Assembly: GCA_905178155.1 (NCBI GenBank) | Contig: CAJINV010000026.1 | Location: forward strand, 340,497 to 404,496 | DNA from: Amoebophrya sp. A120 | Lineage: Eukaryota; Protista; Dinoflagellata | Length of the DNA: 64,000 bases | Direction: 5' to 3' | Part shown: positions 1-64,000 of the stretch, one piece after another | Position numbering within the stretch: position 1 is the first letter of the stretch | Layout of the letters: each line of letters starts with the position of its first letter | The notes under the pieces: model-generated | Database searches by the model: none | What the model was told of the DNA's origin: nothing | Seen by the model: the letters and a program-made list of their open reading frames with translations, nothing else | Position numbers and translations under genes: made by a program

Positions 1-563
1 GGGCTTTCTGCTAGTTTTCCCAACCGCTAACGTTGTGTTTACATACAGACTTGCATTTTTAGCCCAAGTTCGTAGGGGTATGAGCTCGCGCTCCTTTTAG
101 TTCGATTTCAGAAGACGAATGAGTTACATTGAAGCCTTTGCATATTCTAATTACTCCAAACATTCTTACTTAGTTTTGAGAAAGTGCGTGTCTGTTCCTG
201 CCTAGTCCTCTCTCTCTCTCTCTCAAGCATCACAACCGGCGCAGCCGAACTGTGCACGAAGTAAGTAGTTGCTTGTTTTGTCCCAGCGGACTTTTGTGAT
301 ATTGGGGCCGAATGAATGCCACGCCAGTTTATGGAATTATTCCGGCAGCTTTTGAAATAAAACAAGAATCGTAACAAAATTCCACAAAAACTGTTCGCTT
401 CATATTGATTACCTGCGGGTGACGTTGATTTGAGAAAAAACGCCATCTTCGGGGCTTTCTTACATTTATTTTTCCATAAACGCAAAAGCGCTCTTCGACG
501 AAATTTTCCCTACTAGAGGAACGTAAGTGAAGGTCGAAAGCGTGGTGGCGTTTTTTCTGGATA

Positions 564-801
564 CAGGTTTCCTAATCAACAAAAACTTTGTATCTGTGCC
601 CATTATCTGGACGAGGGAATCGTGATGGTAACTTTCTGTGCAGGTTTCCTAATCAACAAAAACTTTGCATCTGTTCCCATTATGATTATCTGGACGAGGG
701 AATCGTGATGATAACTTTCTGTGTAGGTTTCCTAATCAACAAAAACTTTGTATCTGTCCCCATTATCTGGACGAGGAAATCGTGATGATAACTTTCTGTG
801 C
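564..801. repeat. Tandem repeat, 3 copies of ~77 bp
   Basis: (c/t)aggtttcctaatcaacaaaaactttg... starts at 564, 641 and 724; the second copy has a 6-bp insertion. Confidence 0.9.
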
Positions 802-1077
802 AAAGAAGAGCCTTCATTTAATTTCATTTCACGGCAATCGTATTTTCTAGGAATCTGCGTTTTGAAGATGAGTAATAGCAATGGCACAGCTGTTCATTTT
901 GTTATAAAACTATTTAAATAATCTCAAACAGAAGCTCTTTATCCGCAAATCACGAATGCGTGTTTCTCTAGTTTTGTATTTTGAAACCATAATCTCAAGC
1001 TGCAACTTTGCTTCGACTCTGATAAAACTGAGACATTCTTTTCGGAAGTCCCCACGTATATGAGACGAAGAAGTCGC

Positions 1078-4000
1078 TCACTTAGCCGACTCCCCGGCAT
1101 CCTCAAACTTCCTCCCATCCACCTTGCCGTGGTGCCTCTCGGCCTCACCACTGGCAATATCCGACGCAAAAATAATGCCATGGTCATACATCCTTATATA
1201 TTATTTGTACACTCCCGCTTATTCTACGACATGATCCATGCGAGATCCTCTTCATGGCTACAAGAATCGGTCGTTTTTTTTTCACAAAGCAACGGGACTT
1301 TCACTGACTCGTTCCCAGCCACTCACGATACGAAGTCAGCCGTGCGAGGTGGAAAAGAGCATCTTCGTTACTCAGCAGAAACCAATTTCTGTGTTCGCGT
1401 AGACATGACTTATTGTTGCAGATCATGCCGTAGACCACAACAGTGCTCTGGTATGACCATAAAAAATTTTGTGCAACATAAGCAGTCTTTACAGCCCTTT
1501 CGCAGCTACGCTGCAGCTGAAAAACCGCGAAATTATCCGCGTATCATAGTCAAACTCCTTCCAGTCCTGGACACATACAAGATCTTGTGTGCTATATATT
1601 TGTAGCATGCGCGAAGTTGAGATAATCGTCAAAGGCCTGCGAAAATATGCTAATCACAATGTCCAAATGACATCGTACACCTTCTGCCTGGGACGGAGAA
1701 GTCTTTTGGCTATGATACCGGGTTGGTTGATGCGATCAGAGCGTACTTCGCTGATTTCCAGCGCTTGTCGATCTCGCTTTTTACCGGTACCGATCCGCTG
1801 CTTGCATCCAATCCCCACAGCAGATCGCATCCTGTCAAAAAACGTACCCACCCAGTACTCGACATGGGAACTCTGCAACGCAATACAAACTGTTGAGCAG
1901 CCGTGGGAGTTGTGCATAGCACTTTTGGGTCCGCAGTGTAGTGAAGTTTGGCTTCAATGGTCACATTGGTCGTTTCTCAGAATCCGCTTTCTTATCCTGA
2001 TTCGCGCATGACAACATCCTTAACAGCACTAATGACATGCACACCTGGGCCTTCTCATCTTCACTTCTGCACATGCCAGATTTACAGAACAACTCTAGAT
2101 GGGTGGGGACGTTTTTGTGCAGGATAGGTTCGTCAGATGCGTCACTGTATCAACTGCAAAAGTGTCTGGGTCTGGAAGATTCTGAAACCAGACTTGTCAT
2201 GCAAGTTTTGCATAAGCAGTGACGTCTCTGATGCATGCCCTAGCACAAGAGATTTTTTGAGGGCTTCTGGATGCGTATTTCGCATGACAAATGCCCTCTT
2301 CCCCTAGGAAAAAATACACTCGCTTTGCTGCTCATGCATTACAGATTTTTTCGGAATCCAAATGCAGCATCACAAGTTCCATCCTTCCAGACGCAGACAC
2401 TTTTGCATTTGATACACTGCGGTGTGGAGGGCAGCTGCGTGCGGGAGAAGGCGGGTCCTGGAGAAAAATGCGACCTGTACGAGCATTGGCATCTTTTGTT
2501 TTCCTGGTTTCCCGGCCCCCAGGAAAAAAAATACCCTCACACTGGTAAATTTGCACCTGCGCGAACAAATCCGGCATGCCCATAAACATAGTTGTCGCTG
2601 TCATGATACCAAGTCCGATTATTACCGATCGGAGTGATAGCTGTGTTCGTGTCGTGCTCAGTGCAGGTAGAACAAGTTTTCGTTTCTGAGACCAAAAAAT
2701 CACAGATGTCAAAGCTGGTAGAGGTCCACGTTAGCACACGATAAATGGAAACTGCCGCTTTAACTGCTCCCGCTGCTGCTCCACGACGATCAGCTCTGTG
2801 GCCAACTGGGTTCTGGCCGCAGCTTATCAAAATGAAATCGCCCCCTCTGCATCGTGAAATTTGAAGTGAATGTGTAATCACAGGCGAGTTCGCAATTGTC
2901 ATGCGTACTTAGGAGGCCCTTCCTCGCGAAGGCTCCTGAAGTAAGCACTTCAAGTTGCTGCCCATTCCGCTGAAGTTTTATCGTCGTCATGCATGGAAGA
3001 TTTCCTTCAGCGCATGCAGAGGGCGACATTTCATTTTGATACAGATTTATCGTGTTCTAAAAATTTTTTCACAACGACACTTTCCTCTATCGTACAGAAA
3101 AATGCACTCGTGCTTATCTCGAGATTGCACAGCGAAACTTAAAAACTCGGATGTTTAGCGAAGATGAATCCTACAGCACTATCATAGGCGTAAATAAGAA
3201 GTCAGTGAGGAATGTTCTGCTCACGCATTCTCGTTTCATGCAACGTAAAACCCGAAAGCAGATAACTGGTCAATCAATTGAAGTAGATATTAGAGTGCGT
3301 TTTTCATTCGATATGGAACTCTTTTAGATCCTCATGCTATGCATTGCAAATATTTCCTGGAGTCTGCAACAGTGGGATGGATGCCTGTTGGCTGGTGTGG
3401 TTGTACTTAGTACCCTCTGGCATGTGGTTGGTACGATCATACTTGTGATTGGCTTCTTGTGGTTGGTACGATCATACTTAACGCGACCTGTCATCATAAT
3501 GTACGTGGATCCCGCAAGACAAAATGACAAAAACCAATATCAGACTTGGCTGTGCAGTGTAGTCTACAAGACTGTTCATCGTCCACGACGATCTCGTATG
3601 ATCACTTTGTTGCAAACCCAGGGATAATATTTGCAGTGCGTAAACGGAGAGTCTGCACGTCGTTCTCTACGGTCGTCACACGCTCCCCTTGTTTCTTCAG
3701 CTCGGATTTTTGTTCCTGCAGCTCGGATTTGGTGTTCCCGTGCTCCGTGTATCAAATTGAAAAACTTCGCCTTCATGCCACTTGCAACATCTTAATGCAA
3801 GTCCAGCTTTGGACGCGATAAAAGTAAGTGTTCCCCGCGCATCTAGTCTCTACTTGTTTTCTATGATGCAAAGTCGTTTTGCGACACATCTCACCTAAAA
3901 ACGATACTCCATACACGCACTGTTCTCATCGAAACCAGGAGGGGTGTATATAAAAAAACCACGAGTTGTTCCTTCTTAGTTGCATCACACAGGCAGCATG

Positions 4001-7000
4001 ATAATTATACAATTTTTCATTTGATAGCCCTTCCAGGGTGCCTACCCGGTTCTCGAGACACACGATCTTGCTTCTCATGTCCTTGAGTAAGGCTTGCATT
4101 TCCATCTCCGGAGCCCCAGAAACCTGCAGAAGATGTGGAAATTTTCTCTCCTGAGAGAAGTCGCATGCGAGTGTGGTCATGCCGGATATCACATGCAACG
4201 TTGACGCCCAGTTCTACTCATAGATTCTGCATGTGCAACAAATCATCTTGTGAATAGATACCTCTTCGTGTGGAACGGGCATCGACGACGTGGTTGAGCT
4301 TCGTCTGCTAGAGGTGAAGGTCGGGGCCGGCCCGATCGCAGTACTGTCCGTTTCTGGTTCCGCCGTTGCAGATTTTGGCCCCTGGTGGAAGGTCGGTGCC
4401 GCGAACTGCATCTGCGATCTGGGCGCGTCCAGCAGGTTGTGCAACATTTCTTTCGAGAGCCCACCGTGTCCACTTTTCGTTGTGGTCTGATCATCCGCCG
4501 GTGCCCACAAAAGCTCCGTCACATCGGATTTCAGCAACGGTTCCACCTCCCCTTGACGGTCCAAAATCCGCCTTGGATGCTGCGGCTCGGGTAGAAACGT
4601 AACCTGGAGTTCGTTTATAATTTTTTTTCATGCCATTTTTTCTGTGCTGCAGCGCGGATCTGAAGCTGGATCCGAAAACCATATTCTGTCGAGGAAAGAC
4701 TGCGTGCTGCTTGAGAAAATGAAATGCTGTTTTTCAAACCATTATCCCCGAAGGTGACCTCGAGAGAATTCAATAGTACGTGTTCGTTCGCCACCGGTCC
4801 CAAACACTCATGCACAGTCGGGGGCAGTTCCAGTTGCAGTTCACCGCTCGGGGCACCAAATTTTGAGCCATCGTTCCGGAAGGCACGCACCTGCAAACCG
4901 TTAGGAAGGAGGCTTCGGTGGAAATTCATGCAGGTTGTTTTAACGAAAAAGGAAGATGGAAACTTCAGCAGAGTTGTATTGCACCATGAGCTACAACAAG
5001 ATAGTAGCTCACCTCGTTGCCCGACGACGTGTGCGCGTGTGGCTGCTCCGTTTGCGTTTTTCTACTAGGCGCAACCAGTTTGCTGTTCGATTTCCTGTTC
5101 GAGGGACCACCAGCAGCGGACGGTGGCGGTGTGGCTCCGGCGGTACGACCAGGTACCTATTTCAAAAGTTGTTCGTAAATGAAGCTACTTTCCCGGGACA
5201 AATTTCGGAGGTTGCAAATGCATTATGCACGACATTCCGAGCTTCTAGCTACACTGCAAGCAAAATGCTCATCGACACAGAAGAAGCCCTTCGGGAGATC
5301 TCTCATGCTCGCAACCAATGCTCCGGAGAAGCCGTACCTGGCCCGGGTGGCTCAACGTTGCAGGCCTCTCCGCAACTGGTTGGACTAATCCTCCATGGCT
5401 TCCCCCTCCTTCTGCAAAGACGTGCGAAGAAGACGCCGTGGCAGGTTCCTGGAAGATGTTGAAGAAAATACTATAATTGAGACGTTAGGGTTCCTGCATG
5501 TGTACTTCTTTGTGCATGATCTGCGCTACCAGGACTACCTGGAGCGACTGTCTCCTTGAAGCATAATGAAAAAAATACCGGCCCCGTAGCCAAGCCAGGA
5601 TCCTTTTGCTGCACATGCTTGGCCTTCAGCTGCAAGCACACGTCACTGCGGTTGCTGCTCGCCGTTTTGATACAGATTTTGCCGTCAAAATTTGCTAAAT
5701 CCCGGACTTATCCAGTGCAAATATCTCGGTGTCTGGAAGGGAGCAAAGTTTGTCATGCATTTCGTGGGCCGCCACAAAGATAGTATGGAATGCAACACAA
5801 AGCATTACAGAAGGCACAAGAGCTGCTTAAATGCCTAGTCCCCATGAAAAATTTTTCTTTTGTGTGACAAGAAGCAGCTCACTTTTGTGGCTCATGCAAC
5901 CCAGAGTTTTGCACGATTCAGATTTAGCATGACAAGTTTGGAGCCTTCCAGACCCAGGCATATTTGCACCTGATAGGATGGCGAAGCGGGACACGTGTGT
6001 CACCTTGTAGTTGGATGTGGTCGTGTGATGAAATCAGCGATACATTGCAAATATGTCTGGGTATGGAAGATTGCAAGCAAATAAGACTCTGGTGCTTGTC
6101 TGGCACGCCCGTGCGGATTCTTGTCATGCATGTTACGAGGCCTCAGCCTCACGCCAACTCGTTTGCGTTGCAAAGATGCGGCAGAGACACCACCGCGGTC
6201 CCCAACAACGTGTCATGCCTGGGTACCTATTGTGGTGCGTTCGGCGTTCTTCATGGGTTAGCATGACAATTTTCAAAGCCCAGACACATTTGTCGTGCAT
6301 ACAAGCAGTACTCGATGACGACTTCCAAGACGTCATGGGCAAGCGATTCGAAGTATTGGGAGGAAAAATCGCCGTTCCCCAGTTTCAAGAGCAAATTTGT
6401 GATGCGCAATCCGTGTAGCCAAAAACTTATCGACAGACTTGAATTGCTAGAAGGCCAAGAGACGCACTTGTGGCCTCAATCGCAGGCAATTTGTCATGCT
6501 ATTCTCAGCAGCCCAGCTCTATCCTGTCATGCTCCTGAGGACAAGAGGCTATCCAGTGCCAGCCAAGACCACAATCCGCACCTCTTCCGTTCTGGCACGA
6601 CAAGCTGATTTTTGATCACAAATCACCCTACACAAATCTCCTTTTGAATGCGGGGAGGGAAGTTTTGCATTTTGATACGCAGCTCAGGAAACAGCTTAGG
6701 TCTGGTCGACCGGGGTCACTTGCCGCTACTCCCGCCGAACCACACGCCCCAGTCCGCTCTGACGCCACCCCGCCGGGGATGATGCGCAGTTTGGCTCGGG
6801 AAGCCCTCGTGATCATTGGGCTGGTGGGGTGGACTTTGCTATGCACGGAAAATCTGTGGCTAGTGTCGGGGAAGGAACTGTTGTTTGGATTGCTCTTTCA
6901 TCGGGAGGAGAGAGAAGGCACGACACAGTTCTTGATCGCATGACAAGGCTCATTTGTTTCGTTCTGCACAGCAAAAGGTATCAGTGTCCGATGCTCTATC

Positions 7001-7488
7001 AGTACGACACCAAACATCAACCTAGGATGTTTCTTCGCAATGCTCCTGTCTACCGAGTCAACGTCTATTTGTTCCAGAAGCTGATCGTTGTGCTAATGTG
7101 TCCACTGGTGTGCAGACCGAAATATGAAGACCAGCAAGACAAACTCCGGCGTTTCCCTGACACAGGCGTTGTTTTCCGGCGTACTTTTCCAGGCCCGAGA
7201 GGTGTAGTTGCAGTCCGGGTCCATTCGCGTCTTGGCCACCGATGGACGGGTCATTGCAACGAGTTCGAATCTGGCCTGCCGGAACCTTCGAGCGGAACAT
7301 TTTTGTGGTTGTGAAATATTTTTATGCTCAAACGATTCTTCACAATGAAGATGGATGAGTTGCCATTCGCTGTCACCTTCAGCCAACAAAGTCGTTTGGT
7401 CACACGAAAAAAAAAATCGTAAGCGTACCTGACTTTTTCCTCGATCGCTCCCAAAAGCGGCGCTAACCGGACTGGTTTTATGCAGCAC
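1078..7488 (-). CDS. Multi-exon gene (or two genes) of unknown function with a coiled-coil segment, interrupted by introners
   Basis: Removing elements 6840-7116, 6354-6677, 6039-6301 and 5709-5975 (+5 nt each) gives ...FVLLVFIFRVHPTSP...LSCFLSCESLAHDVLEVVIEYCLFHHTTTSNYKVTHVSRFAIRDLANFDGKICIK.... There is a coiled-coil exon near 3650-3745 (TKSELQEQKSELKKQGERVTTVENDVQTLR) and a last exon ...HHGKVDGRKFEDAGESAK* ending at 1078. Not all junctions are resolved. Confidence 0.5.
2148..2414. mobile_element. Introner, family 1 (TATCAAATGCAAAAATGTCTGGGTCTGGAAG-type TIR)
   Basis: ~31-bp terminal inverted repeats; direct repeat cactg on both sides. Confidence 0.9.
2825..3041. mobile_element. Introner, distinct TIR family (tatcaaaatgaaatcgccccctctgcat)
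   Basis: Right end atgcagagggcgacatttcattttgata; direct repeats cagct/cagat. Confidence 0.8.
3338..4026. mobile_element. Two degenerate introners (3338-3642 and 3750-4026)
   Basis: tatgcattgcaaatat...atatttgcagtgcgta and tatcaaattgaaaaa...tttttcatttgata ends flank the short coiled-coil exon; direct repeats have decayed. Confidence 0.6.
5709..7116. mobile_element. Four introners (5709-5975, 6039-6301, 6354-6677, 6840-7116)
   Basis: Terminal inverted repeats; direct repeats ggact/ggatg, tcagc/caagc, cgaag/cgcag and one decayed pair; removing each element +5 nt keeps the minus-strand frame open. Confidence 0.75.
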
Positions 7489-8329
7489 GCGCGCTGGCGG
7501 GGCTGCACTGTGACGAGTCGTCCGCCGTATGACTTGAAGAAAAAACCATGTTTATCGCGCTCCTATTTTCATATACTTTTGTTTGAGTTGGCATGATTTC
7601 TTGCTACGCATCACAAATTTGCATCACATGATCAACTATACGGCGCATCTCCAGTGGCTGCATTTGAGACACGCCGACTATTCTTGGCACGACCGCGATA
7701 AAGATTTTGTTTTCACTTCCGATAACTTGCGAGATTACGTACGGGAGGTTGCCGTCGTTTGTGTGTGTGGTGGTCGTGTTGCTTCCGGGGGTGCCACGAC
7801 CATGCACGGCAGAGGCCTGCAGCCCTGGTCCCCGATGCCTCAACAACCCACGGCCTGCTAGTCGTACGGGGGGCGGGTCCATCTTCACCCACGAACGTTT
7901 TCTTTTTCTTTTTTTGAGTTGATTCGTCTATTACGTGGTAATTACAGTACGGAGATCATCATAGATGAATTATGAATGGTAAGAGTGCGCATCTGTTAGT
8001 AAGAGGTGGAGCTAGCACGCGCATCAGTGACGAGCTGCCGTGTGACAGCATTCGAGCAAGCAACACAAAGTTCCGATGTTCTGCTAGAGCATAAAGCGTT
8101 TCTCTCGTCCAGTATGAGGCACTACACCTGGAAGTGCGTATCTTCTCTCAGTGCTACCCTCGTTGCCTGACGCTCTGCTCTCGTGCGTCAATCGACAAAA
8201 ACGCATTTACGTATAAACCCGTACTCGATGGATAATGTATCGGGAACAAAGTAAAAATGGCGCAAATAAACAGTCTGCGCAGCCGCGTTGCGAAGGGGTA
8301 GCGACTTTTTTTAGACTTAATGCGAGCTC

Positions 8330-9865
8330 GTCTACGAGGTAAGTTACCCAGACGGAGTAGTAGTTCTGCGTGTTGCATGTGGTACACATTATCCTGGGTC
8401 GTTCTTCATAGTCCGCCCCGGGAGAGAAAGAAATCTTCTGGGGAAGTTACTTGCTCTGACTGGTTCCCGCTATCTTTCGTCTGGTACGCATTTTCTTCAA
8501 GGTTTCTGCGTATTCCGCTCCTGGTAAATGTTGCGGCTGCCGGGGAAATTACTTGCAGCTACTGCTTCTGCGTGTTGCAAGTGGTGCACATTATCCCGAG
8601 CTTTTTCTCGTAGTCTGCTCCGGAGAAGATCAAAACGCTCCGGGGAAGTTGCTTGATCTCGCTGCCCGCCAGTATCTGCTGCTGGTACGCATTTTCTTCA
8701 AGGTTTTTGCGTAGTCCGCGCCTGGTAAATGTTGCAGCTTCCGGGGAAATTACTCGTAGCTACTGCTTCGGCATGTTGCAAGTGGTGCGCATTATCCTGG
8801 AATTTTTTCCGCAGTCCGCCCCGGGAGAGAAAGAAATCTTCTGGGGAAGTTACTTGCTCTGACTGCTTCCCGCTATCTTCTTCTGGTACGCATTTTCTTC
8901 AAGGTTTTTGCGTATTCCGCTCCTGGTGAAAGTTGCAGCTGCCGGGGAAATTACTCGTAGCTACTGCTTCTGCATGTTGCAAGCGGTACGCATTATCCTG
9001 GTTCTTTCTTCGTAGTCCGCCCCGGGAGAAAAAGAAATCTTCTGGGCTAGTTACTTGCTCTGACTGCTTCCCGCTATCTTCTTCCGGTACGCATTTTCTG
9101 CCAGGTTTTTGCGTACTCCGCTCCTGGTAAAAGTTGCAGCTGCCGGGGAAATTACTCGGCGCTGCTGCTTCTGCATGTTGCAAGCGGTACGCATTATCCT
9201 GGCTCTTTCTTCGTAGTCCGCCCCGGGAGAAGAAGAAATCTTCTGGGCTAATTACTTGCTCTGACTGCTTCCCGCTATCTTCTTCCGGTACGCATTTTCT
9301 GCCAGGTTTTTGCGTACTCCGCTCCTGGTAAAAGTTGCAGCTGCCGGGGAAATTCCTCGGCGCTGCTGCTTCTGCATGTTGCAAGCGGTACGCATTATCC
9401 TGGCTCTTTCTTCGTAGTCCGCCCCGGGAGAAGAAGAAATCTTCTGGGCTAATTACTTGCTCTGACTGCTTCCCGCTATCTTCTTCTGGTACGCATTTTC
9501 TTCAAGGTTTTTGCGTATTCCGCTCCTGGAAAAAGTTGCAGCTGCCGGGGAAATTGCTCGTAGCTACTGCTTCTGCATGTTGCAAGCGGTACGCATTATC
9601 TTGGATCTTTTTTCGCAGTCCGCCACGGGAGAGAGTAAAATCTTCTGGGGAAGTTACTTGCTCTCGCTACTTACCGGCATCTTCTGCTGGTACGCATTTT
9701 CTTCAAAGCTTTTGCGTAGTCCGCTCCTGGTAGATGTTACAGCTTCCGGGGAAATTGCTCGCAGCTACTGCTTCTGCATGTTGCAAGCGGCACGCATTGT
9801 CCTGAGTTTTTTTTCGCAGTTCGCCCCGGGAGAGAACAAAACCTTCTGGGAAAATTACTTGCTCT
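8330..9865. repeat. Tandem satellite, ~201-bp unit, ~7.5 copies
   Basis: Near-identical ORF starts at 8933, 9134 and 9335 (period 201); the unit contains tttttgcgtattccgctcctggtaaaagttgcagctgccggggaaattact; outer copies are more diverged. Confidence 0.92.
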
Positions 9866-9959
9866 CACTGAGTGTTCATATCAGACACGAGTGTTCACAT
9901 CAGACACGAATGCTTTGGAATCACGACCGAAATCTGTTGAAGCCAAAATCTGTCTTGCG

Positions 9960-11120
9960 CAGGAATGCGGGCTTTGATCTTTGGATCCATCTGTCCCCTT
10001 GAAGTCATTTTTGCCAGGAGCTCAATCCGCAAAGAGGTACGATTTAAATAGTGAGCGGCTTCCCCCCCTGCAATCATCTGTCCCTTTGACATCTTTTTTT
10101 GCAGGGGCGGAAGCTGCGAACAAGCACAATTTAAATACACTGCGGGCTTTGGTCTTTGGCTCCATCTGTCCCCTTGAAGTCACTTTTGCCTGGAGCTGAA
10201 TCTGTAAAAAAAGCAGGATTTAAATACCCAGTAGCTTTCCCCCCCCATGCAGTCATCTGTCCCCTTGACGTCATTTTTTGCAGGGGCGGAATCTGCAAAA
10301 AAACACAATCTAAATACTCTGCGTGCATTGATCTTTGGCCCCATCTGTCCCCTTGAAGTCACTTTTGCCTGGAGCGGAATACGCGAAAAACCTCATTTTA
10401 AATATTTCGCAGTCTTGGCTTTTCCGTGCCATCTGTCCCCAAGATGTCACTTTTACCAGGAGCGAGATACGCAAAAAGCCTCATTGTAAATATTCTGCAG
10501 TCTTGGCTTTTCCGTGCCATCTGTCCCCAAGATGTCATTTTTACCAGGAGCGGAATACGCAAAAAGCCTCATTGTAAATATTCTGCAGTCTTGGCTTTTC
10601 CGTGCCATCTGTCCCCAAGATGTCATTTTTACTAGGAGCGTTATACGCAAAAAGCCTCATTGTAAATATTTTGCAGTCTTGGCTTTTCCGTGCCATCTGT
10701 CCCCAAAATGTCATTTTTACCAGGAGCGGAATACGCAAAAAACCTCATTTTAAATATTTTGCAGTCTTGGCTTTTCCGTGCCATCTGTCCCCAAGATGTC
10801 ACTTTTACCAGGAGCGATATACGCAAAAAGCCTCACTCTAAATATTTTGCAGATTTGGCTCTTCCGTGCCATCTGTCCCCAAGATGTCACTTTTACCAGG
10901 GGCGGAATACGCGAAAAGCCTCATATTAAATATTTTGCAGTCTTGGCTTTTCCGTGCCATCTGTCCCCAAGATGTCACTTTTACCTGGAGCGAAATACGC
11001 AAAAAGCCTCATTTTAAATATTTTGCAGTCTTGGCTTTTCCGTGCCATCTGTCCCCAAGATGTCACTTTTACCAGGGGCGGAATACGCAAAAAAACTCAT
11101 TTTAAATATTTTGCAGTCTT
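9960..11120. repeat. Tandem satellite, 88-bp unit, ~13 copies
   Basis: ccatctgtccccaagatgtcacttttaccaggagcggaatacgcaaaaagcctc... with ORF starts every 88 nt from 10426 to 10954; left copies are diverged. Confidence 0.93.
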
Positions 11121-11349
11121 AGCTGAAAAGCCGAAAGATTTTTGCAATACCTTTCGCGCATAGTATCTGTCTCTCGCGGTAAAAAATCAATGCCAATTTT
11201 CGTGTAGCATTACAAACTCAAACTTTTCCAGACCCACCAGGGATCGTTACAATGCGCAGTGGCTTGATTTGATCATTCAGTCTGCCTCACATCTAAGCGT
11301 AAGCATCTACAAATGCATGAACAGCTCCGGTCGAAAGAGTCATGAGAGC

Positions 11350-12772
11350 GCTACTGCCGGAAAACTCCTGAGAATGAAGAACAGAGACGCTGTAATTCCT
11401 CCGGCTCTTCCACTGAAGTCGAGACCCACGAAATTGAAGAGGTTTACGACGCGGACGGGAACCTGGTCTCCCGGAAATCCCGAACGAAAAACAGTCTGGA
11501 TGTATCCTGAGCAGAAACGCCCTCTCTCATAGTCAAGATGGGGAATCTGCTAGACAAATCAGCCAGCTTTGGGCGTTGCGCATGACACGTTTGGCCTCGT
11601 AGTGTAATCCTGTTGAGCTACTTCAGTAGCGTCACAGATGCAGCCTATTATTGGAGCATCACAAATTCCAAAACGCGACCAGAAATTGCTTGTCATGGGA
11701 CTATGCATGAGAAACATTTTCAGCATGCAGATTTGCATGACAGCCATGGGGAGGTGAGGACGTTTTTAAATAGGATAGGATGACCGGAAGGGCAGAGTGA
11801 AATACGGCATTTACAAGGAGCTCACTTCCAAGCTGGTGATGTCTCCCTGGGTATAGCCCGCTCAGGTGTTACAATCTCAAACGTTACAATAGAATATGGA
11901 AATCTGTGATGCAAGAGTGCATGATCTAGCCAATTCTCATAGGATTGCGCATGACAGGTCCCGGAGCACCAAACCCCACTACAATCTGGACAGCAGCATC
12001 ACAAAGACGCCTGCTCATCCTGTTTACAGCATTACAAAGCTTCCCGGAACACGGCTACAAATTGCTCTCCTGCGGATGTGCATTACAGATTTTTCTGTAG
12101 ATGCAAATCTGCATGACAGCTATGGGGTGGGGATGTTTTCAAATAGGATAGAAGACTCGAGCGACGAGACGGAGAAAAACGAGGAGAGCGGAGTTGGCGC
12201 TTCTGGAGAATACGACGAAGAGTACGACGCAAATGAAGATAATGTATCAAATGCAAAAATTTCTGGGTCTGGGAGACTCCGAGATTTGTCATGCAGTTTT
12301 TCCAAGCTCCCCCACGTCTGGAATGCAGGGCCTAGCGTCACAGGTTCTGCAACTCCTTGGTGATGCGTATTCTGCATGAGAAATGCCCTCTAAGCATGGC
12401 CAGAAGTGGGCACCTTTTGCACGTTTATGCATCACAGATCTTTGTAGGATCCGCAACACGCATCACAAGTTCGGATCCTTCCAGACCCAGACATTTTTGC
12501 ATTTGATATAACGGGGAGGAATACAACGATGAGGAGGGATACGGTGCCTCGGACGCGGGCTACAGTGCCGGGGGATACGGACAATCCGATGGGCAGATGT
12601 CGGAGTACGTATCCCACGAAAAAACTGTTTCACTGTGACGATTTTGCAAGATCTGCACCACAAGTTTGTTACACATGACAAAGACAACTTGGCATGCGTG
12701 CTTCCTAAGGGAATGAAGAAAAAGCGGAAAACTCCTGAGAATGAAGAACAGAGACGCTCGCGTTCCTCTTGA
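11350..12772 (+). pseudogene. Plus-strand acidic protein gene fragment, probably rearranged
   Basis: Spliced frame RKTPENEEQRRCNSSGSSTEVETHEIEEVYDADGNLVSRKSRTKNSLD|DRKGRVKYGIYKELTSKLVMSPW ... DEEYDANEDN|GEEYNDEEGYGASDAGY. There is an in-frame stop just upstream and a truncated introner at 12610. Confidence 0.45.
11503..12508. mobile_element. Three introners (11503-11777, 11852-12150, 12245-12508)
   Basis: Direct repeats ggatg/ggatg and taatg/taacg; the middle copy has a decayed left end; TIR families 2 and 1. Confidence 0.8.
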
Positions 12773-13180
12773 TACGTGTTTCAGGACGTCGGGCTCGTCA
12801 GTGCCAATACGTCCTGCTTCTAGACGTCGGCAGAGTTTTTTTTTCGTTTTCCTTTTTTTTTTGTGTGAGAAAAAAACTCCAGTCGTGTCCCAAGGAACTA
12901 CTTGATATATAATCCGGAGGCGTCGCATGCTTCAGTCGTCCGTGCAACGTATTTACAGCACCAAGAAGCAAAAGCAAGAACAAGTAGCGGCTGTATATAA
13001 TTTTCCTCGTACAAAGGGAAAGGCTAAGTGAAAATAAAGGCACATGGCATTAAACGTCGTAAGGGTCGTGAGGAAGCGAAAAATGCGATTATAAGAACCG
13101 TTCCACTATAATCGGTTTCGATACGGTTTGTTTCTGTCGCTTTGTGTCGCTGCGGCTATCCAAGTTTAGGATTAGGTCTA

Positions 13181-16100
13181 CTAGTGTACCACGAGAAATA
13201 AAACTTGAGTACTCGCATGGTTCGTACTTTCATCCCGCGAACTCTTTTTCTCACCTCTTCCGCCCACTCGCCGCGCTCCTTCCCCCGCCGCCACCTTTCC
13301 GGACCGTTGCCTTTGCGTTCCTGGTATCCTGTGCAAAAGTATCGCACTCGTAGTAATTATCGCATTTATGCATCACAAATCTACTTGCTATAGCAAATCC
13401 GCATTACAAATCAAATTTGTAATGCTGAGGCAATTTGTATTGCGATTTATACAACAAGCACGATGCTTTTGCAGTTCATACCTGGCCGCCTGTGTCTTCG
13501 CTTTCGCTTTGGCCGCGGCCGCCGCAGCTTTCGCCCGGGCTCTCCATCGCATAAGAAAAAGGTGTTTACAGATACACATCGTGTTGCAGGCGAAGCAAGA
13601 CAGACAAGTTCTGTCATGCGGGAAATGCTTGCCAACCTCATTTCATTCGTGATTTCCCTTATTATAGTCTGCGCAACACAGGTTTTCTTTGCCATGTCGA
13701 GCAACTTTGCGATGCAGAAACTCCAACACATGTGAAACTGTAAAACACTTTTTTCCTGTGATACTTTCTGCTGCTGTGCCAGTAGCTTTGCCTGCTTCTC
13801 TCGGGCCTCCCTTTCCAAGCGGATCGCCCGGGCCTTGTTCTTTTCCCGTTTCCTCCGCTGCAGTTCCTTCTGGTACGGCCTCTTCAAGCGGACGTAATCG
13901 ACCGTGCCGCGCTTAGACAGCGTCGTTGGGAGAAGGAGCATGTTTTCGAGATGTAGATCGAACTCGGGATCTTCCGGTTCCTCTTCCACTAGCAATTGCT
14001 GTTGTGCTGCCTGCCGCTGTCTCATCACCTCCTTGGCAACAACATCTTGCGCTCCTGCTTTTCCAGTAGTTCCCAGCCCGAGAAGACCTCGCGACGTGCT
14101 GCTCTGCTGGTTCAGAATTCCAGGTTTATTCTGTCGTTGCAGATCGATTTTATGAACTGCCGAAGATGAGGATGAGGATGAAGAAGACTGGTTGACTGCA
14201 GGTCTTTGGTGAAGACCGCTACTACTTGGTGGGAGTTTATTCATATTGGAACTCGGCAAGGAACTACTTGCACTGGAGTCGTAGTTCTGCAGCCCCATAG
14301 TAGCGCTCTTTCCGCTTCTGCCGTGTAGTTCCACCCTCTTCGCAACCGTGCCAGGCGCAGCTGCCCTCTTCATGATCCCAGTGCCGTGTAGTTGAAGTTG
14401 TTTTCCTGCCGCACCGGTTCTGGCGACTTTCCCTTGTCGCGCGGGCCCACTTCCAGGCGGCAGCATCGTCTTTCTCAGGTGCTTCTGCTGCTCCACAAGT
14501 CTAGCTTGCTGTTCTCGAAGTTGTCTTGCCTGCTCCTCCTGTTCCTTCTCCGCCGCGTCTTTCGCTTCCTTTTCAGCCTTCTCCCGATAAAACTTGTTCC
14601 GGTTGAAAATCTCGTGTAATAACTGGCTATCCAATGCAAAAATGTGTGGGTCTGGAAGGTGGTAAGTAACTTGTGATGCTGTCTTTCGATTCCAAAAAAA
14701 TCTGTATTGCATGACTAGCAAAAGGACTCCAGTTTGTGCTACACGGGGAGGGCTTTTCTCATGCGGAATAAGCATCAGGAAGCCTTCTAAAAATCTGGGA
14801 TGCTAGGGCATGCATTACATGCGTCACTGGTCATGCAAAATATGCATGACAAACCTGGCAATCTTCCAGACCCAGACATTTTTGCATCTGATACTGGTTC
14901 TTCTTGGGCAATAGGTTCCCCAGCCGGTCCTTCGCTTCCTTTTCCAAAAGGGGCTGCACGGTGAACATCGTCATCAGCTCCGGCTTCATGTGCACTCGCA
15001 CGAGTGCTTGATTCAGGGATTCTTGCTGCGGCTCGCCCAGCGCCGGCAGTGGGCCCGGAAGCTGGTGGGCCGGCATGCTCAAAGCTTCATCCAGGGTCGC
15101 GGTTCTTTTACCCCCGAGAGGGAATTTCTTGCCCGGTGGGTCCTCCGTTGCCACCGACTTCAGCCGGTTGTTTTCGATCTTCAGCTGCGTCACCGCGTCT
15201 TTCGGCTTGGAGACAATTTTCACGTTCGGGGGCAACGACCGCGGGTTCACGCTGGTCACCGGGAAATTTTCTTCGACCCACTGCGTTTGTCTCGTCACCG
15301 CCTCGCGGATGTCGCGCTCATTTGTCTCCGCTTCACCGTTATGCAGTGCAAATATGTCTGGGTCCTCTGGAAGGTTGTAATGCGTATCTTGCATTCCTGG
15401 AAAATCTGTGTTGCATGAGCAGCAAATAAGCAGCGTTCCTTATTATGCAATAAGGCAATTTGTATCGCGTGTCACGCAGAGGAAAGCGTTCCGAAAGGTT
15501 GTCATGCTTGGCTGCCGTTGCAAGCGTTGCAGTCATGCGCAATTCAGCATCACAGGTTTCCAGACATGCAGGGATATTTGCAATGCATAACCGTGCTGCT
15601 TTTCGAGATAGTCGTGCAGTGTCTTCTCGTAGACGAACTGCAGTTCGCCACTGAACTATGCAAGAAAAAAACTGTCACTGTGTAAGTGTAAGTCTGTGAT
15701 GCAGGAAATGCTAAACTGTTACACTTGTCATGCTAGAGGTGCGTCATAGGCCACTTTCATAGGTGTTTCCACGTACTCGCTGCGCATGACAGGTTTTACC
15801 TGTAATGCAAAGCGAATTTGTGATGCTGATCTTCCTACAAAGTTACACTTACACAGTTTTTTTCCTGGATATGAACCCGGACGCGAGGGAGATCAGGTCT
15901 CTCGCCAACTGATGCATTGCAAAAGTGCATCGCACTAGTAGAAATCGCATGACAAATTCACTCAGCATCAGAAATGGAGTTTGTCATGCTGTTTTACCTT
16001 GGGATGAAGATTTGTAATGCATGACTGCGATTTTTACTTGGACTACGATACTTTTGCACAGGATACAAGTGGGGCCGCTCGGTCTTGTCGGCGCGAACGA

Positions 16101-19100
16101 ACTTGATTTGCATCTCCAAGACGGAGAAAAACGTGTTGTAACTGCCAGAGATCTATGCATTGCAAAAATGTCTGGGTCTGGAAGGACGCAACTTGCAAAG
16201 CTCACTCTGGATCGTGCAAAAATCTGTGTTGCACAAATGCCAAAAGTTGTCCACTTTTGACCAAGTTAGTAGTAGTAGTAGCACCATTTAACTCCTGACG
16301 GGTCGGCGTTGGAACAGATTTAGCCTCTGCCAATACCTGGGCGCCAGAACAGGTTTAGCCTCTGCCGATGCCCCTAGGTGGATACGCGATCCACTTCCTA
16401 GCTACCACCCGGCTGCACCCGCAAAACCGCTATCGATTGCTTACGCGTAGCTACAATGAGCGGGCGCCATGTATGGCTGACCTGCCTTACCATCCAAGCC
16501 CGCGAGCAAGGTGGAGTCCCAGCATTGCCCTGATGGGTTAGTCATACAAGCTTGCCCAAGGTCTTACTTTTGTGGCCGGTTGCGCGCTAAAAAATATACT
16601 GGGGGTCTAATGATCACGCACGATGATGCTATCGTGATGGCAGACGACCCCACGGCGTCTCCCTTTCAGACACTTTTTGCCGACCTGTTTCCCGCGCCCT
16701 TTTCTATGCGTTTCCGGAGAATCGGCCCGCGGAGCTCCGCATTTGCAGAGCCGCCACCGCGCCCGCCCCGGGGGACCCCTTGGGGAAGGGGGGCGCTGCT
16801 TTAGCGCGGTCGTTAAACTAGCAACCTCGCCGCCACTTCTTTAATCCATTCCCTTCTCTTCTTTTTCTTTTTGTACAGTTAGCAGCGCCTTGCTACATGG
16901 AGTCAGCTGGCGGGGACGGGATGAAAAGCAGCGCCGTGCCTCGGGGGCTGGCGAGAACGATACGACTAGCATCGCCGCACCCCGTAGCAGGGCTGGCGGG
17001 GACGTGTCGAGGCGAGGTTCGCGCGCTGCCATCTTGGGGAGGGCATTTGTCACGCGGAGTAGGCATCAGGAAGCCGTCCAAAAATCTGTGATGCTAGGTC
17101 GTGCATTGCAGACATCCTGGGCCAACAAGCCCCGCCGTCGTGGTACTTGCGCCAGGCCTGCCGCCGCGTCGGCTTTCCCAGTCCGACACGCTTCCAGCTG
17201 GTTCCCGCGGACGACAACACCGCACCCGCGCCCTGCTTCCAGTAGCCCCGCACGAACTTCGTAACGCCCTCGGACTTTCTTCGCGGCCGCGGCCGCCCGG
17301 CGCAGCGCCGGCGCAAGGCGGCCCGCCAGTCGCTCGGCGAAAAAGTAGGCGCCGCGCCGCAATGGACTTCCGCCGCCCGACTCCAGCAAGCCGCTATCAC
17401 CGTGATCGGCCACGATCGCCCTGAACGTCGGCCACCCGCGAAGACCCTCGGCCACGCTTCCCGAAGCTGCCCCGCCATGCTGCTGCTGGTCCTCCGGGTG
17501 TCCGGTAAGAAGCGCGGGGCCTTCTGCGAATGTCAAGGAGCCCGCGACCGCCACATCCAGCACACACCTGCGACGCAGCTCGCTGCCCGCGTCACCCGCA
17601 CCGCGCAAATCGTCGAGCCACTTGACTGCCGTCGTCCGCACCAGCATGAGAGGCTTTGCCGCGTCCGTTTTCCGGGAGACCGGGCAGCGCCCGAACAAGT
17701 GGAGGCCGACGAAACCGGACACATAGAGCAACGCCGTTTGTCCCCAACGTTTTCCGAACTTCCCAGGCGCTGGCTTCCACACCTCTCCAGCAAGGTCGTG
17801 CCGCCGGGTGCTTTCCGGGTTCACCAGGTCGCGCGACGTGGCGCGAGCCCACCGCGTATCCTCCTCGAAGTTCTCGTGGTCCTCCGCGCCGGTTCTTTTC
17901 CCGCTCCCGACGGTGGCAAACTGCACGCCGTCGAGAAGTCCCGCCGTCTTCTTCTCCGGGGCCGCTTCTGACTGCGGAGGTTGCGTCTGCTGCCGGAGTA
18001 GCTGGGCATCGCGAGGGCTGACAGGGTCCCCGACCTGCCACAGGGCCAAAGAGACGAAGTGCGCAACGGTCTCGCTGTTAGGGTTGACATCGCCCCGGCC
18101 GATCATCCCACACAACGGCGCCAGCTCGCTGGTGCTTCGAACCGGCGCGAAGCCTGCCGAGCTGCTCCAGCGCCCTCTCCTGCGTGCCACTACTGGGGGC
18201 AACTCGCGCAGCGCAAACCTGGTTCTCATTGTGGTCGGCACCTGCGAACTCCTGCAAGCTCTTGAAACTCTTCTCGCTGGTCACGTACTGCAGCAGCGAC
18301 GCAACTGGACCCAGGCCCCAGCTGGCGCGGGGCTTCCACTTTCGTCGGTCGGCGCGCGCGCGTCCCGCGCCCATCTTCCTCGCGAATGTTTCGCCCGCCG
18401 CGGCCCCCCGAATCTTCGGAGGCAGGTAGAGGAACCCGAGGCCCATGCGGCTCCCCCGTATGATCTGGCCGGCCTTCAGCTTCTTCCACTGCACTGCTTT
18501 GGCCTCTGCAGCCTTCCCGCTGAGCGTCCCGAGCCGGCAAAACAGCGGGGCCCGGCCGGTCGTAGCGTCGCACTTGTGGCCCCCGTGGTATCTTCAAGAG
18601 CCTGGCGGAGGGGCTTGAAGTCGTCCCCTGCCTGCGTCCTGCCGAGGGTGTGCGCTGCAGCATTTGCGGCCAGACAGTTCCTCCGGGATCGGCTGCCCGG
18701 CGGACTGTAGCAGACTGTAGGCGAAGATTGCGAACGCCTCCCGTTGGTTGCTGCGCCAAAGCGGCGCCCTTTGTCAACCCAAATACTACGACTCGCTGAC
18801 TGCCGGGATTCTCGGGGGGGGTCTTGAATGGTGCACGGAGTGAAGGCAAACGCATCTCATTAAGGGCCTCGGCGGTAGTGGAGCCGCTGACCGCCTTCGC
18901 GGATGAGCTGCTAGCGCCTGCAGCCGCTCCGGGGGCCCCCGCGCTTTTTCCTGCTTGCATGGCTTTGCCTATCGCCTTGCCGGATGCGTCGACTTCCTTC
19001 CAGGCTTCGCCCGTCTTCTTCTACGAGTCCTTGCGTGCCTTCTGCGGGCAGCTTCTTGCGCCAGGCCCCCGCTTTTGGGTCGGACTTGGCCAGGGCGAGC

Positions 19101-22100
19101 ACTGCAGCCCCCTCGGACTCCGGACCGCCGCCATCGCTTGCTGCCCACGCGTCGCTGGTCAGGATATGCCTCGAGGGAATGCAGGCGCTTCTTCTGGTCC
19201 GAGAGCGGGAGGCATAGGCCCCCGAGAAAGGCCGCAGCATCGAACTCCAGATGGAACGCTCGCAGAGTCGGGCGAAGTTCGCCCGCGCACCGGTCCAAAA
19301 TCGGGCAGCAGCTGAGGCCGCAGAGAATGGCTGCGCTTGGCCCGAGTGGCTCGCTCTTCTGTGTGGAGTCACCCGCGCCGCCGGCTGGATCGCCACCGCC
19401 TGCGTGCGCCGCACAGGCCTCGGCCCAACTGTGTAGAGCGCTGCAGCAGCTCAGTCAGTGGCCCACGAAGCAGCCGCCGCCCGTCCTCGTCCACGGCTGT
19501 GAAACCATCGGGCGCCTTAGCAATTGCCCGCCCGGAGTCGAGATAGGCCCACTGGGCTGCGATGTTTTCCTGCACATGACATCCAGCAGCGTTTCGGCAA
19601 AACCTTCGCGCCCTCGCTGCATCCGGGTGCGGATCCCGAGAAGTTAGGCGACAAATGCCCAGGAGGTTGTGGAGGTTCGTCACGACGCGCACGTCGTCGC
19701 CATCTACTTTCGAGGACTTGGATGGTTTCGCTTCCCGCCTGCCTTCGCCGGCGGCGCGGAAGGATCAGCAGGCAACAAGCACCGCCGCGCAGAGTCGGGC
19801 TGCGGTTCCGGAGCAGTGCGCACATCTGAAGACGCGATCTCCGACCGATGGCTTTGCAATGGCTTCCAGCTGCATTTTCCACGATTCAATGCTGGAGATC
19901 GAAAGCGGCCACTTCTCATCCACATCGATCCTCTCGCGTTCGGGACACGGCGCAATCCGGCTGTCGGAGGTCCGGGGAGCTCTCGACCGTTCTGGCCAAG
20001 TCGGTGGCCGCGTCGACGCCCTCGTTTGTCGCTACGCGCTCTGGGTCAAGCGACGCGCTGGCGCCTGCGTGTCTTTTCTGTAATTTCAACAGTCGCCGCG
20101 CCAGCTTTCGACTACCCTCAATAAACGCTGATAGCCTGGCCACCTTCGCCAAGTTGGGAGGAGGCTTCTCATGCAGGATAGGCATGCTAGGGGTCTCACA
20201 GAATCTTTCATGCAAGGTCCTGCATATCAGACGGCACGGATCATGGAAAATCTGCATGGCAAATCTCGCAATTTCCCAGACTCAGACATTTTTGCATTTG
20301 ATAAGATCGAGGAGGTCGAGAGGCTGTCGATCTTGTTTTCGTTCAGAATTTTCGACCACATCGTCAAAAGCTTGCAGTTATCCACGAGCAAAATCTCCAG
20401 CAGTTCTATCAAAATTAAAAATCGCCCCGCGGCCCCATAACAAAATGGAAATCTCTGATGCGGGATTTGTGTACACAAATCAGCACTGTCTTGCAGTGAG
20501 GCACTGCAGGCAAAGCCTAAGTCTGCGTAGGGGTGTTGTTATTTGGTGTAGGTGCTTAGCATAGCAAAAGGAAAGGCCTGCCATGTAAGCGCAACAGCAT
20601 TACAAATCGCCTGCATAACCCGGCGGATCCTTTGGGTTTGCCCTTTTGCACGAGAGACAGGATTTGTGGTCACAAATCAGCATGACAAACTTTTAGAAGA
20701 AGACCTTTTCAACAGTGTGGGGAGGTGGGGGGATTTTTCCTCGCAATAAGTTCCACCGCGACCGGGTAGTCGAGAAAGATTTTGTAATATCGCAAGAAAA
20801 AAGTGTTACAGTTACACACATAGTCTATGCAAGCCCAGCATGACAGACAACCTCGGTCATGCCGGATAAGCATAGGAGCCTTGTTTCATACGTGTTTTCC
20901 CGTAGGGTTTCTGCGGTGCAAATTTTCTCTCTCATGCAGGGAAATCTGTGTTGCTGCATTGACAACAGATGTGTAACTGTAAACACTTTTTTCGTGGGAT
21001 ATGTAAGTCGGGTTTCGGAAGTACAGGAGATACCGCAGAAACCAGCGGAAATCCGGATCGTCGACGTGTTTTTTTACCACGTGCTGCAGATACCGGGTAT
21101 GCATTGCAAATATGTGTGGGTCTGGAAGGATGCGAGGCTTTTCATGCACATTTTGCATGACCCATGATGTCTGTGATGCATGCCCCAGCATCACAGATTT
21201 TATTTTACGGGCGTCTTCATGCCTATTCCGCATGAGAAAGAACGTCGTCTCCACGTAGCCAAAACTGGGCTCCTCTTCTTGCAGCTCATGCAATACAGAT
21301 TTTTTTAGAGTCCAGAGGTGGCATTACAAGTTGCACTCTTCCAGACCCAGACCACATATTTGCATTCGATACCGGGGGTTCAGCAGCGATTGCAGGAACT
21401 GGCTCTCCCACGTGAACCGCTGCACATTGCTGTACGGAAGTTTAGCAGCCTGGAGCGCTTTTTCGGCGCGGGTGGCTTGATACTGTTCCTTTTTCTCTTT
21501 CTCCCGTTCGTCGTGCCGTTTTCTTTTGAAGGAAGGCGGCGAAGCACAAAAACTGCTCGCCTCGAGGGTCGTGTCCTGTTGCGCCGGCGTCGTGGTGTCT
21601 ACAACTTCCTGGGCGGAAGTCTTTACATCTCTTTCAACGTCATCTTCTTTCTTGCAATACAGCTGTCTCACATTTTTGTCGTAGATCCCGGCCACCTCCT
21701 CGAGCATGCAGTCCTGGATGCGCTTCGCCCCTTTCGCCAAGGTCTCCAGCTGCTTCTCCTGCTTTTCCAAAACGTACGCGAACCGCAGATATCAAATGCA
21801 AACATGTCTGGGGCTGGATAGCGAATTTGTGTTGCTGAGTCTTGCGTGACAAACTGCGAGCTCTGGCGCGTTTTGCATGACAAACTACCTTGTTTCAGCA
21901 CGACAAAATAGCTAGCCAATCCTCCTCATGCATCACAGATCTTTTTGTCCTGCAAATTTCGCATCACAAATCCAGACTAAGACATATTTGCAATGCATAG
22001 CAGAAACCGGTTGCGGAAATACCGGTTATCTTCCAGCCGGATATCCAAGGAAGAAAGTGTACATAGTGGAAAAAGTCTGTCATGCAGACGAGGATGCAAA

Positions 22101-22965
22101 CACAGAGTTGCGCTTGTCATGCTGGCGAGCTAACATGAAGTCCTCTTTTCAAGAACATAAGTATGTGTTTAGTTTTCACATGCTGCCTGCGCATGACAAC
22201 AGGCTTTCTCTGTCAAGCAGTACAAATCTTTCATGCTGTCACTCCACGACACCTATAGTAACGCAGCTTTTCACTTGGATACCGGACGTCCACAAAATAG
22301 TTTTCCAGCGAGTACTCAAAGTCGTCCATAATTTCCGCCACCTGCCCCGCGTCCTGCTTGCACTTTTCCGCAACCACCGCTGCGGGCGAAGCCGGGTGCA
22401 GTTTGGTCAGCGTCCACTTCCCGCTCAGCCGTTTCGCGTTCTCGAGGACCAGGCTGTTGATGCGGTTCAGCTGGTCCACCATGTTGCTGATCACCGACTG
22501 CCCCGGCGCAGTGCCGATCGGCAGGCCGGGTCCCGGCCGTTTGAATGGCTGGTCGAAGTAAGTCGGCTGTGCGAACTCGCGTTGGTGATACGGTCCTCGG
22601 GGCTTGATGGCGGTGCTGCTGCTGCTACTGCTGCTTGTCTTTGGCAGAGGAACAACGGCAGGTGCTGCGCCAGTTGTACCAGTGGTCCCCACACCTTCCT
22701 TCACTGCTGCTGCTGCCGCCGCGCGGGATTTCTCCCCCGCAGCTATCATCGCCCGCAGATCCGGGGAACCGAGGTCCTCCGTCAGCACCGTCATCTTTTT
22801 TCTTTTTCCGTGAATCACGGGCGTTGCGTCCCCGTCTTCATTTTCCTCCGGCCAGTGCTCGGTTGGTGGCGTGAGGAAAAGTAGTCTTGTCACGAGGGAC
22901 CGCAGCTTGCCCTCGTCATCCAGATCCGCGAAATACTGAATGTCATCATCCACGTGCGTTTCCAT
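13181..22965 (-). CDS. MED31: Large protein containing a Mediator subunit 31 (Med31/Soh1) domain plus coiled-coil and low-complexity regions; 12 introner introns
   Basis: Spliced sequence RFTWESQFLQSLLNPR|YLQHVVKKHVDDPDFRWFLRYLLYFRNPTY|KIFLDYPVAVE matches the Med31 pattern RFxxELEFVQxLANPxYLxxL...FxxYLxYLxYWKxPxYxKxLxYP. The frame continues through later element removals to TAG at 13181-13183. The junction at 20379-20748 needs element +1 or +4 nt. Confidence 0.75.
13325..16065. mobile_element. Six introners (13325-13480, 13545-13763, 14628-14893, 15340-15589, 15657-15871, 15911-16065)
   Basis: Direct repeats cctgg/cctgg, ctctc/ctttc, ctggc/ctggt, accgt/accgt, tgaac/tgaac and caact/caagt; at least 3 TIR families; each removal restores the frame. 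Confidence 0.9.
16154..20303. mobile_element. Family-1 introner split in two (16154-16267 and 20149-20303) by a retrotransposon insertion
   Basis: Outer direct repeat agatc/agatc; the joined halves align with the reverse complement of the intact copy at 62181-62447 (...ccacttttgaccaagtt|gg...ttctcatgca...). Confidence 0.9.
16268..20148 (-). mobile_element. 5'-truncated, frameshifted non-LTR retrotransposon with a restriction-like endonuclease (R2/NeSL/CRE-type)
   Basis: 7-bp TSD ccaagtt (16261-16267, 20149-20155) and (CTA)n 3' tail at 16268-16281. GC-rich broken minus-strand ORFs carry an RT C-terminal-like KVDGDDVRVVTNLHNLLGI, a zinc-knuckle-like PLCG...SETVAHFVSL, an RHD motif (STRRHDLAG) and an RLE-like VLDVAV. 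Confidence 0.75.
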
Positions 22966-24929
22966 GGGTCAGCCGCGCTCCTCGGGGCTCGGACCTTCTG
23001 GCATGGTCATCTCGTGGTACACGGCCCGCGGCCACTCCTGAATGTCACCGCTCAAGCATTTGTCGCAGAAGTCGTCGTCGTACGCACAGCTTTGCATCTC
23101 CTCAAACATCTCGTTCTCGGCGACCAGGCCCATTTCTTTCACTGGGTCAGCATTTGCATCATCTACCATGTGCATGAGTGCCTCGCCTTTGTGGTCACCA
23201 GACTTCGCACCATCATTGTTCGTCGTAGTGCCACTACGGCAACCACTGCCACCTCCACCCAGTAACGCCCGGATTTGCTTGACCGCGGAACATATGAACT
23301 GCAGAAGTATCGTACTCGTAGTAATTGCTTTCATGCATGACAAGTTCATTTCCTAGGGTAAAACAGAACTAGAAATTTCATTTGTAATGCTGAGCTAGTT
23401 TGTAATGCAATTTCTACTAGTACGACGCTTTTGCATTTCATAGAACAGTAGTCGTACAGCTTCCTATCTGCCACTTCGTTGTTCACCATGGCCAGCCGTT
23501 GCATCTCCCGCATGAGAAGCTCCCGTTGCTCCACCCGTCGGCACCGGCCGTTCAAGAGCAGTTATCAAAAGGAAAAATCCCCCTCCCCATATCGACATGG
23601 AAATCTGTGATGCGGGATTCGTGTACACAAATCGGCTCTGTCTTGCAGTAGACAAGTGCAGGCAGATGATACCAAGCCAGAGCAGGGGCGTTTTGGTGTA
23701 GGCGCCTAGCAAGGCAGGCATATCCTCCGTAGGCCATATAGCATTACAAATTGCCTGCAGGACGCGCCAAGGTCTGCGGATTTGCCTTCTTGCAATACAG
23801 CGACGATTTGTGGTCTCAAATCAGCATCACAAATTTTCAGAAGTATCCCGGTCTGGTATGGGGAGGGGGGATTTTTCCTCACAATAGCAGTAGCATCAGC
23901 TTCACGCAGATCTCGTGTCGGTCAAAGATGGCCGCGCCGCATCTGGAAGGGAGGAATGTATGAATGTCGTTGTCGAGAAATGGATTTAGAAGTTGTAGCT
24001 ATACCGATAGTAGTACGCTTGCAGTCTCGCATGACAAAGCGCGCTCGCCATGAACAAAGTTGTGCATCATGACAAAGCGAATGCGAAATTGATATAAACA
24101 AAATTATATAGCAGTACTTGGGTTCCCGGGGGATGCACTTGAACATGTTGGGAAAGATGTCGTCTCTCAACTCCTTATATCAAATGCAAAAATGTCTGGG
24201 TCCGGAAGATTGCCAGGTTTGTCATGCATATTTTGTATAACCCATGATGCCTGTAATGCATGGCCTAGCGTCATAGATTTTTAAAGGGCCTTCTGATGCG
24301 TATTCCGCATGAGAAACGCCCACTCCGCGTAGCACAAACTGCACTCCTCTTGCTGGTCATGCAATACAGATTTTTTTTTACCTTCCAAAGACAGCATCAC
24401 AAGTTGCACCCTTCCAGACCCAGACACTTTTGCAGTTGATACCTTAAACAGCTGGCGGATCGTTTTCCGCAGGGGGCAAAAAAGTTGGAAGTCCTGCGTG
24501 AACTTATCCCACGAAAAAACTGTAGTTTCGCTGTGGTGATTTTGCACAATCTGCATCACAAGTTTGCTACGCATGACACTGAAAATCTGCCATGCGGGGT
24601 TCCTAAGGGAAAACACAGCGAGAAATCCAGTGTCTTGCATGTGTAGCATGACACACACTTCTGCGATCCATTCTCTGCATCACAAAGATCACAGTGGAAC
24701 AGTTTTTTCTTGCGATAGAACTCGGCCCCGATGTACTCCCCGGTTGCGAGCAGTTGCAAGTTGGTGTGCGTGTGCAAGTTATCACAAGAAAAAGTGCTAA
24801 CGGTTTTCACAGATTACAGTCACGCATCACAAACGTAGCCCATTATGCATGCTGTGCATGACAAATTCTGGTTCGTTTTGTGATGCGTTGTTGCATCACG
24901 AATTCCGTTAATGCTTTTTTTCTGTGATA
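20379..24929. mobile_element. Eleven introners (20379-20748, 20788-21001, 21098-21371, 21790-21999, 22042-22281, 23293-23442, 23563-23886, 23959-24110, 24178-24441, 24505-24717, 24780-24929)
   Basis: Perfect 5-bp direct repeats tgtaa, ccggg, gcaga, ccgga, gaaca, gcagt, cctta and gaact; caagt/catgt for the last copy; decayed for 20379 and 23959; all have TAT...ATA ends. Confidence 0.9.
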
Positions 24930-25088
24930 CATGTTATCGAGGTTTTCGTCCTTCAAAGCGATGCTGGGGAGTTGTGGCGGCTCGCAGTACGGGGAGTCGC
25001 GTTTCCCGCATTGCCGGTAGTACGCCGGAAGAATGTAGTGACCGGTAGTTGTTGGTGTACTACCGGTCGAGAGGGGTGCGCCGAGCAT
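22969..25088 (-). CDS. Unknown protein (6 introner introns), in frame with and 3 nt upstream of the Med31-domain ORF
   Basis: Spliced MLGAPLSTG...DENLDNM|HTHTNLQLLATGEYIGAEF|TQDFQLFCPLRKTIRQLFK|ELRDDIFPNMFKCIPREPKYC|LPSRCGAAIFDRHEICVKLMLL|LLNGRCRR...YDYCS|AVKQIRALL...GPSPEERG*. Confidence 0.7.
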
Positions 25089-26314
25089 GGTGATCACGGG
25101 GTTTTGGTCTCGTCTCACACTTCTTCCTCGTCGGAAGGATTTGAAATTTCTCGGAACTACGGTAAACAGAAGTTACAAAAGTCCCTTTAGAGGCTAGAGC
25201 TACACCATGTGTTGACGAGGTTGTAACGGATGCTACGTAAAGTCTTACTTATCACAAAAACACAGTAATGGGTCAAGTAAAACTAAGAGGTCGCTGAACA
25301 AATTTTGATGAAACATACTTAGCACGACAAGTTTCGATACTTTGTTGCTGCAGATCGACGAATGAACTTTATCAGCAGTATCTCGGGCCACCACGACCAG
25401 CCAGTAGCAATAATTTGATATTTATGCAGAGGTAAAATCAAAAAAGCCTATGTCGATCTTTGTTTTCGTGTTTTATCAACTTCAAAAACGAGCGCCAAGG
25501 AATTGGAATTGCAGGAAGCAGCACCGCTTCTTGTACTGCGACCCCGTTCTCTGCTACTTACTCGCTCATATTGATTTTTCTTGACCAAGCTTCTAAAATT
25601 TGCGGGGCTCGAGAACCAACTGTACTGTTTTTTTACACACGATAAATGAAAACCCATTGTTGCACGTGCGAGAAACGAAAATCCAAAATCTTGGACAACA
25701 GAAACTGGCACGAAGAAGAATGCATGCATGACACGGCAATAACACTTCTGAAATATTGACTGAAAAAGTGAGGTTGTGGCCCTTCTTCACAAACGACATC
25801 GTGCCGGAACCGGCACGACATGTGGTCTGCTGTGGCGAAAGACCTTATACTCGCGCATCCGATACGAAATGCTTTCCACATTTCTAGTTCAATTCTTTCA
25901 GCAAATTTCAATGCCGAACTAATCTTACAAATTTTGAATCGTACATTTATTTTGAATCTGAATCATCTTCCACAAATCAAATCTCTACTCATCGGAATTT
26001 CGCCTGGTCCTGGTATCTAAACACACTATATTTTGCCTATATCACCCGAGCAGTTAGACTTAGAACTTGTGTCGCTATATAAATATTCAAATACTTTTGA
26101 TATTCATCTTTCAAAAAAGTTGCGTCCTAAAGGTTAGAAACCTGAAGAAACTGTTGGCGACGCCCCAGGATATCTGGTCGTTAGACACTCCATCCTAAGA
26201 GAATTAGACCACCTCCGGCAAATGCAGGACGAAAGTACCCCAACGTAAAGCCTCTTGCTTCGCCCAAGCACGTTGCCAGGGTGCACACGGCTCGTACTAC
26301 GCTGTCGGGGCTTA

Positions 26315-28956
26315 CTAAGTCTCATAATCGATCTTCGTGGGAACAGAAACTGAATAGCGTTCCGGATTATCGGCCAGGATGCTTGGAAGTGGCCTCGGCT
26401 TCCGTCCCGGGAGGTATTTGCCAAACATTCCAGTATTCTTCAGTCGTTTCGCGTGAAGGCTTCTCCAATCCCACTGGAACTGATCGTACGACCAGCGAGA
26501 GTTCTTCCCGTTGGAGCCGGCTCGCCACTTTTGAGCGAATTTTCGAAACATTTTTCGGAAAAATGGGTGCCATGTGTCATCTAGAGGATCCGTCCGCACA
26601 AACGCGTTTCTGTAGGACATCGGCTCCGGCTTCAGCTCGGGGCTGAGACAGTATCCTGGAAAAAATAACGTGAAGTATAAATAAACTTTGTCCAAGAATT
26701 GGAAACAATACAGTCATTCTATAATTCAGCATACTGGAAGAATTGGAGCTCTGCGTCTGGCGAAATGAAGTGAAGCTGATAAAGCACGAGCGCAACTGCA
26801 TTCATTTCAGAACATGAGCACAATGAATTTCCACTGAACAAGCCATCGCATTTCGAGTGCGAAAAAGCAGTACCAAGCTTGACTGGGAACCGCGGCTGGT
26901 CGTAAATCGCATGGTAGTTTTGGAAAAGTAGCTCGGTTGCCGTAGCCAAGCGGCACCTGGCATCGAGAATCCGCCGGCCCCGCCGGTTACGAGCCATGTC
27001 CACAGGGGCCGCAAAATCCGCTGGTGCCAGGGAGAATGCATGCGCCTTTGGCGGATTCCACGTCAAAACCCACTTGCGTTTTTCATCTTTTTCCCCTCGT
27101 TTCGTGGCGCCATCCTTTTCCTTCCGTCTCTTGCTCGGGGTTCGGGCATTCAAACGTGCGGGCGATACTTCTTCGTGAAAAAAGTCGAGGACTTCGCGAA
27201 AAAACGCCCTGTCGCTTTTATGGCAACCCTTTCTGAGTTTATCGGAATCGTAGTCAGAGCGAATGGAGATGGCAAGATCGCCCACGGATTCATACACGCG
27301 CGCGGGACTGCACATTCCCCTAGCCATTGTCATCAAAAATCGTACCTGAGGTAGGTTCAGAAAGCAATTTCCTTTGACTTTGACTACGGAAAAATGAAGT
27401 CATAGATTCTGAAGACGGCCTTCGCGATCCCCTATAATGGAATACCGTCATACATCACTTCAGCTTCAGCGCAAGCTGGCGCTTCTACAGGATCCACCAA
27501 TGCGGCGCAAGCGTACAGACGAAAGCGATAACATTATACCACAAAATAATCGTGCTCGTGATCTTCAGGTTGTTCAGGATGCAAGCAAAATTTTGTTGAC
27601 TACGCTGCGGCAGCTGCGGAAATTCGTTCCAATGCCTTCATATATTTACATAGAGTGGCTGGGGCTACTACAAATAAATCTCAACGTGGCTTCTGCTTTT
27701 CCTTCTCGTCAAAGACGAGTAGTAGAAGCAAACTAGCTGTTAAACCAAAATGTAGCCACGCCAGTATCTCTTGTCTTTCCAAACAAATAAACAGCATCTT
27801 TCAATACGCTCCAGTCTGTTTCCGCCGGCTCCACTCGTTTTCCGCCCTCTTCTTGCGGTCTCTCGACTTCCGCTTGAAATTTCTCCAAGTAGTCTGCCCC
27901 CATGTCTACCATCGTGTTCCAGTAGTCCCGCGGCTTCTTCGTCCCAACTCGCTCGCGTAGAATCTCCAGCCACAGGTCCTCGCAGCTTTCCGTGCGGTTT
28001 TCCAGCTTGCTGTCGTGTCTGTATTGCTCCCACGAAGCAGCTTTCACGCTGTTGTTCTCGCTTGCATTAGATATGGACGGCGCAGCACCGCGCTCTTCTT
28101 GCTCAACATCGTCCGTGTGCTTTTTACTCGTCTGCAGCACAGCAACCGCTTCTTTCGGGGAGAGAAAGCTCAAAATACCGTCTTTTTCGTTTAAGAGCGA
28201 AGTTCTCGTAGAATTTCCTGACAGCAGAAGGCCCCGCTCCCGGAGGGTCGGGTAACCGAGCAAACCTGTGTTGCTCAGATGGTTCGAAGCCTTGTGCCGT
28301 TTCTGAGCTATCGTTCGAGAGGCCGCATCATCACCAGATGATGAGTCCCTTGCACCCTCATCCCCGCCCACGGGTTTTTCTGTTCTTGGCATCACTGCAT
28401 CTGATACGCCTTCTACAGGTGATGTAGATTCGCTGCTCGTCGAAAAATCATGGCTTTTTGATGACGATGAGAGAATTTCGGAGGTGTCTGGCCCGGGTAT
28501 CACAGTAACGAAACTATTTTCAGCAGCGCGGCCCTGCTTCGGCCCACCAGTGCTGCAGGAGCCAGGGCTGCTCGTAGTCTCAGCTTGGCTGTGTCCGCTT
28601 TCTGGGCTGTGTCCTGCATTGCTTTGCTCCGGACCCACTGTTTTTTTTCGCAGTTCAGTTCGCCGTTCCTCCCCGCCGCGTTCCGCAGCGGGTCCCGCAA
28701 CTGCACCTGCAGCCGTGTCCTGCTTCGGCCTCCTCCGCCGCGAGCAGGTCTTTCGTAGTATGGTGTCTCGCACGGTGACAAAAAAATGCCTGCCCGCAGA
28801 ATGTGGCTTTGCCGTAGCACCATCAGATGAATGTGGAAGGACTGCGCCTGTCCCGGCCAGTTGTTCAGAAGCCACGGCTGCCGCTCTCGCTGCCGTAATT
28901 TCCAACGCAAGTAGACAATTGGAAAACAGCAATACAAGTGGTGGACGAAAACGCAT
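26315..28956 (-). CDS. Predicted secreted protein: signal peptide, Ser-rich linker, F-box-like motif and 'SCEDL' domain (paralog A)
   Basis: ORFs 27733-28956 (MRFRPPLVLLFSNCLLALEITAARAAAVA...ILSFLSPKEAVAVLQTSKK...SCEDLWLEILRERVG), 26719-27336 and 26315-26695 are collinear with paralogs B, C and D; AG acceptor at ~27346. Confidence 0.75.
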
Positions 28957-29265
28957 TTTGATCGGTCACGGTGCGAGTACTACTTAAAAATACCCCTTTA
29001 GATGATAGAGCTACACCATATGTTGACTAAAACAAGTAGAGAGAAGTTGTAACTGTAGGCACTTGTAAAGTACTACTCATCCGTGGTCTTACATATGGCT
29101 ACGTTACATTAATGAATGTAACTACTTGATGGGCTCCGCTGCAGAACAATGAAAGAGGGCGTTTGAGATACAACCAGGATAAACACATGTTCGACTCCAA
29201 ATCACTTATCCATCAAGTTTTGCAATAGAGATCCAAGACTGCCGGGTGGATATCGCTATGTATTA

Positions 29266-30978
29266 GGAGGAGGAGGAGGAAACCTCTATAGTCAGCTTCT
29301 AACTACTAAGCTACTTCTGTCTTGAGCTTAACTATAGGACATAGTTCTGGAGACGACTAGCCGAGCTGGGGATAGGTTTTTATATCGTGGACAAATAGCC
29401 CTGCCAGGTGTACAAAGCCTAGGACTTCAGTGCCACGACCCATGAAGATCTCCTTTTCTCCGCTCAAGGCCCGTCCCCGAGTCTGTACTGCAAACGCCCC
29501 CATGGTGTCGCTGGCCGCTTGAATGTAGTGGCTCGCTGGATCCGCGGTAGTTGTATCTGCCTGCTGTACGTCTTCACTTGATGTCGTAATTTCCCGGTGG
29601 AGAGACGACGCAACATACTAGCTACTACACCGCGATGCGTGTCAAACCACAGCGAGAGAGCTCGGGGCGCAAAGTTTGGATTTGTGGCGCTGGAGCGACA
29701 ACAGGGTCGAGACCGAAGCCCGTAACCAGAGTGCCCAACGCCACGCCTGCTCGACGAGAAGAAGTGAGCCACTACTGTCGAATGGTTGTGAGGGCGAAGC
29801 AACAGAGTTACCTGTCGGCTGAAGCCCGCAGTGGAGGACTCCCTATCCCTCCACCGTCGACATGAAGTACTCCAGAATGATGATATTATGAAAACGCCGC
29901 CCGATCCGACGCTGTGCAGAATGCTCCCCCGTCGTCGATCCTCGGTTACCCCTCCCCCGTCGTCGGCGGAGGTCCTTCTGTCGCGCGTGTAGGCGCGTCC
30001 ACGTCCGACTTCGTTAAGAAGGGCGTTGTTCTCGAGCAAGCTGGCTGTGCTGATGCACAAAGAAAGATAGCCTGGGTGAAATCAAAGAAATAACCAGGGA
30101 AACGACAAAAGATCGATAAGGACAAGCCCGCGGGTTCCTCTCCCTGACATGTCCTGCGCCCTCGTCCCTAAGAAAAACGCAGGCCCTTGTCGCGTCGCTC
30201 GATCACGGCACGAAGGTCACGACCACGGCGGGCGCGGAGGTGGAGTGTGTTATTTACTACTAGTCGCTATGTTGTAGGCCCGGTTACTAGTCTTCTGTTT
30301 TGGTTTTGGTAAAAGGAAAACGCGTAAAGTAAAGTAAATGCCTTCGACACGCGCCTGCGCTGTGATCGCGGGCGGCAGTTTCCGTACCCGTGCCTGCAGT
30401 GTGCCGGGGCCATCGGAGGGGATCAATGCACTATGCAATTTCTCAAGCCTGAGAAGTCTCTTTTTCAAAGTTCTACCTGTGCAATCTAAGTGAGTATTTG
30501 TATCTATCCGCCCTTCCACTGCCTAGCGCAGTTGGCACCTCCGCTCACACATGACATCATGCCGACTCCTGTTGCGGCGGGCAAGCATGCCTTTTCGGTG
30601 CCTGGTGCACGACTCCCCCCTTCCGGTCCCCATCCGCGCCGGCCCTCATGGCACACCGCGGCTAGTCTGCTGTTTGGGATCTATGCCTCTTCTCCACGAT
30701 ATCCCGCGGGGAGGGGCGTATCCCTGCGGGTCCGGAGTTGGCGGGCACGCCTCGCGTATCACCGAGCTTGTGTCTCCAGCCGCTAGCCTTACTGTTGCTT
30801 TCTATTTACTACTCTATCCGGAGCCTTCTATCTAACTCCACGACGGGGCTATGCGTTGGCCCGTGCTGCGGCGGCGCTGTCAGTGAGGGGGACGACGTCA
30901 TTATTTTTGTTCTACTTTTGACCGACTTCGTATGTTCCTAAAGGGGCGAGGCTCACCGGGGTCATTAGGCTCGCTATG
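29266..30978 (-). mobile_element. Degenerate RLE-type non-LTR retrotransposon remnant
   Basis: (TCC)n tail at 29266-29280; GC-rich broken ORFs with C..H...RSRHDVMC near 30550-30650; possible TSD tcgctatg (29253-29260, 30971-30978). Confidence 0.4.
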
Positions 30979-32461
30979 GCCAACCTGCAGCATCCAGGGA
31001 CCCTCACGAGGCCCTCGCCCCCACGGTTTTTGGTTGAATTTCAAGTAGTATCCGTTCTCAACAACGACGAAGAACAACGACGAAGAACAATTCTCGTGAT
31101 CTCTCTTCTTAGTCATTCGTTACTACTTGCTTGCACAGGAACATGTATTAGTTTTACTTTGGAAGAGGGCTAGAAGTTGCATTTCCATCGTCGTGTTCGT
31201 CATTCTTCTTCACCTCAGGAAAATTTGGGTCTCTAAATGTGGGCTGCAGAAAGAAAAGTTGTTTGATGCTTCTGGTCTGATATGAGCGTCGTTTCTCATG
31301 TTGGATCGTAACTCGGAAAAGCAGCAAAGCAGGCAAACTTAATACATGCGGCAGAAGATCATAATTGCCACGATTCACGAGAGCAGCTTCCTTGGTTGTG
31401 CGACGTAATACAAGAACACCACGAAATGACTGCGGAAATAGAGTGTGAGAAACTACTGCTCTCCTCATTGCTGTCCCTTGGATCATACACTGCGCAAGGC
31501 TGGTTGTGATGTCACTACCTTGTCCATTTCACTTGGAAAGATGTTGACTATACACTCGACTCCAGCTTCTACTTCGCCTTTCCAAAAAGAACTGGCCACC
31601 GTCGCGCCATTCAGATACTTAAGTATAATTCTTTGCGTAGGTCAAGAAATTCTGCTTCTTGAATACAACGAAAAGAAAGTCGAAAAATCCAGGAATTCCA
31701 ATTCAAACTAAAGTTGGCGTCATAAGCGATAAACTTTCCTTCATGTTGAGTAAAATCATTTGTACAGTGGTTATCATGTTGGAGTTGGGCCGAATAATGA
31801 AGGAAGCACTACTTTCTGTTCCGGTTACCATATGCCTTTGGGCGTTTCTTCTACTACTGGTGAAAAACTTCTCGAGCTTCAAAACTCATACTATACTTTT
31901 GCTGTGGTTGAAGAGGATGTTGGCGCCACGCCTCATTGTAGCAGTCGCCGTGCTTTTTCTGATGGTAAAATCCTGCTCTGTGGAAATCTGTTCGCTTCAC
32001 GTTTCACGTGTAAAGAAGAAAAATGCTTCAGCGGGAAAAAAAAACGTAAACTTTCGTCAAACTTCAACGCCCACATCAAAACTTGTCATCATTTCTTTGT
32101 CTCTTCTAAGTCATGCACGCAGCCTCTTATTTCTGTTTGTGAGTGGTGCACACACGCCCGTCTTCACTTCGTAGCAGGTCCAAAGCTAGAATGTGAGGCT
32201 ACGCAATGATCATCATACAGGTCAAATACATCGATCAGGACTAAGAGACCACTACTTTTTAGACGAGCGCCATTTATCAATTCCATTTACACCATGGATA
32301 CAGAGGCTCAGCCAAGCCTGTCTCGCCACGGTAAAGAAATTCAAGTCCAATGCCTCTTGCAATAATTGACACCAGCGCCCCGCCCGGCTGCCAGTCGTTG
32401 CAAAGGGCGCTATCACTCCTTCGTCCGAAACTAATTCGAAGTTTCGTTGTCGTAGCCACCC

Positions 32462-35400
32462 TCATTTCTTTCTCCCCCCGCCGGGTTTCAGGACTTTTTT
32501 CCAGCTTTTCTTCCCGCGCCGCTGACCTCTCGTGTCGCGCTTAGAAGCGTTTCTTCCGCGCGTGCGTTTATCCGGCTGCGATCGGTCCTTTCCCCGAACT
32601 GCTCGTCCCGTCTGCTTGCGCAAAAGCTTCGCCTCCTCTGCTTCGCGTTGTTTCCACTGCTCTCGCTTCTCCGCCTGCGCGGAGTGGTAGCTGCGCTCGA
32701 GATGGAGGACATGCTCTGGCTCGGCCGGTGTCGTTCTCTGCTGCGCGGACCACGAGAAAATTTTCTTGGACACCTCGGCTAGCAGCCTCCCGAAGCCGCG
32801 CCGCACACCCTCGTCGCGGTTTTCGTCATCGCCACCGTCTCCACCGAGGGCGCGGAGCAGCTGGAGCTCCCCGTCGACGCACCTCTTATTTGGCCGATTG
32901 GTCTGCACCGAAAGTTTGGAGAGCCGGCGGCCCAGCTCTTCCAGGTCGTATCCATCGCACTTCCCGACCTCACCTTCCACCGTGGCCCACCGGGAGCCCA
33001 CGACGCTCCTGTCAGTCCCAGCAGCGTCCTCGGATACTACGCGACGCTGAATGCACTCCTTGGCCCCGTTGCCGGGCTGCGGACAGTACGCGAACTGGTG
33101 CTCGTCGCCTTTCGCGGAACAGTACTCAGCCTCCCGCACGTACCGGTCGTTGATGCGCACTTCGCACGGGGACATCCCGTGTTCCCGCACGGCCGTGGTG
33201 ATGACTCGCGCGGTGCTAGCGTCCTTTACGTGCTGCAGCACCTGTGCGCCAACGATGTCCGTCAGGCGGGACCAAAGCGCGGGCTCACAGGTCGGCGCCG
33301 CGATCGTGACGCGCAAGGAGCTGTTGCTGAATTCGCGCGACCACCATTTTTCCTTACCCGTCGCGAACATGTCCCCGGAAACGCTGCAACAAGCGGCCTT
33401 ATCAATATCTCCCACCGTGCAGTAGCTCGCTCCCGGCTGGCCGTTCGCGAGGCAGTACTGCGACAGCACGGGCTGCGGCCGCGGTTGTTCCATCGTGGAG
33501 GTTTGTTTGACCGATCGGACGGGGGATTTCTTACGGCGGGCCGCGGGTCGGGACGCCGCCCGCCGCCTTTCCCAGGACAGCATTCCCATGTCCTTCACGA
33601 TGAGGACACCCCCAGATGAGACATCGGCAAGGGAGGTGGGCACCGCGGCGGGGCCGTTGAACTGCAGATTGAATCCGGTCGGGGTCGCGGTGAAGTTGGT
33701 CCTCGTAAGCACTGCGACGAGCAGTAGCAGCTGCATGATCGTGCGGAGGCTTCGACTGGCCAACGCGAGGTGTCGCTGCACGACCTGCGCGATCACCGAG
33801 ATGTTCTGCAGAATCTCGGGTAGCAGCGAGGACGCCAGATCGGTGCCAACGCCGGCGCCGCCCATGTCGGTGTAAATTTGCAGACAGACCTGGGCACAGT
33901 TGCCAACAAAGCGCACCACGCGGTTGTTGGCCAGCAAGGTTCGTTCCTGTGTGTGCGGGGCGAGCGGAGCGTCGTCGGCTATCTGCGAGGCGTGCGAAGG
34001 ATTAGCGCCAGTAGGCCCGCTTGGCGTCACGTCGGACGGGCCCGGATCACCATCAAGGTTGCGATCTGTGGTCGGCAGTATTAATGCGTCTTGGTCCGCG
34101 GCAGCCGCTTCGTGTTCGTGATTGCATGGGCCAACGGCGGGCTCACCGCCCGAACGCCCAGGAGCGCCGTCCCGCATTCCGGCAGTGGCGTTTGCCAGCG
34201 TTCCAGCCGCTGCCAGGAAAGTCTGAAACCGCCCCGCCATGAACCACACTCCCTGCTCCAATATTTTGCGATCCTGGTCAAAGTCTTCGTCCCCCCAACC
34301 TGTGACCGCCTCAGACTGATCTCCATCCCCGGTAACTTTGCGGACATAGACTGCGAGATTCTGGAGTAAAGAGTTGAAGACGCGCTCCCGCGCTAAGTCA
34401 TATTCCACGGGATTGTGCCGCCCATCTGCATCGGAAACAAGGTCTGGGCCATACATGCGCGCTTGCGGTACCGGCAGCGCATCATACGCAGCGACGGCCA
34501 CAATATCACGGTCGTCTTCTTCTTTGGCTTTGACGACGAGGACGCTCTGATTTGTATTGATGGAAGGAACGTTAAGAAGGTCATAATGATCTATGTGGTG
34601 TTCATAAAACCCTCTCTCGGCGTGTTGTATCGCTTCCGTGCGGCCATGGCCAAATGTAATTGTGGTCACCAGTGACATGCGCGCCGCGTGATTGACGACA
34701 AGACTCACGTGCGGAGAGAATTCTTTTCACGCTCCACTATCAATTCGGGCAAGAGGGTCACGCCTGCAAACTATCTTCTACTTCTCGCTGTAAATCTAAA
34801 TCGAATTATAGGCACGAGTTACTGCACTGAGAAAGCACTGCACTTACAGAAGCAAGACTGTGTGACATGGACAATACCTGGCGCGTATCCCGTTCACCGG
34901 GGAGAAAACCATGCTGACTTGTCAGGATAGTGTGCTCCAAATAGTTGATAGAGCTCCCCACTGGTCTCCACCCAAGGCCGCGCCTCAGGGGCGCACCAGA
35001 GTGGTCTCGGGGGCAGAGGTCTTCGCGTACTCGCGCCGGCATGTTGCCCTCCACTGGTTGGTGCAGAGCCATCCTTCTTTCGACACAGTCCGCCGGATCG
35101 TCGAAGTCCAGGACCTCATCGCGCACGGCTCCGAAGCGGTCCCCGCGTAGGGTTCCGCAAAGTGTAGCAGGGTCCCATCCATCACGGTAAATGTCCGACT
35201 CCGAATTCCACCAGGTCGCCAGCCAATCAGTGGCGCAGTCGCCCTGCTCCCTCGGAATAGCGAGCACACCAACAAAGTTCACCCCCATGCGCTCCATGTC
35301 GGCAGTTTGGCGCATGTCAACGGGCAAGTTGTCAAGCGACTGCCGCAAAGTATTGCCAGTAGCACCACGGGGAACGGTAAAATTTGAGTCTGGGAGCACA

Positions 35401-35660
35401 CGGCCCGTCCCACGGCCATCGTCTCGGCCCCCGCCATTGTCTCGGTCCCGGCCATCGTCTGGGCCCCCCCTACGTCCGTTTCCTGCGCCACCACTGCCAT
35501 TCCCGGATGAGGACGACGCTGAGACCTGTGACTGCAGTACACCTGATTTGTTTGTTAATTCGAAGATTCCGCTGAAAAAAGAGAAGTGCCAAAGCAAAAC
35601 GCCCTTCACTATCAGTCGAAAAAAAGTTGTATGTTGCAGGGTCTTTAGATAGAAGATCAA
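32462..35660 (-). CDS. Large unknown protein, probably two exons (34806-35660 and 32462-34708), with an internal hydrophobic helix and a Cys-rich C-terminal half
   Basis: 748-aa and 284-aa ORFs in tandem on the same strand; hydrophobic IMQLLLLVAVLT; no recognisable family. Confidence 0.6.
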
Positions 35661-35802
35661 GATGGTTGCGATTGCTGGTGGTGCAACACTGTTCCTGCAA
35701 ATCCTTCACTACAAATGCAACGCAACACCAGTCAAGACCTGCTTACGCCTGCAAAGGCTAAAACAATGACATGCGCAGCTGCAGTACAAATCAATAGGAG
35801 TG

Positions 35803-36528
35803 TCAACTGCTACACCCACGGCAGGTCTTTACCGCGACTTTACAGGGGAAACAAAGGGAATAGAGCTTGCCAAACAATCGCACAAACAAAGTCATCAAAA
35901 TCCGTATGAAGTTCCCCGTAGATTTACACACAAGAATACCTGATGCCGCAGTGGAGCTGTTGCCAATTTGAAGCTCCATTCTCAAGAGCCGAATCCTTCT
36001 CGTATCCGCCCTGGTCGGCCCGATAGCCAAATTGGCAAATGAGCTGCTGAGGTCGTAGAGAATATCATTTGTGAGGCCCCTTGTTCCGTTGATCTTGTCT
36101 CGCAGTGCTCCTGTAGGCTTGATAGGCCTTCCATTACTGTCAGACATCGTTTTCAGTGCGACAAGGGGCGTATTTCTGTTCAGCTCGGCAACAGCGTTGG
36201 ACTTCATCGTCTTCCCTGAGCACTCCCTCTCGCTTGCGGCCGATCCCCTGGCTTCTCGAACCATCAAACGAAACGCGCGCACTTCATCTTGCGGAGCTTC
36301 TGGAAGTTCGTGGCCACGTCTGTTTTGCACATACCCTTCCAAAGCGGCTTCTGCTTTGAGACGCAGGAATCTCATGGTGTCGCTCGGATGCACCGGAAAG
36401 CCACGCGCCAGTGTAACAAAGGAGCCATTTCCCAGTCGCACACCAAGCTCCACAAAAAACATCCGGGGCTCGTCGTCGCTGAGGTCTGCAATGTTGTCAT
36501 ACATAATATTTATGTAAAGGGCGGCCAT
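35803..36528 (-). CDS. Unknown protein with a weak ubiquitin-like N-terminal motif
   Basis: 241-aa ATG ORF; FPVHPSDTMRFLRLKAE resembles ubiquitin LEVEPSDTIENVKAKIQ. Confidence 0.55.
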   Translation of the reverse strand: MAALYINIMYDNIADLSDDEPRMFFVELGVRLGNGSFVTLARGFPVHPSDTMRFLRLKAEAALEGYVQNRRGHELPEAPQDEVRAFRLMVREARGSAASERECSGKTMKSNAVAELNRNTPLVALKTMSDSNGRPIKPTGALRDKINGTRGLTNDILYDLSSSFANLAIGPTRADTRRIRLLRMELQIGNSSTAASGILVCKSTGNFIRILMTLFVRLFGKLYSLCFPCKVAVKTCRGCSS

Positions 36529-36737
36529 TTCAGCTATTTTTCTCCGTGAGCTTTTAACTATTTGAAAAAAATAATCTATGCACCTGCTCTGAGAGACAGC
36601 AACGCCTATTTTATAGTTGCAAGTGCGATGCCGCCTACTTATGTTCTAGCCCTGTCATTTCGATCTCCGCTAAAATAATACGGAAAGATTGATGGTTGAA
36701 ATTAATCGCACCACTTGCCGATGAAGATGAGGGAGTT

Positions 36738-37772
36738 TCAGAAACCATGTATACCAGTGATGCCCGCTGGCATGGCGCATCGTGCTGCGGCTTCTCGCAT
36801 ACGCTCTGCTACTGTGAAGACATCGAGAAGGTCCACCCCTCGCATTGGAGTGTCTTCCACAACAACGGTTGAAGCAACACGGCCATCGCGAGGTCTCGTG
36901 CGTCTCTGCCGTTCCTCCTCTTCACCGGAGCCTGTCGAAACCCCGTGATACATGACATCGAGAAGGCGGCAGTGGCGCGTGCGCTTGCCCTGTAAGGATC
37001 CACGGTCTGCGACGGGGATTCCAATCAACAAGTTTTCACCCCACTGGCGGCCTGTAAATTTCACCGATTTTTCAGGAGAATTGCAAACAAGCATCACGTC
37101 CCGTTGCATGTGTATGAAAATCATGAGCAAGATCAAATGCCCCTTGTGTAACAAGAGAAGCTACTCGTTTATCAAGCAAGTGTCCCTATATGCGCTTTTA
37201 TTTCACAGAATGTATGAAAATCAAGAATAAAAAACAACATAAATACTTCTCACGCAGGTCGCTAGAAGTGCAGTCTGCTCGCTTTCAACGAATATGCTCT
37301 GTCTTGCACCCGAAGCGAAGCCGAAGATCAGCTCGTGGCATTGTGTCAGAGTCTCTTTCCAACGGTCTATACGGCGACCGCCCTGCGTCTGCTGAAGATC
37401 CTTAAATACCATGGCGAATACATCTTGCATCTTGACTCGCGATCTGCGCGCAACGAATTCGTCCACGCCAACCTTCAAGTTCGCTAGCTGTGGTCCTAGT
37501 GTCGTAATGAAGTGGAGCATAATATCATCTGCGTCATCTTCCGACAGAGCGGACATGAGCAGCTCCGCCTTCATTCCTTCAAACGCTCTGAGCTTCACGT
37601 CACAGTGTCCTTCCACGTCTTCGGCGCATTTTAGATCCGACCGCGCCTTACGTATCCATGGTGCTGTAAGTGGTCGCCCTTCGGCACCTTGGCTCACTGC
37701 CGAACCCACGCGTGCACGTACTGCCAGTACAGGCGCGGAGAAAAAAATGAGTCCCACAGTGGCACCCAACAT
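36738..37772 (-). CDS. Predicted secreted helical protein, probably multi-exon
   Basis: ORF 37221-37772 starts with a signal-like MLGATVGLIFFSAPVLA; the downstream ORF 36738-37154 is on the same strand. Confidence 0.5.
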
Positions 37773-39442
37773 CGTTTTTGATCTTTAGCGAGATGTAAGA
37801 TGGCCGCTGCGATAACGAAACGCGGCCTGTTATTGACCGCCCTCAGTCAATGGTCAAGCTCTCCACACTTGAAAAAAACTATCTATATATATGTTGCGAA
37901 AAAAAAAATCTCACACGAGCAGTGCTTATTTGCCGAAGCGATGTAGAATTCTAAACAACCCCTCTGTGGTAAGCCGCACAATAAAATGAGCAAGCTCCGC
38001 AATCTGGGACTGAAGGGCCTCCACAAGCTGAAAATGATCAGCGATTCAAGAAACACTCTGTAAAGTGCTGTCTGTATGTAAATCTTCGCGTTGCCGGTTC
38101 GATTTGTAAAACATACAATTGCTACAACCAGAGCAAACTCTTTCAAACCTGCGATTGCTTCTCAGAAAGGGTTACAAAAATGCTTTATGAGAGTCGGGTG
38201 GTGGAGATCCCAGAGGACTTCTTTGGCAGATGGTTTGGGTCTTTCCTACACATGATTTCAGATCACGTTACTGCATGTAGGATTTCAGATCGCGTCACTT
38301 CGTAGTCGGTTACTTCGATTTCGATACTCCGAAGAATTCCATCAATGAATCGTCTGGCGTTAGTTTTACATCCAGCGAGAAGGGGAGTCGATGCACTTAG
38401 TCTTGCAAATCACCGACGGACTGATCAGTTGCGATTTCATGTTTTGTTCTCCTGCATGATACTTTTCGTGATCCTGGACAGATATTAGTTGATCCTGCAA
38501 TTCTACGTACTCGATTGCGGGTCATTAGCGTCCCTAAAATTTTTCTAGCTTGAGGGCGGTAGCATTGGTGCAATTACTGATCTGGATCTAGACCTACACC
38601 TACTATCAAAGGGATGTAGAGCACACGAAGTAGCGCTGATAAGAAAATCACGCCAAATTCACTTTTTGAATCTATCGGACGGCATTCGTAGTCGGCCCCG
38701 CTTTTCCCAGCGTGCCTTCGTCAGCAGGTATAAACACTTTTGAAATTTTTCAGGTCGGATGACAGACCTAAATTAACATGTATCTTGACCAAATGTTAGT
38801 ACGCAAATTTGCTGCGCATGCCCACGCGCCAGCAGCGTATCATACAATACATATTCAACAGTATATTTTGCACAGATTGACGGCTAGAGCCGCAAATGCA
38901 GATGGCCTCGGCAAACGGTCCTTCCAGCTAGATCTGCTATTCTTAAACCGCAAGTTTTTTCACTTCCTTTGTACATACATTTCTACAACATATTCATACA
39001 AGCAATACAGGGAGTCCTTCTCCATCTTGCAGGCATCATACATAGCTAGAATATCATACATTTCCTCCGAAACTTTCGGCCCGCAGCTGCAACACTCACA
39101 CATTGCAAGATAATATTTGGATCGTGCGCAAAATGCATTGATAGTAGACCCATCGACTTAAGAGTTGTTTTCTAAAACTCTAAAAACCGTGTGGCCACAA
39201 TTTCCGGGTGAGTTGGTTTGTTGTAAAATCAGTCTGAACAACTACAACAGCAAATAGGGCAGAGCAAAAATTACCGATCACGTTTCTAATATCAAAATAA
39301 ACGCGTATGTGCCGTTAAGACTCTCAATACAAACAGCTTCATCTAGTCCCATCAAGCGTCCCTCAAGTCAAATCACGGAAGTGTCACTTTACCACACCAC
39401 AAGAGTAACCCGAGCTATAAATCTATCCTTCAATGCAGCTCT

Positions 39443-41794
39443 CTAAGCGCTGTCGTAAGTAATCGCCGTGGGTATGGTTACCAAAAACTTTTCCGGGTTT
39501 GACGCAAGCTGCTTCGGAAGTGGGTTGGTTTTGCTGTAGCCTTGGTAATAGAAGTGCGTCTGCGGAAGGTGTCTCGCTTGTTCGGTACGCCAATCCCACT
39601 GGAATTGGTTGTATGACCAACGAGTATTGACACCGTCGGAACCCTTCCGCCACCTTTGCGCATATCTACGGAACATCTTGCGAAAAGACGTGTACCAGCC
39701 CGCGTCAACCTTGTATTGCCTCTCGACCTCGGGAAGCCCGTCAAAATAGTCATCTGCTTCACGCTCCGTCATTCCATCTGGCGGAGCTTTTAGGCAGTAA
39801 CCTAGATTTTTGTTTGCAAGTCATATCTTGTTCGGACGGGGGGAGGTACGGGCCATCAGCGAGAGATTGCGCTCACTGCCAAGCGGCAATCGCCCCACGT
39901 GTAAAGAAGCATCGACCAGAATCTAGGAGTTGACCTTTTTCACAGCAAACGAGCGCTGCAAAGCCATAAGGGCGAACAAGAAATCAAAAAAGCATAGGAG
40001 GTGCTTCCACATAAAATTTTAAGTCGATATTACATATCAAGCCTGCGTCGATTACAAATTGAAAACGAATCATCTCTTGATACCATGCTTCACCAAGTAG
40101 TTCCAAGTATCGTAAGTTTGAGTGTGTCTCTGGAAGAGAAGCTCGGTCGCCATTGCCAAGCGGCATCTACTGTCCAAACGGTCGCGATAAAGATTGTTCT
40201 GGCGCGCATTTTGTGCGGCTCTAATTCCGAACGCGTACCGGGTCGATGGATTCCAGACGACGACTTTTTTCTGATTGTTCCCCCCACTAACAGTTGCCTG
40301 CGGCTGCTCTTGCGCAAGTGACATAGGTCCGGATGCTGCATCTGCAACGCCCTCGTGAAAGAAATCTAACACCTCACGAAAGAAGTCTCTGTCTGCAGCG
40401 TGACATCCATGCCGAAGGTTTTGCGGACCGTATCTGCTTCGCAGGTTGCCCTTAACGTTGTCCGTAAAACCATGCCACGTTGCAGGGTTGCAGGTTTCCG
40501 CCGCCATCGTCATCAGAAGGAGGACCTAGGATGGCGTGGATGATTTCAAGTCAAGAAAACGCCGTACCAAAGAAGAAGCCAGAGACGAGGCGCTTCAACC
40601 CTTATGTATGAAACGAAATGAAATCTATCGTCGTGTGATGTAGCTATGTGTGATGAGAAGTAATTCACTGAGCACCATAAAACGCATTTAATTATTTACG
40701 CTCCACTCCGTTTGGCTTGGCGGCTCCCTCTTGTTGTCCGGGAATTCCACGACGCGTTGAAATTTCCGGAGGAAATCGAAGCCCCCGTCTGTCTCTTGGT
40801 TCCAGTAGTAGTTCGGTTTTCGCTGGCCAACTCTTTCTCGCAGCACCTCGAGAAATAAATCTTCGCAGCTCTCCGTGCGTGCTTCCACCATTCGGTTTTT
40901 CTGGTCTTGAGCAATAGCAGCGGTTGCCGCGGCTGCACCCAGCGCGTCTTTTTGCGAGTGCAATTTACTCACCTGCAGTAGGGAAGCCGTATCTTTTGGT
41001 GAAAGGAAGCTCAAAATGCCGTCGCTGTGGTTCAACAGACTGTCCTTTGTTGCCGCCAGCATCAACCCGTCTTCCAAACTTCGGATGTCATCCAGCAGGC
41101 GTCCCGCTGTGAGGCCGGGAACTTGACCTTTCGCTGAATCCTCCTGTGTCCCTGATCTTGGTGTGCAAGTGTCCGCGCTGCAACTTTCTTTGTTCTTCCC
41201 GACGCGATCGGCGGTTAGCGTTACTTGGCTCTCTAAGCCCACAGTGGTTGCTGCAAGCGATGTCGTCGTACCAGTCGAGTGATCTACCCCTGGAACCTGC
41301 CGCAGCGGCTTCTGAACAATCTGCTCCCGCCGGCGAGCACTGGGACCTGGTTGTGTGCCAAAGAATGTCGTTGCGAAAGAAGGTGCACATTGTCGAGAAC
41401 ATCATGATCAAAAAAATTGTAGAAGGCCCTTCTGCTAACTACTTAAGCACAAAACCCGAAGTTGTGGCGCAGACAAACTGTGGCCTAGACGAACTGAAGC
41501 CTCATGATCATTATGCGACAAAACCACAGAAAAATCGACTGCACCACTTCCGTTGGTTGATTTTCTGTTGTGGTCGGAGCACTCGTGCCTGTCAATAATT
41601 TTTTCCGCACGAAGCAGCCCCTTCCCGCGGCCTGTTTTCCTCGCATACCTTCGATGCTCGTTCGCAGGAACCGTAGTTGCAGCGATGCGTGTGGGAGTCG
41701 CGACGACCGGAGCCTTTTGAGGTACTGTCTCACTGGCAAGTCCACCCTGAACCAGTTGCGACAGCAGCGTCCATGCCAGGTGGTGGAGTCGCAT
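39443..41794 (-). CDS. Predicted secreted protein: signal-like N-terminus, F-box-like motif and 'SCEDL' domain (paralog B)
   Basis: MRLHHLAWTLLSQLVQGGLA (41794); ILSFLSPKDTASLLQVSKLH...SCEDLFLEVLRERVGQRKPNYYWN (40688-41242); GCHAADRDFFREVLDFFHE...RCRLAMATELLFQ (40070-40513); RWSYNQFQWDWR (39443-39772). Confidence 0.72.
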
Positions 41795-42885
41795 TTTGGA
41801 GCTGCAATGCTACATGTACTTGTAGCTTGTGCACGGTATTATTTTCTGCAACCAAGCACGAAAAGTCGGAAAAAATATATCAGGGAGATTGCTACACCGG
41901 AATCATCGTAGTTGAGAATCAGAGTACCGACATGGTTTGATCAGTTGTTAAATATCAGACGTTGCACCGTCCGGCGTGCACCCCACTGAAGGAAGAATAA
42001 AACGAAAAAAAAAATTTGCTATATATTGTACAAGTATGTATGAAAGACCACTGGGAGAACGGTGTATTCTTATTGGGTTCAAGACAAAACGAAAATAGAT
42101 GAGTATCTTACAGAAAAATGAATCTAAATCTACCCCACTTTTATGAGTCGCACTACCTGGTGTGTGTCTGACATGGGATAAGTTTGACAAAGGTATTAAA
42201 TCAACATACCGAAGATGACAGGATATCCACACGTAGAGCCAGGAGCTAAGTAGCCAACTCTCGTGTTTGTATGATAATGTCGCTGGAGAAGTCATGTTTT
42301 AACTATTAACTTGCGTCTTCAGGATCGTGAAAATTGTCATTCATTGGGCATAATATGTAACAAAAATAATGCGGCAAAAATAAATTATCAAAATTGATCA
42401 GGACACGCTACCAGTGATTCACTTTTCAAATGGAACATTCCAGATCAATGTAGAATGCCAGCTGCTGGATTCAATAGACATGAAGAAAAACCGCTGAAGC
42501 CGCTCTTTGTTTGGTACTACTCTCATCTAGAGCTGTTGGCTTGCTGAGTAGATACGGAAGATCAGAATCCTTTTTCTCCGCCTTTTGCGCCTTTTGTTGC
42601 AAATAGCCCTCAGCTTCGGATTTGCTGATCGTGGTCTCAAGGATATCGAGGCTCGCCTCGTGCCCCTGCGTCGAACAACTGCAATCACACACACACACAC
42701 ACACAGAAAGAGAGAGACGGTTTACATGATACAACTCATATCAGACTTGATTCACGTAAGTACAGTACAAGGATGATTGAGCAGTGGGCGGCAAAAGTCC
42801 TCATGTGCGCCGCACTGGTCTTCATCTCCCGTTGAGTCTACATGCCTTCGCGCTGCAAAAGAAGCGACGGACTCACCAGCAATCT

Positions 42886-45800
42886 TCACGTGGCAGGCGA
42901 ATCCGCCTCCGAACCTTCCATACGTATCGGCTTGAGGTGCGTCCAAAGCGGATGGAAGGTTTCCATCAGAGGCGGCTCGAGCTCCCTTGGCAGAAAATTC
43001 ATGTATATGTCGTTGATAGGATGGCCCGTGAGATGATGGCGCTCGGCGTTAAAGTACAGCCTGGCATGGTCGCTTCGAATTCTGCGGAATATGGCCCACC
43101 ACTGCATGCTGAGCCACGTCCAGCGAAAGTGGCGATAACTCCACTCCGGCCCAGCACCGGTAGATCGGGTGCGCCAAAATGCCGCGCGTTTGAAAAAATC
43201 CAATTGAAATTTGTGATGCCACTCTGGCGGGACGGGCGACTGCGTGTCCGGGGTGCGGTAGACCCTACCGAGGACGGCTTCCGGCCACATTTCGTTCAAC
43301 TCGCTGCGAGGCTTCGTATTCAGGCAGTACCCTATAATTGGGAGTTGTTGTACATCCAAAATGTATGCCTTCTTTGTCTGTCTATCACATATCTTCATGT
43401 TGTTGACCATCATCTTTTTCGTTGATGGGTTGAAGTCAATGTTAGGGATCGCCATCGTCCTTAAAAACTGCAATTTGGCCGTCATGCGACAGCGGCACTG
43501 CAGAAGTCCGCACGGAATTTTAAATACAAAAAAAGATAAATGGCATTTTTCTGTACCGTAGGGAACGTAAAAGTTCTCCGCGCCGTGACCAGACACTCGT
43601 GGCGAAGCTTGGAACAGATACTCTGCCGCCATTCCGATACGGCATCGGCTCTCCCGTGTCTTCTGGAAATCCAACGCGGTTATGAAACGACACAACGAAA
43701 GAACCATACCTCGCAGTCCGTGAAGGCAGGTTTGCTGCTCTTTTTCGAATGATGTTGAAGATGTCTACAGTACAAACATACTTTGGCAGTTATAGTTCGC
43801 AGAGGCTACCACTAGACCGTCTTGGTTTGGCGGTAGCTGGTGCACTCGTCTATCAGATACTACTTCACCCAAAAGTGTTAGTGCTTTGGCACGCAGGCTG
43901 GCTGGGCAACCCGCCTTCTCAACATCAAGCCGCCCGCTCCCGACACGGACTCCAAGGATGTTCTTTTTTTTTACGTCTCATATTGTCGTCATGCGCATTG
44001 TAAGTGGCACCAACGCGGCGGATCGGATCATCCCACACGACGACCTTGCAGCCATTATCCCCCCTTTGCTGTTCGGCACAGTTACCGTCGTGGTTAGCTG
44101 TGCGAGACCCGTTCCTGACGGACTCGTGAAAGAACTTCCACACCTCAGTGAAAAAGCTCTTGTCACTCTGAGAACAACCTGCGTGCAGACGCTCCGAGCT
44201 ATACTGGGTCACTGCAGGTTTCAAATCGTACCGAAGAGCGGACGTTTGTACTACATCGGCATCGGCGTAGCAATACGGCATCAAAGCCAGAATCGTCGAG
44301 ATCTGTTGCAAATTCGAAAACACCTTTAGAATGCTGCCTTAATTGAGAATGCACTCCAGATAAGACGCACTATATGAAACTGTAATAAGGTGGTGACTGT
44401 TTGGGTCCATTTTCTGAGACCTGGATGGCCCTGGTCACGGGGAAGCCTAGGGTATCGGCCACAAAGATACCTCAGTAGCGCCGGCTACGGGTGAGCTGCT
44501 GTACATTGCTCGTAACTTATATGTTCGAATCGTCAACAAGCTTCTCGAGTAGCAATCATAGTCACCGAGACGAAACCACAAGTCAGATAGATACTTCCAT
44601 TCAATAATTGCCCATGCTTTCATGCAGCATTGAAATTTTGAGGATGAATGGACAAAATAATTCAAGAGCAACTATACCGTCCACTTGTCGCTGCTAAGCA
44701 TTCCCAAAGGCGGCCCCTGGCGGTCTTGAAGCTTCATGGTTAGCGTTCCCCAATGGTCTTACGCGGTACAGTTCAAAAATGTCTTTCGCTGCATCGCCAG
44801 CACCGAAGCAATGCAGAAGTACTAACTGGCGAAAGTTGTAAGTAAGCACTTTCTTGTGCCAGTTGCTGATTCTGTTTCTGATTGGCATTCGCTTGCAACA
44901 AAAATCATATAGAGTCAATACGCACCACTATGTACAAAAATATGAATCTTCACTACGAAGCCTGGGCTTTGCCCTTTTACGTAACCCATAATACCACTTT
45001 ACGTCGCAAACGCGCTACCTCAAAAAACAATGCGGCCATTCGTGGTGTCCACTGGATCGAATTCCCGCAGTTCTTAGTCGAGGCACCAGGACACTTGTAA
45101 ATGCAAAGGTGCTATATCCTTATGCGAGAGCGAGACTTTTTTGCGTGCACATATGACCCAGATCAACTCGGGGGTTCCAGAAGTCCTTGGGCAGTAATTG
45201 TGCCGCGGCTTTTTGGCCCGCCGCGCCATGCCGCAGCTGCTCGAGTAGAACTTCCACAAAGAGATCTTCACAACTGACCTCCGTCGTTTGGCGGTCTTCC
45301 AGGGACGCCACCTGCAGCCCCTCGGCGACATCGAGAAATGAAAGGTCCGCGTGCTCTTCGACATCGCCTATGCGTTCTTCATCATCAGCTGCATCCGAAG
45401 CACCTGGTCCCGTATCTCGGATTGCCGGAGAATTTTGCTGGTTGTGCCCCGCAACCACCTCCCACAGTGGGTCATCTGTAGGAGGTTCGTAGTCGCTCTG
45501 TGCGTCCGACGAATCAGCATCATCATAAGCCGCTTCGTGCTCGATATCTTGTACGAAGGCTTCCGGCCTCACATCGGTGCCTGGACGGATCTCGAGCTGC
45601 CCTAATGGCATCACGGGCGGCAGGCGCGGGGGTGCTGCGCTTGTATCCGTATCTGTTCCAGGAAAAGCCAAGGCGCCCGAGAGGGAGCTAGAGCTGCCTC
45701 CACCGCAAGCGGTTGTTCCGGAAGTTGGAGTGCCGCTCCTCTCCAATGCTGTCTTTTCGCCACCGCCGGCGTCCTGTGCTGCCGCACCGGGCGGCGGTGG

Positions 45801-48800
45801 GTTTCCGCCGGTCGGGTCTGCAGCACCAGCAGCTCCCTCTGCTGTAACATCTGGAGTCAATGCCGGAGGTTCAACAGGACCCGCAATTCTGAAATGCTGC
45901 AGTTGCAGCTCGTGCTCTTGCTGGTTTTCGCCAGTCGGTGCTGCCCCAGAACTTCTTCCTGTTGAATTCAGATCTGAGGCGCCACCTGAAGATCCGCGAG
46001 TTTCAATACCGCCGCCATTTTGTTTCGGCGTCCGTTTCTGATCACTGTTCCCTGTGCCTGAAGCAGCTTGTGGCTGCACTCTGAGACCGCCATCGTGACG
46101 CGGATTTGGCGGCGTTGCATAGTCCGAATCTGAATCTGAATCCGATAAAGGGTCTTCCTCGTCACCTAGTACCACATGAATTGGCTCGAAAGGTAGTTGA
46201 TCGAAAATTTTTTTTTGCTCGTCGCTAAATCTTCTCGGATCAAAATCTGGATACATGTGTATGTCGTTGCGCCCCGGGCGATCGAAGAACATCCTCTGAC
46301 CATCGGTGCGGAAGAGAACTGGTATTGCCCACCACTGGTTCATCAGCCACCGATATCGGAAATGCTGATAGCTCCACTCAGGCCCGATCCCGGTGGACCG
46401 TGCGCGCCAAAAATCAGCTCTCTTGTGAAAGTCGATTTGGAACTTTGAATGCCAATCTGCCGGCACCGGTGAGTCCGCTGACGGTGTATTGAAAAACCTA
46501 GCGACTTCGAGCTCGGGCCAGTGCTTTTGCAGATCCTTCTTTGGGCTTGTGTTTAGGCAGTATCCTGTTTAGATGAGAAAAAGAAAAGTCCATGGAACGA
46601 TACCAAGAAAGACGTATACGTCGTTACCCAGTAGCACTATCACTGGCATTCGAGCAAATATAGCACATCAAGCAGGAGTTTGAAAAAAGATACACGGTCA
46701 CATGTACTAAAACTATTTACAAGCGCAGAAAAAAATGATAAAAAGGCCCGCACATATTGCAATGACGAACCTCGGCCAACAAGATGATACCGTAAGGAAC
46801 GTAGAAAAAGGTGGCCGTATAGCAAGAAACGGTACTCGACGCTTGAAAAAGGTACTCAGCAACCATTCCCACGCGGCACCGTTGCTCTCGGATCTTTCCG
46901 TCCCAGGAGCGGCGTATGGAATTTCGCAAAAGACATGCTTCGTCAGCGAAATGCGTCCATCGGCGCCACTCGTTCGGCCGAATAGCTGTATGGATCCCAT
47001 CTCTCGTACTATCAAACCCGTGAGAACAAGAGCAATTGAGGATCTATAAACCGACCTGCCGGTCGGGATAAAAAAAAACAAAAAATGCTGGTCGGGATAA
47101 AAAACAACACGCTACAAGCAAGTCGACCAAAGCCGATCGAGTCAAGAACGCACTTTCGATAGAGTGAGTAGATCTTTTGCATTTGATACCAGCTGTCTCG
47201 AGGTCGGGACCGCTTGCGGCACTTCCAAAGAACCCTTGCCTTGATGGATCATCCCACACTACAACCTTCAACATGTCTTCCGGGCGCTGGCCATCCACAA
47301 GAGTTGTGCTGTCACCTCGTCTAACCCTGTCATCTGTCGCTGAGGTATGCACAGGCTCATGGAAAAAATCCCAGACAGCAGAAAAGAAGTTCTTATCACT
47401 ACGTGCACAGCCCGCGCTCAACCGGTCTGAGGTGTAGTGCAACACCGCTGGCTTCACAAGGCTTCTATAAAGGTCTCGCACAACCCCGACACCAGTATAG
47501 CAATACGGCATCAAGGCCATGATTGTTGCAACCTGTAAAAGTTGAATTTTGTGGAAAGAAAATTTTAGTTCTCTATGCCCCCGGACCGAACGTGGGACCA
47601 AAATACATGGTCAGAAAAATACTGATAGAAGCACGATCTACTCATTGCCGTTGCAGTTGTGTGTGTCCTTTCTCTGTTGCAATTGAGGTCAAGAGCAAGA
47701 CAGAAATGCACACCAACCACACGCGATACCTTCCATGTACTGCCGTCGAGCGTATTCGAAGGCAAAGGCGGCCGATGTTGAGTCGACCTCGACAGTATTT
47801 CTCTTACGTGCCCGATAAGATCGTAGAGTATGCAGAGGAGAAACTGCCCTCGTCGCCATGCTCTGTAGCCACAAATGCAAAGACCCTATGAATTCACTTC
47901 CATGAAGCCAACCAAGCTCTCGCCATCCAGCTCAACTCCCCAGTAAACATGGGAAAGCCTGAACAATCTTGAAAAAAAATGTTCGACGTCGATGGAAAAC
48001 ATGCAAAGAGAGTGTGAAATACGAGTATGGTAGGACAAGATTCTTCTCTCTCCATATGACCTTGATCTACATCAGTATTCCAGAAATCTTTTGGCTTGTA
48101 ACCCGACATCGCTCCGTTATTCACAGTTTGCAGCTTCTCTTCGAGAAATTCCACAAACAGGTCCTCACAGCTCACCGTCTCCGTTTGCCGCTCCCCCAGT
48201 GACGCCACCTGTAACTCGGCTAGCCTCGTTGGCGGAGGGCGTATCGGTGGACTTCCACTGTCAGTTGCTGCGCCAGGAATAGTGACAATGGAAGAGGATG
48301 AAGCGCTAGAGCTGCCTCCACCAGAAGCGGTACTTCCGGGAGTTGGGGTGCCGGTCCGCTCAAATGTCGCTTTTGCGCCACTGCCGCCGTCCCGCGCTGC
48401 CGCACCTGGCTGCGGTGGGTTTCCGCCGGTCGGGGCTGCAGCACCAGCAGCTCCTCCTGATGTAACATCGGACGGCACACCTCCTGATCCTGTACTTCCG
48501 CGTCTTTCGGGACTCGCTGTGCGAAATGAGCTTCGTGAAATCGAACCTGGAGGGCTCAGACTTCGTGAGCGCGGTGTCGCACTTTGCTCGCCTCTGAATA
48601 CGCTTTCAGACACGCCACTTTGTGATGCTGGGCCGCTTGCTCCAAGAACACCAGTTCCCTCTTGCGCTGTAGGTTCGGCACCATCGCTGCTGCCACCATC
48701 CTGGGGCCGACGGGGCGAACTCGTCGTACTGGCACTAGCGGAAGATAAACTACCTTCGCGACGACCTTGCTGCTGTTCCGGCGGGTTTTGATCCCCGTTC

Positions 48801-51800
48801 ACTGTGTCTGAAGCAGGAACCCGAGCAAGCTGATCCGCAGCGCCGTCATGGCTCAGATTCGACGCTGAAGCGGAATGACCGGGATCGCTAACGCTACTGC
48901 CCGTACTCCCTGTTGCCGGCGGTTCAGTTCCAGCACTGCCCAAATCGATAGTACCTCCAGTGGAGGGCGGTTGTTGAGAATCACCAGCACCTGCTCGCGT
49001 TTCAGTTCGCGAAGATAGTTCCCTTTGCTGTTCCTCCATCTGTGGAGCTGAGCTGGCAGCTGCAGGGCTGTTCTCGTCTTGTTGCGCCTGACGAGAAGCT
49101 TCATCAGTCTGCGCACCTTCGTGTTCGCTGCCTCCAGGCGTTTGGCGTGCTGATTGGTTTGCGTCGCTGCTTGTTGTTTCGTGCGCTCCGGGGGCACTTG
49201 CAACATCTGCCCCGGCACCTCCCACAGGAGATGATGACGCACCAGACAGGGCAGCCGATGCTGGGTCAGCGGCAGGTGTTGCTTGACCTGCTTGAGCGTC
49301 CGGGAGGACCGATGCAGCTGTACCTGATGAAGGATTGGCTGCACTCCGTTGAAGAGGAGCTGCCGGCTGAGCCGGCGCCACAGCAGCAGGAACCACCACT
49401 GCTGGCGTACCAGCGGAAGCAACAGCAGGACCCTGTGCAGCGGAAGAGGAGACAGCCGGCCCTGGCGCCGGTCCTGCTGCACCACCAGGGGTCGGAGCTG
49501 CGGGTTTTGGCTTTGGTTTCGCCGGCGCTAGAAACTCCGGGGCGTAAGCGGGTCCTGGGGGTAACAAGGTCGACAGCACTGACGAGGGCGAGCTCTGAGT
49601 AGGAGGAGAAAGCGGTTGGAGGTGCTGCGGAGGTGGAGCTGTTGTGTCTGCGTGCCCACCTCCCTGAGGATCATCGTTGCCGAGGGCTGTTGGTCGGCAG
49701 CTAGGGTTTCCTCCACGTGGATCACCACCGCTACCACCACCTCCATCCCCATTGAAAATTCTTGTCGGGACCAAGATATTCGGCTTATACCCGCCGCCAA
49801 ACGGATTATACGAATCACCGCCCCCAGACCCCAGCTCTGCTTTTTGTTTGTTCCCCTCGCTAACATTGCCCATATGCACCGCCAAGCCAGTAGCGCCAGC
49901 GAGAAGACAAACGCCGACGATGGTGATGATGATGGTCGAAAGGGAAGAGGCCAAAAAAGCGGCACAGGGGCCCGCGGAGGATGTTGACGATGAGGAGGGG
50001 TCCTCTATCAGGGTGTCAAATTTGTCTTGCGAAAGGTCGTCAGCATTTCCACGTGCAAATAAACTTGGCGTCGTCCGCGTCGTGTCTCTTTGCGCTTCCT
50101 CGTCGAAAGTCAGTGTCGCAGATACCGAGCATGCGGCTTTTTTCCTGGAAGAAGCAAAGTCTCCTCCTGTGTCATCTTCCACAGTCTGCCGCTGCTGACG
50201 TGACAGAGAGGAATTGTCGGCTCTTTCCCTTTCAGGAGGTTCCTGAGCATTTATCTCATCCATCTCCTCCTCAGAGGATGACACCAGCTCTGGCTCGTGC
50301 TCTTCTGGCGGTTCGTTTCCACAATCTCGCTTAGTAGCGTTTTTAAACATTTTCTCCCCTTCGCAAGCCGACTTCCCGTCGGCTTTCTGCATTCGATCCG
50401 CATCGCCGCCGTGATCTTCATCCTGCGCAGCGCCGTCGTCCTGTCGTCGTTTCAAGAGCTCCACTTGTTCCTCACCACCGGTTGTAGTGCCGCCGAGAGC
50501 AGTCGAGCTGTAGGAGTAGCTCTCTTGTTTCGCCAAAAGCGGTAAAAACGCCGTTTGATCTATGTATTCCTCTTCGTAAATGTCCGACAGCCGGCGGCCC
50601 TTCCATTTCGTCGTCTTCCCCTTCATGTCTTCCTCGTTGACCAGATTTTTCGGCGTTTTCAGTAGCAGCTTTTGCTGTCTCTTCTTGGTCGTGGTTCCTC
50701 CACGACCTACATCGCCTGGCGGCAAATTCGCAAAGTCATTCTGAAGATCATCATCTCCCGGCGTCTCCAAATACTTCAGCACCGTCTGCGCGTCCCACCG
50801 CCTTTCCCACCGCCAGCGCAGTGTGACTTGCAGTAATGATACCAGATGGCCGAAGAGCGCCGCGTCTTGCTCTTCCCACCTGCGGGATCTCGAATACAGA
50901 ATCCGCACCCGGGAATCCGCCACGGCGAACTGCGCCCGCATCCCGCAGCCCTCTAAATGCTCGTACGGCGTATCAAATGTAAAAATGTCTGGGTCTGGAA
51001 GATTGCCAGGTTTGTCAGGCACATTTTGCATGACTCCTGATGTCTGTAATGCAAGCCCTAGCATCACAGATTTTGTGAGGGCTTCCTGATGCCTATACCG
51101 AATGACAAATGCTCTTTCCGTGTAGCAAAACTTGGACTCTCTTATTTGCTGCTCATGCAATACAGATTTTTTTAGAATCCAAAATCAGCATGACAAGTTG
51201 GATTCTTCCAGACCCAGACATTTTTACAGTTGATACGGCGCACGCCCGTACAGCAATTGGTAGAGGATGATCCCCAGGGCCCAAATATCCTGAGGAAAAA
51301 CGTACCCACACCAGAGTTGTAATGCAGATTTGCAAAGACAGGAAGACTTGTAATGCGCGTCCCCATGAGAGCCATTTCCAGTCGTGTTTTGGATTTTGTG
51401 ATGCTGTGAACAGGATGAGCAGCTGGATTTGTGATGCGGCTGCACTTGCTAACCTGCACTACACTGCAGAGTGCAACTTGTCATGCGTGACTCACAAAAC
51501 TCCTAGGTTTGTGTTGCAAAATCCCCATCCTGACCTTGGTGTGGGTACGTTTTTACTCAGGATACCAAACATCAGCCGCCGGCCGCATCTTCAAACTCGC
51601 CGACCCCTCGTCCGGTTGGTAGAACGCCTCTGGCGGCATGTAGCGGGGCGTGCCGCACTGGCGGTCGCGGGAAACGTGGGTGATCCCCTCATCCTTGTTG
51701 ATCCCCCTCGCGAGGCCGAAGTCAGAGACCTTCACGATGTTGCCCACGATGAGGAAATTCGCGGGCTTGAGGTCAAAGTGGATCAACCCGAGACTGTGGA

Positions 51801-54800
51801 TGGCCGCGACGCCCGCGACCATGTCGCGCCAGAGGTTGCGGATGTCGTAGATGGAAAAGATTTCGTAGTTTCTCCGGAGAAAGGAGTGCAGGTTGGGTAT
51901 CGGAGGGGAAAGGAGGTGCTTTGGTTGTTGACACAGTTCCAATGGAGGGGGTATTTTCATGTCATGCCATCATGTGGCACAAGTACAACACTGGCAGTGA
52001 TGAATTACATGCGCTTGTTGCGGCTGCACGACTCCTACGAGGAAATATGCACAAGCTTCTTGCCGCACGCATCAAGCGCGTCATCCGTATCAGAGAAACT
52101 ATCTCTTTAAAACAAACCAACGCAACCCTCTCCATCCCATACCACAGTCCGCGAATTCCAGCAAAATGTGGATCACCAAATCTTTTGGAAAAAATTTCGC
52201 TTCGCCGATCATCTTCACTACCCGCAACTCCTCCGCATTGTGTTTACCATTCTGGGTAGTTCCGGCATTCGCTGCGCGATTTTTGTCCCGCAAAGCCCGC
52301 AGCCAGTTGACCTCCATGGCGAACGAGCGCATTTGCCTCGCGTCCCGAGCGTAGACGACTTTGAGAGCGTAGCGGGTAACGGATAGCTGAGAAGCTTGCT
52401 CCTTGTTTCGACGGGCACTGCTGCTTGTTCCATTGTGCTGACCACTTCGCGACGCGCCGTCATGGTTGGAGTTATAGGCGCCACGACTTCCCGAGGTGGT
52501 AGTAGTTGATCCTGTATCTCCCACACAGGTTCGCAGATCCACGCACTCGAACACCTCCGCCGACCCGCCCTTCCCGATCCGCTTCACAACTTCGAGCAAT
52601 AAAGTCGGCTTGTTGAAGTCCACGTGATGGTTGTCAACCACCTGTTCGCCCATGCAGATGACCATGCCGGGGCCAACGCGGGCAGTGGCGGTCACAGCGA
52701 TGTTTTTCCGCTGGATAAAGGCAGCCGTGGAGAGTAGGGAGTCGTTTTCTTTGTACGAATATCAACTGCAAAAGTGTCTGGGTCTGGAAGGATGCGAACT
52801 TGTGATGCGGATTCTGGAACAGGTAAAAATCTGTATTGCGTGGTCAGCAAAAGGCACCCGAATTTTGTCTCCAGAAGAGGGCACTTGTCATGCGGAATAG
52901 GCATGGAGAAGCCTCCACAGAGTTTGTCTTGCTCTGTGTGCATTCCAGACCTTTTCGTAGATGTAGAAAATGCATGACAAATGTCTGATTTCTTCCAGAC
53001 CCAGACATTTTTGCAATCCATAACGAAGTCCGGCAGTCCTCATCGTTGAAATACTCCGGTAGGTCGCTCGGTGAATTGAGAAAAGGGGCGTTGTGGCGCC
53101 CGTAGACGGGGATCGTGCTGCAGCCCGCGGAGGGGGGATGTAGATGGTCTTTTTGAGGGGAAAAACCATTCGCCACTTCTGCGTTCGCAGGACACGTCAC
53201 TTCCACATCGGGGAGATCGGCGCTGGGTCCACTAGCATGCTCCCGGAGAAGATCGGTGTCCTTCTGGACGTCTTTGCCATCAGGCACAGGAGAAGTATCG
53301 ACCTTTTCCGCGCAGCGTGGTGATATCGGCGCAGAATCTTCCGGGGCGACTGGCGCGCTGTTGCGGTTGTCGGCCTTGATGTCGTGGCTGCACCCTCCAG
53401 AGCTGGTAGTGTCACGAGGATTTCTGATATGAAAACCGCGACGTCCATAATTCTCCGCTTCAGCTACAGGCTGAGCCTCTTCTTGATTCTGGTGACGCAC
53501 TGACTCCACGTTTCGCTGTAGCTCGTTCTTACCGTTTGATATGCCAACCACAGCAACCTTTGGCAAATCCGCCTGGTAGACGAAGTCTTGCAGTCCTTGA
53601 GGCTGCTGGTCGTTTTGGCCAGCATTTTGGTGTCGCTCCTGCGGTGCGGCGGGCTGTGTGTCATCGTTTTCGCAGTCGGCATTGCTTTCGAAACTGGTTT
53701 CTCTGTTTTCCAGCCGCCGTGTGGCTGTGCGGGAGTTCTTGTGCTTGTTGTCGCGATAGGCATCAGTGAGGCCCGCATGGTCCTCAACATCATGTCTGAC
53801 CCTGGGAGCAGCCACGGAATAAGATCTCTCGGAGGTGGTCTCTCTGTTCGGATTGTAGGACGAAAATTGGTCAAGGTCATCTCGTGTCGCCGCAGGCCGT
53901 ATTTCCACTTGGCCGCGGCCAGGGCGCCGCGCCGGAGGAACTCCACCACCTACATCGCTTCTTATTATCACATCATCCTCAATCGTGCTTGTCGCTGCCG
54001 GTCTCCTGGCGTCGTTGTGCTCCTGGTAGTACGAGCTTCCATAATTACCGGCGGAGGACAGAGTGGTGTTCACTGTGCCGTTATCAAGTGCAAAAATGTC
54101 TGGGTCTGGAAACTTGTGATGCAACTCCGTGAACAGTAAGTGCTCTGTAATTGGTCGCCACGCATGACAACTTTTTTCGTGCTTGTGCGGTGCGTATTTC
54201 GCATGAGAAGCTGCGCTTTTGCATGACAGGCAAGAGGACCTCTTGGTGGCCACGCAATACAGAGTGCAGAGTCATGCCAGACTAGCATGACAATCTTCCA
54301 GACCCATACATTTTTGCATTTCATAACCGTCGTACGACGTCGCGTTTCGTTCACTAGCGCGAGGGTCACGTGGGCCGCCAACCACATCTCGTGCAGCTCG
54401 TTGCCACTCATACGCTGCCTCTTCTCGAATACCTTCTTCCGGCGAATGTCCCACGCCGGCTCCAGCATTTGCGGCCTGTGCATGACAAACTTTCGGCTCG
54501 AAATCGAATGTGCTCGCAGTATGCAACGCCGACGTTGCTTGCGTGGGAACCGGGGCGACGGGTAAAGGGTAGCTGGGTACGTCATGCTCTTCTTGGACGA
54601 AGCGCGCATGGTTATTTTCGAAGCGTCTATTCGTGTTACCCGGCTCTGCTAAGTCGCGGCCGCCATTAGAACTAGCTCCACATGGAGGCTGTATGCCACC
54701 GTGCGGATCTGGATGGTGAGGGTTCAAATTTTTACATTGGTCAGATGGAATCGCGGGTCGTGCGGGATTGTCGTTGAAATGGTGGCTGCGCCGGTCGCTC

Positions 54801-54802
54801 AT
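42886..54802 (-). CDS. Mps1/TTK-like protein kinase fused via a transmembrane helix and low-complexity stalk to two tandem 'SCEDL' domains (C, D)
   Basis: Kinase motifs IGKGGSAEVF, YALK, MEVNWL, HFDLKPANF, DFGLA, GTPRYMPPE and DVW|ALGIILYQLLYGRAP|YEHL are rebuilt by removing 5 introners. The C-lobe, TM (~49870-49950) and first SCEDL motif lie in one stop-free ORF (50965-47894). Later exons fall at ~47530, ~46900, 46466-45120, ~44300 and ~43660-42886. The start codon is uncertain. Confidence 0.75.
50971..54325. mobile_element. Five introners in the kinase region (50971-51235, 51286-51564, 51898-52141, 52760-53022, 54082-54325)
   Basis: Direct repeats cggcg, ccaaa, one decayed pair, acgaa and gccgt/accgt; removal +5 nt restores conserved kinase subdomains. 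Confidence 0.93.
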
Positions 54803-55903
54803 AGGGTACAGGTCCAGGTTGCGCCACAGTCTGAGGGAACGCCAGTCACTGGCTTTTAGGCAAAAATACAGGGGTGTTGCTCCGTTTGTCGATGTCGATA
54901 TCCTTGGGCGGGTGTTGCTCCATGAACTTATTGTACAACTTTTACTCGAATAAACAAATAGTCTTTATCAACCCTTTTCGGCGGATGAGGTACTACAACT
55001 GCTGCATGCGCAAAAATCCGATCCTCGTGAAGAGGACTGCTCGTCCCGAATGCGTCTTTCAGCCTGTTCTTGCGCCCTTCGGATCTTCTCCACCCGCGAC
55101 TACGAGATTGTAAAAACGCCTTCAGATGAGCAACAAGCTTGTGCTCCGTGCGGGTTTGGCGTTGGCGTCTCCTCGAATTGAAGGTAGATACAGCTGCTCC
55201 ATGCGACGTGTCCGTGGGTTCAATTGTACAAATAAACTCCTTTCTAAAGATGAAAAGTCGCAGAGTTTTTATCTATAAATTTGCGTGCTGCTGAAACTGA
55301 AACCGGTGGGGTGAATGCTGAGTGTCTTACAAAATTTTTGCTGCTCGTCCGGCATCTACTTTTATCATATCAGGAAAAATGAAACGGTTGAGAGTGAAAG
55401 CGGTTCTTTTTCTCTAGATTCATGACCCGTATATCGATAATTAAAACAATGTTGAGAGACCACAAAAGAGCTTCCAAGTTGTGCTAGTCATCATACACTA
55501 AACTCCAGAAACATTGCCGGCTGGCAAAAGCAGTCATCTCTTGGAGGAATAGAATTATCTAGGGCTATGTCTACGTACTGAAACAGTGGTCGCCAATATA
55601 CCGCAACCACAACTGCCCGTGCCTGAAGCGATGTTGTAAATAAAACGATTTTTTTTATTAACACGCTGAGACGATGCCACGACGACGAGAGGCGATCCGA
55701 CAGAACGACTAAATACGATTAGATTTATTTCCATAAAGCGATTTTAATTTCAGGTTGCGAGAAGAAGCACATGATTTTCACAAGCAAGATCAGTTCTGGC
55801 GATGAGAACTCAAAAAGGGTTTTCGATTTTGACTTTTGCGAATTAGAGTTCATCTTGAGAGCCTCGCACTACTAGTGCCATTTCTGCATGTCAAGGTGTG
55901 TAA

Positions 55904-57249
55904 GAGCGAGGTAACAAAATAAAACAAGAGGGCCTCGGGGGACCTCTTGTCCGCCCGGCCGGGTGGACAAGAGGTCCCCCCCTTTCGCTGCCGGAGCGGC
56001 TGGCTCGCAGAAGTCCCCCCCCGCGTCGACGCGTCGGCTCCCAGCGCCGCCGTCGTCGTCCGCCGCTCGCTGGGTGGCGGCTATATGCTTTCCACAAGTG
56101 TATATGGGTACCGCGGTAGTATTTATACAAAATTTACAAACTTGCATAATGCTCGCGCTGTAGTGCGAATTTGTAATGCTGATTTGCTCACTGCGAATTT
56201 GTAATGCTAAAGTGCTGACTATTTGATGCTTTGACATGACATGATAATGCTGATTTGCGAATTTGTAATGCTCTAAAATGCTGATAAATACTACAATCTA
56301 GTGCAGTGGTTTTGGTTGGTGTTGGTTGCGACTTGTGTTGGTTGCGACTTAAGCCGTTGGATTGGATTGGTTGCGACTTAAACCAGACTCGCAACCCGGA
56401 GGGCAAGTCGTAACCTACCGCTGTAGAAGAGGCGCCGCCTCTATCTCTGAAGAAGCCGATGGACATCCAGCAGGTTATTGGAGTAGACCACCCGCTTCTG
56501 TCTCTGTCCAAATACGGGGCCCCGTAATAACAAGCATGGGGGGACAGACGGCAGCACACTGCTGCTGTCGAGGGTGGGCGAGTCTCAGCTGGTGCGTAGA
56601 GATCCGGCATCGCGCTTCGTGGTGGTTTATTCATTTCTGTCCTTTGTATTCTCGTACTGCTTCCAGAAACAGGAGCGCACTCTCCTTCTCCTGAGTGCCA
56701 CACGCAAAAGCCTTGCGCTTAGACTTCTCGAATCACGACGGCACGGCGTGCCCTCATCGAGTCTGGTTTAAGTCGCAACCAATCCAATCCAATCCAACCA
56801 ACCAACACCAACCAACCAAAATGCACTAAGTCGCAACCAACACCAACCAACCAAAACCACTGCACTAGTTTGTATAATCAGCATTTTAGCATTACAAATT
56901 CGCGCAAATCAGCATTACTCTCTATCATGTCATGTCAAAGCATCAAATCAGCACTTTAGCATTACAAATTCGCAGTGAGCATTACAAATTCGCATTACTA
57001 ATAAATGCGCGCAATTTTATTTTTGTATAAATACTACCGCGGTACTTATATACACTTGCGGAAGGCATATAGTCGGCACCCAGCGAGCGGCGGACGACGA
57101 CGGCGGCGGTGGGAGCCGACGCGGCGACGCGGGGGGGGACTTCTGCGAGCCAGCCGCTCCGGCAGCGAAAGGGTGGGACCTCTTGTCCACCCGGCCGGGC
57201 GGACAAGAGGTCCCCCGAGGCCCTCTTGTTTTATTTTGTTACCTCGCTC
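55904..57249. mobile_element. Non-autonomous foldback/MITE-like DNA transposon with ~490-bp inverted arms and TAA TSD (PIF/Harbinger-like)
   Basis: gagcgaggtaacaaaataaaacaagagggcc... at 55904 is mirrored to ...gttacctcgctc at 57249; taa at 55901-55903 and 57250-57252; ~370-bp unique centre with no transposase. Confidence 0.85.
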
Positions 57250-57371
57250 TAATTTCTATAAACTGCCAGCCGGAGATGCACTATGTTGGAAATGGATCAC
57301 GGTGATGAACTATGTTGGAAATGGATTGTATATGCGTATTGTATTTTTATCTTTTGTTCAGTTTTTTTCTG

Positions 57372-59545
57372 CAAATTAGTCGTGCCATGAGGCAAATGCC
57401 CAACAACTGCGGAGGGGTAGCGGAGGGCGTAGACGGCACATGCAGAATCGCAGTGCCGTCCTGGTAGCAGAAGTGTAATGATAGATGGCATCTGCTTTCA
57501 AAAAGTAAGCACTTTGCACTTTTAGTACTATCCGCAGCTAATTCTTGGTCTAATCGACTGCAACTTGCCCTCCGCCCCCCCTCCGCTAGGTGAGTGTCAA
57601 GATGTGATACCATGCTGAAAAGCTTTTTATGCGTTTTTGATTTTGTTTCTCGCTTTTTTTGTCGGTTTCGCAAACTTTTAAAATTCACCATGCTATGAGG
57701 CAAATGCCCAACAACCGCGGAGGGGTAGCGGAGAGTGTAAACGGCACATGCAGAATCGCAGTGCCGTCGGGGTAACAGAAGTTCAATAATAAATGCCATC
57801 TGTTGTCAAAAAGTAATCGCTTTACACTTTTCATACTATCCGGAGCTAATTCTGGGTGTAATCGACTGCAACATGCCCTCCGCCACCCCTCCGCTAGGCG
57901 AGTGTCAAGAGGTGATACCATGCTGACAAGCTTTCTATTCGTTTTTACTGTTGTCTTCCGCTTTTTTTGTCGGTTTTGCAAGTTTTCAAAATTCAGCATG
58001 CTATGAGGAACATGCCCAGCAACTGCGGAGGGGTAGCGGAGGGTGTAGACGGCACATGCAGAATCGCAGTGCCGTCCTGGTAACAGAAGTTTAATAATAA
58101 CTGCCATCTGTTGTCAAAAAGTAAGCACTTTACACTTTTCATACTATCCGCAGCCAATTCTGGGTCTAATCGACTGCAACTTGCCCTCCGCCACCCCTCC
58201 GCTAGGCGAGTGTCAAGAGGTGATACCATGCTGAAAAGCTTTTTATTCGTTTTTTCTTTTGTTTTTCGCTTTTTTTGCCGATTTTGCAAGTTTTCGAAAC
58301 TCATCATGCTATGAGGAACATTCCCAGCAACTGCGGAGGGGTAGCGGAGGGTGTAGACGGCGGATGCAGAATCGCAGTGCCGTCCTGGTAAGAGAAGTTC
58401 AATAATAAATGCCATCTGTTGTCAAAAAGTAAGCACTTTACACTTTTCATACTATCCGCAGCTAATTCTGGGTCTAATCGACTGCAACATGCCCTCCGCC
58501 ACCCCTCCGCTAGGCGAGTTTCAAGAGGTGTTACCATCCTGGAAAGCTTTTTGTGCGTTTTCACTTTTGTTTTTCGCTTTTTTTGTCGATTTTGCAAGTT
58601 TTCAAAATTCAGCATGCTACCAGGAACATGCCCAACAACTGCGGAGGGATAGCGGAGGGTGTAGACGGCACATGCAGAAGAGCAGTGCCATCCTGGTAGC
58701 AGAAGTGTAATAATAAATTGCATCTGCTTTCAAAAAGTAAGCACTTTGCACTTTTAGTACTATCCGCAGCTAGATCTGGGTATAATTGACTGCGACTTGC
58801 CCTCCGCCACCCCTCCGCTAGGCGAGTGCCAAGAGGTGTTACCATGCTGAAAAGCTTTTTATGCGTTTTCACTTTTGTTTTTCGCTTCTTTTGTCGGTTT
58901 TGCAAGTTTTCAAAATTCAGCATGCTATGAGGAACATGCCCAGCAACTGCGGAGGGGTAGCGGAGGGTGTAGACGGCACATGCAGAAGCGCAGTGCCGTC
59001 CTGGTAGCAGAAGTGTAATAATAAATGGCATCTGCTTTCAAAAAGTAAGCACTTTGCACTTTTAGTACTATCCCCAGCTAATTCTGGGTATAATCGACTG
59101 CAACTTGCCCTCCGCCCCCCCTCCGCTAGGCGAGTGTCAAGAGGTGTCACCATGCTGAAAAGCTTTTTATGCGTTTTCACTTTTGTTTTTCGCTTTTTTT
59201 GTCGGTTTTGCAAGTTTTCAAAATTCAGCATGCTATGAGGAACATGCCCAGCAACTGCGGAGGGGTAGCGGAGGGTGTAGACGGCACATGCAGAAGCGCA
59301 GTGCCGTCCTGGTAGCAGAAGTGTAATAATAAATGGCATCTGCTTTCAAAAAGTAAGCACTTTGCACTTTTAGTACTATCCGCAGCTAAATCTGGGTATA
59401 ATCGACTGCAACTTGCCCTCCGCCCCCCCTCCGCTAGCCGAGTGTCAAGACGTGACACAATGCTGAAAAGCTTTTTATGCGTTTTTGCTTTTGTTTCTCG
59501 TTTTTTTTTGTCGGTTTCGCAAACTTTTAAACTTCAGCATGCTAT
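57372..59545. repeat. Tandem satellite, 308-bp unit, 7 copies
   Basis: atgagg(c/a)a..tgccca.caactgcggaggggtagcgg at 57387, 57695 and onward with period 308; ORF ends at 57685, 57993, 58609, 58917 and 59225. Confidence 0.95.
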
Positions 59546-61764
59546 ACGTATCCTATACGGATTCAAAATCATATACACCCCATTTCCAACACGCATATAC
59601 GTGAGTCTGGTGATTCACCAGACTCACTGACACGGACCTTAACGTAGTTGATCTCATCGCAATTGAACGTTATCGGAGCAGGTAGTATTTTGAGAAGAGA
59701 ACTGTGCGACCCATGATAAGGATAATGTCCATCTTTCTCCTGCATGCTGCAACGGCGATTTCAAGAGTTCTTTGGGCTATTCATACATGGACTACAGGAT
59801 CAGGAACGATCATGATCATGTTGATGTTGCATTCGTAGCCGGAATAAACCGTGTTGCTCTTCTTCGAGCGGACGAAGCTGCCGTGGGAAGAGGAAGAACT
59901 GCAGTAGAGGCGCGTTTATGTCGCTCACAATGGATCATTATCACCTGCTCTTCGGACCAGCACAACTACTCCAAGCGCATTTTGATTGAACCGTCGAGAA
60001 GTAGTTGTTTTGGAATCCTCCTCAAGAAGCGGCCGATTCGCAGGTCCCGGTGTCTTCGCCCGTTGCGTATATAAATTTTTCGCAAAACTCCACCTCCTGC
60101 ATCAGCCTCGCCTACAACAGAGCCATTTTCTCATTTTTGTGAAAAGCTAGAAGAACTGACTCGTGGTCCGACAAGCTCGAAGACTTGCACTTCTACTCTA
60201 CTCCAGGCCTAACTACTAAGCGTCAACCACAAATTCAGCAACGCTGCGCTTGTTCCAACACAACATGTTCCAACAGAGAAAGAACTTGTTCTACACGCAA
60301 TTATCAAACAAGCAGAAGAACGGCACAACTACCCGTGGCTGACGCAAGGATGAACAGAGCGAGGATCATTTTCGTTGACGCAAGGAACAGGCTTTCACAT
60401 CGCAATCATTTTTGTTCACTGGTCGTTAGAAGCAGAGCAGCCGGCTGCAATTGTAGCCACGCTAGACGACCTAGCCTGCATAGTTAGCAGCTGCCGCTGT
60501 AGGCTAAGTATAGCGTAGCTGCAACGGCGGCTGGCTGCTGTCAGCACTGCAGACGAGACAGCTGCTGTTTGACTCAGCAGCTGTCTCGTCTGCATGGTTA
60601 TATTTTTTTTTGTCATCATAAGCTTTTGGTACAAGGGATAGAAATTCATTTTCACCTGCTGCTTCCGTGTTTCTTTTTCCTCCTCGATCGACTCTGTTGC
60701 CACAACACAATTGATCGACATAATTCCTTCTGTCGTGATACGGTGGCTATTGACTTGGTGACTTTCAAGTCCAAAACCCTCATCGACCACCTACGTGTAA
60801 TAGTGGATTATGATCGGGGATCAGAATTCGTAATGCTAATTTCGAATTATATCCTATTTGTTTGTAATGCTAATTTCGAATAGTAATTGACTAGTTTTGA
60901 GATGGACAAAAACCACAAATCTTCGTAGTTCGCGTTTCGTGTTTGTCAGCTTGTGATGCTAGTTCTGCCATGCTACGCACCTCCTCGCGACCTGGGCCAC
61001 AACCATTGTTGCGTACCACAGTCGTGGCATGACATGCTTTTTAGTTTTTTAATAGAGTCGTTACGTTCCTACTTTTCAATATCCTGTCCACATAACGGCA
61101 CAGAAATATTTTGGTTACACAGGTGAAACATTTTTCAAAATATCTTCCCACGATGAAAGGTTTTGTGAGACAGGATTTGATCGCCGTGGAATAAAAGGTT
61201 TCAATTTACTGTGGATCGTCATCGTCTATGAATTGTATGTTGGTAAATATAACCGGAATTTCTTCCCTATTGACTTCTGACAAACATCGACACTTCTGCT
61301 ATACTAGCTGGTCGTGAATGCACTAGATTTCCTACAGATACGATAGACTCCGAGTCGTCGTGAGACTTCCTCGACTTCCGAACCCGTGCTCTCCCGAAGT
61401 AGACTTACTCGAAAAGGAGAGAGGTTTCATGACTAAAGTGCATCTATTGAATGAGTTTGGACTATGAAATACGTGCTGGTAGGCCGCTTTATGATGACAG
61501 TCATCTTACGTTAAAAATAGAAAAACAAAACAAGTACAGAACTAAATGAGATGAAGTTTGTTCATGGAAATAAAGTAAAGTCACTCCTGGTAGGAGGCAT
61601 TCAGCTAGAATTTCAAATATTTGTACTTATTTCAGCAAAATACATAGTAGAAGAGAGAAACCTATTGTACAATTTTGGAGGAAGAACAGAAGAATAAAAG
61701 AAGACTAGGTAGAAGTACATTTTTCCGCAACTATACTACAGCGGTTAACGAAAGAAACTCTATT

Positions 61765-63564
61765 TTACTTCACCTCCTTCAAAAAGCGGAAGTAGAGTTT
61801 CTTGGCCAGCAGCCGGTGCTTCTTTGACTTCGCATACCAGGCGGCGTTATCAAATGTAAAAATGTCTGGGTCTGGAAAGTTGGAACTTGTGATGCTAACT
61901 TTGGACTCTAAAAAAATGTGTATTGCATGACCAGTCAGAGGAGCCACATTTGTGCTACGCGAGGAGGGCATTTGTCATGCGGAAATGGTATCAAGAAGAA
62001 GAACCTTTCCAAAAATCTGTGATGCTGGGTCATGCGTTACAAGCATCATGGGTCATGCCAGACAAGCATGACAAGCCTTCCATTCTTCCAGACCCAGACA
62101 TTTTTAAGTACATTTGATAGGCGTCGTGTCCGTGGTGACACTTCTGCTCCGGGTCCGCTCCGTAGTGCAGGATTAAGAAGTATCAAGTGCAAAAATGTCT
62201 GGGTCTGGAAGAGTGTAGACTTGTCATGCAGATTTTCCATGACCCATGAGGTCAGGAATGCGGGACTTAGCATGACAGACTCTGCAAGGCCAAGGTCTCT
62301 GCCATGCCTATTCTGCATGAGAAAGTCCGTTCCAACTTGGTCAAAAGTGGACAGCTTTTGGCATTCATGCGACACAGATTTTTGCATGCTTCAGATTTGT
62401 CATGACGAGTTACAATCTTCCAGACCCAGATATTTTTGCAATTCATAAGAAATGGCACAGGTCTTCCTTCCCCGTTTTCGCAGCGTAGTGCAAAACGGTC
62501 TGCCCGTTGTTGGGCCACTTGTTGTCCAGTGCCTTCCAGCCCTGGTTGTTGAGCATCTTGAAGCACTTCTTGTACTCCGCAGGCACCAATTCCTCCGCTT
62601 CGTACGGAGACATGATGTCACTCGCTTTGATTACTTTCTCCTGGCCGGCCACGTTAGAAGGCATGCCGGATTTCTCGTCCAGGAGGTCATTGCTGTTCGC
62701 GTCATCCTATGGACTGCAAAACAAGTATCGTACTCGTGGTAATTGCCGTCACGCATTACAAATTTTTTTCCCGCCAAGGTAAATAAATTAGCATGACAAA
62801 TTCAATCTATCATGCTGAGGAAATTTCTCATGTCTACTGGTACGATTACGATACTGTTGCGATGCATACATCCAACTTGCTCTGGGCCTGCGCCTTCTTG
62901 GCCGCTTCCAGCTTCTTGCGCAACTCCGGATTCTTATGGGGGTGTCAGGATCGAAATCGACAAAGGTGAAAAAATTTGCAATGCATAAAATCGATACCAA
63001 TTAGGCCCACAGTTTATAGTCGGCGCATGACAAAAGTTGTCCGTGCCGGAAGCCAGTTTGTCATGCTGTTTAGGACAAGGGGGCTCCCCTCTGTGATGCT
63101 AATCAGCAGCAAAAGTCGACCCTTACTGAGTAGCACTACTATCTGCCTCCCTTGCGTCCCCTGCAATAGAGGCAGTTTTTGCGTTGCATTTTATCCATGA
63201 CAAACTATTTCAACGTTGACGCTTTCGATTCTGACAGCCCCGTAATTCTTCTGCAGCTGGTACTTCCACTCCTTTGCGAAAGCCTGTTCGTTCTATGAGA
63301 GTGCACACCTCGCCCCCCCTCCCCCTCATTTGTATGGCATGAACAGCAATACAAGTGTCGGCAAGAGTGCAGGTTTTGCATCACAAACTCGCCCAGGATT
63401 GTAGTGCTTTTTGAGCTGCTGCCAGAATCTGTCATGCAAACAGTGCAAAGAAGCAAAGACCGGACTCGGCATTTGCATGACAAAGGAGGGGCCGAGGGAG
63501 TTGTGCAACCTCATACGTTCGCCGGATTCGAGAAATCGACTTCCTCCGCCGGAAAACTGACCAT
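61765..63564 (-). CDS. Ankyrin-repeat protein, 5 introner introns; 5' end uncertain
   Basis: Spliced ...NPAN|EQAFAKEWKYQLQKN|PELRKKLEAAKKAQAQSKLD|DANS...NNGQTVLHYAAKTGKEDLCHF|LILHYGADPEQKCHHGHDA|AWYAKSKKHRLLAKKLYFRFLKEVK* fits the ankyrin consensus GxTPLHxAAxxGxxxxVxxLLxxGAD. Confidence 0.85.
61848..63515. mobile_element. Five introners (61848-62119, 62181-62447, 62708-62868, 62935-63244, 63294-63515)
   Basis: Direct repeats ggcgt, agaag/agaaa, catcc, attct and cgttc; four different TIR families; all restore the frame. Confidence 0.92.
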
Positions 63565-63635
63565 CAGCCCCGGGATATCCAGAGGAAAAACGTCTTCACA
63601 CCAGAGTCAAGATGGGAACTCCGCATCGGTGCCGT

Positions 63636-64000
63636 AATTGCAAGCCACTTTTTGCCCGAGCGCGATAATTCGGCACCCTAATTCCGGGAACAAAATCACT
63701 TTTCCCAGGATCTAAAACTGCGCTTTTGGCTTTGCAATTCGGTACCTCAATTGCAAGCCACTTTTTGCCCGAGCGCGATAATTCGGTACACTAATTCCGG
63801 GAAAAAAATCATTTTTCGCAGGATCTAAAACTGCGCTTTTGGCTTTGCAATTCGGTACCTTAATTGCAAGCCACTTTTTGCCCGAGCGCGATAATTCGGC
63901 ACCCTAATTCCGGGAAAAAAATCATTTTTCCCAGGATCTAAAACTGCGCTTTTGGCTTTGCAATTCGGTACCTTAATTGCAAGCCACTTTTTGCCCGAGC
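63636..64000. repeat. Tandem satellite, 113-bp unit, >3 copies, runs off the window
   Basis: aattgcaagccactttttgcccgagc at 63636, 63749, 63862 and 63975. Confidence 0.95.

Follow-up and report, generated by a model that had tools for sequence, protein, structure and literature searches.

A predicted membrane-anchored Mps1-like kinase with C-terminal SCEDL domains in Amoebophrya sp. A120

Amoebophrya is a marine parasite whose hosts are bloom-forming dinoflagellates. A locus of strain A120, located in a 64,000-nt stretch of contig CAJINV010000026.1 (the window, to which all positions refer), raises the question of whether a mitotic kinase can become part of a surface receptor. Mps1 as described is a conserved protein with a C-terminal catalytic domain, and acts at kinetochores. 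Here, a kinase of this type appears to continue into a membrane helix, a long stalk and two domains named SCEDL (Table 1).

The predicted product has ~2,800 aa in all, and the kinase exons fuse in frame after introner removal. When the four inverted-repeat introners are cut at the longest direct repeat (possible in 4/4), 249, 268, 284 and 270 nt are removed, giving phases 0, 1, 2 and 0, exactly those required for exon joining. These elements are repeated in the genome and are bounded by terminal inverted repeats, with short direct repeats at their junctions, as are the Amoebophrya introners described in parts of PMC7789003, from which the four introns of the kinase part show no difference; the SCEDL part has canonical GT-AG introns. 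Further downstream, 1,096 codons without a stop occupy 47894-51184 on the minus strand (ORF analysis), with 20 and 39 stops in the two other frames of 47897-50968. The 969 codons from the C-lobe to the first donor contain 0 stops, compared with a mean of 36 and a minimum of 20 in 300 base-shuffles. The stop-free run from C-lobe through linker, helix and stalk to SCEDL, noted in the first-pass annotation, is thus borne out: a single exon encodes the end of the C-lobe, the one hydrophobic helix, the 566-aa stalk and the beginning of the first SCEDL domain.

Table 1 Features of the kinase gene and of the free SCEDL genes
Feature	Position	Strand	Remarks
Exon 1	54331..54802	(-)	likely ATG at 54802 (putative start codon); N-terminus disordered, without signal peptide
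Introner 1, inverted-repeat	54082..54325	(-)	insert 244, cut 249
Exon 2, low-complexity N-terminal extension	53028..54081	(-)	edges uncertain by a few bases
Introner 2	52760..53022	(-)	insert 263, cut 268
Exon 3, kinase N-lobe (Gly loop, Lys, alphaC Glu), two insertions	52143..52759	(-)	
Intron 3	51894..52142	(-)	probable; GT start, in-frame AG not found; 3' edge from homology
Exon 4, catalytic loop HFDLKPANF, DFG, MPPE	51570..51893	(-)	Pfam and PDB matches
Introner 4	51286..51564	(-)	insert 279, cut 284
Exon 5, alphaF helix	51241..51285	(-)	
Introner 5	50971..51235	(-)	insert 265, cut 270
Start of long exon 6, C-lobe end of kinase	50770..50970	(-)	51% identity to A25 P0006, 67 aa
Acidic linker, ~275 aa, predicted cytosolic	49943..50769	(-)	
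Single predicted transmembrane helix	49871..49942	(-)	hydropathy 2.49; weak alignment to A120 P0011 helix, E 0.005
Ser/Ala/Gly/Pro-rich stalk, 566 aa	48173..49870	(-)	77.5% identical to P0002
SCEDL domain 1, five exons	46180..48172	(-)	donors 48060, 47729, 47189, 46790; tblastn with P0001; open GT-AG model
Second linker	45276..46179	(-)	duplicated stalk-end piece: 45687-45851 vs 48305-48469, 85% nt
SCEDL domain 2, tandem duplicate	42886..45275	(-)	a/b, b/c, d/e intron positions match; stop 42886
Gene B, free SCEDL, subtype II	39443..41794	(-)	weak signal peptide; sub-threshold F-box-like segment
Gene A, free SCEDL, subtype II	26315..28956	(-)	signal-peptide-like start; basic clusters

The kinase domain is intact and Mps1-like, as had been claimed, with the Gly loop, VAIK-type Lys, alphaC Glu, HFDLKPANF, DFG and MPPE all present and a Pfam Pkinase match at E 1.4e-20. 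Its closest kinase domain is that of Mps1/TTK. Against the PDB, the window exon matches TTK best (7e-20; next family PLK4 at 6.5e-10), in an alignment spanning the N-lobe to alphaG, and TTK is the sole family past the set threshold for the relatives P0005 (6e-31, threshold 1e-22) and P0013 (1e-30, threshold 1e-17). In a tree built without a reference Mps1, the window kinase and 11 relatives form a clade with support 96/95, separate from the PknB-like P0015 and P0016. A bacterial origin of the kinase was rejected on the basis of this separation and the TTK match. Parts of PMC6119859 describe Mps1 orthologues whose kinase domain is C-terminal and which in many lineages also have a TPR at the N-terminus, whereas a helix and ~1,900 aa lie downstream of the window kinase, so it is not the C-terminal kinase of a soluble protein. 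Moreover, the catalytic loop reads HFD instead of the HSD of Mps1, and Amoebophrya has many copies. No Pfam match to TPR was obtained in the window exons or the 11 relatives; TPR has been lost in many lineages. The kinase homologue search was limited to 178-2,000 aa, so that full-length paralogs could not turn up, and a metagenome scan with P0005 returned three kinases among 141, all unrelated.

The helix reaches a 19-residue Kyte-Doolittle value of 2.49, within the first 1,807 aa no other segment exceeds 1.6, and hydropathy gave no N-terminal signal in the window protein. The lack of a signal peptide and the folded kinase ahead of the helix point to a single-pass type-II kinase, with the kinase inside and the C-terminus with its SCEDL domains outside, as the best reading of the sequence. 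This layout, already proposed in the first-pass annotation, is supported by the annotated A120 paralog P0002, which joins the same stalk to SCEDL with 77.5% identity to the window over 560 columns. In the window protein and four stalked relatives, P/S/T/A/G make up more of the sequence after the helix than of that before it (0.54-0.66 versus 0.32-0.45), and D/E/K make up less. In addition, the 130 aa before the helix contain 5 acidic dileucine motifs in seven proteins, versus 1.2 in shuffles (P 0.006, in a test picked after the motifs had been seen), an excess that fits a cytosolic linker. A motif lies near the helix in only 3/7 proteins (P 0.07), a 300-aa interval gives P 0.10, and the window protein has only one, 179 aa upstream of the helix. 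By eye, the kinase side of the helix has no basic residues, a point against the membrane-kinase explanation favoured below.

The stalk, said to be a mucin-like stretch of ~550 aa, is present with the expected Ser/Ala/Gly/Pro richness, although 'mucin-like' is generous: its 566 residues include S 87, A 87, G 83, P 71 and T 41 (S+T 23%), and this composition rules out a true mucin. At two joints of the stalk, contigs from paralogs differ by net -54 and -6 nt and stay in frame. Homologue searches with the 1,024-aa exon in two length ranges gave no match and missed even P0002, indicating that low complexity crowds such matches out.

SCEDL, a domain of ~330 aa, occurs four times in the window, at 48172, 45275, 40870 and 27987. 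The first two are tandem duplicates on the kinase gene, in agreement with the earlier count of two, and the GT-AG model stays open from domain 1 into domain 2. Genes A and B carry a second subtype of the domain. Both had been called secreted, which suits the signal-like start of A (best 11-residue hydropathy 2.36) better than the weak signal peptide of B (1.15). Basic clusters are found in A, and in neither B nor the post-helix part of the window protein; those of A resemble nuclear localisation signals. No signal peptide is present in P0001 and P0004, two free SCEDL proteins with SR-rich or Lys-rich tails; this hints that the domain is cytosolic or nuclear, and speaks against its outer placement in the preferred explanation. 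A sensor/effector partnership of A and B with the kinase is putative, the link between them consisting of shared ancestry and proximity.

SCEDL homologues were found in A120 only, and a metagenome scan yielded none among 599 pattern matches. Nothing rose above threshold as a family or fold match in Pfam, PDB sequence, PDB fold or Atlas clusters with a poor model (pLDDT 47, versus 34 from a single sequence) whose alignment held one 22-residue row in the wrong frame. Foldseek gave a best E of 2.5, VIA-align a best Z of 4.2, a PDB profile search 0 hits, and the Atlas a best score of 0.86 to an ulvan-lyase cluster, below the 0.9 bar; nothing here demonstrates a new fold. Just upstream of SCEDL in B lies an F-box-like segment (14.5 bits versus the Pfam cut-off of 24.3, E 0.032, in 1/4 segments). 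A similar motif is seen in A and domain 2 and is absent from domain 1, and the segment profile had no hit in the PDB at E up to 10. A classical F-box protein was rejected on this score.

The gene had been regarded as a chimera made by fusing an introner-bearing kinase gene to an island gene; a single fusion of this kind, starting from a soluble kinase, is not supported by the relatives. Kinase and helix are common to relatives in A25, AT5.2, Ameob2 and A120, which points to an old anchor and leaves the C-terminal module as the one new part. Among 13 Amoebophrya relatives from these four strains, 7 (6 distinct genes) contain a hydrophobic segment (1.79-3.63) located 281-529 aa past the catalytic loop, and the other 6 are labelled partial and terminate earlier. 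In P0013, both kinase and helix lie in one complete transcript ORF. The tails after the helix vary from a short tail (only 20-25 aa beyond the helix core in P0007 and P0013) to a stalk, a stalk with a RING finger, a stalk with another domain, and SCEDL x2. P0011 and P0014 share the plan of the window gene; the end module of P0011 is a RING (Pfam E 6e-7, above cut-off), that of P0014 has no Pfam match, and SCEDL end modules belong to the window gene and P0002. DNA contigs indicate several further copies of the kinase-helix part. The A25 and A120 gene models derive from a transcript-based pipeline (parts of PMC7789003). An extracellular-sensor role is hard to square with a RING finger.

The open frame, intact motifs, one helix, kinase-helix relatives, varied C-terminal modules and SCEDL tandem duplication are all observed. 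The account that we tentatively prefer is a ~2,800-residue membrane kinase, belonging to an Amoebophrya-wide family, with a cytoplasmic Mps1-like kinase and an outer stalk with two SCEDL domains, which could well signal by clustering. The window copy would be expressed as one mRNA, and its product would reach either the surface of the cell or a secretory compartment, where the kinase would face the parasite cytoplasm and the stalk with both SCEDL domains would lie across the membrane. When these outer domains bind, the kinases may cluster and trans-autophosphorylate, by analogy with Mps1, for which induced dimerisation suffices for activation (parts of PMC6119859). The Mps1-like kinase would have acquired its tail anchor early in Amoebophrya; the family would then have expanded, the A120 lineage gaining stalks and exchangeable end modules. 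The family offers testable candidates for host sensing or manipulation that differ between strains, together with an uncharacterised domain of ~330 aa. A further proposal, which we consider rather doubtful, is that Mps1 gave rise to a polymorphic family of membrane kinases in the bacterial style, in which a conserved cytoplasmic kinase and its anchor carry exchangeable outer modules (SCEDL repeats, a RING ligase, others) that contact or enter the cytosol and nucleus of the host, A and B being the secreted free counterparts; if true, a new domain would underlie a receptor-effector system, itself a candidate for what determines host range.

An unlikely alternative makes the C-terminal modules host-directed tools instead of sensors. 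The parasite would display them on its surface or shed them into the cytosol or nucleus of its host, A and B would be their secreted forms, and the kinase would govern trafficking or release. RING domains require cytosolic or nuclear ubiquitin enzymes. The RING beyond the helix in P0011 is in line with such tools, as are the F-box-like motifs of B, A and domain 2 and the signal-like start and basic clusters of A. Moreover, trophonts grow within the host nucleus (parts of PMC9478091), and ubiquitin-pathway genes are up early in infection (parts of PMC6176090, which recognise only one rhoptry-like protein, ROP14, in Amoebophrya). However, the F-box match falls below its cut-off and was obtained for one segment of four, domain 1 lacks the motif, and basic clusters are missing from B and from the window protein beyond its helix.

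Another rival to the preferred membrane kinase is that the kinase-helix protein stops soon after the helix, that stalk and SCEDL have their own mRNA, or that the assembly mixes paralogs, which we judge improbable. One member is over-fused, its AT5.2 genome model P0019 running 707 aa past the helix and the matching transcript P0013 only 25, and P0002 is annotated as partial and begins ~50 aa after the helix position. The single-copy contig terminates at 48148, with higher depth above; contig depth as a measure of copy number was rejected for a method caveat. Above 48148, where the sequence is multi-copy, none of the listed DNA contigs reaches across the stretch, and the window's own base is absent from related contigs at 48195, 49695, 49699 and 50816, so a paralog mix is possible. 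Yet related contigs cover 30/30 bins of 47400-50960 in both DNA runs, and a paralog swap would therefore likely preserve the architecture. The frame from C-lobe to SCEDL needs no splicing, ~13 stops would be expected in the linker alone if it were non-coding, and P0011 and P0014 repeat the plan. The raw RNA runs X3-X5 contributed 146, 4 and 424 reads, nearly all of them partial matches to introner ends with foreign flanks and thus uninformative. X6/X7 (one study, contigs only; RNA by guess) contain a 911-nt paralog contig over 48060-48905 with 46 differences, which ends at the predicted donor and whose two loose ends read by eye as P0002 residues. X6/X7 give no cover over kinase and helix, a gap to which no weight attaches, and their paralog pieces do not count as evidence here. 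Transcripts of the window copy itself were not seen in X3-X7, which contain partial matches (X3-X5) and paralog pieces (X6/X7).

Very improbably, the family is Amoebophrya's own Mps1, fixed by a tail anchor to the envelope of the nucleus or to the ER for a closed mitosis, and the stalks and SCEDL domains are luminal additions in the expanded copies. In its favour, the 12 hits from 228 candidates included no Mps1 that is soluble or carries a TPR (a word-limited search that may miss a divergent one), the tails of P0007 and P0013 are short, and mitosis in dinoflagellates is closed, with the spindle outside the nucleus (parts of PMC11453091). Against it, the many copies with long variable tails and the dileucine motifs are left unexplained, and Mps1 is absent altogether from Plasmodium (parts of PMC13439184), so that its function in mitosis is not bound to be kept among myzozoans.

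The layout of the favoured membrane kinase had been called inverted, which holds only against eukaryotic receptors; it is the usual one of bacterial eSTKs (PknB, PrkC, StkP and the M. tuberculosis Pkn set), which combine an N-terminal kinase, one helix and a variable C-terminal sensor and are activated by dimerisation and autophosphorylation (parts of PMC4601284). The window gene matches this layout by hydropathy, but its kinase domain is TTK-type, not PknB, and Pfam found no PASTA domain in its protein. The resemblance is likely convergence, and the window copy likely a bacterial-style surface sensor made of mitotic parts. No description of membrane-anchored Mps1-like kinases in Amoebophrya was found in the literature searched, nor the gene ids or Mps1/TTK in the supplements searched of PMC7789003 and PMC6176090, whose larger tables may list them. 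Every complete relative found is anchored, and the family is amplified and bears different outer modules, which would amount to an independent receptor-kinase invention in a eukaryote, with bacterial topology. Teneurins and polymorphic toxins also have a type-II plan of membrane anchor, long spacer and exchangeable C-terminal cargo, but lack an N-terminal kinase, and no sequence or fold similarity to them was found. The tail-anchored eukaryotic kinases VRK2A and DMPK (isoforms) place the kinase first and a membrane anchor at the C-terminus, like P0007 and P0013, but belong to other kinase families and have no large luminal stalk or exchangeable end module.

The window gene joins an Mps1-like kinase, a single predicted transmembrane helix, a stalk and two SCEDL domains in one predicted product, estimated at about 2,800 aa. 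As the first-pass annotation had proposed, the kinase is intact, with all catalytic motifs present in the joined exon model, and its C-lobe continues without a stop to the first SCEDL motif within a single exon (0 stops versus a mean of 36 in shuffles). In order, this exon encodes the C-lobe, an acidic linker, the helix, a stalk of 566 aa and, last, the first SCEDL motif. Beyond its donor, canonical introns leave the model open across domain 1 into domain 2, with about 2,620 aa encoded by the point where the third exon of domain 2 ends. Judged by its sequence, domain 2 is a tandem duplicate made together with the stalk end. The region 5' of the long exon is interrupted by four introners with inverted repeats and by one intron that starts with GT but offers no in-frame AG; the inverted-repeat introns of the window are of the kind described for Amoebophrya in PMC7789003. 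Cut at the longest direct repeat of each, the introners measured 249, 268, 284 and 270 nt, always the insert plus exactly 5 nt, and exon-joining phases were obtained in 4/4. RNA reads derived from a different locus or strain pass unspliced through introner ends of this kind.

Features of the window and their coordinates
Feature	Position	Strand	Observation
Orphan genes	32462-37784	-	introner-free; 754-aa ORF with Cys-rich C-terminal half
Small gene	37772	-	signal-like start
Gene A	26315-28956	-	free SCEDL gene
Gene B	39443-41794	-	free SCEDL gene
Kinase gene	42886-54802	-	
SCEDL domain 2	42886-45275	-	
SCEDL domain 1	46180-48172	-	
Long exon	50970 to donor 48060	-	
Helix	49942-49871	-	
Four introners	50971-54325	-	inverted repeats
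Palindromic element	55903-57250		nested inverted repeats with 230-nt arms (96% complementary) and inner arms of 34-35 nt (100%)
Tandem repeat	57373-59520		7 copies of 308-nt unit, adjoining the palindromic element
Small gene	61780-62920	-	introner-interrupted; ankyrin-like motifs by eye
Tandem repeat	63626-64000		113-nt unit, continues past window end

Human TTK is the best match of the catalytic exon (7e-20, against 6.5e-10 for the next family), and two kinase relatives also match it best. A search with this exon gave 12 matches among 228 candidates, namely ten Amoebophrya proteins and two kinases from outside Amoebophrya, one of which was checked and is PknB-like; cluster look-up added three proteins, bringing the Amoebophrya relatives to 13. 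A 17-row tree, which included no true Mps1 and omitted P0012 and P0019 as near-duplicates, groups the window kinase with 11 relatives in one clade (support 96/95), the closest being A25 P0005, P0017 and P0006 (92/89, not starred).

Seven of the 13 relatives carry a hydrophobic segment 281-529 aa past the catalytic loop (weakest in P0018, 1.79); they represent six genes, because P0013, a complete transcript ORF, and the AT5.2 genome model P0019 are one gene represented in two data sets. The remaining six carry a partial label and stop before the helix position. What follows the helix varies: a tail of 20-25 aa (P0007, P0013), a stalk (P0006, P0018), a stalk with a RING (P0011, from A120), a stalk with a region lacking assignment (P0014), or the stalk and SCEDL of the window protein, whose stalk-SCEDL half recurs in P0002. 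Because these relatives share kinase and helix and differ in their tails, the anchor is older than the SCEDL fusion, and the earlier idea of a one-off chimera between a kinase and an island gene is not borne out. P0019 additionally fuses the anchored kinase to an F5/8-type carbohydrate-binding domain absent from P0013, which is likely an annotation error, or else a longer isoform.

The SCEDL domain spans about 330 aa; its conserved blocks lie around SCEDL, MPYC, FFHE, VVWDDP, RCR-E-LFQ, GYCL and WSY. Two subtypes exist, one comprising domains 1 and 2 and the A120 proteins P0001-P0003, the other A and B. Its four matches in the representative library are all A120 proteins, one of them 77.5% identical to the window in the low-complexity stalk, which points to strain A120 or a very close one as the source of the window; no assignable family or fold was found by sequence-family, structure and cluster comparisons or with a predicted model. 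The A120 protein P0004 contains one SCEDL of each subtype, and between them lies a segment with homology to the window stalk (E 9e-11); thus the modules have been shuffled. P0004 and P0002 perhaps lie in one cluster; their contigs are equally long. The P0004 N-terminus is Lys/Ala-rich and by eye histone-H1-like. In B, the SCEDL motif is preceded by an F-box-like segment (E 0.032, under the cut-off); inspection by eye shows a similar one in A and in domain 2. The start of A is signal-like and the protein carries basic clusters, the signal-like start of B is weak, and no signal peptide was found in P0001 or P0004.

Contigs of the DNA run X1 match 38500-48148 as one piece with zero differences at depth 42, and above 48148 split into many variant pieces with a summed depth of about 75-780, contig depth here not being readable as copy number. 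The summed depth is highest over the C-lobe and helix and lower over the stalk, a shape repeated in X2, from the same sample. This suggests several related copies with conserved kinase and helix and divergence growing toward the C-terminus. Two stalk joints of variant contigs keep the reading frame, and most coding indels among those listed (12 of 40; 12 of 51) have lengths divisible by three, singly or when summed; one listed single-base indel so far does not fit. None of the listed DNA contigs spans the multi-copy region, and at several places none carries the window's own base, so the window kinase copy may combine pieces of different paralogs.

Since the protein has no signal peptide and its folded kinase precedes the sole helix, the kinase most likely remains on the cytosolic side. 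Past the helix the sequence is less charged and richer in P/S/T/A/G, which fits this predicted side, as do acidic dileucine motifs (defined in PMC3743005) before the helix in 3/7 proteins, a post hoc test. Mps1 is switched on by dimerisation and trans-autophosphorylation (PMC6119859), and bacterial eSTKs are described with the same topology and switch (PMC4601284). By analogy, clustering of the outer domains would let the kinases dimerise and trans-autophosphorylate, and we tentatively propose, at somewhat less than even odds, that the window protein is a clustering-activated sensor. It would work as bacterial receptor kinases do, but is not a member of that group. The RING tail of P0011, the sub-threshold F-box hint next to SCEDL and the intranuclear habitat of the parasite lend some weight to a carrier of host-directed modules, which we nevertheless regard as unlikely. 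Split products or an artefact are more doubtful still. The P0013/P0019 pair shows that an annotated fusion in this family can be an error; the P0019 fusion, however, required splicing, and the window fusion requires none. An envelope-anchored mitotic kinase seems improbable. The window kinase is Mps1-like in origin yet, unlike Mps1, is predicted to be neither soluble nor C-terminal.

We regard the anchored-kinase family, with its unassigned SCEDL domain, as real. It is apparently undescribed so far; no description was found in targeted full-text searches of open-access papers and part of their supplements.

The introner-free genes have no Pfam match and, together with A and B, form an island of orphan genes. 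The palindromic element sits just 5' of the kinase gene; contig depth is elevated up to 56000, and the element may be part of the amplified unit. The 113-nt repeat is possibly satellite DNA.
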